This document shows, piece by piece, positions 1 through 34,902 of a DNA stretch of 34,902 bases (position 1 is the stretch's first letter; each line of letters opens with the position of its first letter). The DNA is from Calditrichota bacterium (lineage in GTDB: Bacteria > Zhuqueibacterota > Zhuqueibacteria > Residuimicrobiales > Krinioviventaceae), in assembly GCA_003818595.1 (NCBI GenBank), contig RPQV01000003.1, positions 1 through 34,902 on the forward strand, written 5' to 3'. The notes below the pieces were generated by a model, which was not told where the DNA came from, searched no databases, and saw only the letters and a program-made list of their open reading frames with translations. Made by a program: the position numbers and the translations under genes.

Positions 1-716
1 AATTCCCAGGCGTCTGTTGCATAATATACCTTCACATCTTTGTAATTGCCGGCTTCATCAGGAGAAATGTCCACAGAACCAAGCAAATCGATTCCGGAAA
101 AGGACATTCGACTGCCATAATTGGACAAATTCATGCCGATGCGGAGTCCATTCTCGTTCTCCCCGGTCACCGAAAAGAAGGGAGTTTGAATCATCACCCC
201 GAGATCCAGCGCCAGCGCGTTGGCGCTGGTGTGCCAAATGGTTGAACGAATATATTTCACCGAGGCGCCGAATCCAAACCACTGCGCCAGTTTTCTTGCA
301 TAAGATAAAGAGACCGCATAGTCTCCGGCGTTAAAATATTCACCGGTTCCCTGCTGCATATCAACCGTTGTCACCTCCATTTCGCCATAATTGACGCCGA
401 TAAATCCGATGCCGATGGTTCCAATACGCGGCAAGACAAGCGCTGCCCCCGAGAAATAGGTGCTGATATCCACAATCCAGGGCTGAAATGTGAACATCAC
501 CTGATTCATTTCCATGAAGGACAAACCGGCCGGATTCCAGTAGATGGAAGAGACATCCTGGGCCAAACTCACATACGCATCGCCGACTCCGCTGGCCGCC
601 GGTCCATAGCCGATGCCCAAGAACTCGGCCGTCGTGGTGCCCACCCGTATCGGCGATTGCGTTCTGACGGCTGTTGAAAGGAGCACCAATATGAACAAAA
701 CACTATATATTTTCAT
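1..716 (-). CDS. PorV/PorQ-family outer-membrane beta-barrel protein (T9SS-associated); C-terminal part lies beyond the left window edge
   Basis: Missing from the ORF track because no stop lies inside the window. ATG at 716-714 follows GGGAG with a 7-nt spacer. I checked every in-frame triplet down to nt 3 and found no stop. Hand translation: MKIYSVLFILVLLSTAVRTQSPIRVGTTTAEFLGIGYGPAASGVGDAYVSLAQDVSSIYWNPAGLSFME... This is a signal peptide followed by the AxFLxIGxGxxAxGxGDAY ... IYWNPAGL N-terminal signature I associate with PorV/PorQ barrels. It starts 12 nt after the stop of the upstream gene. Confidence 0.7.
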   Translation of the reverse strand, partial: MKIYSVLFILVLLSTAVRTQSPIRVGTTTAEFLGIGYGPAASGVGDAYVSLAQDVSSIYWNPAGLSFMEMNQVMFTFQPWIVDISTYFSGAALVLPRIGTIGIGFIGVNYGEMEVTTVDMQQGTGEYFNAGDYAVSLSYARKLAQWFGFGASVKYIRSTIWHTSANALALDLGVMIQTPFFSVTGENENGLRIGMNLSNYGSRMSFSGIDLLGSVDISPDEAGNYKDVKVYYATDAWE

Positions 717-728
717 CGCTTTTCTCCC

Positions 729-3700
729 TTATTTAATCACCGCAAACTTGCCGGTTTTTTCTTTTCCCGTTGACCATGACTTGATATGATAAAGATAAAC
801 ACCGGCCGCAATTTCCAAATCCTCTTTGGTCAATAAATCCCAATAGGCCATTCCATTATCCTGAAAATTATCCACCTCGATGATGTCGATCAAATAACCG
901 CTCATGGTGAATATTTTGATGGTGCATTGCGACGGAATATGGGTGAACATGATCCGTCGCCGCTGATTGAGTTGATTGTTACGGACAGCGGGTTCCAACG
1001 TATTGGTGACAACATAGGGATTGGGCACCACTTTGATTTTATCCATATCCTCATCAGCCATTGGACCTTCAGAGATAGAATAATGAGGTACTTGGAAACG
1101 GAGCGTATCCGTCAAGGTGAACGGTGTCACGCATGAAACACGATACACTGAGCCCGGGGAAGGCAATTCACCTTCCAATGAACCGAGAAAATTAATACTG
1201 AACAGAGAGTATTGCCAGACTTTTCTGGCTCGTGCTGTATCCGTGTCGAGATAGGCGGCAAATATTTCGTCCTCCGCCATATCAAATTGGCTGTTGCCGT
1301 TCATGTCAATAGCTACGAGATCGAGCTTGAGAAAATCACCCTGATCGTCAAGATGAAGTTTATCTTCGACATAAAAAGGAAAAGACTGGCCGAGGAGATA
1401 TTGACCGACTTTGAGAGAAACGCCGGTGCCGGTATTTACGCGGCTGCGCTGATCGAGCCGTGAGGTGTAAAGCTCACTTTCATCAGTGAAAATGAGATCA
1501 AAAATATAGGGAAACGCCTGAAGGTTCTCCTTATAGACGGTTATATTCATATTGCCGCCGCCGGTGAACCAGCCGCTGTTGAGTGAATCCCAATAGGCTA
1601 ATCCCGTTTCTCCCAACGGTATGGTGAATGACGCCTGCAGACCATCAAAAATATCGCTTTCGATCGTCATATCCGTTGCCAATAATTTCCAGGTGATCAG
1701 ATCGCCATAATTGGGACCTGCGGTGGCATAAGTGACAATATGATTCTTGATAAATTTGCTTGTGTTTTCATAAAAAAGCAGCGAATCTTCGGTTTCATCA
1801 TAGATACGATAACCACTATTGACAAAATAGTGTCCCCACAGCGTTTGCTCCGGCTTTTTGCCGAACGTTTTCACGGTGTCTTCGTCAAATACCACTTTAT
1901 AGATGTGATTTTGTTTCAACGCTGTGGGATCGACAATGGACAGCGAAAAGAGCTCGGCCGGACCACTGATCAGGGCGTTGTCGTGCAGTGTCTGTACATT
2001 GGTTGCTGAAAATCCGGCGGCAACCGGCTTGGGCGTTGCAACCTGAACGTTCGGGCTCATGAAGATGATGCTTTCTGATTCATCAACCACCAGGGTGGGG
2101 ACATTTTCAGCCGGTGCGATGTTTTTCTCCCGCATGCCGTGGTCATACGCAGCCAAATAATAGTAATAGGTTTTGCCATTCTGCACATCCGTATCGATAT
2201 AATAATGTTGAACGCCGGTGTTGTTGCCGAGAAAGACGCCTTCACCCTCGACCAGCGCAAAATCAGTAAAGCCGAAATAGTCATTTTTGAGATCCCACTG
2301 CTGAATTGGTTTAAGTCCTGCCGGATTTCCGAATCCATCCCGCAGTTGCAGAGCATCTTCGAAAAAGCGTTCGGTGGAACGATAGAGTCTATAACCTTCA
2401 AAATCATTTGCTCCGCCGGCTAACGGTTCCCGGGTCAAGCGATCGGCGCGATCATCCCACGTCAGAATGACTTTGCCGTCCGCGGCAACGGCTTTAAGGG
2501 TGGGCATCTCCGGCGGCCGCGCGAAACGATAATCGCTCTCATAAATGATCTGCACCACTTTTTTGCGATCAAAGATCAGCGGCGCCCGTTTTTCCTTGGT
2601 CAATATTGCCAAATCTTCAAATGCCGCAATCGTCGCCATGGAAATGCGCTCGGTGCGGCCTTTATCCAATCGGAACGGACCCGTTCCAAAAGCCTGGTAA
2701 AGGTTATTGGGCTTGTCGTAATAATCATCCAGTATTTTATCGGTCAGTACATTGTAGCATTCTTTATCATGTGCCGGCGACGGAGGACCACCTTGAGGAT
2801 GCTGAAAAAGATGAAAAGACTGCAATCCCAACATGTCGGATTCAGAAACATCGGTCAAACCAAAGTTGGGTTCAGCACCCAGTCCTTCCAGCATATCAGG
2901 ACGATGATTGCACTCGGTTCCATCGGCATCGGGACTGTTGTAATTCAAATCTCCGGGTGCAACTCCGTCCAATCCGATGTCATCACCGGGATTCTCACCC
3001 GAATCATAAATGCCGTTGCCGTTTTTATCATCACCATCTTTCCAATCCTGATCTTCATCAGCATCCCAATGCGTTTTCAAATCGTCGACGCTTTTGACAT
3101 CGTAAAAACTGAGAAACTTGTTCATATCAGTGATGCCGTCTGCCGGGCCGATCAGCGTCGCCGCAAAGTTGTCGCGTTTTTCATCGGTTATACCGTCATC
3201 GTCATTATCCTTCAAATCATTTTGAACGCCGGGACTCTCGAGAAATGCAAATCCAAGGGTTCCCGCCGGATAGTTAAAGTTTCCAGTTCCATTGGTGTCC
3301 CAGCAAAACGACAGGTCAAGCTCATCATTGAAACTGCCGACATCATCTTCGCCGTCGCTGGTTTTGATGTAATGACCAATCCCCAAATCCATCATATATC
3401 CAAAAACCATACTGGGAAGATCATACTCGGAAATATTGGCAATGTTGTATTCCCAAAAAACAGCATCTCGCGTCTGCGGATTATCCCATTGATATCCTCT
3501 GACTTCGACCCGCAAACCGAGACCTCCCCAAGGCAATCCCTTCTGGGTGGTGACCGTGGGTCTTTTGTCGCCGATTTTCACATTTTTGACGATTTGTCCT
3601 GATCCGTCATACGTTCTTCGCGGAAAATATTTGATTTCCTTTTCCGGCTGCAGCCACTCCTGATCCTGAGCATCGTTCAGCACAAAATAAGTTTCCAGTT

Positions 3701-4271
3701 GGGCATACATCACCCCGCGCCCAAAACGGCCATTCCATTCTCCCGGCCATTTCAGTTGATCTCCTCGGCTTGGCCAGCCCATTGGCGGCCAACTATTCGG
3801 ATCCACGCTCATTGCCGGGCTTTCAGCCAGTTCATTAAAATAACCGAATACCGGAGTCAACGCCCAGCTGATTGTACCATCAGGCGCCGTCTCGGATCGG
3901 CTGTCCGCTTCTACGATCAACAGCGAGTCCAGATCAATTCTCGATGAGATCATCATTTCATCTGTCACCGGAATTGAATCGTTCTCGACAAAAACCTTGC
4001 CGCCGAGAATGACCGACAGACCATCATACATATCGATGCCTTGTTGGGAATTTCTCGGCCATTTTGAACCGTCCAAATAACCCCAATGTCCGGTAAATCC
4101 ACCGGAATTCACATAGAGTTGCCATCGGTTGCCATCCATGAGCGTCTCCCGCTCCGCAGCCGGATCTCCCGCCGGATCATCAGGTCCTTCATATAGGCGG
4201 CTTTGACCATTCAAAGACAGAGATACGACTGCAAGGGAAATAATAAAGAATCGTATAATAAATGATTTCAT
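729..4271 (-). CDS. Large secreted protein (~1180 aa) with Asp-rich calcium-binding-like repeats, an FN3-like segment and a T9SS C-terminal sorting domain; function unknown
   Basis: The ORF track gives 729..4289, whose start codon is TTG. I prefer the ATG at 4271 (AGGAG 9 nt upstream), which gives MKSFIIRFFIISLAVVSLSLNGQ, a signal peptide with no lipobox Cys. Asp-rich runs include DNDDDGITDE and DADEDQDWKDGDDKNGNGIYDSGENPGDDIGLDG. An FN3-like stretch is present (GKVILTWDD...FEGYRLYRS...KTYYYYLAAYD). The tail KVVPNPY...IKIFTMSGYLI...AAGVYLYHIKS...GKFAVIK fits the T9SS CTD pattern. I saw no HExxH or other catalytic motif. Confidence 0.8.
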   Translation of the reverse strand: MKSFIIRFFIISLAVVSLSLNGQSRLYEGPDDPAGDPAAERETLMDGNRWQLYVNSGGFTGHWGYLDGSKWPRNSQQGIDMYDGLSVILGGKVFVENDSIPVTDEMMISSRIDLDSLLIVEADSRSETAPDGTISWALTPVFGYFNELAESPAMSVDPNSWPPMGWPSRGDQLKWPGEWNGRFGRGVMYAQLETYFVLNDAQDQEWLQPEKEIKYFPRRTYDGSGQIVKNVKIGDKRPTVTTQKGLPWGGLGLRVEVRGYQWDNPQTRDAVFWEYNIANISEYDLPSMVFGYMMDLGIGHYIKTSDGEDDVGSFNDELDLSFCWDTNGTGNFNYPAGTLGFAFLESPGVQNDLKDNDDDGITDEKRDNFAATLIGPADGITDMNKFLSFYDVKSVDDLKTHWDADEDQDWKDGDDKNGNGIYDSGENPGDDIGLDGVAPGDLNYNSPDADGTECNHRPDMLEGLGAEPNFGLTDVSESDMLGLQSFHLFQHPQGGPPSPAHDKECYNVLTDKILDDYYDKPNNLYQAFGTGPFRLDKGRTERISMATIAAFEDLAILTKEKRAPLIFDRKKVVQIIYESDYRFARPPEMPTLKAVAADGKVILTWDDRADRLTREPLAGGANDFEGYRLYRSTERFFEDALQLRDGFGNPAGLKPIQQWDLKNDYFGFTDFALVEGEGVFLGNNTGVQHYYIDTDVQNGKTYYYYLAAYDHGMREKNIAPAENVPTLVVDESESIIFMSPNVQVATPKPVAAGFSATNVQTLHDNALISGPAELFSLSIVDPTALKQNHIYKVVFDEDTVKTFGKKPEQTLWGHYFVNSGYRIYDETEDSLLFYENTSKFIKNHIVTYATAGPNYGDLITWKLLATDMTIESDIFDGLQASFTIPLGETGLAYWDSLNSGWFTGGGNMNITVYKENLQAFPYIFDLIFTDESELYTSRLDQRSRVNTGTGVSLKVGQYLLGQSFPFYVEDKLHLDDQGDFLKLDLVAIDMNGNSQFDMAEDEIFAAYLDTDTARARKVWQYSLFSINFLGSLEGELPSPGSVYRVSCVTPFTLTDTLRFQVPHYSISEGPMADEDMDKIKVVPNPYVVTNTLEPAVRNNQLNQRRRIMFTHIPSQCTIKIFTMSGYLIDIIEVDNFQDNGMAYWDLLTKEDLEIAAGVYLYHIKSWSTGKEKTGKFAVIK

Positions 4272-4292
4272 GCCCTTCACTCCTATCAAAAA

Positions 4293-7004
4293 TTAAAAAG
4301 AAATGTTAAGACCACATTTTACCATTCTGGGTGAACTGTACATGGCCGGATTTTGATAAACGTCTTCATAGGTGGAAAACGAACTTCGATGGCCCAGTAT
4401 ATCAGTTTCCTGGACGACGGCGGTATAGGCGCGGCCGGTTTGTGAGTTAACCCATTCTTCATTAAGCCGGTCAAAAAGATTATAGACCAGCAGCGTCAGC
4501 CTGAGGTTCATACCGTAAATTTTGGCAATCTGGTAATAAGCATTAATATCGACACTGAATTGTAATGGACGATATTCGTTATTGGGAAACAAATTGATGG
4601 CCGATAAAGGGCTTTGAGGAATGGGATTCCACGTATATGGTTGTCCGGAATCAATATAACACAGCAGCGTACTTCCCCATCGTGGAGTGTTATAACCACC
4701 ATAGAGATTCAAAGTATGCCGTTGATCCCAGTTCATCGGAATCAGTTTGTTCACCGGATCCATTTCAGATCCGGCTCGCGTGAAGGACGAATATGGATTA
4801 TCGGCTATACCACGAGTGAATGCGAGAGTATAGTTAACCCCGGCCGAGATGAAATCCTGCCTAAATTCGTATTTTAATTCCAATCCTCTGGCATTGCCAT
4901 ATTCTTTATTGGTGAAAACACCATACCTGCGCTGATTATAGGTTGTAAAAACAGAGGCGGTCACCAAATCATAAATGTCCTTATACCAAACGGCAACCTC
5001 AAGGCTCATGCTGCGGCTCAACTGCTGATAAAGACCTACTTCGTATTGAATTGTTTTTTGTGGTTGAAGCTGGGCATTTCCAGTGGTCGTGGAAAAATCG
5101 GATGCGGCGATGCGAAAGGTGGAATTTTGATAATAATAGTTCAAGGGAGGCAGCTGCAAAAAATGGCCATAGGCAAATCGCAAAAGGGCCGATCCCCCCA
5201 GATCATAAGACAGGCCCAACCGCGGAGACACTTGATATTTGGAATCTGCCTCAGGATAGATGCTCATCCTTTCGCTCTCAACATAATAGTCCTGATTCGC
5301 GGGATTGCGATAATTGGAAGGATAGATTGTCTGCGGATCAAAATAGTCAAAGCGAACCCCAACATTGACGACCATCATATTGAATTCCATCTTGTCCTGT
5401 ATAAAATAGGCGCCATGAATGGGCTCAACCTGATATTCATCCGTGTGAATGCTTTCATTTGAATGAATAATCGGGCGATAATTGGGATAAATTCTTTTAC
5501 CATCCGGAGTTTCTATGTATTCATTTTCAATTCCTGATCCTTCGAAAGCATTGCGAATGGTATAGGCTTTTTGCGACAGTTCAATTTGATTGATATCAAA
5601 GCCTGTTTTTATGCTGTGTTGTTTGCTCACCTGCCAGGTTAAATCAACTTTTCCCGACAATTTTTTTTCGGTGCGATTCGAATGTGATTTATCCTGGCCG
5701 CCGGTATAAAACCAGGGTCCGTTATTACGATGATATTCATCATGAACATAGGCCGCTTCTAAAGGGTTTTCATAAAGATAATAGCCGGTCCAATAATCGG
5801 AATAGGATATTTTGGCATCGATAAAAGCCGCTTTTGAGAGGAGATAATTGATATTGAGAATGGCCAGTTGCGTTTCATTATGCCATGCAGGAACACCCGT
5901 CGGATTGAATCGATAAGCATGGCTGTAGCTTTTCCCTTCACCACTGTTCCACGTGCCTGATAAGGCCAATTTCAGATTATTGGTGGGTTTGAAAGTCAAT
6001 TTGGCAAAGGCGGAAATATTTTCATTCCAGCTCATATCAGTGATGGAACTATCACCGGAACTTTCGACGTGCCAGTTTTCAACATCTCTGGGGGTGAAAT
6101 CGCTGTAATCTGTGACATTAAAATAGCGTATACCATTAAGATAACCATCATCTTGATTCATCCGGACATTGACCACATAAAAGAGTTTACTTTTCCACAA
6201 TGGACCGACAATGGACGCTTTTAAATCGCTGATCCGATTGAATTCGCCCGCTTTCAGTCCGATATAAACATTATCATGAGGAGTCAGATAATTTCCATAT
6301 TGCAGAGATATGTTCCCTTTAATTGAGTTTCCACCCTCTTTTGTCACCACGTTGACCACGCCGCTCATGGCATCGCCATATTCTGCGTTAAAGGTTCCCG
6401 TGATCACCTCTACATCCTCAACAACCTCCGGATTGACGTTCGAGGTGGTCTGTTCATGGGAAAAGGCATCCGTAACGCTGACGCCGTCGATGAGATAGGT
6501 CACTTCATTGCTTCGTCCGCCGCGAAAATGGTTGCCGACGACGCCCGGCTGCATGGCCACAACCTCGTATACGCTTTCTGCAGGCAGAATTGAAATGTCT
6601 TCAGACGAAATGTTGCGTATCGAATTGGTCTGATCCTTTTTAATACTCATTTTTTCCGCCTGAACCGTTACCACCTCTCCTTCGATGACCTCGGGCTTGA
6701 GGCTGAAATCAATTCCAATAGTTCGATTGACAAATACGCGAACATTTTCGACGCGCATGGGAGCGTATCCCATCATTCTCGCTTCAATGGCATAGTTGCC
6801 GGGGATGATGTTGATGATATAGTAATCTCCCTGTAAATCAGTAGCAGCGCCTTGATGCGTTCCCACAAGTATGATATTGGCGCCGACCAGGGCTTCACCA
6901 GAGTCAGCATCTTTGACAGTACCTGATATTTTTCCAGTTGTTTGCGCGGACAGCGCAGAATAATAAATGATTATCATGATGAACAGCTGGTACCACCTTT
7001 TCAT
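4293..7004 (-). CDS. TonB-dependent outer-membrane receptor, SusC-like (CarboxypepD_reg domain + plug + barrel)
   Basis: The ORF track gives 4293..7019. The second Met (track position 7004) follows GGAGGAAAGG and gives the signal peptide MKRWYQLFIMIIIYYSALSAQ. GKISGTVKDADSGEALVGANIILVG is a carboxypeptidase-regulatory-like domain. A plug-like region follows (ISILPAESVYEVVAMQPGVV...RGGRSNEVTYLIDGV). The long barrel ends in ...GLNISF with a terminal Phe. Confidence 0.85.
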   Translation of the reverse strand: MKRWYQLFIMIIIYYSALSAQTTGKISGTVKDADSGEALVGANIILVGTHQGAATDLQGDYYIINIIPGNYAIEARMMGYAPMRVENVRVFVNRTIGIDFSLKPEVIEGEVVTVQAEKMSIKKDQTNSIRNISSEDISILPAESVYEVVAMQPGVVGNHFRGGRSNEVTYLIDGVSVTDAFSHEQTTSNVNPEVVEDVEVITGTFNAEYGDAMSGVVNVVTKEGGNSIKGNISLQYGNYLTPHDNVYIGLKAGEFNRISDLKASIVGPLWKSKLFYVVNVRMNQDDGYLNGIRYFNVTDYSDFTPRDVENWHVESSGDSSITDMSWNENISAFAKLTFKPTNNLKLALSGTWNSGEGKSYSHAYRFNPTGVPAWHNETQLAILNINYLLSKAAFIDAKISYSDYWTGYYLYENPLEAAYVHDEYHRNNGPWFYTGGQDKSHSNRTEKKLSGKVDLTWQVSKQHSIKTGFDINQIELSQKAYTIRNAFEGSGIENEYIETPDGKRIYPNYRPIIHSNESIHTDEYQVEPIHGAYFIQDKMEFNMMVVNVGVRFDYFDPQTIYPSNYRNPANQDYYVESERMSIYPEADSKYQVSPRLGLSYDLGGSALLRFAYGHFLQLPPLNYYYQNSTFRIAASDFSTTTGNAQLQPQKTIQYEVGLYQQLSRSMSLEVAVWYKDIYDLVTASVFTTYNQRRYGVFTNKEYGNARGLELKYEFRQDFISAGVNYTLAFTRGIADNPYSSFTRAGSEMDPVNKLIPMNWDQRHTLNLYGGYNTPRWGSTLLCYIDSGQPYTWNPIPQSPLSAINLFPNNEYRPLQFSVDINAYYQIAKIYGMNLRLTLLVYNLFDRLNEEWVNSQTGRAYTAVVQETDILGHRSSFSTYEDVYQNPAMYSSPRMVKCGLNISF

Positions 7005-7032
7005 CTGCCTTTCCTCCATTTTTATTTAATAT

Positions 7033-8856
7033 TTAATTCACAACCATTTTTTCCAGTTCGCCGATCATTATGCTATTCGGATGACTCTTTTTAAATTGAT
7101 TGAGAAATTCTTGCGCCTTTATAAAATTTTGCAATTTGATATTGACGGTGATGAGATCGATGACGAGTTTTTCATGATGAGGTGTTCTTTGTACGGCACG
7201 ATCAAATAGTTTTGCCGCATTTTCATAATCCCCTTTATCCATCAAAACTTCACCGGCCAATCGCGCGGCCTGGGGAATGAACTCTTGTTGTAGGCTTTTA
7301 TTCAAATGATCAAGTGCTTGTTCTTGATTTCCGCATCTTAAAAATGCCTTTGCCCGCCGGAGGTGAGTATACGCGTCAATAGGCGTCAGAAAAGGAATGA
7401 CCTCCAATTCTTTTGCAGCCTGTTCATTCCGATCAATTGAATCATAATATTCAGCCAGGCGAAGATGTGCCGCTGCAACATCCATCTCTTCGCGGATGAC
7501 CTGAAGTGCTAATATTTCTTCAGCAATACGCGGCTGAAAATTGCTGAGGAAAGAACGCTCTTTTTGGCTAAAAGGCCAACCTGACTTGATCTGCTTGATC
7601 ATCACATCGGCCAAAGTATTGTCGAGGGAGGTAAACGGCCATTCTTTTTCATACAACTCTGCCGGTAGAGATGACGCCGTCTGCCAGTTCTGCTGAATCA
7701 ATTCGACATCAACCATCGTCCGATAAAAGCCGTCCGCCATGAGAAAATATCCCTTTTTGTTGGGATGGAGATGGTCCGCCATGAGCTTGTTTCCAATCAC
7801 TTTATTTTCAGATTCATCTTCGAAATATTTGATCATGGGAACAACAAACGCATCATGCTGTTTCGCTGTTTGATGGATGATATCATTGAATTCCTCGGTC
7901 GCCCGAAAGCGAATTTGATCCTGATCTTTTGCAGCATAAAATGAGATTTGAGCCTGATCAATTTTTCCTGACTGCAAAAAAGATTGTGCCTGATCATACA
8001 AGTCTCGTGCAGCACTATGGTTGATATAATTTTCATCAAAGGGAGGCTGATCACCAACATTACTGACCAATTCGCTGATCAGTACCGGGACATGCCTTTG
8101 CTGGAAGGTGGAGAGAATCGCATTCAAGTTTGCCTTGAATGAGGCTGCTGTTTTCCGATAGATACGGCTATTCAAAGGAATCATCTGTTTGGTCGAAATT
8201 CTTTCCATCAAAGTTCCATCGGAAATGACAGAAAGTTTATTTCGGTAAAACAAATGATTGAACACATTTTTATAAAGCTGAAAAGTTCTTGTTTTGTTGA
8301 CCCATAATAAAGTCAAAACCAGCGGACGAGCCAGTCCTCCGGCTTCAAAAGAAGCAGCCCCCAGCGCTCCATAGAACTCGTTATGGCCGCAGTATATCAT
8401 GACGGCATCCGGCTCTTGAGCCATTATTTCATCAACAAAATTCAAAAGTGCAAAGCTGTTGATCGCCGTCAAAGAGGTGTTGATGACTTCTATGGTTCGA
8501 TCGGGAAAAGTATCCTGCAGGCGCGTCTGCAGAATCCTGGAGAACATCAGCAGATTGCCGTATGGAAATCCCAATGCGGTCGACTCGCCGAGGACAAAAA
8601 TTCGAAAACCATCGGCAGGTTTTTTCTGGTAAAATAAATCATTCGCAGGTGTGGGAATCGTCGTTTGGCGGCCAAAAAATCTTTTTCCAATTTGCGGATT
8701 TACTTTTTTAAAATCCGCAAAAGGCGCTCCGGCATTGATAAAGAGTTCCGGATAATCCCCATAGTCAATGATCTTTAAAACCCCCTCGCATGCGGCAAAA
8801 AAGAAAAAAGGCATTGGAATTATTAAAAACCAAAAAAGCACTCTTTTCCAATGCAC
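7033..8856 (-). CDS. Membrane-anchored SGNH/GDSL-family hydrolase with C-terminal TPR-like repeats
   Basis: GTG start at 8856 with GGAG 7 nt upstream. N-terminal TM helix VLFWFLIIPMPFFFFAA. SGNH blocks: FRIFVLGESTALG (block I Ser), MIYCGHNEF (block III) and ADHLHPNKKGY (block V DxxH). The C-terminal third has TPR-like helices (AEYYDSIDRNEQAAKELE, RRAKAFLRCGNQEQALDHLNKSL, MDKGDYENAAKLFDRAV). Confidence 0.75.
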   Translation of the reverse strand: MHWKRVLFWFLIIPMPFFFFAACEGVLKIIDYGDYPELFINAGAPFADFKKVNPQIGKRFFGRQTTIPTPANDLFYQKKPADGFRIFVLGESTALGFPYGNLLMFSRILQTRLQDTFPDRTIEVINTSLTAINSFALLNFVDEIMAQEPDAVMIYCGHNEFYGALGAASFEAGGLARPLVLTLLWVNKTRTFQLYKNVFNHLFYRNKLSVISDGTLMERISTKQMIPLNSRIYRKTAASFKANLNAILSTFQQRHVPVLISELVSNVGDQPPFDENYINHSAARDLYDQAQSFLQSGKIDQAQISFYAAKDQDQIRFRATEEFNDIIHQTAKQHDAFVVPMIKYFEDESENKVIGNKLMADHLHPNKKGYFLMADGFYRTMVDVELIQQNWQTASSLPAELYEKEWPFTSLDNTLADVMIKQIKSGWPFSQKERSFLSNFQPRIAEEILALQVIREEMDVAAAHLRLAEYYDSIDRNEQAAKELEVIPFLTPIDAYTHLRRAKAFLRCGNQEQALDHLNKSLQQEFIPQAARLAGEVLMDKGDYENAAKLFDRAVQRTPHHEKLVIDLITVNIKLQNFIKAQEFLNQFKKSHPNSIMIGELEKMVVN

Positions 8857-8990
8857 CCTTGTTCTCCAAAAAGTTAGAATTGATCAATGACAAAGATGAT
8901 TATTTGCTTGTTCAAAGCAACATAATTCTTTTTTTCACGTTAATCAACTTTATTATAAAAAATTTTTATCGATCTGTTTTGTCGAGAGAT

Positions 8991-9060
8991 GATTTTTATT
9001 GATTTTTTTATTATATATATATTATTAAATATATTAAGTATAAAGATATAGTATTAGTAG
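8991..9060. other. Extreme AT-rich tract (7 G/C in 70 nt); candidate DNA-unwinding element or promoter/UP region
   Basis: Direct count over gatttttattgatttttttattatatatatattattaaatatattaagtataaagatatagtattagtag. It lies in the 470-bp non-coding gap between sxtJ-like (stop 9328) and the SGNH gene (start 8856). Confidence 0.4.
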
Positions 9061-9142
9061 ATCGTGTGAATATGTTGATAAATGAATATTAAAAGAAAAA
9101 AAAAGGACAACTCGTTTAATTACAATGAAAATGAATCATTCT

Positions 9143-9166
9143 TTATCCACACAAGGATGTGAATAA
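9143..9166. promoter_or_regulatory. 24-bp imperfect palindrome, copy 1: TTATCCACA-CAAGGA-TGTGAATAA (two head-to-head DnaA-box-like 9-mers)
   Basis: Read directly. The left arm is a perfect DnaA-box consensus TTATCCACA. The reverse complement of the right arm is TTATTCACA, which fits TTATNCACA. Confidence 0.5.
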
Positions 9167-9277
9167 AGAGTTGATAAAGACAGGATTATGATATAAAGTG
9201 AATAGATAATGTGATAACACAGCCGGCAAGAAAGAAATCCACATGATATTGACAACTTTTCCCCTGTTAATCATGAC

Positions 9278-9301
9278 TTGTACACAAACGGATGTGAACA
9301 A
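9278..9301. promoter_or_regulatory. 24-bp imperfect palindrome, copy 2: TTGTACACA-AACGGA-TGTGAACAA
   Basis: Read directly. It has the same 9+6+9 architecture as copy 1 and 19 of 24 identical positions. Each arm is one mismatch from TTATNCACA. Confidence 0.5.
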
Positions 9302-9327
9302 CTTATCGGGAATGAAGAAAAAGTAAA

Positions 9328-9765
9328 TCAATACAACTTTTCGTAACTCGAGTTATCTTTAGGAAAGTCAGTGCGGTTTATCCAATAACTCGAACTGTAT
9401 TTTTCAATTTTGCGGTTCAGTGGATCCTTGGAAATAACCTTAAAGATCAGAGCGATGGGAGTAAAAAGAAGAAAGAAAACGACCGTCAATAAAACTCTGG
9501 ACATCAACCAACCCAATGTGAGAGCCAGAAACATCCATACTTTATAAATGGGTTTGAGAAAAGTGGGGAACAACACTCCGAAAATCAGGAAAAATAGAGA
9601 TGCCCCGATAAACCAGAAAGCGCGTTCTCTCACATCGCCAAAGAAATAGATTCCGGCGGCAAGCAGGAATAAAGCCGTCGCCATGACCCAGGCAAATGAA
9701 CGAAGAGAACGCCGATCCAATGTGAGAACAGACATTCCCGCATGAATTTCCTTAATCAAGTTCAT
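9328..9765 (-). CDS. SxtJ-family small membrane protein
   Basis: 145 aa with 3-4 hydrophobic helices. The tail KVISKDPLNRKIEKYSSSYWINR resembles the conserved KDPL...SYW motif I recall for SxtJ. It overlaps the carbamoyltransferase stop by 14 nt, the usual carbamoyltransferase-SxtJ pairing. Confidence 0.65.
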   Translation of the reverse strand: MNLIKEIHAGMSVLTLDRRSLRSFAWVMATALFLLAAGIYFFGDVRERAFWFIGASLFFLIFGVLFPTFLKPIYKVWMFLALTLGWLMSRVLLTVVFFLLFTPIALIFKVISKDPLNRKIEKYSSSYWINRTDFPKDNSSYEKLY

Positions 9766-11566
9766 ATGTTTTTTTCCAGTCCTGTTTTTCGATCAATGGA
9801 GGTTGATCCTTCTTATTAACAATAAAATTTCCGATGACCAAATAATCCATTTCGGTTCTCATGAAACAACGATAAGCATCTTCCGGAGAACCAACAATGG
9901 GTTCTCCGCGCACATTGAAAGAGGTATTGATAATGACCGGACAACCGGTTTTTTGATGGAAGCACTTGAGCAGATCATAATAACGACCATGCTCTGCTGA
10001 GACCGTCTGCAGCCGAGCCGAATAATCAATATGGGTGATGGCCGGTACGTCAGAGCGGATGACGTTCAGCTTATCGATGCCCCAAAGCTTTTGCTGTTCA
10101 TCCGTCATCGGTTTACAATGATCTTTATGAACTTGGGCTACCAACAGCATGTAGGGACTCGGAACATCAATTTCAAAATAATCTGCTGCATATTCTTCCA
10201 ATACTGAAGGAGCAAACGGACGAAAACTCTCGCGAAATTTAATTTTAAGGTTCATCCGCGACTGCATCGATGGCGAACGGGCATCGCCGAGAATCGAGCG
10301 ACTTCCCAAGGCGCGCGGTCCAAATTCCATTCTTCCTTGAAACCAGGCAACCACATTTTCTTCGGCAATCAACTGTGCCGTACGATCAATCAGTTCTTCA
10401 TCAGCATAGTGGACATAGGGAAGATGATGCTGATCTAAAAATTGCTTGATCTCTTGATCACTATAGGCAGGACCGATAAGAGATGCTTTTTGCAGATCAT
10501 GAATATCATCCACCTGACGGGCATTATTTTTGATTTGATACCAGCAGAACAATGCAGCCCCCAGCGCGCCTCCGGCATCTCCCGCAGCGGGTTGAATCCA
10601 AATGTTGTCAAACGGACCTTCGCGCAGGATTCGTCCATTGGCGACGCAGTTCAGGGCAACACCGCCTGCCAGACATAGGTTTTTTTGACCGGTCTGCTGA
10701 TGGACAAAGCGGGCACAACGGAGCATGATTTCTTCAGTGACCTCCTGTATGGAGCGGGCAATGTCCATTTCTTTCTGAGTCAGCAAAGTTTCAGGTTTTC
10801 TCGGCGGCCCGCCGAAAAGTCGATGAAAGCGGGAATTGGTCATGGTGAGACCAGCCCCATAATTAAAATAGTCCATGTTGAGCTTGAAAGATCCGTCCTC
10901 TTTCAAGTCAACAAGATGATCATAGATGGTCTGCACATATTTGGGTTCACCGTAAGGCGCCAATCCCATGACTTTGTATTCGCCGGAATTCACTCTGAAT
11001 CCCGTATAATACGTAAACGCCGAATACAACAGTCCCAGAGAATGGGGAAAATGAATTTCCGCTTCGATGGACAGGCGGTTGTCCTGTCCAATTCCATAGG
11101 ATGTGGTGGTCCACTCACCAACGCCGTCCGTGGTCAGAAAAGCGGCCTGTTGAAATGGAGAAGGGAAGAACGCTGATGCCGCATGGGATTCGTGATGTTC
11201 GGGAAAAACAAGGTCGCCATCGAAACCGCTTTCTTTGCGGATCAGATCGGGAATCCAAAGCTTTTTCTTGAGCCAGAGTGGTAATGATAATAGAAAAGAG
11301 GACAAACCCGATGGCGCGTAGCTGAGATAGGTTTCGAGGATGCGTTCAAATTTGATAAAGGGTTTATCATAAAAAGCGATCACATCAACTTGATCAATCG
11401 TTATTTGCGCCTGTCGTAGGCAGGCCTGGATCGCCAGCCGCGGAAAGCTCTGATCGTGTTTGATGCGCGAAAAACGCTCTTCCTGCGCTGCGGCTGCAAT
11501 TTCGCCGTCGCGCACAATGCAGGCGGCGCTGTCATGATAAAAGCAGGATATTCCAAGGATGATCAT
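9752..11566 (-). CDS. Carbamoyltransferase (NodU/CmcH family)
   Basis: 604 aa. The N-terminus MIILGISCFYHDSAACIVRDGEIAAAAQEERFSRIKHD is the canonical ASKHA-like start of this family. HHESHAASAF, the C-terminal INTSFNVRGEPIV motif and the length all fit. ATGA overlap with the upstream thioesterase stop. Confidence 0.9.
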   Translation of the reverse strand: MIILGISCFYHDSAACIVRDGEIAAAAQEERFSRIKHDQSFPRLAIQACLRQAQITIDQVDVIAFYDKPFIKFERILETYLSYAPSGLSSFLLSLPLWLKKKLWIPDLIRKESGFDGDLVFPEHHESHAASAFFPSPFQQAAFLTTDGVGEWTTTSYGIGQDNRLSIEAEIHFPHSLGLLYSAFTYYTGFRVNSGEYKVMGLAPYGEPKYVQTIYDHLVDLKEDGSFKLNMDYFNYGAGLTMTNSRFHRLFGGPPRKPETLLTQKEMDIARSIQEVTEEIMLRCARFVHQQTGQKNLCLAGGVALNCVANGRILREGPFDNIWIQPAAGDAGGALGAALFCWYQIKNNARQVDDIHDLQKASLIGPAYSDQEIKQFLDQHHLPYVHYADEELIDRTAQLIAEENVVAWFQGRMEFGPRALGSRSILGDARSPSMQSRMNLKIKFRESFRPFAPSVLEEYAADYFEIDVPSPYMLLVAQVHKDHCKPMTDEQQKLWGIDKLNVIRSDVPAITHIDYSARLQTVSAEHGRYYDLLKCFHQKTGCPVIINTSFNVRGEPIVGSPEDAYRCFMRTEMDYLVIGNFIVNKKDQPPLIEKQDWKKTYELD

Positions 11567-12060
11567 ACTGACGCCAAAATATTGAGATCATTTTCCATAA
11601 AAGTCAGATAGCTGTTCACCTCAAGGGCTTGATCATGCCGCATGTGAAAGAATTTTCCCGAGGCTTTGGCGTAAAGGGTTCCGTTTTCATCCTTGATTTC
11701 ACCTTCGCCAATCGAATACTTGGACTTGTGTTCAAGAGAGCGACCCAATACAGTCACCGTTAATCCGATTGGCAATGGGCGGACAAAACGAACGGTTAAT
11801 TCTCCGGTGACAAAGAATTTTTTACTGCTGACCGCAACAGCCCAGCCGATCGTTTCATCAAGCAGTGCGGTGATGATTCCGCCATGGACAATGCCGCGAT
11901 AACCCGCCTGCCTGATATCGGCTTGAAATGAAACCTGAACGCCCTCCGGTGTCACTTTAAAACGGCGATTGAGTGTCTGCGGATTGACGTGAGGTTGTCC
12001 GCAGACCAGACATCCTTCAAAAGTAGGCAGATAAACAGCATCACACATCGGCATAAACAT
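11563..12060 (-). CDS. PaaI/hotdog-fold acyl-CoA thioesterase
   Basis: 165 aa. GIVHGGIITALLDETIGWA is the typical PaaI-type hotdog core. An N-terminal CxxC (CLVCGQPH) is present. All three candidate ATG starts (12060, 12054, 12048) overlap the 3' end of the HAD gene. Confidence 0.75.
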   Translation of the reverse strand: MFMPMCDAVYLPTFEGCLVCGQPHVNPQTLNRRFKVTPEGVQVSFQADIRQAGYRGIVHGGIITALLDETIGWAVAVSSKKFFVTGELTVRFVRPLPIGLTVTVLGRSLEHKSKYSIGEGEIKDENGTLYAKASGKFFHMRHDQALEVNSYLTFMENDLNILASV

Positions 12061-12712
12061 CCATTTTAATGAAATTCATTATTTCCAGGGGATGAGCAGC
12101 GACAAAATCAGATGAGGCGGCCAATTCGTCCATTTTGTCCGAATAACCCCAGCGGGCTAAACAAAACTTCATACCGGCGGACTGCGCGGCGTACAGATCA
12201 TTATCGGTGTCGCCTATCATCAACGCCCGACTCGTTGGGATGCTCAGCAGATCAGCGGCCTTGATGAGCATGTCCGGCGATGGTTTGGGTTTTTCGACCT
12301 CATCACGGGTGACGACGAGATTGAACAGCGAATCAAAGGAAAACTTGTCCGCAAGGGGTTGAGTTCCGAGACGGGCTTTATTGGTGGCCAATGCACACAA
12401 AATGTTTTCGTTTTTGAGCTGATCGACCAACTGACGGATGCCTTCAAAAAGCTGCGCATGCCTGATGCAGTGCGAGAGATAGATCGGACGAAAAACGCGA
12501 TGGAATTCATCGCTGCGATGCATGGAATCAGAGGGAAGGACATGTTTTATAAATTCCTGCGGACCCGGACCAATCGCTTTTTTTGATGTTTCAACAGAAA
12601 TCTGCGGCAGGTTCAATTGTTCCAACGCGAGATTCAAGGAAAGATGAACATCCGTCAGCGTGTCCGCAACCGTGCCGTCGAGATCGAATATCACCAAATC
12701 GAATGAATTCAT
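12041..12712 (-). CDS. HAD-superfamily hydrolase (phosphoglycolate-phosphatase-like)
   Basis: Motif I is LVIFDLDGTVADT; later motifs include ATNK and MIGDTDNDLYAAQSAG. The track start 12760 is TTG. The ATG at 12712 follows GGAGAG and puts motif I at residue ~8, so I prefer it. Confidence 0.85.
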   Translation of the reverse strand: MNSFDLVIFDLDGTVADTLTDVHLSLNLALEQLNLPQISVETSKKAIGPGPQEFIKHVLPSDSMHRSDEFHRVFRPIYLSHCIRHAQLFEGIRQLVDQLKNENILCALATNKARLGTQPLADKFSFDSLFNLVVTRDEVEKPKPSPDMLIKAADLLSIPTSRALMIGDTDNDLYAAQSAGMKFCLARWGYSDKMDELAASSDFVAAHPLEIMNFIKMDVYADV

Positions 12713-12842
12713 GCACTCTCCAAATTTAACAAATGTACAAAAAATAGTTGGGTTATTCAACAGTTTAAGACGCTGAATTCATCCCCTAAATATTAACTGG
12801 CAAATTTTTCTATAAATGATTAGCTTAGGAAAAGGAGGCGTT

Positions 12843-13451
12843 ATGGTGAGCGAAACAACAGAAATCGATCAAAGGGAAGGACTTTCTGCGAATAAAATTC
12901 TGATCGCTGAATTTCAATATGCACGCGAAACAGCGGCGCAGGCGATGGATGATCGGCATCGAATGGTCAATTTCTACCTGCTTTTCGTCGGCGTTGTATT
13001 GAATGGTGTGGTTTTGATTTTAACCGGCGGCAGCAGAAGCAATCTCCAAATGAACAATATGCAGTCCTTTCGTCATCTGGTGATCATTCTTCTGCTGGCT
13101 CTCTTTTTGGTGGGAGTTTTATATTTACTAAAAATAATTAGATTACGTGGAATGTGGTTCATCAGCGCTGCAGCCATGAATAGGATTAAAGATTACTATT
13201 TCCAACAATTTGATTCCATTCATCTGTCTGATGCCTTCCTGTGGAACAGTATAACTTTAGCTAAAATGAATCCTGCCGAGAGCTGGTCTGTTTTTTATCT
13301 CACGGCTTTGCTGATTTCGTCAATTGGATCGGCAAGCCTCGGAGGTGCTTTTTTCATCTTGTTTGGGAACCTCCTGATTAGCTTGGCTGCTCTTATAATT
13401 TTTGTGTTTCTGCAAATGCTTTTTTATAAAATAAAGCTGAAGAAAAGATAA
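12843..13451 (+). CDS. Hypothetical polytopic membrane protein
   Basis: The track ORF is 12816..13451. The ATG at 12843 is preceded by a strong AAGGAGG (12831-12837). A soluble N-terminal ~45 aa is followed by 4-5 hydrophobic helices. I recognised no family. The stop lies 4 nt before the NUDIX gene. Confidence 0.55.
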   Translation: MVSETTEIDQREGLSANKILIAEFQYARETAAQAMDDRHRMVNFYLLFVGVVLNGVVLILTGGSRSNLQMNNMQSFRHLVIILLLALFLVGVLYLLKIIRLRGMWFISAAAMNRIKDYYFQQFDSIHLSDAFLWNSITLAKMNPAESWSVFYLTALLISSIGSASLGGAFFILFGNLLISLAALIIFVFLQMLFYKIKLKKR

Positions 13452-13455
13452 TGCC

Positions 13456-14055
13456 ATGAAGGTCATCATAAATGAAAAAAAGGTAATTTATCAGGGATTT
13501 CTGACTCTGGAAAAATGCCGCCTGCAACACGAGCTGTTCAATGGGGAGATGAGCGAGGTCATCGTGCGCGAGAACTGCTTTCGCGGAGATTCCGTCGCAG
13601 CCCTGGTATATGATCTGCCGAACGATAAAATCATACTCATACGTCAGTTTCGATATCCGGTTTATGCGTCCGAGCCGCAAAATGATTGGTTGTGGGAAAT
13701 TCCGGCCGGAAGCTGCCTGCCTCCGGAAACGCCTGTCGCCTCCATCATCAAGGAATTAAAAGAAGAAATAAACCTGCAGGTTGATGAAAACAGCCTCGAA
13801 TTCATCGGCGGCTATTTTGTCAGCCCCGGAGGAACCTCGGAAAGAGTGTTTTTATATGGGGTGCCTTTTAACTCAACCACTTTTCGGATCACCAATGGCG
13901 GACTGAGAGAAGAAGGAGAAGACATTGAAGTGAGGCAGTTTTCATTTGCCGCACTATGGGCCAAGAAAGAAAACTCGATCACGCAGGATTTAAAAACAGC
14001 TTTGGCCCTGCAATGGCTGAAAATCAAAAAAATGGAAACCGAAACAGCCCGCTGA
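13456..14055 (+). CDS. NUDIX hydrolase (ADP-sugar/nucleoside-diphosphate-sugar pyrophosphatase-like)
   Basis: 199 aa. GDSVAALVYD...IILIRQFRYPV, then a Nudix-box-like EIPAGSCLPPETPVASIIKELKEEINL (a variant of Gx5Ex7REUxEExGU). Confidence 0.8.
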   Translation: MKVIINEKKVIYQGFLTLEKCRLQHELFNGEMSEVIVRENCFRGDSVAALVYDLPNDKIILIRQFRYPVYASEPQNDWLWEIPAGSCLPPETPVASIIKELKEEINLQVDENSLEFIGGYFVSPGGTSERVFLYGVPFNSTTFRITNGGLREEGEDIEVRQFSFAALWAKKENSITQDLKTALALQWLKIKKMETETAR

Positions 14056-14099
14056 CAACCGGTTTAAAAACGAGACCTTGACATCAATATCAAATAACC

Positions 14100-14125
14100 G
14101 CACCCTGAGCGTAGTCCAAGGGTGC
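14100..14125. terminator. Weak hairpin between convergent genes (GCACCC-N14-GGGTGC); possible terminator
   Basis: Read directly. An alternative 8-bp pairing exists between AGTCCAAG (14113-14120) and CTTGGACT (14145-14152). No clean U-tract on either strand. Confidence 0.2.
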
Positions 14126-14203
14126 TCATCTCTATAAAATCAGGCTTGGACTTTGCTAAGCGTACGAGGCCAGCGGCGTTTACACACCGTCTTAATTCTA
14201 TAA

Positions 14204-16645
14204 TCAACCCAAGATGGCTTTCACGATCACACGATCACCGCCATTTTCCAACGGAACAATATTCCCGACCACTATTTTTCCATCCACCCGCAGCGAATGC
14301 ACGCCTTTATTGATCCCTTTTGGATTTTGAATCGTGATCTCATACTCTTTACCGCGAAACTTGCGAATGACCTTGTACTCTTTCCACGCTTTGGGAATGC
14401 AGGGATCAATGACTAAACCGGTCAGTCCCGGTCGAACTCCCAGAATATATTGAGAAATGGAGACAAACGACCAGGAGGCCGTGCCGGTCAACCAGCTGTT
14501 TTTGGCCTCACCAGGAGTCGGGGCGTCTTTGCCCGCAGTCATTTGACTGTAGACATAGGGCTCCGCACGATACACTTCAATCTGGCTCTCTTTTTGCGAA
14601 GGACAAATACTCATATAATATTCAAAGGCCTGATCGCCGTGTCCCAACAAGGTTTCCGCAATTTGAATCCAGGTGTTGTTATGAGTGAAAATGCCGGCGT
14701 TTTCCTTGTACCCGGGAGGATAAGAACTGATTTCACCCAGATGCAGATGATAAGTTTGATACGCCGGTTGCTGCAGAACAATGCCGTTGGGAGTTGCCAG
14801 ATATTGATGAACACTGCGCAATGCCTGTTCCGCGTAACCATTGTCAAGACCGATCGCTCCCAAAATACACCAGGCCTGACTCTCGATAAAAATACGGCCT
14901 TCATCGTTTGTCGTGGAACCAATTTTTCTGCCCAAAGCATCAAAAGCGCGCAGGAACCATTGACCATCCCAGCCGTGCTGCAGCACGATTTGGCGCATCT
15001 CCGCTGCATGAGCGGACATTAACGACGCCTGCTGAGCATTTCCCAAATGGTTAAAAATAACTTCCAGTTCATCACAAGCCGCGCAAAACAGCCCGGCAAT
15101 CATCACCGATTCAGCTATGACGCCATGCTCGGCATCTCCGGCCAATTGAAAGCTTTCGCCCGGAGTGTCTGAAAAACAGTTTAAATTCAGACAGTCATTC
15201 CAGTCAGCATGACCAATCAACGGCAACTGGTGCGGTCCGCGATGCTGCAGAATATAATCGATGGAAATCATCAGGTGATCGAGCAGCGTCGCTGTTTTCT
15301 CCTTCAGATCGGCATAGCCGATTTTCTCGTCGAGTATGGTTGCGTCGCCCGTTTCCTTGAGATAGGCGGCCGTCGAAAGAATCAGCCACAGCGGATCATC
15401 ATTAAAGCCGCTGCCGGCATTGGCGTTGCCGATTTTTGTCAGCGGTTGATATTGGTGATAACACGTCCCGTCAGAAAGTTGTGTTGCCGCAATGTCCAAA
15501 ATCCGCTCTCTCGCTCTTTCAGGAATGATATGAACAAATCCCAGAACGTCCTGATTGCTGTCCCGATATCCCATGCCGCGACCAATTCCCGACTCGAAGA
15601 GAGAGGCCGAGCGCGACATGTTGAATGTCACCATGCATTGATACTGGTTCCACATGTTGACCATGCGGTTCACATGCTGATTTTCAGTGTTCACCTTATA
15701 GCCGGACAACAGCGAACGCCAATAGCTTTTCAATTCCTCCAGCTGCTGATCGATCAGCTTGGGCGATGCATATTTTTCAATCACACGGTAATAGGGTTCC
15801 TTGTTGATGACATGAGGTTGAATGAATTTCTTTTCCTTGGGATTCTCCGCATAGCCGAGAAGAAAATGGAGACGCTTATGTTCCCCGGGTTGAAGAGTCA
15901 GATCGATTTGATGGCCGGCGATGGGCGCCCAGCCGTAGGCGATGCTGTTGCTGCAGGCGCCGGCTTTGACCGCAGCGGGTTCATGCAGACCGTTATGCAG
16001 GCCGACGAATTGATCTCGACTGGTGTCAAATCCGGAAATGTCCTCACTGGCAGCAAAGTAGGCAAAATGGTTCCGCCGTTCACGATATTCTGTTTTATGA
16101 AAAATGGTGTTCTTTTCGACTTCCACCTGACCTATGGAAAAATTTCTCTGAAAATTGGTCTGATCATCCCAGGAATCCCAGAGACACCATTCAATGAAAC
16201 TCCAGAGGCGAATGGTTTTTGTCTTGTTGGAAAAATTTCGGCAATGCACATCCCAAATTTCCACATGTTCGGACAACGGAATAAAGTAATTGACTTCAAC
16301 GCCAAGTCCATTCTTATGTCCGCGAATGGTTGTCATTCCGGCACCGTGCCGACATTCATAATAATCGAGCGGGGTTTTCATCGGTTTCCACATCGGATTC
16401 CAAATTGTGTCGCCGTCCTTGATATAGAGATAGCGCCCATTCGCATCCATGGGGACATTGTTGTAGCGATAACGCGTCAAACGGCGCATGCGGGCGTCTT
16501 TATAAAAGCAATACCCTCCCGCGGTATTGGAAATGATGCCGAAAAATTCATGGTTTCCCAGGTAATTAATCCACGGAAGTGGAGTGTCCGGTCGTGTTAT
16601 GACATATTGTCCGTTATCATCATCAAAATGGCCAAAAGAATTCAT
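14204..16645 (-). CDS. GH94 glycoside phosphorylase (cellobiose/chitobiose phosphorylase type)
   Basis: 813 aa. MNSFGHFDDDNGQYVITRPDTPLPWINYLG...GGYCFYKDARMRRLTRYRYNNVPMDANGRYLY closely parallels the N-terminus of characterised cellobiose phosphorylases, and the length is typical (~810 aa). No signal peptide, so it is cytoplasmic. Confidence 0.9.
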   Translation of the reverse strand: MNSFGHFDDDNGQYVITRPDTPLPWINYLGNHEFFGIISNTAGGYCFYKDARMRRLTRYRYNNVPMDANGRYLYIKDGDTIWNPMWKPMKTPLDYYECRHGAGMTTIRGHKNGLGVEVNYFIPLSEHVEIWDVHCRNFSNKTKTIRLWSFIEWCLWDSWDDQTNFQRNFSIGQVEVEKNTIFHKTEYRERRNHFAYFAASEDISGFDTSRDQFVGLHNGLHEPAAVKAGACSNSIAYGWAPIAGHQIDLTLQPGEHKRLHFLLGYAENPKEKKFIQPHVINKEPYYRVIEKYASPKLIDQQLEELKSYWRSLLSGYKVNTENQHVNRMVNMWNQYQCMVTFNMSRSASLFESGIGRGMGYRDSNQDVLGFVHIIPERARERILDIAATQLSDGTCYHQYQPLTKIGNANAGSGFNDDPLWLILSTAAYLKETGDATILDEKIGYADLKEKTATLLDHLMISIDYILQHRGPHQLPLIGHADWNDCLNLNCFSDTPGESFQLAGDAEHGVIAESVMIAGLFCAACDELEVIFNHLGNAQQASLMSAHAAEMRQIVLQHGWDGQWFLRAFDALGRKIGSTTNDEGRIFIESQAWCILGAIGLDNGYAEQALRSVHQYLATPNGIVLQQPAYQTYHLHLGEISSYPPGYKENAGIFTHNNTWIQIAETLLGHGDQAFEYYMSICPSQKESQIEVYRAEPYVYSQMTAGKDAPTPGEAKNSWLTGTASWSFVSISQYILGVRPGLTGLVIDPCIPKAWKEYKVIRKFRGKEYEITIQNPKGINKGVHSLRVDGKIVVGNIVPLENGGDRVIVKAILG

Positions 16646-16692
16646 GGTGTGTCCTTTACAGATTGATCATTTTCTGTCAATGAATTGAAAAA

Positions 16693-16723
16693 TATAAAAA
16701 AAATATCCTAAATGCAATTCAGG
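16693..16723 (-). terminator. Candidate weak rho-independent terminator after the polyprenol-kinase-like gene
   Basis: The minus strand reads CCTGAA-TTGCA-TTTAGG, a 6-bp stem with one G-U pair, followed by ATATTTTTTTTATATTTTT. The stem is AT-rich. Confidence 0.3.
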
Positions 16724-16732
16724 CTTGTTAAA

Positions 16733-17437
16733 TTATGATAATAAAAGATATAAAGCCCCGGCTACGATCAACGGGACGGTCAGATTATCACTTCCTTTTG
16801 GGGAAAAAGCTTCGGCAATGGCCGCCGCTGCAGCAGCCGCCAGCGAACTGAAAACACGAAGCGAGAGGGATAGCTCAACGCCGTCCTGATTGAGAGAAGA
16901 ACTGAGTACCAGCGTCATGGTGATAAAAATGGCGATAAAACTGAACAAGAACATCGAGAGGGTTCCTTCAAGCGTACGTGAGCTCGAAAAATGACGAACT
17001 CGGCGTTTACCGTAATAAAAGCCGAATAAAGCTGCCGCGGCATCTCCCAGCGTCATCGCCATGACGGATGCCAAAGCAATAATCAAGTGAATGAGCGATC
17101 CATTTGTGCGCCAGAAAAGAAGGAACAGCAGCGTTATCGAAACAGCAAAGTATACGGTTCCGGGAGTGGCATCCTCTTCATCCATTTTCGCAAACGACCT
17201 TTTTTTGTAGAAATAATAATTTAGAACAATAAATGTGGCGAATGGAATGATGCCGATATACCAATGATCAAAGATGAAAACAATGGCCCAAACCCACATC
17301 CCGGCCGCCATGTGAATGAGTTTCCTGGTGAAAAAGGATTGCCAGTTCAATTTTTCTCCCAACTTTTCGATGGAGAATAGGAGAGAAAAGGCATACCCAT
17401 AAGATAATATTAATCCGATTGTGTCCGCTTTAGACAT
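16733..17437 (-). CDS. Polytopic membrane protein of the polyprenol/phytol kinase - cytidylyltransferase superfamily
   Basis: 234 aa with ~7 TM helices. RKLIHMAAG and GDAAAALFGFYYGKRR resemble the conserved motifs of CTP-dependent dolichol/phytol kinases and CdsA-like enzymes. Confidence 0.55.
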   Translation of the reverse strand: MSKADTIGLILSYGYAFSLLFSIEKLGEKLNWQSFFTRKLIHMAAGMWVWAIVFIFDHWYIGIIPFATFIVLNYYFYKKRSFAKMDEEDATPGTVYFAVSITLLFLLFWRTNGSLIHLIIALASVMAMTLGDAAAALFGFYYGKRRVRHFSSSRTLEGTLSMFLFSFIAIFITMTLVLSSSLNQDGVELSLSLRVFSSLAAAAAAAIAEAFSPKGSDNLTVPLIVAGALYLLLS

Positions 17438-17470
17438 AGTTCCTCAATGGTATTGGTTTATGGGCTTTAT

Positions 17471-18235
17471 TTATGCCAGGATTGAATAGCCGCCGTCAAC
17501 AACAATGGTTTGTCCCTGGATTTGTTCAGCAAATGGGCTGCACAAATATAAAACGACATTGGCAACATCTTCCGGCGTCGTCAACCGCCCCGTCGGCGTT
17601 CTTTTACTCGACTCTCCCAATAGGGAATCACGGTTGGGGAAATGTTTCAAGGCGTCTGTATCCACGACTCCGGCAGAAACGGCATTGACGCGAATTTTAT
17701 GAGGCGCCAACTCGAGCGCCAAGTGTCGAATTAACGATTCCAAAGCGGCTTTGGATGCACCCACCGCCGAATAGTTGGGAATCGCACGAACAGAACCCAG
17801 ACTCGAAACAGCAATGATGACCCCGCCATGGGTCATCAGGGGGACTGATTCCTGAGTTAAGGGCAACAAAGTGCCGGCATTGATGTTCATCGTCCATTGC
17901 CAGTGTCGCGGCGTCAATTCAAGAGCCGGTTTTAAAACCCCTGAGGCGGCATTGCTGATCAAAATATCCAACCGACCAAACGTGTTTTTGACCTGATTGA
18001 CCATGTCATGAATATTTTCTGCCTCGCCGACATTCGCGCGGATGGCGAGCGCTTTCACGCCATGGCTTTCAATCAAACTGACCGTTTCATCTGCCGCCGT
18101 CCTTTGACGGAGATAATTGATCGCCACATTGACGCCGGCTTCCGCCAAACGAATCGCGATGGCGCGGCCAATACCGCGTGATCCTCCGGTGATCAGTGCG
18201 GCTTTGCCGGTTAATGACAAACTTAAATCACTCAT
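17471..18235 (-). CDS. fabL: Enoyl-[acyl-carrier-protein] reductase FabL-type (SDR family)
   Basis: GKAALITGGSRGIGRAIA is the Rossmann motif. FGRLD..SNAASGVLKP...HWQWTMNINA...SSLGSVRAIPNYSAVGASKAALESLIRHLALELAP..IRVNAVSAGVVDTDALKHFPNRD tracks Bacillus FabL almost block for block, as far as I remember that sequence. Confidence 0.8.
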   Translation of the reverse strand: MSDLSLSLTGKAALITGGSRGIGRAIAIRLAEAGVNVAINYLRQRTAADETVSLIESHGVKALAIRANVGEAENIHDMVNQVKNTFGRLDILISNAASGVLKPALELTPRHWQWTMNINAGTLLPLTQESVPLMTHGGVIIAVSSLGSVRAIPNYSAVGASKAALESLIRHLALELAPHKIRVNAVSAGVVDTDALKHFPNRDSLLGESSKRTPTGRLTTPEDVANVVLYLCSPFAEQIQGQTIVVDGGYSILA

Positions 18236-18250
18236 CTTGATTACCCTTTT

Positions 18251-20281
18251 TCAATGAACAAACAGAATTTTATTATTGATGACGGAATTCTCTGACGACA
18301 AACGAATGAAATACAATCCGGCGGGAAGAATTCCCCCGATGTCGTCTGAACCATCCCAGGAAAGAGTCTGAATTCCAAAAGCGATACGCTGATGATACAA
18401 AATTTTAACCTTTTGTCCTAAGATATTGTATATGCTGATGTCAACGAAATGAGGAGCATCTTTTTCCGGCGCTTGAAAAATGATAGTTGTTTGCTCCCCT
18501 TTTCGAAACGGATTGGGATAATTTTGAACGAGAGCAAATGCGTCCGGCAGCAGAGCGGCAGACCCCGGCGATGCAACGATATCATATTGTTTTAACAATG
18601 CATGCTGCGGGTCGATGATGAGTTCAAGCGGCTTTTCCGTGATCTGCAGCCGAAAATGATTCAAGCGATCGGACAACCAAAGCGAATCTACAACAACAGT
18701 TGTTTTTGTTTTTATTTCAATCATCAACGGAAACGAAAATTGAAAATAGCGCCATTGCCGTTGCTCGATGTCAATTGTCATATCAAAAGCGCTATCCGCG
18801 CCGGCCGTAAAATTCCAGGAGATATCTAGATCAGGAAATCCGGGCTGATGCAGCCATTGATCGAAAAACCAGGAGAGCGAACGTCCACTCTCTTCTTCGG
18901 CGACGCTGATGAAATCTGCGGTCAAGACATTGCCATAAGCATATCGGGCGGCATAGTTCCTCAGCGTCCGCATAAAGGCATCTTGTCCAATGGTCCAACG
19001 CAGCATGTGCAGAATCCACGCCCCTTTTTGATATACTGTTGCTCCCCAAAGATAAGCCGGATTATAGACCGTAAAATGGCCTCGACGCGACACCTCCGCA
19101 AAATAGGCTTCAGCAAGATGCTCCATATAAAGAGAGAGATAATTCCCGCCATACAATGATTCGAAATAGAGCGCCTCAGAATAGGTTGCAAAGCCCTCGT
19201 TCAGCCATATATCTTTCCAATCCGCCAAGGTGACATAATTTCCCCACCAATGATGCGCAAGCTCATGTGCAACAATATATTCATACTGATTATCTCCGGT
19301 CAAGAGCTGATTGGAAAACGTGGTCAGCGTTTGATGTTCCATCGCACCACGATTATTCGCTTCGACCATTCGATAATTGGAAAAGGGATAGGGACAAAAC
19401 GCCGTTTCAAAAAAGTTCATCATGACCGCGAGATTTTTCAAATCTTTTTTAGCTTTATCAACATCATGCGGGAAAATTAAAGCCTGAATCGACAGTGAAT
19501 CACCGGAGATTGAGCGGTACGGATAGTCCAAAGTGCTGTATTCTCCAATCGCCAAGGCGATTAAATAGGGCGCAATGGGATGAACTTCGCGCCAATGAAA
19601 AATGTTACGATTTCCTTCCTGAGCAAATGAAACCAGCTCACCATTCGAGAATGCCTGCGCTGGTGTAGGAACATTGATTTGAAGGTCCAAAAGAGCTTTA
19701 TCCCAGGGTTCATCATGCGACGGAATCCAATAGCGCAGCATCGATGGCGGATAAGAATTGATGCCCTGTCCAATGGTAAAAACAGAATTATCAGTGAAAA
19801 AAAAGCCGCCGAAACCATCATTGGTTGGTGTTCCTTGATAATCGATCGCCGCCAAAATGGTGTCCGCAGGAAGGAATTTCGAAATATAAAGTTTATCGGC
19901 GGTCTGCTTAAAGGAGACCCCGTTACCGTTGATTGAAACCGCCGTCACGTTCAACTTGATCAGATCAAGATCAAATTGGGATAATTGAGTGATTGGAAAA
20001 ACAATCGTTAATAAAGCCCTGCCGGTCAACATTTTTACTGACGGTTCCACGAGCAAATCGACTTGATAATGTATAATATCGATTGAATCGTTGACCTCCC
20101 GAGAGTGAAAGGACTGAATCCCGGCTGAATGAGAATTCGGAATCGAGTGCTTTGCCTGAACCTGAGCGACCAAAAGAGAGCCAAAGCAAAAGAGCAGTAA
20201 ATGTGAATAGAGTCTCTTCAATGACGCGGATCCTTCAGTTGGGTCATGACCAAAAGAGAGATGACGATGACGCCGCTCCAT
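18251..20281 (-). CDS. M1-family zinc aminopeptidase with T9SS C-terminal sorting domain
   Basis: GAMEH (GxMEN-type), HELAHHWWGN (HExxH) and WLNEGFATY (third ligand Glu). The tail QNYPNPF...ISIYNILGQKV...AGLYFIRL...KILFVH is a T9SS CTD. The annotated ATG at 20281 gives a 22-aa non-hydrophobic leader. An in-frame TTG at 20221 would give (M)KRLYSHLLLFCFGSLLVAQVQA, a clean signal peptide. Confidence 0.85.
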   Translation of the reverse strand: MERRHRHLSFGHDPTEGSASLKRLYSHLLLFCFGSLLVAQVQAKHSIPNSHSAGIQSFHSREVNDSIDIIHYQVDLLVEPSVKMLTGRALLTIVFPITQLSQFDLDLIKLNVTAVSINGNGVSFKQTADKLYISKFLPADTILAAIDYQGTPTNDGFGGFFFTDNSVFTIGQGINSYPPSMLRYWIPSHDEPWDKALLDLQINVPTPAQAFSNGELVSFAQEGNRNIFHWREVHPIAPYLIALAIGEYSTLDYPYRSISGDSLSIQALIFPHDVDKAKKDLKNLAVMMNFFETAFCPYPFSNYRMVEANNRGAMEHQTLTTFSNQLLTGDNQYEYIVAHELAHHWWGNYVTLADWKDIWLNEGFATYSEALYFESLYGGNYLSLYMEHLAEAYFAEVSRRGHFTVYNPAYLWGATVYQKGAWILHMLRWTIGQDAFMRTLRNYAARYAYGNVLTADFISVAEEESGRSLSWFFDQWLHQPGFPDLDISWNFTAGADSAFDMTIDIEQRQWRYFQFSFPLMIEIKTKTTVVVDSLWLSDRLNHFRLQITEKPLELIIDPQHALLKQYDIVASPGSAALLPDAFALVQNYPNPFRKGEQTTIIFQAPEKDAPHFVDISIYNILGQKVKILYHQRIAFGIQTLSWDGSDDIGGILPAGLYFIRLSSENSVINNKILFVH

Positions 20282-20421
20282 AACAGCAGAACCGTAGACC
20301 GCATCGGTTTAACCATGAGCAATTCATACCCAATGAACAAAAAGGCGATGGAAATATAGATGATCCCGCGTTTTTTGTAGGGATGAGCTGTTTTAAATTT
20401 TTGCATTAATTTTGACGGCAT
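20218..20421 (-). CDS. Small hypothetical membrane protein (2 TM)
   Basis: The track ORF is 20218..20472. The second Met (20421) avoids overlap with the upstream methyltransferase. MPSKLMQKFKTAHPYKKRGIIYISIAFLFIGYELLMV...LLLWSGVIVISLLVM. Its stop (TGA) overlaps the alternative TTG start of the peptidase. No recognisable family. Confidence 0.4.
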   Translation of the reverse strand: MPSKLMQKFKTAHPYKKRGIIYISIAFLFIGYELLMVKPMRSTVLLLWSGVIVISLLVMTQLKDPRH

Positions 20422-20434
20422 CCGTTTTACACTC

Positions 20435-20977
20435 TTAAAAATTATGATCTTCCCATTGTCTGACCAGTTCATACATCATAACACCAAAAGCAACCGAAAC
20501 ATTTAAGGATTGTTTGATCCCAAACATGGGAATTTCAACAGCGATATCGCAAAAATCTAAAAGCGATTCCTGAATTCCCAGATACTCATTTCCCAGAACA
20601 ACACATAAAGGAAAATGATAAGGTGCCCGATTAAAGTCAATGCTTTTATTGGTGTGTTCAAGCGCAACGATCTGCACCCCGTTGCGTTTAAGTTCAGCGA
20701 GAACATCCGCGGCAGAGGCGGAATAGCTCCACGGCACAGTTTCCTCTGCTCCCAAACTGGTTTTGCGGATTTCATCTCGCGGCGGCTTAGCCGTGATGCC
20801 GCAAAGATACAGATGTTCAACCAATGTCGCATCCGCCGAGCGGAAAATGGAGCCCACATTGTGAAGACTGCGAACATTGTCGACCAGCGCACTGAAGGGA
20901 TGACGCCTTTGTTCCGCAATTTCAGCCGCTGTCGGGCGTTTGCTGTGAATTTCTTCAAAAGCCAGTTTTCGCATCAA
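20435..20977 (-). CDS. SpoU/TrmH-family RNA 2'-O-methyltransferase (SPOUT)
   Basis: 180 aa. LHNVGSIFRSADA, VALEHT, VVLGNEYLGI and IPMFGIKQSLNVSVAFGVMMYE are the three SPOUT motifs. Confidence 0.85.
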   Translation of the reverse strand: MMRKLAFEEIHSKRPTAAEIAEQRRHPFSALVDNVRSLHNVGSIFRSADATLVEHLYLCGITAKPPRDEIRKTSLGAEETVPWSYSASAADVLAELKRNGVQIVALEHTNKSIDFNRAPYHFPLCVVLGNEYLGIQESLLDFCDIAVEIPMFGIKQSLNVSVAFGVMMYELVRQWEDHNF

Positions 20978-21009
20978 ATCGATCGTCTCTTAAACATTCA
21001 AATAAGCAA

Positions 21010-22770
21010 TTAAAATTCATTGACCAGCCCGACGTGTAAAAGACCACTCATGACTCCCTGTTTTTCTCCATAGGCGAGGCCATAATCAATGCCCATGATT
21101 CCCAAACCGGTCTCCAGTCGCACTCCAAAACCATACCCAATCTTGAGCGCATGTGCAGAATTCATATAGTTATTTTCATAATATCCGACATCAACAAACG
21201 TGAACGCCCGCGATCGTCTGCCCATGATATAACGATATTCTGCATTGATCCAGGCGATGATTGAACCTCTAAATTGATCTTCTCGATACCCGCGCAGACT
21301 TTTTGTACCACCCAGGCGAAATAAATCGGATATGGGAATTCGTTTTTCGGAACTGATGAGTTGCCTTCCATGCAAAGACATGCTCAACAGTTGTCGTTTG
21401 AACGTGGGAATAAAAAAATCAAGATCGAGAACAAGGCGTTTATGATTTACTTTTTTCTCAATCGACAACAGGTCGATCAGATCCGGCGGTCCAAGATTGC
21501 TTTTCCGCCCGGTTTCTAAACTGGTAAAATAATAGAGCCCTTTTTGAGGATTCAAGAGATCATCGCGAGAATCAAATGAAAGCCCAATACTCGTGCTGAG
21601 AGAGGAACTCTTGGGAATGGCCAGAGAATAACTGGCTGAAGAATCGGGAAGGATGCTGCTTTTTCTGAGAGCGGCGATGATGGAAAAATTCTCCAGCAGA
21701 GGAAGCTGCAGATCCAGTCCGACTTGACGTTCAATATAAGAAGAATCTTGAATCAGTTGCTGAAATCCGAAACCGGCGTTTACCGGATATCCGGCGATCC
21801 AGGGTTCAAGATAATGAAACAGCAAATCCTGCGACGCGCGATCCCGCTTCTGCCAATGAGCGAGAATTGAACGTCCCGAACCAAACAGATTGCCCAGTTT
21901 GATATCGATCAGACCGGTGAAATATCCTTTTTCCTCACCCGTCCCCGGCGTATAGCCTACGACGCCGTCGAAACGACTATTGCCGGCTTCCTGGAGCTTT
22001 ATGAGCAAACCGCCTTCCTGTTCCGTGGCTAAAAATATCTCCGGCGGAAGAACGTGATGAAAAAGTCCCAGGCGCATGAGCCGGGACTGGATTTTTGAAA
22101 ACTTTTGATAATTGAACGCCTCGCCTTCTTTGATGCGGATTTCACGAAGAATGACTTTTTTCAGCGTCACTTCATTACCGATAATTTGAATTTCCTTCAA
22201 AATGGGCTGCGGACCCTTGACCACTTTATAATGAAAATTCACCGCCTCTTTCTGAGACGAGGATGAATCCAATTGAATCGATTGCAGAACCAGCTGCACA
22301 AAAGGATAGCCCTTTTTTTCAAAGGATGTAACCGAGTCTTCCAATTTTTCATCAAGGCGATTGACATTGAGTGATTTTCCAGAGGGAATATCGATCAGAT
22401 CATCAAGGTCCTGTACCTCCTGCTCCGTCAATCCGCTAAAGGAGACGGCGCCGGTCACCAATTGTGAGCCCTCATTCAGGTAAAGCGATAGAGAAACATC
22501 AAGGCTGTCGGAACCCTGGCGAAAAATCAACGAGTCAATTCTGGCATACGGAAAGCCGGCTTTGGCGTACTCCTGCAGGAGCCTGGTACAATTTTTGGGC
22601 AGATCATCCGGATTGAATGGAGTGTTTTTATCGATGGCAAACCATTGTTTCAATAAAGAAGAGGAAATAATCTGATTCCCACTGAAATCGATCTGTTGAA
22701 TGATCGGTTTTTCTGCGGCAAAAATGCGTCCGAAAGGAAACATGAAAAGAAGAATCAAACCATATTTCAT
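21010..22770 (-). CDS. Omp85/BamA-TamA-family outer-membrane protein (short form, ~3 POTRA-like repeats + barrel)
   Basis: Signal peptide MKYGLILLFMFPFGRIFAAE. POTRA-like segments include IQQIDFSGNQIISSSLLKQWF and IQIIGNEVTLKKVILREIRIKEGEAFN. The barrel carries RLGGTKSLRGYREDQF and ends in ...GLVNEF. It starts 3 nt after the stop of the 1139-aa gene. Confidence 0.85.
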   Translation of the reverse strand: MKYGLILLFMFPFGRIFAAEKPIIQQIDFSGNQIISSSLLKQWFAIDKNTPFNPDDLPKNCTRLLQEYAKAGFPYARIDSLIFRQGSDSLDVSLSLYLNEGSQLVTGAVSFSGLTEQEVQDLDDLIDIPSGKSLNVNRLDEKLEDSVTSFEKKGYPFVQLVLQSIQLDSSSSQKEAVNFHYKVVKGPQPILKEIQIIGNEVTLKKVILREIRIKEGEAFNYQKFSKIQSRLMRLGLFHHVLPPEIFLATEQEGGLLIKLQEAGNSRFDGVVGYTPGTGEEKGYFTGLIDIKLGNLFGSGRSILAHWQKRDRASQDLLFHYLEPWIAGYPVNAGFGFQQLIQDSSYIERQVGLDLQLPLLENFSIIAALRKSSILPDSSASYSLAIPKSSSLSTSIGLSFDSRDDLLNPQKGLYYFTSLETGRKSNLGPPDLIDLLSIEKKVNHKRLVLDLDFFIPTFKRQLLSMSLHGRQLISSEKRIPISDLFRLGGTKSLRGYREDQFRGSIIAWINAEYRYIMGRRSRAFTFVDVGYYENNYMNSAHALKIGYGFGVRLETGLGIMGIDYGLAYGEKQGVMSGLLHVGLVNEF

Positions 22771-22773
22771 AGA

Positions 22774-25700
22774 TCACCGAAAAGCAGCCGTGATTTGAGC
22801 CCTTCCAGTATGGATGACTCCATGACGTTCAGGCTCATTGCGACCATTATAAGAAAGCGTGGCCTGCATGACTTCAGAAATTCGATAATCGAAACGAATA
22901 TCCACGCGAAATGATTTTCCCGCAGAACGTCCGTTGGCCATCTCGTACGGCAAAATTCTGTCGGATGGATTCACCTTGACAAAGCTCCATTCAAACTCTC
23001 CTCTCACTCGGCCCTTGTTCTTGATCGAATAGGTCATCTGCGGAATGACGGCAAACGACTGAACTTTGGTCGGCAGCAGGTAATATAAATCTTTTTCGAG
23101 GGAAAAACGACCCTCTAATGATAATTTAATGATCGAGACGGGAGTGATGGAAATATCCGAGTTGATCTTCAGAGAGTGAATGTCTCGGTTTTGTTTTCCT
23201 TGATAATTGAAAAATCGTGCAGTGCGGCTGTTCGTTACCTCGGATTGGGAATTGACCTTTTCAGAAAAGCGAGTCGTCACTCGGGCAGAATATTCCTCTT
23301 CTTCTCTTTTTTCACCGCCTTCGAGAAATTGATTATTCAATTCGTCGCGCGAAGCGTAACGAAGGCGGAGCGAAAAATCTCGACTGCGTTCAAACAAGTA
23401 TAAATCCTGACGAAACTGCAGAGTGCCGAAAATTGTCTCTCCGGGAGAACGGAATTTTGAGAGTTTGAGCAGATAGATGTCGTTGACAGATTTGCGCTGA
23501 GTTCGTTCCTCGATGGTGACAAAAGATTCGGTGGATAAGGCTTTGACAACAGAATTCCAGAGCGGGCCTTTCTCCGAAGAGGAGTTTTTAAAGAAATTGG
23601 TTGGTTCCAGCCGCAGACGACCGCTTGTTTTTAATTCCACGGTGGGTATGAATTGATCTGTTGTTAGAATCCGCAGAATGTGATCACCAAGAGGATCATA
23701 AACATACTCCTTCAATTCTTCATCATAGCGATAATTGCCTTCGCCTTCGGGAACTGAAATATATACTTTTTCTTTGAGTGCCGTTGCGGTGTTGGCAATC
23801 TGATAATTCATGTTTGCATTAATAGCGCGATTGAACGGAATCAGTTGAGTGCGCAATTCCGCCAGATCAGTGCGGGAGTTTTCCATATTCGGCGAAGCAA
23901 AGGTCTTTACCCGATGCGTTAAATCGATGGAGGTCGTCCAAATTTTGAACCGCTCCAATAGAATTTGCATATTTTGTGTCTTGGCCAACGATTTTTCCGT
24001 GAATTGCTCAAAAGCAGTATACTCTTTATCTTTGCGTTGAGAATATTCACCGCTGATTTTCACCTTTGAAAAGGGCTCGAAAGAGAGTCCGGTTTTTAGG
24101 TCGTCAAATTTGAATCCGGTGAATAAAGAGTCAGACCAATTTTCCTTTTTTATTTCTCCTTCATATCGAATCATGGGGGAGAGGCGCCAAAAAGTCCATT
24201 GGACATCCCCCATTTGTCTCAGCCAGTCCGCCGATTGTTTGACAGCAGGGGATTCGCGCTCTATTTTCTCCAACCGATAACTTGTTTTGGGGAGTTTCCC
24301 CCAATTCAATGATTGCTCAAATTGCTTCCTCGAAGAGTAAAAGCTATCGCCTTTTTTAATCGAACCCCATTCTGTCGCCAAATGAAATCCGGTAAAAGGT
24401 TCATAGCTTGTTCTAAATTCTTTGACGAGCTCCTGTCGCGAGGCGGCGGCGGAGATATCCCATCTGCGATTGTATTCAACCTCGGTGGTGCGGTCGATAT
24501 CGGTAAATTGGTCGTCAATGGTTTTGTAGCGTCCTACAAGACCGATTTTCCCCAGGTTGAATCGACCGATACGCAGATGGGGCGGTTTAAATGAAAGTTC
24601 ATAGTTTTGAGCCAGCCCCTGATTATCCTGATCATCCACATTGGAAAAGCTGTTGACATCAAAAAAACTGAACGCCGTCTCGCCTTTCAAATTGATAAAA
24701 CTGAGCGGAGATGCATCGGCAAAGAAATTGATCATATTATGAGATTTTGGCAGGGGCAAAAGAATGACCGGAGCATATCTGCCTTTCCTGATGCCGACAA
24801 ATTCAAAAATGGCGTTCCCTTTATATTCATAATCGCCGTTCATGCTGCCGACATCCGAAAAGGTTATCAAATATTCACCCTGGTTCTCGCCCGCATATTT
24901 ATAATGATCATTTTCTTTCGTATAACGGCCATTCTGCGGGCCGACATAATTGGCTCCATTGATAACCGCTTTGGTGAGATCGTCTCCGGCGGCGGATAAT
25001 ATCGTTTGATAATCATCAGTCAATGTAAAGTCGAGCGGATTGTTTTTATCATCGGCTTCATGCAAAAAGAGCGAGCGCAGTTTAACTTTACTTTTCCAAA
25101 GATCAGCCGCCACTGAGGCGGAGTAAAGGTTTCTGCGATATTGTTCATCAGAATATTGAAAATCAATCGTGATGCGCGAATCAGAGGTGATCAGCCGTTT
25201 GCGGGTAAACGTGATTTGAGCGGATGAATAATCTATGGTATAATCATTGGTTTCGCCGCGGATCATCGCTTCGCCGTCAATAAAGACGCGTTCAGTTCCT
25301 GCCAGAACGATAATGTCGATTTGACCGCGATCTCCTTTGAGCTGATACGGACCTTGATTTCCCTCTTGTCCGGTGAACGCCATTGAATAATACTTTCCCC
25401 GCGACACAGCGGCTGATGCTTTTGCCGAAATATTTTTATAGGCAGTTTCCCCTAAAACGCCCTGAAGCTTTCGGTTATATCTGGACAACTCGGTTTCTGA
25501 ATATTCAATCTGAAAATCTCCCAGGGTTGTTGAAAATGAGGGAGATTTGATTTGAATGAAAACCTTGTCAATTTCCTGTAGGTTCTGAGTAGTGCCGTCC
25601 GGCTGAATGGGGGTCGTTTGATCTGTCAAAGCCGCAATCACTTCCACCTGTTCACCGACTTTGCCCGCAACATTGATATTCAAGGCCGAATTTACCTTTA

Positions 25701-26193
25701 AGCCGCGGTTAGAGCCGACGGTCACTCCGCGGGTGATGCTCCCGCTTTTTGAAAGTTTGGACGCATAATCTTCTTCGCCTGCCTGGTCTGCCGGAGCGTT
25801 AACGTCCTGCATCAGCGCCGGCGCGCCGAAAACGCGATGCAGTATTTGGCGATGAAAGACCGACTTTTTGAGCGGGAAAGGGAATACCTTGTAATTGATG
25901 CGAATTTCAACTTCTTTGGCGACGGACTCTTCGAATCGAAGTTCACCACGAATATAGTCAAGAGAATAAGCGGAGGATTGCAGTTTGCTGTCGTTCAGAT
26001 AGACCGTTTCCGAATGTTCGATGATCAGGCTGTCTGGAAGGAGATAAGGCCCGCGACGGTCTTCACCCAATATGACAAAATCTTTTTCATACAGTCGTAT
26101 GTTTTCCAATTTTCCTTTGCTTTGCGAAAAAAGGAGAGTCGAAAAAATAAAAAAAAGGAAATAGGATTTATAAAGCAAAGGATTCACCAACAA
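22774..26193 (-). CDS. 1139-aa hypothetical secreted protein, predicted giant outer-membrane beta-barrel; no recognisable domain
   Basis: Uninterrupted ORF with a TTG start and the signal-like N-terminus LVNPLLYKSYFLFFIFSTLLFSQS. Composition is beta-rich with alternating hydrophobicity throughout. The C-terminal strands IRFDYRISEVMQATLSYNG...HTGRAQITAAFR look like an OMP beta-signal. I recognised no OstA, AsmA/DUF490, POTRA or catalytic motifs. Confidence 0.75.
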   Translation of the reverse strand: MLVNPLLYKSYFLFFIFSTLLFSQSKGKLENIRLYEKDFVILGEDRRGPYLLPDSLIIEHSETVYLNDSKLQSSAYSLDYIRGELRFEESVAKEVEIRINYKVFPFPLKKSVFHRQILHRVFGAPALMQDVNAPADQAGEEDYASKLSKSGSITRGVTVGSNRGLKVNSALNINVAGKVGEQVEVIAALTDQTTPIQPDGTTQNLQEIDKVFIQIKSPSFSTTLGDFQIEYSETELSRYNRKLQGVLGETAYKNISAKASAAVSRGKYYSMAFTGQEGNQGPYQLKGDRGQIDIIVLAGTERVFIDGEAMIRGETNDYTIDYSSAQITFTRKRLITSDSRITIDFQYSDEQYRRNLYSASVAADLWKSKVKLRSLFLHEADDKNNPLDFTLTDDYQTILSAAGDDLTKAVINGANYVGPQNGRYTKENDHYKYAGENQGEYLITFSDVGSMNGDYEYKGNAIFEFVGIRKGRYAPVILLPLPKSHNMINFFADASPLSFINLKGETAFSFFDVNSFSNVDDQDNQGLAQNYELSFKPPHLRIGRFNLGKIGLVGRYKTIDDQFTDIDRTTEVEYNRRWDISAAASRQELVKEFRTSYEPFTGFHLATEWGSIKKGDSFYSSRKQFEQSLNWGKLPKTSYRLEKIERESPAVKQSADWLRQMGDVQWTFWRLSPMIRYEGEIKKENWSDSLFTGFKFDDLKTGLSFEPFSKVKISGEYSQRKDKEYTAFEQFTEKSLAKTQNMQILLERFKIWTTSIDLTHRVKTFASPNMENSRTDLAELRTQLIPFNRAINANMNYQIANTATALKEKVYISVPEGEGNYRYDEELKEYVYDPLGDHILRILTTDQFIPTVELKTSGRLRLEPTNFFKNSSSEKGPLWNSVVKALSTESFVTIEERTQRKSVNDIYLLKLSKFRSPGETIFGTLQFRQDLYLFERSRDFSLRLRYASRDELNNQFLEGGEKREEEEYSARVTTRFSEKVNSQSEVTNSRTARFFNYQGKQNRDIHSLKINSDISITPVSIIKLSLEGRFSLEKDLYYLLPTKVQSFAVIPQMTYSIKNKGRVRGEFEWSFVKVNPSDRILPYEMANGRSAGKSFRVDIRFDYRISEVMQATLSYNGRNEPERHGVIHTGRAQITAAFR

Positions 26194-26209
26194 TCTTTTT
26201 GCACAAGGA

Positions 26210-27118
26210 TTACCAATTCAAATCAAAAGCTTGGATACGGTGATTATTGGTATCAACCACAAAAAGCTGATGATTAAAAACCGCCACATCAGACGGTTCG
26301 CTGAAAGCACCCAGTTTAGCACCGGAAGAACCAAAATTGAAATAAAGATCTCCAGAGGCGTCAAAACAAAAGATTTGATCGAGGCCCGCGTCAGCGACAA
26401 AAAGCCGCTGAGCCGAATCAATGAATAAGCCTTTAGGTTTTTTCAATTGATTCAGTCCAATGTCGCGAATGTAATTGCCGAAATAGTCATAAACCAGCAC
26501 TTTCCCGGCAGCCGAATCAGATACATATATAAAATCATGAGAGTCACAAAAAATCGAAAAGGCTTCACGGATGGTTCCGCTTCCCCAGTCAAAATCACCA
26601 AAACTTAATTCAGGTTGAAAGCTGGAATTGAGTTTGACGATTTTATCGTGTTCTGCGTCAGCAATCATAAAGTCACCATGAATGCTGATAAAGAGAGAGC
26701 GCGGGAAGAAAAACTGATATCGTTCATCCCAGGAAATATCAGAACGATAACTGGACAGCCAATTCAGGTCTTTATCGTAGCGTTCGATGCGGTTGTTTTC
26801 ATAGTCGGCCACGAAAACATCGAGAGAATTATAAACGAAAACATCAGCGGGATAATGAAATTGGCCTTGACCCCAACCAAAGCCGCCGATGAAGGCGACC
26901 AGTTCTCCTTTGTTGGTGAATTTTTGCAGGCGATTATTACCTTGATCAGCAATATATAGATTTCCCTGGGCGTCGGCTGATAATGCCGTCGGAGCAATGA
27001 ACTGCCCGGGTTTGCCGCCTTCCTCGCCGAACGAAAAGCTGAATCGGGGAATTATAACGTCCTGAGCTAAAGAAAATGAATTATAAAAGAAACAGAAGAG
27101 CCATAATAAACGTTTCAT
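26210..27118 (-). CDS. NHL-repeat six-bladed beta-propeller protein, secreted
   Basis: The ATG at 27118 gives the signal peptide MKRLLWLFCFFYNSFSLAQD. Repeated blade motifs: GNNRLQKF, ENNRIERY, EHDKIVKL, AGKVLVY, LDQIFCF and NNHRIQAF. Confidence 0.8.
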   Translation of the reverse strand: MKRLLWLFCFFYNSFSLAQDVIIPRFSFSFGEEGGKPGQFIAPTALSADAQGNLYIADQGNNRLQKFTNKGELVAFIGGFGWGQGQFHYPADVFVYNSLDVFVADYENNRIERYDKDLNWLSSYRSDISWDERYQFFFPRSLFISIHGDFMIADAEHDKIVKLNSSFQPELSFGDFDWGSGTIREAFSIFCDSHDFIYVSDSAAGKVLVYDYFGNYIRDIGLNQLKKPKGLFIDSAQRLFVADAGLDQIFCFDASGDLYFNFGSSGAKLGAFSEPSDVAVFNHQLFVVDTNNHRIQAFDLNW

Positions 27119-27169
27119 GGTTATCAACCTTTTGAAAGAAGATGCAATGCAGGGGGAGAGCGGCTCCCA

Positions 27170-27661
27170 TCATCTTCTTCTGCTTTTCAACATTATGCGT
27201 TCATCAGGATAAACGACCCTATGGTAGCTGCGGTTCATATTTTTGCATTTTCGCCAACGTTCATATGCTTCGATCACGTCATTATCGTTTCGGGATAACT
27301 CCTGGATGCGCAGGTTGGACAATTTTAATCCATTCGAAGCTTTTTCATCCATAAGGATACGGTCCAAGAGAAAAAATTGGCGCGGTGAAAGATTTGCCTT
27401 GATGAATGTATTGTTATTAGGATCAGTGTCGTAAAAATAATCCATTTGTGTATTTTGGGAACGAAAACAGTAATTACGCACAAATTTTTTCACTTCGGCC
27501 CGCTTATAGAATGTGAATGCAGCCAGCGCGAGTAGAACCAGATAGAGCATGAAATTTTGAGGCTTATTCTTTAGAAATTTGCTAACATAATAGAGGATCA
27601 CCACAAAGACAGCAGCAAGAAGAATGAAGCATGTAGGATTGAGTGATTTCAACATTGACAT
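27170..27661 (-). CDS. Hypothetical 2-TM membrane protein with cytoplasmic C-terminal domain
   Basis: The track ORF is 27170..27733. The ATG at 27661 follows AGGTGG and removes the overlap with the divergent NlpC/P60 gene. Low GC, no recognised family. Confidence 0.5.
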   Translation of the reverse strand: MSMLKSLNPTCFILLAAVFVVILYYVSKFLKNKPQNFMLYLVLLALAAFTFYKRAEVKKFVRNYCFRSQNTQMDYFYDTDPNNNTFIKANLSPRQFFLLDRILMDEKASNGLKLSNLRIQELSRNDNDVIEAYERWRKCKNMNRSYHRVVYPDERIMLKSRRR

Positions 27662-27721
27662 ATTACCACCTGATCTATTGATGGAGTCATAATAAATTAC
27701 GTTCAAATTTACTGCAATTAT

Positions 27722-28261
27722 ATGAAAAAGCAAAAAAAAACTATTAATTCCAAAGTAATATTGAAATTAAAACAGTTTATCAAGCCGCTGTTATTTCTCT
27801 TTATTATTGTGCTGTTTCCGATTTTAAATTGTTCCTATTACGTTGTTCAGCAAAAGCCGGAGAGTATACTATACTCTGACCATTTATCAGCAGTGGAAAC
27901 AGAGAAATTAAAAGCGGAAATTGTCAAATATTACAAGACTCCCTATGTTTGGGGAGGAAATAGCTTTGGCGGTATCGATTGCTCAGGATTGGTATCGGTT
28001 ATTTATCAACAGGCCCTCGGCGTCGACTTGCCGCATAATGTTTTAGAGATTTATCGAATGACAAAACCAATTTCGATGAATAAAGCGCAATTTGGTGATT
28101 TTGTATTTTATGGACGAGGAAAACCCTCGCATGTGGGTATTTATATTATCGACGGCTATTTCATTCACGCAACAACAACCCGTGGTGTAATTTTATCCAA
28201 AATGTCCGAGAAATATTATCGACGTCAATTTATGGGTGTTCATAGACTAATTAGATACTAA
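27722..28261 (+). CDS. NlpC/P60 (C40) family cell-wall peptidase
   Basis: N-terminal hydrophobic anchor. YVWGGNSFGGIDCSGLVSVIY carries the catalytic Cys, PSHVGIYI the His, and FIHAT follows. Confidence 0.85.
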   Translation: MKKQKKTINSKVILKLKQFIKPLLFLFIIVLFPILNCSYYVVQQKPESILYSDHLSAVETEKLKAEIVKYYKTPYVWGGNSFGGIDCSGLVSVIYQQALGVDLPHNVLEIYRMTKPISMNKAQFGDFVFYGRGKPSHVGIYIIDGYFIHATTTRGVILSKMSEKYYRRQFMGVHRLIRY

Positions 28262-28308
28262 ATATTGATAACATTTTACTTACATGATCAATCGAAACGT
28301 AAAAGAGC

Positions 28309-28337
28309 TTGATTTTCATCGTTAAAATATTTAAATT
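28309..28337 (+). promoter_or_regulatory. Candidate sigma70-type promoter for rpmH (TTGATT-N17-TAAATT)
   Basis: Read directly, ~35 nt upstream of the rpmH ATG. The background is AT-rich, so the false-positive risk is high. Confidence 0.3.
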
Positions 28338-28371
28338 TTTGATCTTTAAAACAATAATACGGAGAATGATA

Positions 28372-28515
28372 ATGAAAAGAACATTTCAACCCAGCAAGAG
28401 AAAACGCGTCAACAAGCATGGTTTTCGCGAAAGGATGGCTACAAAAAATGGACGGATGGTGTTAAAACGCCGCCGCGCCAAAGGACGAAAGAAATTATCT
28501 GTAAGCGATGAATAA
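28372..28515 (+). CDS. rpmH: 50S ribosomal protein L34
   Basis: [44 protein letters not shown] is the near-universal L34 sequence. GGAG lies 7 nt upstream of the ATG at 28372. The track ORF starts further upstream at a TTG (28309). Confidence 0.95.
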
Positions 28516-28521
28516 ATTAGA

Positions 28522-28869
28522 TTGAGTCCATACAATCTACCCAAAAAAATCATTCTTAAAACGAATATTGAATTTAGTGACACTATTCATCACGGAAGGT
28601 GTTTCAGGAATGACTATTTTACGATCTTCTGTTCGCGTGCAGACGAGTTGAGAATTGGATTCACAGTCAAAAATGATATCGCCTCAAAACCCCAACGAAA
28701 CTTTTTAAAACGAAGAATGCGCGAAATTTTCAGATTGTGTTTTCGAAACTATCGTCTGCCGGCAGAAATCGTGATGATCGCCCAAAGATCGGTTGAAACG
28801 GCCGATTTTACGCAATTGGAGCAGACCCTAAACCATACCTTGAACCAAATCGAAAAATGGTTAAATTGA
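28522..28869 (+). CDS. rnpA: Ribonuclease P protein component
   Basis: 115 aa, basic, immediately after rpmH. LPKKIILKTNIEFSDTIHHGRCFRNDYFTIF matches the RnpA N-terminal pattern (LxKxxRLxxxxxFxxV...). TTG start. Confidence 0.8.
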   Translation: MSPYNLPKKIILKTNIEFSDTIHHGRCFRNDYFTIFCSRADELRIGFTVKNDIASKPQRNFLKRRMREIFRLCFRNYRLPAEIVMIAQRSVETADFTQLEQTLNHTLNQIEKWLN

Positions 28870-28889
28870 AATCAGAGTGACGGCATCAT

Positions 28890-29144
28890 TTGTTTTTTCA
28901 TAAAGCAAAACAAACCATTCAACTGGCTGATCACACTATCGGAAAGATATTGATCGTATTCGTACGATTCTATCAACTCGTTCTTTCCCCACTATTTGCA
29001 AAATCATGTCGTTTTCATCCCTCTTGTTCAGCCTATTGCATCCAGGCCATAACGAAATACGGGGCGCTGAAAGGATTGCTCAAGGCGGGATGGAGAATTC
29101 TCAGATGTAATCCTCTTTCACCCGGAGGCTATGACCCTGTTTAA
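28890..29144 (+). CDS. yidD: Membrane protein insertion efficiency factor YidD
   Basis: [58 protein letters not shown] is the canonical YidD core. The TTG start is uncertain. Confidence 0.85.
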
Positions 29145-29158
29145 AAAAAGAGATATTT

Positions 29159-30931
29159 ATGGATTTTGACAAAAGGACCATCTTTGCTTTTGTACTCATT
29201 GGATTGATTCTCATTCTGATCAATACCGGATTTTATCAAAAAATAGTCGATCCGAAAGGATACGAACAGCGACAACTGCAACGCACGCAAAGAGTGGAGC
29301 AAGGCGCTGTTGAACCGCGCGGACCGGCGATCCAACCCCGGGAATCCTCTCCTGCCATAGAGAATAGTGACCAAGATTTTAGCCCGGTCAAAAAGACTCC
29401 TGGTATCGAGGTTCCCGATTCACTGGGTGAGAAAAAGATCACTATCCAAACAAGCCTCTATAAAGCGACAATGACTTCCAAGGGCGCCACGATATTGCAG
29501 TGGAGTCTGCTCAACTATCTTGGCACCGACAAAGAACCGGTAGAATTATTTACCGAGAATTCCTACAACAATCTCGTTGTCGGATTCAATACCAAAGCCG
29601 GCGACAGCCTGACCACCGGGGATTATCATTTTATGGTCGACTCTCCTGAAGAGATCAAATTGTCCGCTCAACAGGAATTTGTCCTCAAATTTACGCTTCC
29701 TTTGGGTGAAAATCGTGAGATTGAAAAAATATACACCTTTCGTGATGGAACCTATGACGTTTCTCTGTTAATTAATTTCAAAAATCTCAATCAGTTAATC
29801 GATGATAAGCAATATTATCTGCTCGCTCCAAACGGCCTTGCCTCAACTGAAAAGAACATGAAAGACGAAATGACCTATACCAAAGCCGGAACGTCTGCAG
29901 GCGGTGAGACCAAAAAAGATTACAAGGCTGATGACAAGGCGAAAAAAGTGGCTGCCGACTTGGACTGGGTTGCGGTAAGAAACAAGTACTTTGCCTTTTA
30001 TATTTTACCCAGAAATCGAAACAGCCAATATGCCGAAATATTAGGTACGCAAATTGCGCAAAACCGCACCGATAAAGTGAAATGGAAAAAATACAGCCTC
30101 AAACTGGCCATGCCCTTTTTGGGTGAAAGCAATGTCAAGGATGAATACACCCTCTTTATTGGACCCATGGAATATGGACTGCTCAAATCCTATAAAAAGG
30201 ATATGCAGGATTTTTTGGATATGGGTGCAAAAATTATTAAACCCTTCAGCATCGCTATTTTGATTACCTTCAAATGGATGCATACCTTCATTTCCAATTA
30301 TGGCGTGATCCTGCTGATCTTCTCTTTGCTCATCAAGGTTTTAACCTACCCGCTCACATTGAAGAGCTATGAATCGATGCAGAAAATGCAGACGCTGCAG
30401 CCTAAATTGAAGGAACTGCAGGATAAGTATCGCAGCGATCCGCAAAAGCTCAACCAAATGACCATGACGCTCTATAAAGAGCAGGGCGTCAATCCCATGG
30501 GCGGCTGCCTGCCGATGCTGCTGCAGATGCCCCTGCTGTTTGGTTTGTTCATCGTCTTCAGAACAACCATTGATTTGCGCGGTCAGGGATTTATCTGGTG
30601 GATCAATGATCTTTCGGCGCCGGATACTATTTTCACCTTTCCGGGAAATTTTGCATTGCCCATTTACGGAAACACCGTCAATATTTTGCCGATTTTAATG
30701 GGCGTCACCATGTTCATTCAGCAAAAGATGTCGATCACTGATCCGAAACAGAAATTCATGATCTATTTTATGCCCATCTTTTTTACGCTCTTGTTCAATA
30801 GCTTTCCCTCGGGATTAAATCTATATTATGCTCTCTTTAACATTCTGTCGATTGTACAGCAAAAGTATTTGACGCCCAAGAAACCTGAAACGGCCCTGGC
30901 GACAACCAGCAAAAGAAAACGACGCATCTAG
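29159..30931 (+). CDS. yidC: Membrane protein insertase YidC
   Basis: 590 aa. N-terminal TM helix, large periplasmic domain, then the conserved C-terminal core (LLIKVLTYPLTLKSYESMQKMQ..LQPKLKELQDKY..., NPMGGCLPMLLQMPLLFGLF, GLNLYYALFNILSIVQQ). Confidence 0.9.
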   Translation: MDFDKRTIFAFVLIGLILILINTGFYQKIVDPKGYEQRQLQRTQRVEQGAVEPRGPAIQPRESSPAIENSDQDFSPVKKTPGIEVPDSLGEKKITIQTSLYKATMTSKGATILQWSLLNYLGTDKEPVELFTENSYNNLVVGFNTKAGDSLTTGDYHFMVDSPEEIKLSAQQEFVLKFTLPLGENREIEKIYTFRDGTYDVSLLINFKNLNQLIDDKQYYLLAPNGLASTEKNMKDEMTYTKAGTSAGGETKKDYKADDKAKKVAADLDWVAVRNKYFAFYILPRNRNSQYAEILGTQIAQNRTDKVKWKKYSLKLAMPFLGESNVKDEYTLFIGPMEYGLLKSYKKDMQDFLDMGAKIIKPFSIAILITFKWMHTFISNYGVILLIFSLLIKVLTYPLTLKSYESMQKMQTLQPKLKELQDKYRSDPQKLNQMTMTLYKEQGVNPMGGCLPMLLQMPLLFGLFIVFRTTIDLRGQGFIWWINDLSAPDTIFTFPGNFALPIYGNTVNILPILMGVTMFIQQKMSITDPKQKFMIYFMPIFFTLLFNSFPSGLNLYYALFNILSIVQQKYLTPKKPETALATTSKRKRRI

Positions 30932-30954
30932 TCTCGATTGACATGCAAACATCA

Positions 30955-30991
30955 CCCCGTCCGTTTTATAAAGCGGCGGGGTTTTTATTTT
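30955..30991 (+). terminator. Rho-independent terminator after yidC
   Basis: CCCCGTC (30955-30961) pairs with GGCGGGG (30975-30981), a 7-bp stem with one G-U pair, followed by TTTTTATTTT (30982-30991). Confidence 0.6.
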
Positions 30992-30996
30992 AAGGT

Positions 30997-32373
30997 ATGG
31001 AAACAGATACCATCACAGCCATAGCGACGCCTGCCGGAAAAGGGGCAATCTCCGTGATCAGAGTGAGCGGAGATCGAGCGTTTACGACGGTCGAAGATTT
31101 TTTTGACGGCAAAAAAGCTGTTCAAGACATGAAACCGAACAGCACCGCTGTCGGCCTGTTCAAGCCGGATAAATCGCAGTCGGCGTTCATCGATCAGGTC
31201 ATCCTCACCAAATATGTCAAACCCCGCTCCTATACCGGCGAAGACCTCATTGAGATCAGCTGCCACGGCAGTGTTTATATCGTACAGGAAATATTAAATC
31301 TTTTGCTGAGCGGAGGCATACGCCTGGCTGAAGCGGGAGAATTTACCAAACGAGCCTTCCTGAACGGCAAGATGGACTTGACTCAGGCGGAATCGGTCGC
31401 CGATATCATCAATGCTCAAACACAAAAGAGCCTGGAATATGCCCAGGCGCAGGCGAATGGAAGTCTGTACAGTGATCTGGCTGCTATCAGAGAGATATTG
31501 AAAAAGCACCTGATCATGCTGGAAATCGAACTCGACTTTTCCGATGAAGACGTGGAGAAGCAAGATCGATCGCAAATCATGGAGGGTCTGAACCGGCTGG
31601 AAGAGGAAATGAATCGCCTGGTCAGCACCTTTCATTTCGGCAAATTGATCAGAGAAGGCATGCATTTGGTTCTTACCGGTAAACCGAACGTTGGAAAATC
31701 GAGCATTTTAAATCGTTTCTTAAATGAAGATCGCGCCATTGTTTCTGAAATTCCTGGCACGACGCGGGACACCATCGAAGAGTCGCTGACCATTGACGGA
31801 TATCTGTTCAAAATATCCGACACTGCCGGCTTAAGGTCAAGCCAGGACCGGCTGGAGATCTCAGGTGTGGAAAGAACCAAGAAGCAAATCCAAATGGCGG
31901 ATTTCATTTTATTCGTCATTGATGGACATAAAAAATTGACCGTTGAGGACTATGAGAGCCTCTCCGCGGTTCGTCAATTAAGTCGGCATAAGAAAGCGCT
32001 GCTCATCAATAAGGCGGATTTAAAATCCGCCGATATTGATCCGGATTTTAAAACATCCTTCGACCGCTGCGTCGCGGTCTCGGCCAGGACGGGAATGGGT
32101 TTCGAAGCATTGCGTAAACTTTTGGTTGAAGAAATCGAGAACGATCAGGTTCAACATTCAGCGGTGATCAATCGAGTCCGACATCTCGATGTCTTGAAGA
32201 GGACGCAGCAATACATTGATCATGCGCGCGAATCTTTGACCAGGGGATTCAGTGCGGAATTCATCGCTTTCGACATCAGAGCCGCCCTCAATACCGTCGG
32301 AGAATTGATCGGCGAGGTTTCTTCCAACGATATTTTGAATGAAATCTTTTCCGCATTCTGCATTGGCAAGTGA
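30997..32373 (+). CDS. mnmE: tRNA modification GTPase MnmE (TrmE)
   Basis: TITAIATPAGKGAISVIRVSG. G-domain motifs GKPNVGKSS, DTAGLR and NKADL. C-terminal ...FCIGK tetrapeptide. Confidence 0.95.
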   Translation: METDTITAIATPAGKGAISVIRVSGDRAFTTVEDFFDGKKAVQDMKPNSTAVGLFKPDKSQSAFIDQVILTKYVKPRSYTGEDLIEISCHGSVYIVQEILNLLLSGGIRLAEAGEFTKRAFLNGKMDLTQAESVADIINAQTQKSLEYAQAQANGSLYSDLAAIREILKKHLIMLEIELDFSDEDVEKQDRSQIMEGLNRLEEEMNRLVSTFHFGKLIREGMHLVLTGKPNVGKSSILNRFLNEDRAIVSEIPGTTRDTIEESLTIDGYLFKISDTAGLRSSQDRLEISGVERTKKQIQMADFILFVIDGHKKLTVEDYESLSAVRQLSRHKKALLINKADLKSADIDPDFKTSFDRCVAVSARTGMGFEALRKLLVEEIENDQVQHSAVINRVRHLDVLKRTQQYIDHARESLTRGFSAEFIAFDIRAALNTVGELIGEVSSNDILNEIFSAFCIGK

Positions 32374-32374
32374 G

Positions 32375-32389
32375 TGTTTCACGTGGAAC
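32375..32389. promoter_or_regulatory. 15-nt CACGTG-centred near-palindrome TGTTTCACGTGGAAC, starting 2 nt after the mnmE stop
   Basis: Read directly. It is the exact reverse complement of 34298-34312. Confidence 0.4.
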
Positions 32390-32408
32390 GTATTGATTGA
32401 AGAACATC

Positions 32409-34295
32409 ATGGCTGAACAGTACGATATTATTGTCATCGGCGCAGGACATGCCGGGTGCGAAGCGGCTCTCGCTTCGGCCAGAATGGGTGCACAAACTCT
32501 GCTCATCACCATGAATATTTTCAATATTGCGCAAATGTCCTGCAATCCCGCAATCGGAGGTTTGGCCAAGGGGCATCTGGTCAAAGAGCTGGACGCTCTC
32601 GGCGGACAGATGGGGATTGTCGCCGATGACACGGGCATCCAATTCAGAGTTTTGAACAAATCAAAAGGAAGAGCCGTCTGGTCTCTGCGCTCGCAGAATG
32701 ACCGCATCGAATATTCACATCGCATGCGCAACATCATTGAACAGCAGCCGCGACTGGATATACGACAACATCATGTCAAAGGGCTGTTGATCGAAAATGA
32801 TCGGGCCGTCGGCATCGTTACCGAGGTGGATACCCAATTTCTCGCCCGCGCCGTCATCCTCACTGCAGGCACATTTTTGGACGGACTCATTCATGTGGGA
32901 TTGGTTCACTTTAGCGGCGGACGGGCCGGCGAAATGGCATCGATCGGCCCCAGCCGGCAGTTGAAAGAGTTGGGATTTCATGTCGGACGTTTAAAAACCG
33001 GGACACCTCCGCGTCTTGATGGACGCACCATTGATTTTTCGCAAATGGAGGAACAGCCGGGAGATCCTGAACCCGTTCCCTTTTCTCATCATCATGAAAC
33101 ATGTGATCAAGAGCAGATGCCGTGCTACCTCACCCGCACCTCGGAACAAACCCATGATCTGCTCCGTTCCGGACTCGACAGATCTCCACTCTATACCGGC
33201 ATTATCCAGGGAATAGGTCCGCGCTACTGCCCGTCAATTGAAGATAAAATTGTCCGTTTTGCTGATAAAACCGGCCATCAGATTTTTTTAGAACCCGAAG
33301 GAAAGTCCAGCAACGAATACTATGTGAACGGCTTTGCCACCAGCCTGCCGGAAGATGTCCAGATCAAGGCCATCCGCTCCATCCCCGGGCTCGAACGGGC
33401 AAAGCTGACGCGATTGGGCTATGCGATAGAATATGATTTCTTCCCCCCGTCACAGCTTTTCCCCACCCTGGAAACCAAACGGATTCAGAATCTCTATTTT
33501 GCCGGACAGATCAATGGAACGTCCGGCTATGAAGAAGCCGCCGCGCAGGGTTTTATGGCCGCCGTCAATGCGGTGCTGAAGATGAGAGGGGAGAACCCAT
33601 TCATCCTCAGCCGCTCTGAGGCCTATATCGGGGTTTTAATTGATGATCTGGTGACCAAAGAGCTGGAAGAGCCCTATCGCATGTTTACCTCCCGCGCTGA
33701 ACATCGATTGCTGCTCAGGCAGGACAATTGCGATATTCGCCTGATGAAATACGGCCGGCAACTGGGACTCATCCCTGAAGAGATGTATCAGGACCTCATC
33801 CGGCGTCAGCAGGCGATTGCGGAAACAAAAGAGATGTTAAAGAGGTTAAAGCCAAACCTTGATGATGTGAATCCAATCCTGATGAAGATTGGTGCGTCGC
33901 CGATCGAAAGCAGTGAAAGCATCGACAGGCTTTTAAAAAGACCCGAAGTTCAGCTGACCGATTTCGCCGGCATCTATGAACAGGAGATCTTTCAGCCTCA
34001 CTGCAGCCGCTTTGGCATCAAGGTGCGCGAACAAGTTGAAATTGATATTAAATATGAAGGCTTTTTCGTCCGTCAGAATGAACAGATTCTAAAAATGAAA
34101 CAGCTTGAGGAAATGAAAATTGACCCTGATTTCAACTATCAGGAGATTACAGCCATTTCAACCGAGGGACGCGAAAAACTGCAGCGATTTAGACCATTGA
34201 CTCTTGGCCAGGCGTCCCGAATCATGGGCGTCACCCCATCCGACATTTCCATCCTGATGATTATGTTGGGACGGGATAAACGCCTGAGGCTGTGA
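32409..34295 (+). CDS. mnmG: tRNA uridine 5-carboxymethylaminomethyl modification enzyme MnmG (GidA)
   Basis: MAEQYDIIVIGAGHAGCEAALA is the FAD GxGxxG motif. Also GGLAKGHLVKELDALGG and FAGQINGTSGYEEAAAQG. The track start 32397 is TTG; I prefer the ATG at 32409. Confidence 0.95.
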   Translation: MAEQYDIIVIGAGHAGCEAALASARMGAQTLLITMNIFNIAQMSCNPAIGGLAKGHLVKELDALGGQMGIVADDTGIQFRVLNKSKGRAVWSLRSQNDRIEYSHRMRNIIEQQPRLDIRQHHVKGLLIENDRAVGIVTEVDTQFLARAVILTAGTFLDGLIHVGLVHFSGGRAGEMASIGPSRQLKELGFHVGRLKTGTPPRLDGRTIDFSQMEEQPGDPEPVPFSHHHETCDQEQMPCYLTRTSEQTHDLLRSGLDRSPLYTGIIQGIGPRYCPSIEDKIVRFADKTGHQIFLEPEGKSSNEYYVNGFATSLPEDVQIKAIRSIPGLERAKLTRLGYAIEYDFFPPSQLFPTLETKRIQNLYFAGQINGTSGYEEAAAQGFMAAVNAVLKMRGENPFILSRSEAYIGVLIDDLVTKELEEPYRMFTSRAEHRLLLRQDNCDIRLMKYGRQLGLIPEEMYQDLIRRQQAIAETKEMLKRLKPNLDDVNPILMKIGASPIESSESIDRLLKRPEVQLTDFAGIYEQEIFQPHCSRFGIKVREQVEIDIKYEGFFVRQNEQILKMKQLEEMKIDPDFNYQEITAISTEGREKLQRFRPLTLGQASRIMGVTPSDISILMIMLGRDKRLRL

Positions 34296-34297
34296 AT

Positions 34298-34312
34298 GTT
34301 CCACGTGAAACA
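34298..34312. promoter_or_regulatory. Second, inverted copy of the 15-nt element (GTTCCACGTGAAACA), starting 3 nt after the mnmG stop
   Basis: Read directly; exact reverse complement of 32375-32389. It would lie inside rsmG if that gene used the alternative GTG start at 34292. Confidence 0.4.
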
Positions 34313-34318
34313 ATAGCC

Positions 34319-34902
34319 ATGCGCACCTCCAATGACAATGCTTTTTCGGCCCTGCTCGACCGCTTTGATCTGTTCCCATCTCAACAGCTGCAGCTGCGAC
34401 GCTATGTCGAGCTGTTGGAAACATGGAATCAACGGATCAATCTGGTGTCCGGACGCGACGTCGACTTGATCGTCGCCCGCCATCTGGTCGATTCGCTGGA
34501 GTTGACGACGCTGAACTGTCTGCCGGAGAACGGCAGAATCATGGATTTGGGCAGCGGTGCCGGCTTTCCCGGCATCCCGCTGGCCATCGCCAGACCGAGT
34601 CTTGAAATCGTTTTGGTCGAAGCGGTGCGCAAAAAGGCGCTGTTTCTCGAAGAAGTGAAACACGTTTTAAATTTGAACCGGGTGAAGGTCTATATCGGTC
34701 GCGTCGAAGCGATGAACAGTGCGGAGGAGGAAAGCCGATTTGCGGTGATCGTCGCCCGCGCCGTCGCACCTCTGGTCAAACTGTGGTGTTGGGCCGAACC
34801 ATTGCTCAAAACCAACGGTTTTCTGCTGGCGATGAAGGGAACTCACGTCCAATCAGAAATCGAGGAACTTTGCTCCGAATATTCCGTGATATGCGGCTGC
34901 GT
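34319..34902 (+). CDS. rsmG: 16S rRNA (guanine527-N7)-methyltransferase RsmG (GidB); 3' end beyond the right window edge
   Basis: Missing from the ORF track because it has no stop in the window. Hand translation is open to the window end: MRTSNDNAFSALLDRFDLFPSQQLQLRRYVELLETWNQRINLVS...IMDLGSGAGFPGIPLAIARP...VEAVRKKALFLEEV. This includes the SAM motif DLGSGAGFPGIPLAI and the classical position after mnmG. An in-frame GTG at 34292 (a GTGA overlap with the mnmG stop) is an alternative start. Confidence 0.85.
   Translation, partial: MRTSNDNAFSALLDRFDLFPSQQLQLRRYVELLETWNQRINLVSGRDVDLIVARHLVDSLELTTLNCLPENGRIMDLGSGAGFPGIPLAIARPSLEIVLVEAVRKKALFLEEVKHVLNLNRVKVYIGRVEAMNSAEEESRFAVIVARAVAPLVKLWCWAEPLLKTNGFLLAMKGTHVQSEIEELCSEYSVICGC

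Follow-up and report, generated by a model that had tools for sequence, protein, structure and literature searches.

Glycan uptake by SusC/SusD is taken as a hallmark of the Bacteroidota. Related phyla that are poor in SusD abound worldwide in sediments and the dark ocean, and their polymer uptake is poorly understood. Among T9SS genes, porU and porV are neighbours. In PorU-PorV and PorZ-PorQ, the C-terminal domain (CTD) is retained and bound to the cognate barrel, and for type-B CTD cargo with a PorP/SprF-family partner (e.g. SprB-SprF) the partner has been proposed to anchor the uncleaved cargo (PMC10202324). In BamG-BamH of the Bacteroidota BAM, a FadL/PorV-like 14-strand barrel abuts a larger barrel and holds a surface protein with its extracellular loops (PMC12578637).

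Here, a gene group at positions 1-8856 of contig RPQV01000003.1 (GCA_003818595.1) is compared with these systems. The whole stretch analysed, positions 1-34,902 (34,902 nt), is referred to as the window. The last three genes of the group encode a TonB-dependent receptor (TBDR), a very large secreted protein (the giant) and a PorV/PorQ-family barrel. We favour, with a probability of about 0.55, the reading that these three genes constitute a conserved, SusD-independent outer-membrane module for nutrient capture and import, which takes the place of SusC/SusD in PUL-like loci.

Organization of the locus

Four close-set genes occupy 3-8856 on the minus strand, in the order SGNH-TPR esterase, TBDR, giant of ~1180 aa and PorV/PorQ-family barrel, and are preceded by an intergenic region:

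8857-9327, minus strand: candidate operon promoter region, AT-rich, 470 nt, 5' of the first gene (SGNH-TPR)
7033-8856, minus strand: SGNH/GDSL hydrolase with C-terminal TPR domain, 607 aa (Pfam and translation motifs)
4293-7019, minus strand: TonB-dependent receptor, 908-aa ORF, likely start ATG 7004
729-4289, minus strand: giant secreted protein, 1186 aa from the first TTG, 1180 aa from the likely start ATG 4271
1(3)-716, minus strand: PorV/PorQ-family outer-membrane barrel, N-terminal 238 aa of ~353, the rest being cut off by the window edge

The ORFs and their Pfam and NCBIfam matches agree with the four-gene make-up given in an initial annotation of this DNA. The spacers of roughly 13, 3 and 12 nt reported there are recovered when the longest ORFs are used (13, 3 and 12 nt), and become about 28, 21 and 12 nt with SD-supported starts, the SD motifs being GGAGG before ATG 7004 (TBDR), AGGAG before ATG 4271 (giant) and GGGAG before ATG 716 (barrel). 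No terminator-like site was found inside any spacer of the group; across the region, such sites were not in excess (12 versus 9.6 in shuffles). Because the spacing is short and intergenic terminators are absent, the sequence is consistent with the co-transcription of all four genes that had been claimed. The GC content is 0.365 in 9001-10000, and several sigma-70-like hexamer pairs occur on the minus strand at 9010-9298; the interval 8857-9327 is a candidate promoter region of this putative operon.

The product of the first gene matches Lipase_GDSL_2 (PF13472; 39 bits, cut-off 32.9) over residues 89-370 and TPR_19/16/14/2 across residues 495-595 in Pfam. Its translation contains the catalytic blocks GESTALG (block I) and DHLH (block V) of the SGNH/GDSL hydrolases, and its N-terminus carries a membrane or lipoprotein-like signal. 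The upstream esterase of the initial annotation is therefore present, but it does not belong to the conserved module: among the loci compared, only the closest relatives (L004 and L081) have the gene upstream of their TBDR, and it is an accessory gene of this orthogroup only. In this orthogroup, where the gene is probably co-transcribed with the module, the esterase would probably deacylate the substrate or the imported oligosaccharides.

Elsewhere in the window, T9SS cargo is represented by an aminopeptidase N with a clear TIGR04183 CTD. No glycoside hydrolase adjoins the cassette within the window, the nearest being a GH94 gene 5.3 kb off; the downstream flank lies outside the window.

The TonB-dependent receptor

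The TBDR begins with a signal peptide, followed by CarbopepD_reg_2/CarboxypepD_reg (PF13715, PF13620) at residues 31-119, Plug (PF07715) at residues 127-221 and TonB_dep_Rec_b-barrel (PF00593) at residues 346-848. Between this N-terminal domain and the plug there is a TonB-box-like sequence, GEVVTVQAE. This is the domain order of SusC/RagA (signal peptide, CarboxypepD_reg, TonB box, plug and barrel), and to that extent the earlier description of the receptor as 'SusC-like' stands. It does not extend to family membership, which was ruled out: in an NCBIfam scan (E <= 0.01), 13 TBDR models matched and TIGR04056 (SusC/RagA) was absent, and no SusC or RagA chain occurred among the PDB sequence matches. 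Directly 3' of the TBDR there is no SusD-family lipoprotein gene; the giant encoded there is an all-β protein without a SusD match in Pfam.

The giant protein

Homologues of the giant number more than 1665, all named hypothetical, and form at least 702 clusters at 50% identity (E <= 1e-30). The initial annotation had allowed for a match to a well-characterised family with a role unrelated to transport. No characterised family was matched in Pfam, NCBIfam or a PDB sequence-profile comparison beyond a weak hit on the CTD: Pfam returned no family for the giant, whole or as six separate pieces at E <= 5, except CHU_C (E 0.11) on the CTD, and the family profile had no match among PDB sequences at E <= 1. 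The giant is the founder of an uncharacterised protein family, and a large family is thus defined for which Pfam and NCBIfam hold no model. Five regions can be distinguished:

2520-4154, minus strand: conserved β-supersandwich (N-module), residues ~46-590 (AF2 and Foldseek)
2835-3227, minus strand: Asp-rich, calcium-loop-like insertion in the N-module, residues ~355-485
2070-2498, minus strand: FN3-like β-sandwich, residues ~598-740 (AF2 secondary structure)
1065-2042, minus strand: variable β-sandwich region, residues ~750-1075, candidate ligand-specificity part
732-1037, minus strand: divergent but highly conserved T9SS-type CTD, residues ~1085-1186

The signal peptide contains no Cys, and the first Cys of the protein is residue 329, hence a lipobox is absent. 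Residues 351-490 contain 21% Asp compared with 9.6% overall, with loops such as DNDDDGITD and DKNGNGIYD and an invariant DEDQDW; this insertion has low pLDDT in both AF2 models. The full-length model (pLDDT 72, pTM 0.65) gave only multi-domain Foldseek matches of low TM, and a model of residues 28-600 (pLDDT 81.8, pTM 0.83) was usable as a domain query. FN3 chains are among the Foldseek matches of the full-length model, and NCBI names two family members (P0115 and P0117) 'fibronectin type III domain-containing'. The non-lipoprotein character, Asp-rich repeats and FN3-like segment that had been noted for this protein all hold. Membership of SusD/RagB was ruled out, as the giant lacks a SusD match in Pfam, an α-helical TPR-like fold (the AF2 model is β-sandwich throughout) and a lipoprotein signal with a lipobox Cys.

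Conservation is uneven along the chain. Column conservation is 0.36-0.52 in the variable region versus 0.63-0.84 in the N-terminal part. Family-wide pairwise identity is 0.37 in the variable region versus 0.62-0.68 elsewhere, the N-module standing at 0.62, and between tandem paralogues the variable region is usually the most divergent part.

The N-module matched the supersandwich domains of dextran dextrinase, GH94, GH116, GH149, amine oxidase and YidC P1, at a TMq of about 0.3 and 6-9% identity. Within residues 30-590, invariant Asp, Glu, Trp and Arg residues number in the dozens, of which the Asp, Glu and Trp could mark an active site. It might be argued from these residues, from the calcium-loop motifs and from fold relatives that all come from carbohydrate-active enzymes that the giant is a new surface enzyme, e.g. 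an endo-acting glycanase or lyase whose catalytic domain is a calcium-dependent β-sandwich, filling the role of SusG and not that of SusD. We consider this improbable. The matched domains are solely the non-catalytic supersandwich parts of those enzymes, no (α/α)6 or TIM domain occurs in the model and no catalytic domain is apparent. Moreover, the N-module stays ~62% identical across loci with differing enzyme sets (β-glucan, fucoside/mannoside and nucleoside hydrolases), and it is the C-terminal β-sandwich region that varies, not the N-module.

The C-terminal domain and the PorV-like barrel

The T9SS sorting domain assigned to the giant in the initial annotation appears to be correct in type. 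It aligned with the PF18962-bearing CTDs of neighbouring cargo at 90.8% probability (hhalign, E 1.2e-6) and with the C-terminus of the NCBIfam PorZ model at E 0.003, and it falls below the thresholds of both TIGR04183 and PF18962. PorZ (5m11) and PorU (6za2) were the best Foldseek matches of the full model. With a pairwise identity of 0.66-0.68, the CTD is the most conserved region of the giant, and this is also the case between tandem paralogues. Such conservation is suggestive only, because in at least one ordinary cargo family (c3) the CTD likewise exceeds the body in conservation.

The barrel fragment (238 aa) scored 166.7 bits against the PorV/PorQ family model NF033709 (cut-off 90), and its full-length orthologues scored 186-198 bits. 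Scores against the equivalog models lie far lower than their cut-offs: 79-89 versus 250 for PorV (NF033710), 75-91 versus 220 for PorQ (NF033711) and 38-62 bits versus 325 for PorV2 (NF052325). The sole PDB sequence match was PorV of F. johnsoniae (6h3i_F, E 1.2e-11). The gene could have been the only housekeeping porV of the genome, with an adjacency not conserved in relatives. This is not the case, since it is below the equivalog cut-offs, every cassette has its own copy, there are several cassettes per genome and the adjacency recurs across phyla.

A CTD-bearing giant of PorU-like length with a PorV-family gene after it does recall porU-porV, and the PorZ and PorU fold matches and weak PorZ C-terminus match point the same way. 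The giant and barrel might then be T9SS machinery, serving these phyla as an attachment pair of the PorU/PorV or PorZ/PorQ kind, and not a nutrient system. This is very hard to reconcile with the lack of any NF033707 sortase or C25 peptidase match, the almost all-β giant, the several copies and tandem arrays per genome and the constant linkage to a TBDR and LacI-regulated CAZyme genes, and we give it very little weight. The missing NF033707/C25 match, all-β structure, many copies per genome and catabolic context also rule out a PorU-like sortase identity for the giant.

Conservation of the cassette

Species-representative genomes yielded 438 relatives of the giant, and 78 related loci were examined. 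The TBDR, giant and PorV-like genes are contiguous in 60 of the 78 (55 in strict TBDR-giant-PorV-like order, five with the PorV-like gene before the giant), and most of the remaining 18 end at contig ends; in two loci (L044 and L045) the giant has no PorV-like gene downstream. This adjacency is far above chance. It spans several phyla and is kept by distant family members of 1585 and 1096 aa, so that the test of neighbourhood conservation for which the initial annotation had called comes out positive. Gaps between the called cassette genes are 9-66 nt. Genomes carry several cassettes, and arrays occur in which 3-5 giants follow just one TBDR and one PorV-like gene. Over 58 cassettes, divergence is correlated between giant and TBDR (r 0.87), giant and PorV-like protein (0.68) and TBDR and PorV-like protein (0.82), which can be explained by co-inheritance alone.

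Hosts of the cassette belong to KSB1/Zhuqueibacterota, Marinimicrobia, Calditrichota (including the cultured Caldithrix abyssi) and Ignavibacteria (Melioribacter roseus). The DNA studied here most likely stems from a KSB1-like lineage within the Fibrobacterota-Chlorobiota-Bacteroidota (FCB) group and not from the classical Bacteroidota. Giants also occur in records labelled 'uncultured Cytophagia', 'Lentisphaeria' and 'Caldisericaceae'; these labels are distrusted because the giants in question cluster with copies from KSB1, Zhuqueibacterota, Caldithrix or Marinimicrobia. The open full-text literature, including the genome papers of C. abyssi and M. roseus, yielded no account of the trio. The trio is thus widespread in several little-studied phyla and undescribed in the literature found. 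Melioribacter roseus also contains a true susCDE operon (PMC3534657), and therefore the SusCD and trio systems coexist.

Sugar-utilization setting of related loci

The cassettes of relatives are flanked by LacI regulators, SSF or ABC sugar transporters, many T9SS-CTD proteins and GH16, GH3, GH5, GH30, GH29, GH130, CBM9 or CBM4_9 proteins. A recurrent order is LacI, SSF, CBM9/CTD protein, TBDR, giant, PorV-like, c4, GH16/malectin/CTD, GH3, GH16 and GH5/CBM6. The C. abyssi locus has GH9, GH18, LacI, GH3, SSF and GH5, and one further locus has an ABC sugar transporter, ROK, GH130 and GH29. In a sample of same-strand neighbours (n = 88), PF18962 was found 23 times, GH16 11 times, and GH3 and SSF five times each. 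These regulators, transporters and CAZymes strengthen the PUL-like reading first offered for the locus. A PUL as strictly defined (susC and susD paired beside CAZyme genes) was not found in the window, where Pfam and NCBIfam returned neither susC nor susD; judged from gene content, the relatives' loci qualify as PULs in the looser sense of transporter, regulator and CAZymes.

The abundance of other T9SS-CTD proteins in these loci also suits a plainer explanation, namely that the giant is T9SS cargo of the usual kind, either a glycan-binding protein of the surface or an adhesin, with a cleaved CTD, that the barrel is its dedicated shuttle and that the TBDR acts alone, no stable complex being formed. 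PorV is known as a shuttle (PMC10202324), the variable β-sandwich region suits a binding protein and the CTD of the giant resembles type-A CTDs, which are normally cleaved. However, the other CTD cargo of the same loci has no private barrel, and the gene order with the TBDR is fixed even in distant members. The tight giant/TBDR co-divergence and very high CTD conservation likewise argue against this explanation, which we regard as unlikely, if less so than an enzymatic giant.

Proposed mechanism and significance

In the capture and import module that we prefer, the giant would first be exported by Sec, its signal peptide and lack of a lipobox being seen directly in the sequence, and its CTD would then take it through the T9SS across the outer membrane. 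The CTD would remain uncleaved on the barrel encoded by the neighbouring gene, giving a surface tether comparable to the PorU CTD on PorV or the PorZ CTD on PorQ. The β-supersandwich of the N-module, which would be stabilised by calcium, may together with the FN3 segment form a constant scaffold that works with the TBDR, and the variable β-sandwich region would bind the substrate, which is probably a glycan in most loci. Captured oligomers would finally be imported by the TBDR using TonB. We infer that the three proteins may form a physical complex in which the barrel acts as anchor.

A bolder proposal, to which we give somewhat less than even odds, is that the trio represents a third type of TonB-dependent 'utilisome', whose lid or capture subunit is a T9SS-exported protein instead of a lipoprotein and stays docked permanently, via its uncleaved CTD, on a PorV-like barrel of its own next to the transporter. 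Under this proposal, Marinimicrobia, Calditrichota, KSB1/Zhuqueibacterota and Ignavibacteria, which abound in oceans and sediments, would import glycans mainly by means of the trio. If the utilisome reading is true, the T9SS would not only secrete enzymes but also take a structural part in nutrient uptake, and the principle that a cognate PorV-like barrel holds an uncleaved CTD would extend from the T9SS machinery to nutrient transport. The conserved, multi-copy module could also, if so, mark substrate-uptake loci in these phyla, as susCD does in PUL prediction. The cultured hosts C. abyssi and M. roseus make the module directly testable.

Comparison with known systems

The trio resembles SusC/SusD (RagA/RagB) in having a TBDR with N-terminal CarboxypepD_reg, TonB box and plug, with the gene for a surface partner directly after it. 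Both are also set among regulators, glycoside hydrolases, CBM proteins and inner-membrane sugar transporters, and both occur in several paralogous copies per genome. In contrast, the TBDR of the trio is outside the SusC/RagA family, and SusD is an α-helical TPR lipoprotein of ~550 aa, whereas the giant is an all-β protein of 1180 aa with a T9SS-type CTD instead of a lipid anchor. The PorV-like barrel is an additional, third obligatory gene. Regulators differ as well, being HTCS or ECF-anti-sigma in Sus loci and of LacI/ROK types in trio loci.

With PorU-PorV and PorZ-PorQ, the trio shares a large CTD-bearing surface protein and a 14-strand PorV/PorQ-family barrel. However, the giant is without peptidase or propeller domains, its barrel is neither a PorV nor a PorQ equivalog, and the pair is present in many copies tied to a TBDR and catabolic genes. 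As in the SprB-SprF type, the cargo gene adjoins that of a dedicated outer-membrane partner, but the barrel is of the PorV/PorQ and not the PorP/SprF family, the CTD of the giant is nearer type A (CHU_C being matched only at the E-value given above), and gliding adhesion is replaced by a proposed role in nutrient uptake. BamG-BamH comes close to the arrangement proposed for the trio in that a PorV-like barrel holds a surface-exposed protein; it differs in serving outer-membrane protein assembly, with a lipoprotein partner and with neither a CTD nor a TBDR.

Gene organization of the window

Four open reading frames (ORFs), all on the minus strand, fill bases 1-8856:

7033-8856, minus strand: SGNH/GDSL hydrolase with a C-terminal TPR block and a hydrophobic N-terminus (SGNH-TPR esterase; 607 aa, Pfam; GESTALG and DHLH motifs in the translation)
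4293-7019, minus strand: TonB-dependent receptor (TBDR) with a CarboxypepD_reg N-terminal domain, plug and barrel (908 aa, Pfam)
729-4289, minus strand: the giant, a predicted secreted protein (1186-aa ORF)
3-716, minus strand: PorV/PorQ-family barrel, N-terminal two-thirds, cut at the window edge (238 aa; NF033709 166.7 bits against a cut-off of 90)

This tight array, noted in the initial annotation, was confirmed by ORF calls, Pfam and NCBIfam. The spacers of 13, 3 and 12 nt given there hold when the longest ORFs are taken; better starts, preceded by Shine-Dalgarno sequences (GGAGG before ATG 7004, AGGAG before ATG 4271 and GGGAG before ATG 716), give about 28, 21 and 12 nt. No terminator-like hairpins were found within the spacers of this probable operon, and its first gene is preceded by an AT-rich gap of 470 nt that contains promoter-like hexamers. 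The TBDR carries a TonB-box-like GEVVTVQAE between its N-terminal domain and plug. The giant matched no Pfam family, either as a whole protein or as six pieces, and its only NCBIfam match is a weak one between its last 74 residues and the PorZ C-terminus.

The remainder of the window is housekeeping (YidC, MnmE, MnmG, FabL, Nudix, HAD, RNA methyltransferase and an Omp85 protein) plus a 1139-aa protein, and contains no tRNA or Rfam matches. Several of its features are listed here:

9328-11566, minus strand: SxtJ-like small protein (PF19588) overlapping the 3' part of a carbamoyltransferase gene (Carbam_trans_N/C, NodU-like)
14204-16645, minus strand: GH94 glycoside phosphorylase (catalytic domain 512 bits, supersandwich 285 bits)
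15209-16666, plus strand: 485-aa ORF with no Pfam match
18251-20281, minus strand: M1 aminopeptidase N with a T9SS type-A sorting domain (TIGR04183, 35.9 bits)
21010-26193, minus strand: 1139-aa protein without a family match, then an Omp85/BamA-like protein (586 aa)

The first pair, directly upstream of the operon's putative promoter region, resembles in arrangement the SxtI/SxtJ pair of saxitoxin clusters. The plus-strand ORF lies almost wholly opposite the GH94 gene and is probably spurious. The last two genes are possibly a TamA/TamB-like pair. Because aminopeptidase N carries a clear T9SS sorting domain, the source organism has T9SS cargo.

A conserved TBDR-giant-PorV-like cassette

A scan in which each species was represented by a single genome turned up 438 giant relatives. 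From these, 78 loci were fetched, and their six-frame ORFs were labelled by comparison with the proteins of the window. The strict order TBDR-giant-PorV-like was found in 55 of the 78 loci and the order TBDR-PorV-like-giant in five, several of these with three to five tandem giants. Contig ends cut most of the others; in just two loci, L044 and L045, does the sequence continue past the giant without a PorV-like gene. Among independently called genes, the gaps are 9-29 nt (TBDR-giant) and 10-66 nt (giant-barrel). Several genomes have two or three loci, and one locus (L010) consists of two cassettes back to back. Two distant giants from a profile search (1585 and 1096 aa) are both still inside such a trio. 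In 58 complete cassettes, mean pairwise identity is similar for all three proteins (0.52-0.56), and their divergence is correlated (giant with TBDR, r 0.87; TBDR with barrel, 0.82; giant with barrel, 0.68). The SGNH-TPR gene is restricted to the closest relatives (L004, L081) and does not belong to the conserved core. The central proposal of the initial annotation, a T9SS-assembled capture and import complex, is supported and considerably extended. The trio is a widespread unnamed module, found beyond this window.

Family and domain structure of the giant

A word-indexed search returned more than 1665 homologues of the giant, the best 120 of which are nearly all full length (1140-1191 aa) and 46-70% identical. 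Where a source is named, it is candidate division KSB1, Marinimicrobia or Calditrichota, among the last Caldithrix abyssi (Calab_3088); the top named match (67%) is from a metagenome-assembled genome (MAG) of KSB1. The window therefore most probably stems from a KSB1-like lineage in the FCB group (Fibrobacterota-Chlorobiota-Bacteroidota) rather than from classical Bacteroidota. When 1.84 billion cluster representatives were searched exhaustively with a profile, 6554 matched at E<=1e-3, 3242 at E<=1e-10 and 702 at E<=1e-30, the longest being about 1600 aa. The giant is the founder of a large unnamed protein family. The record titles of L003, L007, L019, L023 and others ('uncultured Cytophagia', 'Lentisphaeria', 'Caldisericaceae', 'Deferribacteres') disagree with their nearest named giants, from KSB1, Zhuqueibacterota, Caldithrix or Marinimicrobia, and the taxonomy given to these MAGs seems unreliable.

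The full-length AF2 model of the giant is almost entirely β (pLDDT 72, pTM 0.65), and residues 28-600, modelled separately, gave a good result (pLDDT 81.8, pTM 0.83). The following regions were distinguished:

Regions of the giant (window residue numbers) and family-wide pairwise identity
46-590: N-module, 0.62
~355-485: Asp-rich insertion within the N-module (21% Asp; DNDDDGITD, DKNGNGIYD and an invariant DEDQDW), low model confidence
598-740: FN3-like sandwich (AF2 model, Foldseek), 0.62
750-1075: β-sandwiches, the variable part of the family, 0.37
1085-1186: C-terminal domain (CTD), 0.68

The Asp-rich and FN3-like segments described earlier are present, and the signal peptide has no lipobox, as expected of the proposed non-lipoprotein. 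The Asp-rich insertion reads like a set of calcium loops. Column conservation is 0.36-0.52 in the variable part versus 0.63-0.84 in the N-terminal part.

Foldseek matched the modelled N-module to non-catalytic β-supersandwich domains of dextran dextrinase, GH94 phosphorylases and the phosphorylase module of cyclic glucan synthase, and to domains of the same kind in GH116, GH149, copper amine oxidase and the P1 domain of YidC. At a TMq of about 0.3 and 6-9% identity, this likeness is one of predicted fold only. It invites the view that the giant is a novel surface enzyme; that is quite unlikely, as no catalytic domain is recognizable at the sequence or fold level and neither an (α/α)6 nor a TIM domain was found in the AF2 model or by Foldseek.

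In L011, L019, L039 and L049, three to five giant paralogues stand in tandem with a single TBDR and a single PorV-like gene (the contig of L011 begins within the array, hence its TBDR is not visible). Most pairs of tandem paralogues differ chiefly in the variable region and have near-identical CTDs (72-86% identity), as if several heads shared one anchor and one transporter.

C-terminal domain and barrel

The initial annotation assigned a T9SS sorting domain to the giant. Its CTD falls below the TIGR04183 and PF18962 thresholds in Pfam and NCBIfam. A profile built from 89 giant C-termini matched, with 90.8% probability (E 1.2e-6), a profile of 76 CTDs that bear PF18962 and belong to neighbouring cargo, and the top Foldseek matches of the whole giant model are PorZ (5m11) and PorU (6za2). 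These are the two T9SS proteins known to retain their CTD, that of PorU on PorV and that of PorZ on PorQ (PMC10202324). The same matches might suggest that giant and barrel are themselves T9SS machinery, a highly improbable reading for a pair that recurs beside a TBDR, several times per genome.

Full-length orthologues of the barrel score 186-198 bits on the PorV/PorQ family model, and F. johnsoniae PorV is the only solved relative by sequence. All lie far under the equivalog cut-offs (PorV 79-87 versus 250, PorQ 75-91 versus 220 and PorV2 38-62 versus 325 bits); the barrel therefore forms a subfamily of its own, present once in each cassette and with conserved adjacency, and is not a lone housekeeping PorV.

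Type-A CTDs are bound by PorV, type-B cargo is anchored by cognate PorP/SprF proteins encoded adjacently, and cognate PorV-like barrels have been suggested to shield CTDs from cleavage (PMC10202324). Another surface protein is held by a FadL/PorV-like barrel within the BAM complex of Bacteroidota (PMC12578637). The giant would be exported by Sec and then by the T9SS, and its uncleaved CTD would keep it tethered to its private barrel. It would hold a variable glycan-binding region over the TBDR, which would import the captured oligomers, with the constant N-module and FN3 as a docking scaffold. In the window's orthogroup, the SGNH-TPR esterase may deacylate the substrate or the imported oligomers. 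We put the probability of this reading as a whole at roughly 55%. Another arrangement, in which the giant is ordinary surface-binding cargo with a private shuttle and a cleaved CTD, appears unlikely, if less so than an enzymatic role. Within the giant, no region is more conserved than the CTD (0.66 versus 0.54 for the body), as a retained anchor might be; this is suggestive only, because in one neighbouring cargo family (c3) the CTD is likewise better conserved than the body, the reverse being true of c6 and c12.

Genomic context and possible substrates

In relatives, the cassette has surroundings like those of a polysaccharide utilization locus (PUL). The commonest layout there is LacI, sodium:solute symporter (SSF), an 850-aa CBM9 protein with a T9SS CTD, TBDR, giant and PorV-like gene, then c4 (~506 aa), GH16+malectin+CTD, GH3, GH16, GH5+CBM6 and CotH/CTD; its enzymes are a β-glucan locus set. 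The C. abyssi cassette is of this type, flanked by GH9, GH18, LacI, GH3, SSF and GH5, and the organism grows on cellobiose, starch, xyloglucan and glucomannan (PMC5317091). Another cassette is accompanied by an ABC sugar transporter, LacI, ROK, GH130 and a GH29 fucosidase. Among 88 same-strand proteins drawn at random from within three genes of a cassette, PF18962 was found in 23, GH16 in 11, and GH3, SSF and CBM9 in five each, together with GH30, GH5, GH92, fucosidases and esterases. Substrates other than glycans may also be handled by the module: in a Marinimicrobia MAG (L001, 14698-19751), three genes for inosine-uridine nucleoside hydrolases come after the cassette; two of their products have PKD domains, and one of these two has a T9SS CTD as well.

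The GH94 glycoside phosphorylase in the window is a cytoplasmic enzyme of β-glucoside catabolism. Encoded on the operon's strand, 5.3 kb upstream, it hints at β-glucan or cellodextrin as the local substrate. Within the window's orthogroup (L003, L081), the next gene after the PorV-like one encodes a CBM4_9 protein of 827-1027 aa that carries a CTD; such a gene probably also follows in the window's genome, past base 1.

The c4 gene comes after the PorV-like gene in 40 of the related loci (e.g. L018 14609-16183, L017 8712-10229 and, in C. abyssi, L083 14640-16187) and is absent from the window's orthogroup (L004, L081). Its product has a lipoprotein-like signal, a weak SurA_N_2 match only and no NCBIfam match, and is a candidate fourth component, perhaps a chaperone or surface protein.

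Comparison with known systems

No description of the trio was found by full-text searches of the open-access literature or in the genome papers of C. abyssi and Melioribacter roseus. The receptor was initially called SusC-like; this holds for position and proposed function, in which the trio is like SusC/SusD, but not for family membership, the TBDR falling outside the SusC/RagA family (TIGR04056). Similarly, the giant has neither the SusD fold nor a lipoprotein signal. M. roseus carries the cassette (L047) and also a true susCDE operon (PMC3534657); therefore, both systems coexist in Ignavibacteria. The anchoring logic of the trio resembles that of PorU-PorV, PorZ-PorQ and SprB-SprF. As a TonB-dependent polymer-uptake locus, the trio would be of an already known kind; what sets it apart is the non-homologous, probably T9SS-delivered partner with its dedicated PorV-like barrel.

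Follow-up and report, generated by a model that had tools for sequence, protein, structure and literature searches.

A conserved gene trio of a KSB1-type bacterium encoding an NHL propeller, a predicted giant outer-membrane barrel and a short BamA-type Omp85 protein

Among giant single-chain outer-membrane barrels the closest described system is the type IX secretion translocon SprA/Sov (TIGR04189; PDB 6H3I, 6H3J, 8GL6 and 8GL8), which is restricted to FCB phyla (PMC12611786). SprA comprises approximately 2300-2400 aa, carries a large extracellular cap and was, with its 36 strands, the largest outer-membrane barrel identified up to a 2020 review. Its partners are PorV, Plug, PPI and SprE, and it acts together with another barrel protein and with a plug in the periplasm (PMC7463736).

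BamA, the Omp85 protein of the BAM complex, carries five POTRA domains. In the Bacteroidota-type complex it is combined with the FadL-like barrel BamG and a BamH canopy, which BamA holds by an extracellular pillar. This arrangement is a precedent for an Omp85 protein beside another barrel, and its presence has been reported for six of the seven remaining FCB phyla including Caldithrix (PMC12611786), for which BamA plus the BamG/BamH system are listed (related phylum Calditrichota; supplementary table 1 of the same study). The bamA gene of Bacteroidota sits between uppS and skp (PMC12773653), and several Omp85 paralogs are usual in FCB genomes (PMC4104836). TamA-TamB, to which a role in the assembly of certain outer-membrane proteins is ascribed, consists of a three-POTRA Omp85 protein encoded next to a very large partner, TamB (DUF490), which is anchored in the inner membrane and spans the periplasm. 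In LptD-LptE a large barrel of 26 strands is encoded with a small periplasmic or lumenal partner, a lipoprotein, and the insertion of the barrel needs an Omp85 protein.

We analyzed a window of 34,902 nucleotides (the whole stretch of DNA) from a KSB1-type bacterium. According to the ORF list three minus-strand genes are located in a row, separated by 16 nt and 3 nt as described in the initial annotation, and are accompanied by a fourth, co-directional gene:

27170..27661, minus strand, small predicted membrane protein (likely ATG at 27661, ORF to 27733), 51 nt upstream of the NHL gene
26210..27118, minus strand, NHL gene, 302 aa from the likely ATG at 27118 (whole ORF 26210..27127)
26194..26209, spacer of 16 nt between the NHL and barrel genes
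22774..26193, minus strand, giant barrel gene, 1139 aa, TTG start
22771..22773, spacer of 3 nt between the barrel and Omp85 genes
21010..22770, minus strand, Omp85 gene, 586 aa, ATG start

The database gene model of the barrel protein (P0001) had only 1111 aa and started 28 codons downstream of the ORF start. Since homologs align across the hydrophobic N-terminus, the 1139-aa ORF is the better call. N-terminal signal-peptide-like segments, as noted before, were present in the NHL, 1139-aa and Omp85 proteins. The small membrane protein had no match above threshold in Pfam or NCBIfam. By tblastn a homolog was found upstream of the NHL gene in approximately 25 of the nearest loci and in no distant locus, while a stricter gene-family clustering recovered it (family 5) in 17 loci; it is an accessory gene of some lineages, outside the core trio. 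Scans of the region for Rfam families, tRNAs, repeats, promoters and terminators revealed nothing relevant. A protein with a type IX secretion C-terminal sorting domain is encoded at 18251..20281 in the window.

Comparative analysis supported the proposal of a conserved three-gene module. The full trio was present in 53 of the 63 related species-level loci with enough flanking DNA; where there was room, 68 of 78 loci had the NHL gene upstream of the barrel gene and 55 of 65 had the Omp85 gene downstream of it. The flanking genes varied by lineage, and the trio occurred in at least two unrelated genomic contexts, seen also in loci L001 and L002. Because it has been kept together in these contexts the trio is a real module, and the NHL-barrel-Omp85 arrangement is not due to chance. 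Identity to the barrel protein of the window correlated with identity to its Omp85 protein (r = 0.96) and to its NHL protein (r = 0.87), shared phylogeny being part of both values. In the literature library searched, no description of such trios, KSB1 BamA, 40-stranded barrels or SprA-like paralogs was found, and the trio as a whole matches no described system.

The barrel gene was found without an adjacent NHL gene in 10 loci and without an adjacent Omp85 gene in 10 loci, mostly the same ones. These lone genes belonged to Ignavibacteriota-type, 'Bacteroidota'-labelled and some KSB1 genomes and were located among unrelated housekeeping genes; their neighbours (KdpA, UvrD, acetyl-CoA synthetase, UvrC, MurJ, metallophosphoesterase and others) gave no functional hint. 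As the barrel protein also occurs without a neighbouring Omp85 protein, an adjacent dedicated Omp85 is not universally needed for its assembly.

Based on these and the following data we tentatively read the module, with a probability of roughly 45%, as a gated giant channel which has a propeller as its partner in the periplasm, together with a dedicated Omp85 protein which would insert or accompany the barrel.

The first protein of the trio had been predicted to form a six-bladed NHL propeller, which was confirmed. Pfam NHL (PF01436) matched with 76.6 bits (cut-off 20, E 7.8e-22), the repeats fill the approximately 300-aa protein, and the best solved structures were six-bladed TRIM-NHL propellers (E 1e-36 to 3e-36). 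At the N-terminus of the protein is a type I signal peptide (MKRLLWLFCFFYNSFSLA/QD), with no lipobox; its orthologs likewise carried type I signal peptides and no conserved lipobox cysteine. It is a soluble periplasmic six-bladed propeller. A BamB-like lipoprotein was considered as well and ruled out because of the missing lipobox.

The 1139-aa protein belongs to a very large unnamed family, which has 4401 cluster representatives (E<1e-3) across the FCB phyla and is represented in the genome collection by 528 species or more. In the homolog searches the family was confined to FCB phyla, with members also in the Chloroherpetonaceae within the Chlorobiota. When a 'Bacteroidetes'-labelled relative was used for the homolog search, only uncultured Ignavibacteriae/Bacteroidota bins were obtained, all annotated as 'hypothetical' and none from a cultured host. 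With a family of this size, FCB-wide and standing alone in some genomes, the barrel protein is no orphan linked only to this Omp85 protein, a point on which the initial annotation has to be corrected. The following parts of the protein were distinguished:

25885..26088, minus strand, N-terminal small beta-sandwich (aa 36-103), five short strands, pLDDT 86-92 in the AlphaFold2 model
25114..25773, minus strand, most conserved part (aa 141-360), first nine or so barrel strands
22780..25758, minus strand, predicted barrel proper (aa 146-1138), approximately 40 consecutive long beta-strands as counted from the DSSP list of the model, ending in ...AQITAAFR

Most invariant residues of the family are found within aa 141-360, where most 20-residue windows reached a column information of 2.1-3.2 bits (one of 1.8) compared to approximately 1.0-2.3 bits elsewhere. 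This part includes a conserved loop at aa 190-210, TDQ.TPIQP(E/D)G.TQ.LQEIDK, and another small sandwich, which is inserted at aa 275-339. The C-terminal beta-signal recognized in the initial annotation was also seen in the family: the protein ends in ...GRAQITAAFR and the consensus ...GRAExRAxF is a typical outer-membrane-protein C-terminal signal.

An earlier AlphaFold2 run with 49 close homologs had a pLDDT of 76 and a pTM of 0.53, with low confidence in the most conserved region, and gave generic barrel matches only. With a diverse alignment of 65 sequences the values were 88.2 and 0.76 (model mb75af9d3c359). The comparison of this model with the PDB by Foldseek, as had been suggested for the protein, placed SprA on top: it accounted for the top four of five matches (E 1.8e-10 to 1e-8), with low TM-scores of 0.21-0.27 and a sequence identity of 7-9%. 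Additionally, 23 of 42 diverse family members matched TIGR04189 (best E 1.7e-11); these matches reached at most approximately 46 bits against a cut-off of 200 and spanned only about 45-55 residues of a model of approximately 2300 positions. They lie in the counterpart of the N-terminal sandwich and correspond to SprA model positions 597-655, a small-sandwich motif common to both families. The N-terminal sandwich carries this motif, which is also common to phage tail proteins; in the window protein itself it had a sub-threshold match to DUF2460 (aa 57-102). The barrel protein of the window gave no TIGR04189 match at E<=0.01, and sequence searches of solved structures with the barrel-family profile and an SprA-matching relative as queries returned nothing meaningful and no SprA.

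The earlier statement that the module could be matched to no described system has thus to be revised for the barrel, whose closest known relative is SprA. Like SprA it is predicted to form a giant barrel from one chain in the outer membrane and is confined to FCB phyla, and the pattern of partners would be comparable. Unlike SprA it has only about 1140 aa and no large cap, approximately 40 predicted strands instead of 36, and an NHL propeller and an Omp85 protein as neighbours instead of PorV, Plug, PPI and SprE. On the model it looks like a cap-less, stripped-down distant relative of SprA.

The likeness to SprA is also the basis of another explanation: the three proteins could form a stable hetero-complex, a secretion pore of an alternative kind with a relationship to type IX secretion. 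The barrel would be its channel and the propeller its periplasmic gate, while the Omp85 protein would not be an assembly factor but a lateral subunit that remains permanently in place. Consistent with this, SprA is the closest structural and motif match of the barrel, and SprA alternates between PorV, its barrel partner, and a plug in the periplasm (PMC7463736). Type IX secretion is used by the organism, as seen from the sorting-domain protein at 18251..20281; sorting-domain genes (family 6) are often located just downstream of the trio, and PorV is encoded near the trio in L002. However, by our estimate the number of sorting-domain genes near the trio is roughly at chance level and lies within inherited synteny. 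Since SprA was reported in all FCB phyla except Chlorobiota, the barrel family probably coexists with full-length SprA, and it is found in Chloroherpetonaceae, of the very phylum reported to lack SprA (PMC12611786). We therefore regard such a pore as clearly unlikely.

One might instead take the barrel for the divergent LptD of this lineage, which would insert lipopolysaccharide, or for a lipid-transport partner of the TamB type, the propeller then corresponding to LptE. Suggestive of this are the combination of a barrel with a small periplasmic partner and the LptD structures among the Foldseek matches. In the better model these had TM-scores of only 0.12-0.16 and ranked below SprA and TonB-dependent receptors. 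The 1139-aa protein had no match above threshold in Pfam or NCBIfam, and neither it nor 49 relatives matched TamB/AsmA/DUF490, the OstA, LptD and LptD_2 families (PF03968, PF04453, PF19838) or TpsA exoproteins in these collections. This is in line with the initial view of the middle gene product as a large beta-barrel protein which is neither TamB/AsmA-like nor a TpsA-like exoprotein, and speaks against LptD as well. Furthermore, approximately 40 strands are predicted compared to 26 in LptD, the N-terminal domain is modelled as a small sandwich and not as a long jellyroll bridge, and the partner is a soluble propeller and not a lipoprotein. TamB differs as well by its anchoring in the inner membrane, whereas the protein found here would be an integral outer-membrane barrel. 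With no sequence or specific fold similarity to LptD, a lipid-transport role of this kind is very improbable.

For the third protein of the trio the following features were recognized:

21010..22770, minus strand, Omp85 protein with signal peptide, three POTRA domains (approximately aa 24-290) and a 16-strand-type barrel (approximately aa 294-586), ending in ...VGLVNEF
21286..21297, minus strand, loop-6 motif L492-R493-G494-Y495, corresponding to the (V/I/L)RG(F/Y) signature of active Omp85 barrels

Pfam Omp85 (PF01103) matched at residues 294-572 in addition to POTRA. The BamA model TIGR03303 was matched with 179.6 bits (E 9.5e-53), which is below the equivalog cut-off of 297.15; as the protein aligned to positions 146-726 of the 741 of this model, POTRA1-2 are absent. 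Correspondingly, in solved BamA structures the region aligned with residues 24-335 comprises POTRA3-5 and the beginning of the barrel, leaving no room for POTRA1-2 after the signal peptide. In loop 6, R493 and G494 were invariant and L492 and Y495 nearly so across 39 orthologs. Much lower scores were obtained with TamA (NF047950, 31.7 bits, cut-off 625), the TamL model (14.3 bits) and ShlB (PF03865, 18.7 bits, cut-off 22.7, E 0.0013), and a profile of the orthologs scored 150 bits against BamA structures and at most 55 against TamA.

The protein had been described as TamA/TpsB-like. By sequence this was not supported (179.6 bits for BamA compared to 31.7 for TamA and 18.7 for ShlB); what resembles TamA is the count of three POTRA domains, which are the equivalents of BamA POTRA3-5. 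The position next to a very large partner gene is likewise shared with TamA-TamB, whereas Bacteroidota/Chlorobiota TamL differs, since the Omp85 protein found here has no lipobox and is thus not TamL-like. Judged from its sequence, it is a BamA-type protein with only three membrane-proximal POTRA domains kept. The sequence type, the intact loop-6 RGY and the C-terminal F are shared with BamA; the three instead of five POTRA domains, the minimal barrel without extracellular pillar, the sub-equivalog score and the giant barrel and NHL propeller as neighbours in place of uppS and skp are not.

A relationship like that in two-partner secretion, with either the NHL propeller or the large protein's N-terminal domain being brought to the cell surface by the Omp85 protein, would fit the adjacent genes, the signal peptides of both proteins and the weak ShlB match (E 0.0013). 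The latter is below its cut-off, however (18.7 compared to 22.7 bits), and the protein has three POTRA domains and not two. Neither the NHL nor the barrel neighbour contained a TPS domain or filamentous-haemagglutinin repeats in Pfam and NCBIfam, and the large protein is itself predicted to be an integral barrel with a C-terminal insertion signal. This makes export by the Omp85 protein most unlikely.

More weight has to be given to the main competing explanation, namely that the Omp85 protein serves these lineages as their housekeeping BamA, reduced to three POTRA domains, and that barrel and propeller are conserved envelope genes in its operon without any dedicated insertase being involved. 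By HMM score BamA is by far its nearest match, well ahead of TamA and TpsB, and several orthologs were named BamA by IMG. The retained domains are equivalents of POTRA3-5 only, and these are the functionally important POTRA domains of E. coli BamA. In 13 loci the trio is located directly downstream of rplM-rpsI-rpsB-tsf-pyrH-frr, which echoes the order rpsB-tsf-pyrH-frr-dxr-uppS-cdsA-rseP-bamA of E. coli. The homolog search listed only orthologs of approximately 590 aa, and no second Omp85 was found in the 82 loci, within the local flanks of about 15-23 kb around each trio.

On the other hand, the score of 179.6 bits does not reach the equivalog cut-off of 297.15, and NCBI named the orthologs 'BamA/TamA family'. 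The Omp85 barrel is minimal (approximately 295 aa) and is without the long extracellular pillar that holds the BamG/BamH canopy in BamA of the Bacteroidota type. Neither in the window nor in the 82 loci did tblastn detect E. coli UppS, CdsA, RseP, Skp, LpxD, FabZ or LpxA, the Skp query being probably too divergent, whereas bamA of Bacteroidota is flanked by uppS and skp (PMC12773653). Several Omp85 paralogs in one genome would also be usual for FCB bacteria (PMC4104836). In sum, we consider a housekeeping BamA rather unlikely here. The sub-cut-off BamA score, the lack of uppS/skp-type neighbours and the usual FCB Omp85 paralogs were counted for a dedicated paralog. Counted against our main reading were the low TM-scores to SprA, a motif link of only approximately 50 residues, the lone barrels and the rpsB-tsf-pyrH-frr context in 13 loci.

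If the trio is a gated channel with a dedicated Omp85 protein, the giant barrel would be a wide channel which requires gating. The propeller might act as a plug or adaptor that docks at the mouth of the barrel on the periplasmic side, by analogy with Plug on SprA or LptE in LptD. The short Omp85 protein would be a specialised BamA paralog for the insertion of the unusually large barrel. It would recognise this barrel by the ...RAxF signal conserved at the C-terminus, and might remain associated with it at its seam. A more far-reaching proposal is that the family represents an undescribed FCB-wide channel class with approximately 40 strands, exceeding the 36 of SprA, which in KSB1/Calditrichota-type lineages is NHL-gated and built by its own three-POTRA Omp85, that is, a new translocon together with a new branch of BAM. 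We would put this on the improbable side.

Should the reading of the module be right, thousands of genomes of FCB phyla would encode an outer-membrane channel that has no name and exceeds in width all single-chain barrels solved so far, and one large branch of the barrel family would bring its own Omp85 protein. This bears on the insertion of very large barrels into the outer membrane; a BAM complex described recently from Bacteroidota has been connected with the assembly of complex outer-membrane proteins, SprA among them. It bears as well on the evolution of the type IX pore SprA, of which the family looks like a cap-less, half-length relative. If the short Omp85 protein were the only BamA, a three-POTRA BamA in an FCB lineage would in itself be unusual. 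The trio is a concrete three-protein target for structural work.

The three genes of the trio lie next to each other on the minus strand, and their surroundings are those of an ordinary chromosome. The main features of this part of the window were:

21010..22770, minus: Omp85 protein of 586 aa, with Omp85 barrel and POTRA domains (Pfam, NCBIfam)
22774..26193, minus: large protein of 1139 aa, TTG start
26210..27127, minus: NHL-repeat ORF, likely ATG at 27118 resulting in 302 aa
28522..34295, plus, opposite to the trio: rnpA-yidD-yidC-mnmE-mnmG

The ORF coordinates confirmed the row with spacers of 16 and 3 nt described in the initial annotation, and its assignments of an Omp85 protein and a six-bladed propeller were supported as well. 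The NHL repeats were matched with an E-value of 7.8e-22 (Pfam/NCBIfam), and the best solved relatives were six-bladed TRIM-NHL propellers. All three proteins started with signal-peptide-like segments, and the propeller carried no lipobox. The large protein ended in the proposed ...AQITAAFR (family consensus ...RAxF). The database gene call for it begins 28 codons further downstream; the longer ORF was retained here, since the alignment of the homologs covers the hydrophobic N-terminus. The closest homologs originated from candidate division KSB1.

A NlpC/P60 gene is divergent from the trio cluster, and genes for a SpoU methylase, a M1 peptidase with type IX sorting domain and FabL are located downstream. 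The rnpA-yidD-yidC-mnmE-mnmG set is often found near the replication origin; within the window neither dnaA nor a clear switch of the GC-skew was present. A small predicted membrane protein without family match (27170..27733, minus) is encoded immediately upstream of the NHL gene. It was kept there in the closest lineages only (tblastn detected it in about 25 loci, and the stricter gene-family clustering in 17) and may represent a lineage-specific fourth component.

Further away, three co-directional genes span 729..8856 (minus). They encode a 1186 aa protein without Pfam family but with a faint C-terminal type IX sorting-domain-like tail (PorZ model, E 0.003), a 908 aa TonB-dependent-receptor-like barrel with a CarboxypepD_reg domain and a 607 aa GDSL-lipase/TPR protein, and may form another outer-membrane or secreted-protein cluster. 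A GH94 phosphorylase gene of the cellobiose/chitobiose type (14204..16645, minus) is accompanied by an antisense ORF of 485 aa (15209..16666, plus), which is almost certainly spurious.

For the large protein no Pfam or NCBIfam family was found above threshold. A profile search against 1.84 billion cluster representatives yielded 4401 matches at E<1e-3, of which 2310 were at E<1e-30. The named members belonged to KSB1, Calditrichota, Zhuqueibacterota, Ignavibacteriota, Chloroherpetonaceae, Latescibacterota and 'Bacteroidota' genome bins, and all were annotated as hypothetical. The NCBIfam model of SprA, the type IX secretion pore, was matched by 23 of 42 diverse members (best E 1.7e-11), always via a motif of ~50 residues in two small sandwich domains (model positions ~597-655); the window protein itself did not reach E 0.01. 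Domains of LptD, OstA, AsmA, TamB and TPS remained unmatched, which agrees with the earlier view of a protein that is neither TamB/AsmA-like nor TpsA-like. Conservation was highest at aa 141-360, comprising the first strands, the loop TDQ.TPIQPEG.TQ.LQEIDK and the second sandwich.

Besides the SprA matches, the sandwich domains (aa 57-102 and 311-347) showed sub-threshold matches to the phage distal-tail/tail-tube families DUF2460, TIGR02217 and NF052337. Matches of the DUF2460 type explain why at least one homolog is named 'DUF2460 domain-containing' by NCBI. The matches to phage families probably reflect a common small fold and not a phage link.

A first AlphaFold2 model, based on close homologs, was poor exactly in the most conserved region. 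The second, based on a 65-sequence alignment reaching 26% identity, had a pLDDT of 88.2 and a pTM of 0.76, and predicted the following composition:

aa 36-103: small beta-sandwich
disordered linker
aa 146 to 1138: unbroken series of long strands
aa 275-339, 387-483, 560-587, 863-885, 899-919 and 1076-1091: inserts

The predicted number of strands was 40, an even number which would place both termini in the periplasm; as the strands were read from the DSSP list and not from coordinates, with aa 212-231 taken as one strand, 'about 40' should be taken as predicted. Among PDB entries, Foldseek ranked the SprA structures 8GL6, 8GL8, 6H3I and 6H3J highest (E 1.8e-10 to 1e-8), before TonB-dependent receptors and LptD; the TM-scores were only 0.21-0.27 and the identities 7-9%. 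We would rather regard the large protein as a distant, cap-less relative of SprA with half its length, forming a family of its own, than as a SprA ortholog.

When each species was represented by a single genome, at least 528 species were found to carry a relative of the large protein, and the best 80 loci were retained. Using tblastn with the window proteins, and counting only loci with room for the respective feature, the NHL gene was found upstream of the large gene in 68/78 loci, the Omp85 gene downstream in 55/65 and the full trio in 53/63. Two long-contig homologs (56% and 44% identical) showed the same order among different neighbours, and the trio was still together at ~33-35% identity. 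Clustering of all ORFs revealed the trio genes as the only widely conserved neighbours. At least two unrelated genomic contexts were distinguished:

context 1 (that of the window): TRAM methyltransferase, NlpC/P60 and the small membrane protein upstream of the trio
context 2: rplM-rpsI-rpsB-tsf-pyrH-frr, the trio, then UbiA-dtd-maf (L027-L041, L053, L068 and L079; e.g. L030, 867..4636)

Context 2 was seen in one branch of KSB1/Calditrichota-type genomes. The synteny of the trio is real, and its persistence despite changing contexts is good evidence that the three genes are functionally linked. The arrangement is not kept everywhere: in Ignavibacteriota- and Bacteroidota-labelled and some KSB1 loci the large gene stood alone among unrelated housekeeping genes. 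Two Calditrichaceae loci, L070 and L082, carried the NHL gene; no Omp85 gene followed the large gene in L070, where the downstream DNA, other than in L082, was sufficient to judge.

Downstream of the trio, at a distance of one or two genes, proteins with type IX C-terminal sorting domains were encoded: the M1 aminopeptidase in the window (18251..20281, minus), a PQQ propeller and a beta-lactamase-like protein in locus L001 (15753..19211 and 21421..22857), and members of the same gene family in 13 related loci. No conclusion was drawn from this, because the count is close to that expected by chance and the genes lie inside inherited synteny.

The window Omp85 scored 179.6 bits against the BamA equivalog model, below the cut-off of 297 bits. 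Since this alignment begins at model position 146, POTRA1-2 are missing; the alignment to solved BamA structures likewise set in at POTRA3 and reached the start of the barrel. The profile built from 39 orthologs scored 140-150 bits against Neisseria and E. coli BamA, 123 bits against Flavobacterium BamA and 55 bits or less against TamA. The loop-6 motif LRGY was kept among the orthologs, with R493 and G494 invariant and L492 and Y495 almost invariant; the C-terminal residue of the protein is F. Based on these scores and motifs, the protein is BamA-type and combines three POTRA domains with a minimal barrel; by sequence it is not TamA- or TpsB-like, in contrast to what had been proposed.

The clearly BamA-type sequence speaks for this being the housekeeping BamA of the lineage. 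Its position downstream of rpsB-tsf-pyrH-frr in 13 loci also speaks for it: in E. coli the same genes precede bamA, and dxr-uppS-cdsA-rseP-bamA occupies the slot held by the trio in context 2. However, the score remains under the equivalog threshold, the orthologs are named 'BamA/TamA family' by NCBI, and tblastn detected no uppS in the ~15-23 kb around each trio in any locus. The corresponding skp result should probably not count, given the divergence of the E. coli query sequence. In Bacteroidota bamA is located between uppS and skp (PMC12773653), and several Omp85 paralogs per genome are usual in FCB bacteria (PMC4104836). Furthermore, the BamG/BamH canopy, reported in 6 of 7 other FCB phyla including Caldithrix, attaches to an extracellular pillar of BamA (PMC12611786), for which the short barrel has no room. 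We consider a housekeeping role less likely than not, though it is the main rival reading.

The nearest known systems, SprA, BamA/BAM, TamA-TamB and LptD-LptE, each resemble the trio in one respect, and for none of them was the full set of defining features found. We rate the trio as a giant barrel of SprA-like kind that is paired with an Omp85 protein; no description of the large-protein family or the trio was found in the literature searched. Gene order and conservation, predicted folds, signal peptides, the lipobox-free propeller and C-terminal insertion signals are established, and the mechanism is inferred. A barrel of ~40 strands with short loops would form a very wide pore in need of closure. 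For a plug or adaptor on the periplasmic side, the soluble six-bladed propeller would be the natural candidate, comparable to the Plug protein on SprA and LptE in LptD. Most simply, the adjacent three-POTRA Omp85 may serve the oversized barrel as a specialised insertase or as a partner at its seam. Alternatively, all three proteins might form a permanent secretion complex, a variant which the present data do not separate from the insertase or seam-partner reading. The module and the large-protein family are real and unnamed, and we put the probability that the trio represents a translocon distinct from the known ones, with an assembly factor dedicated to it, at roughly one in four.
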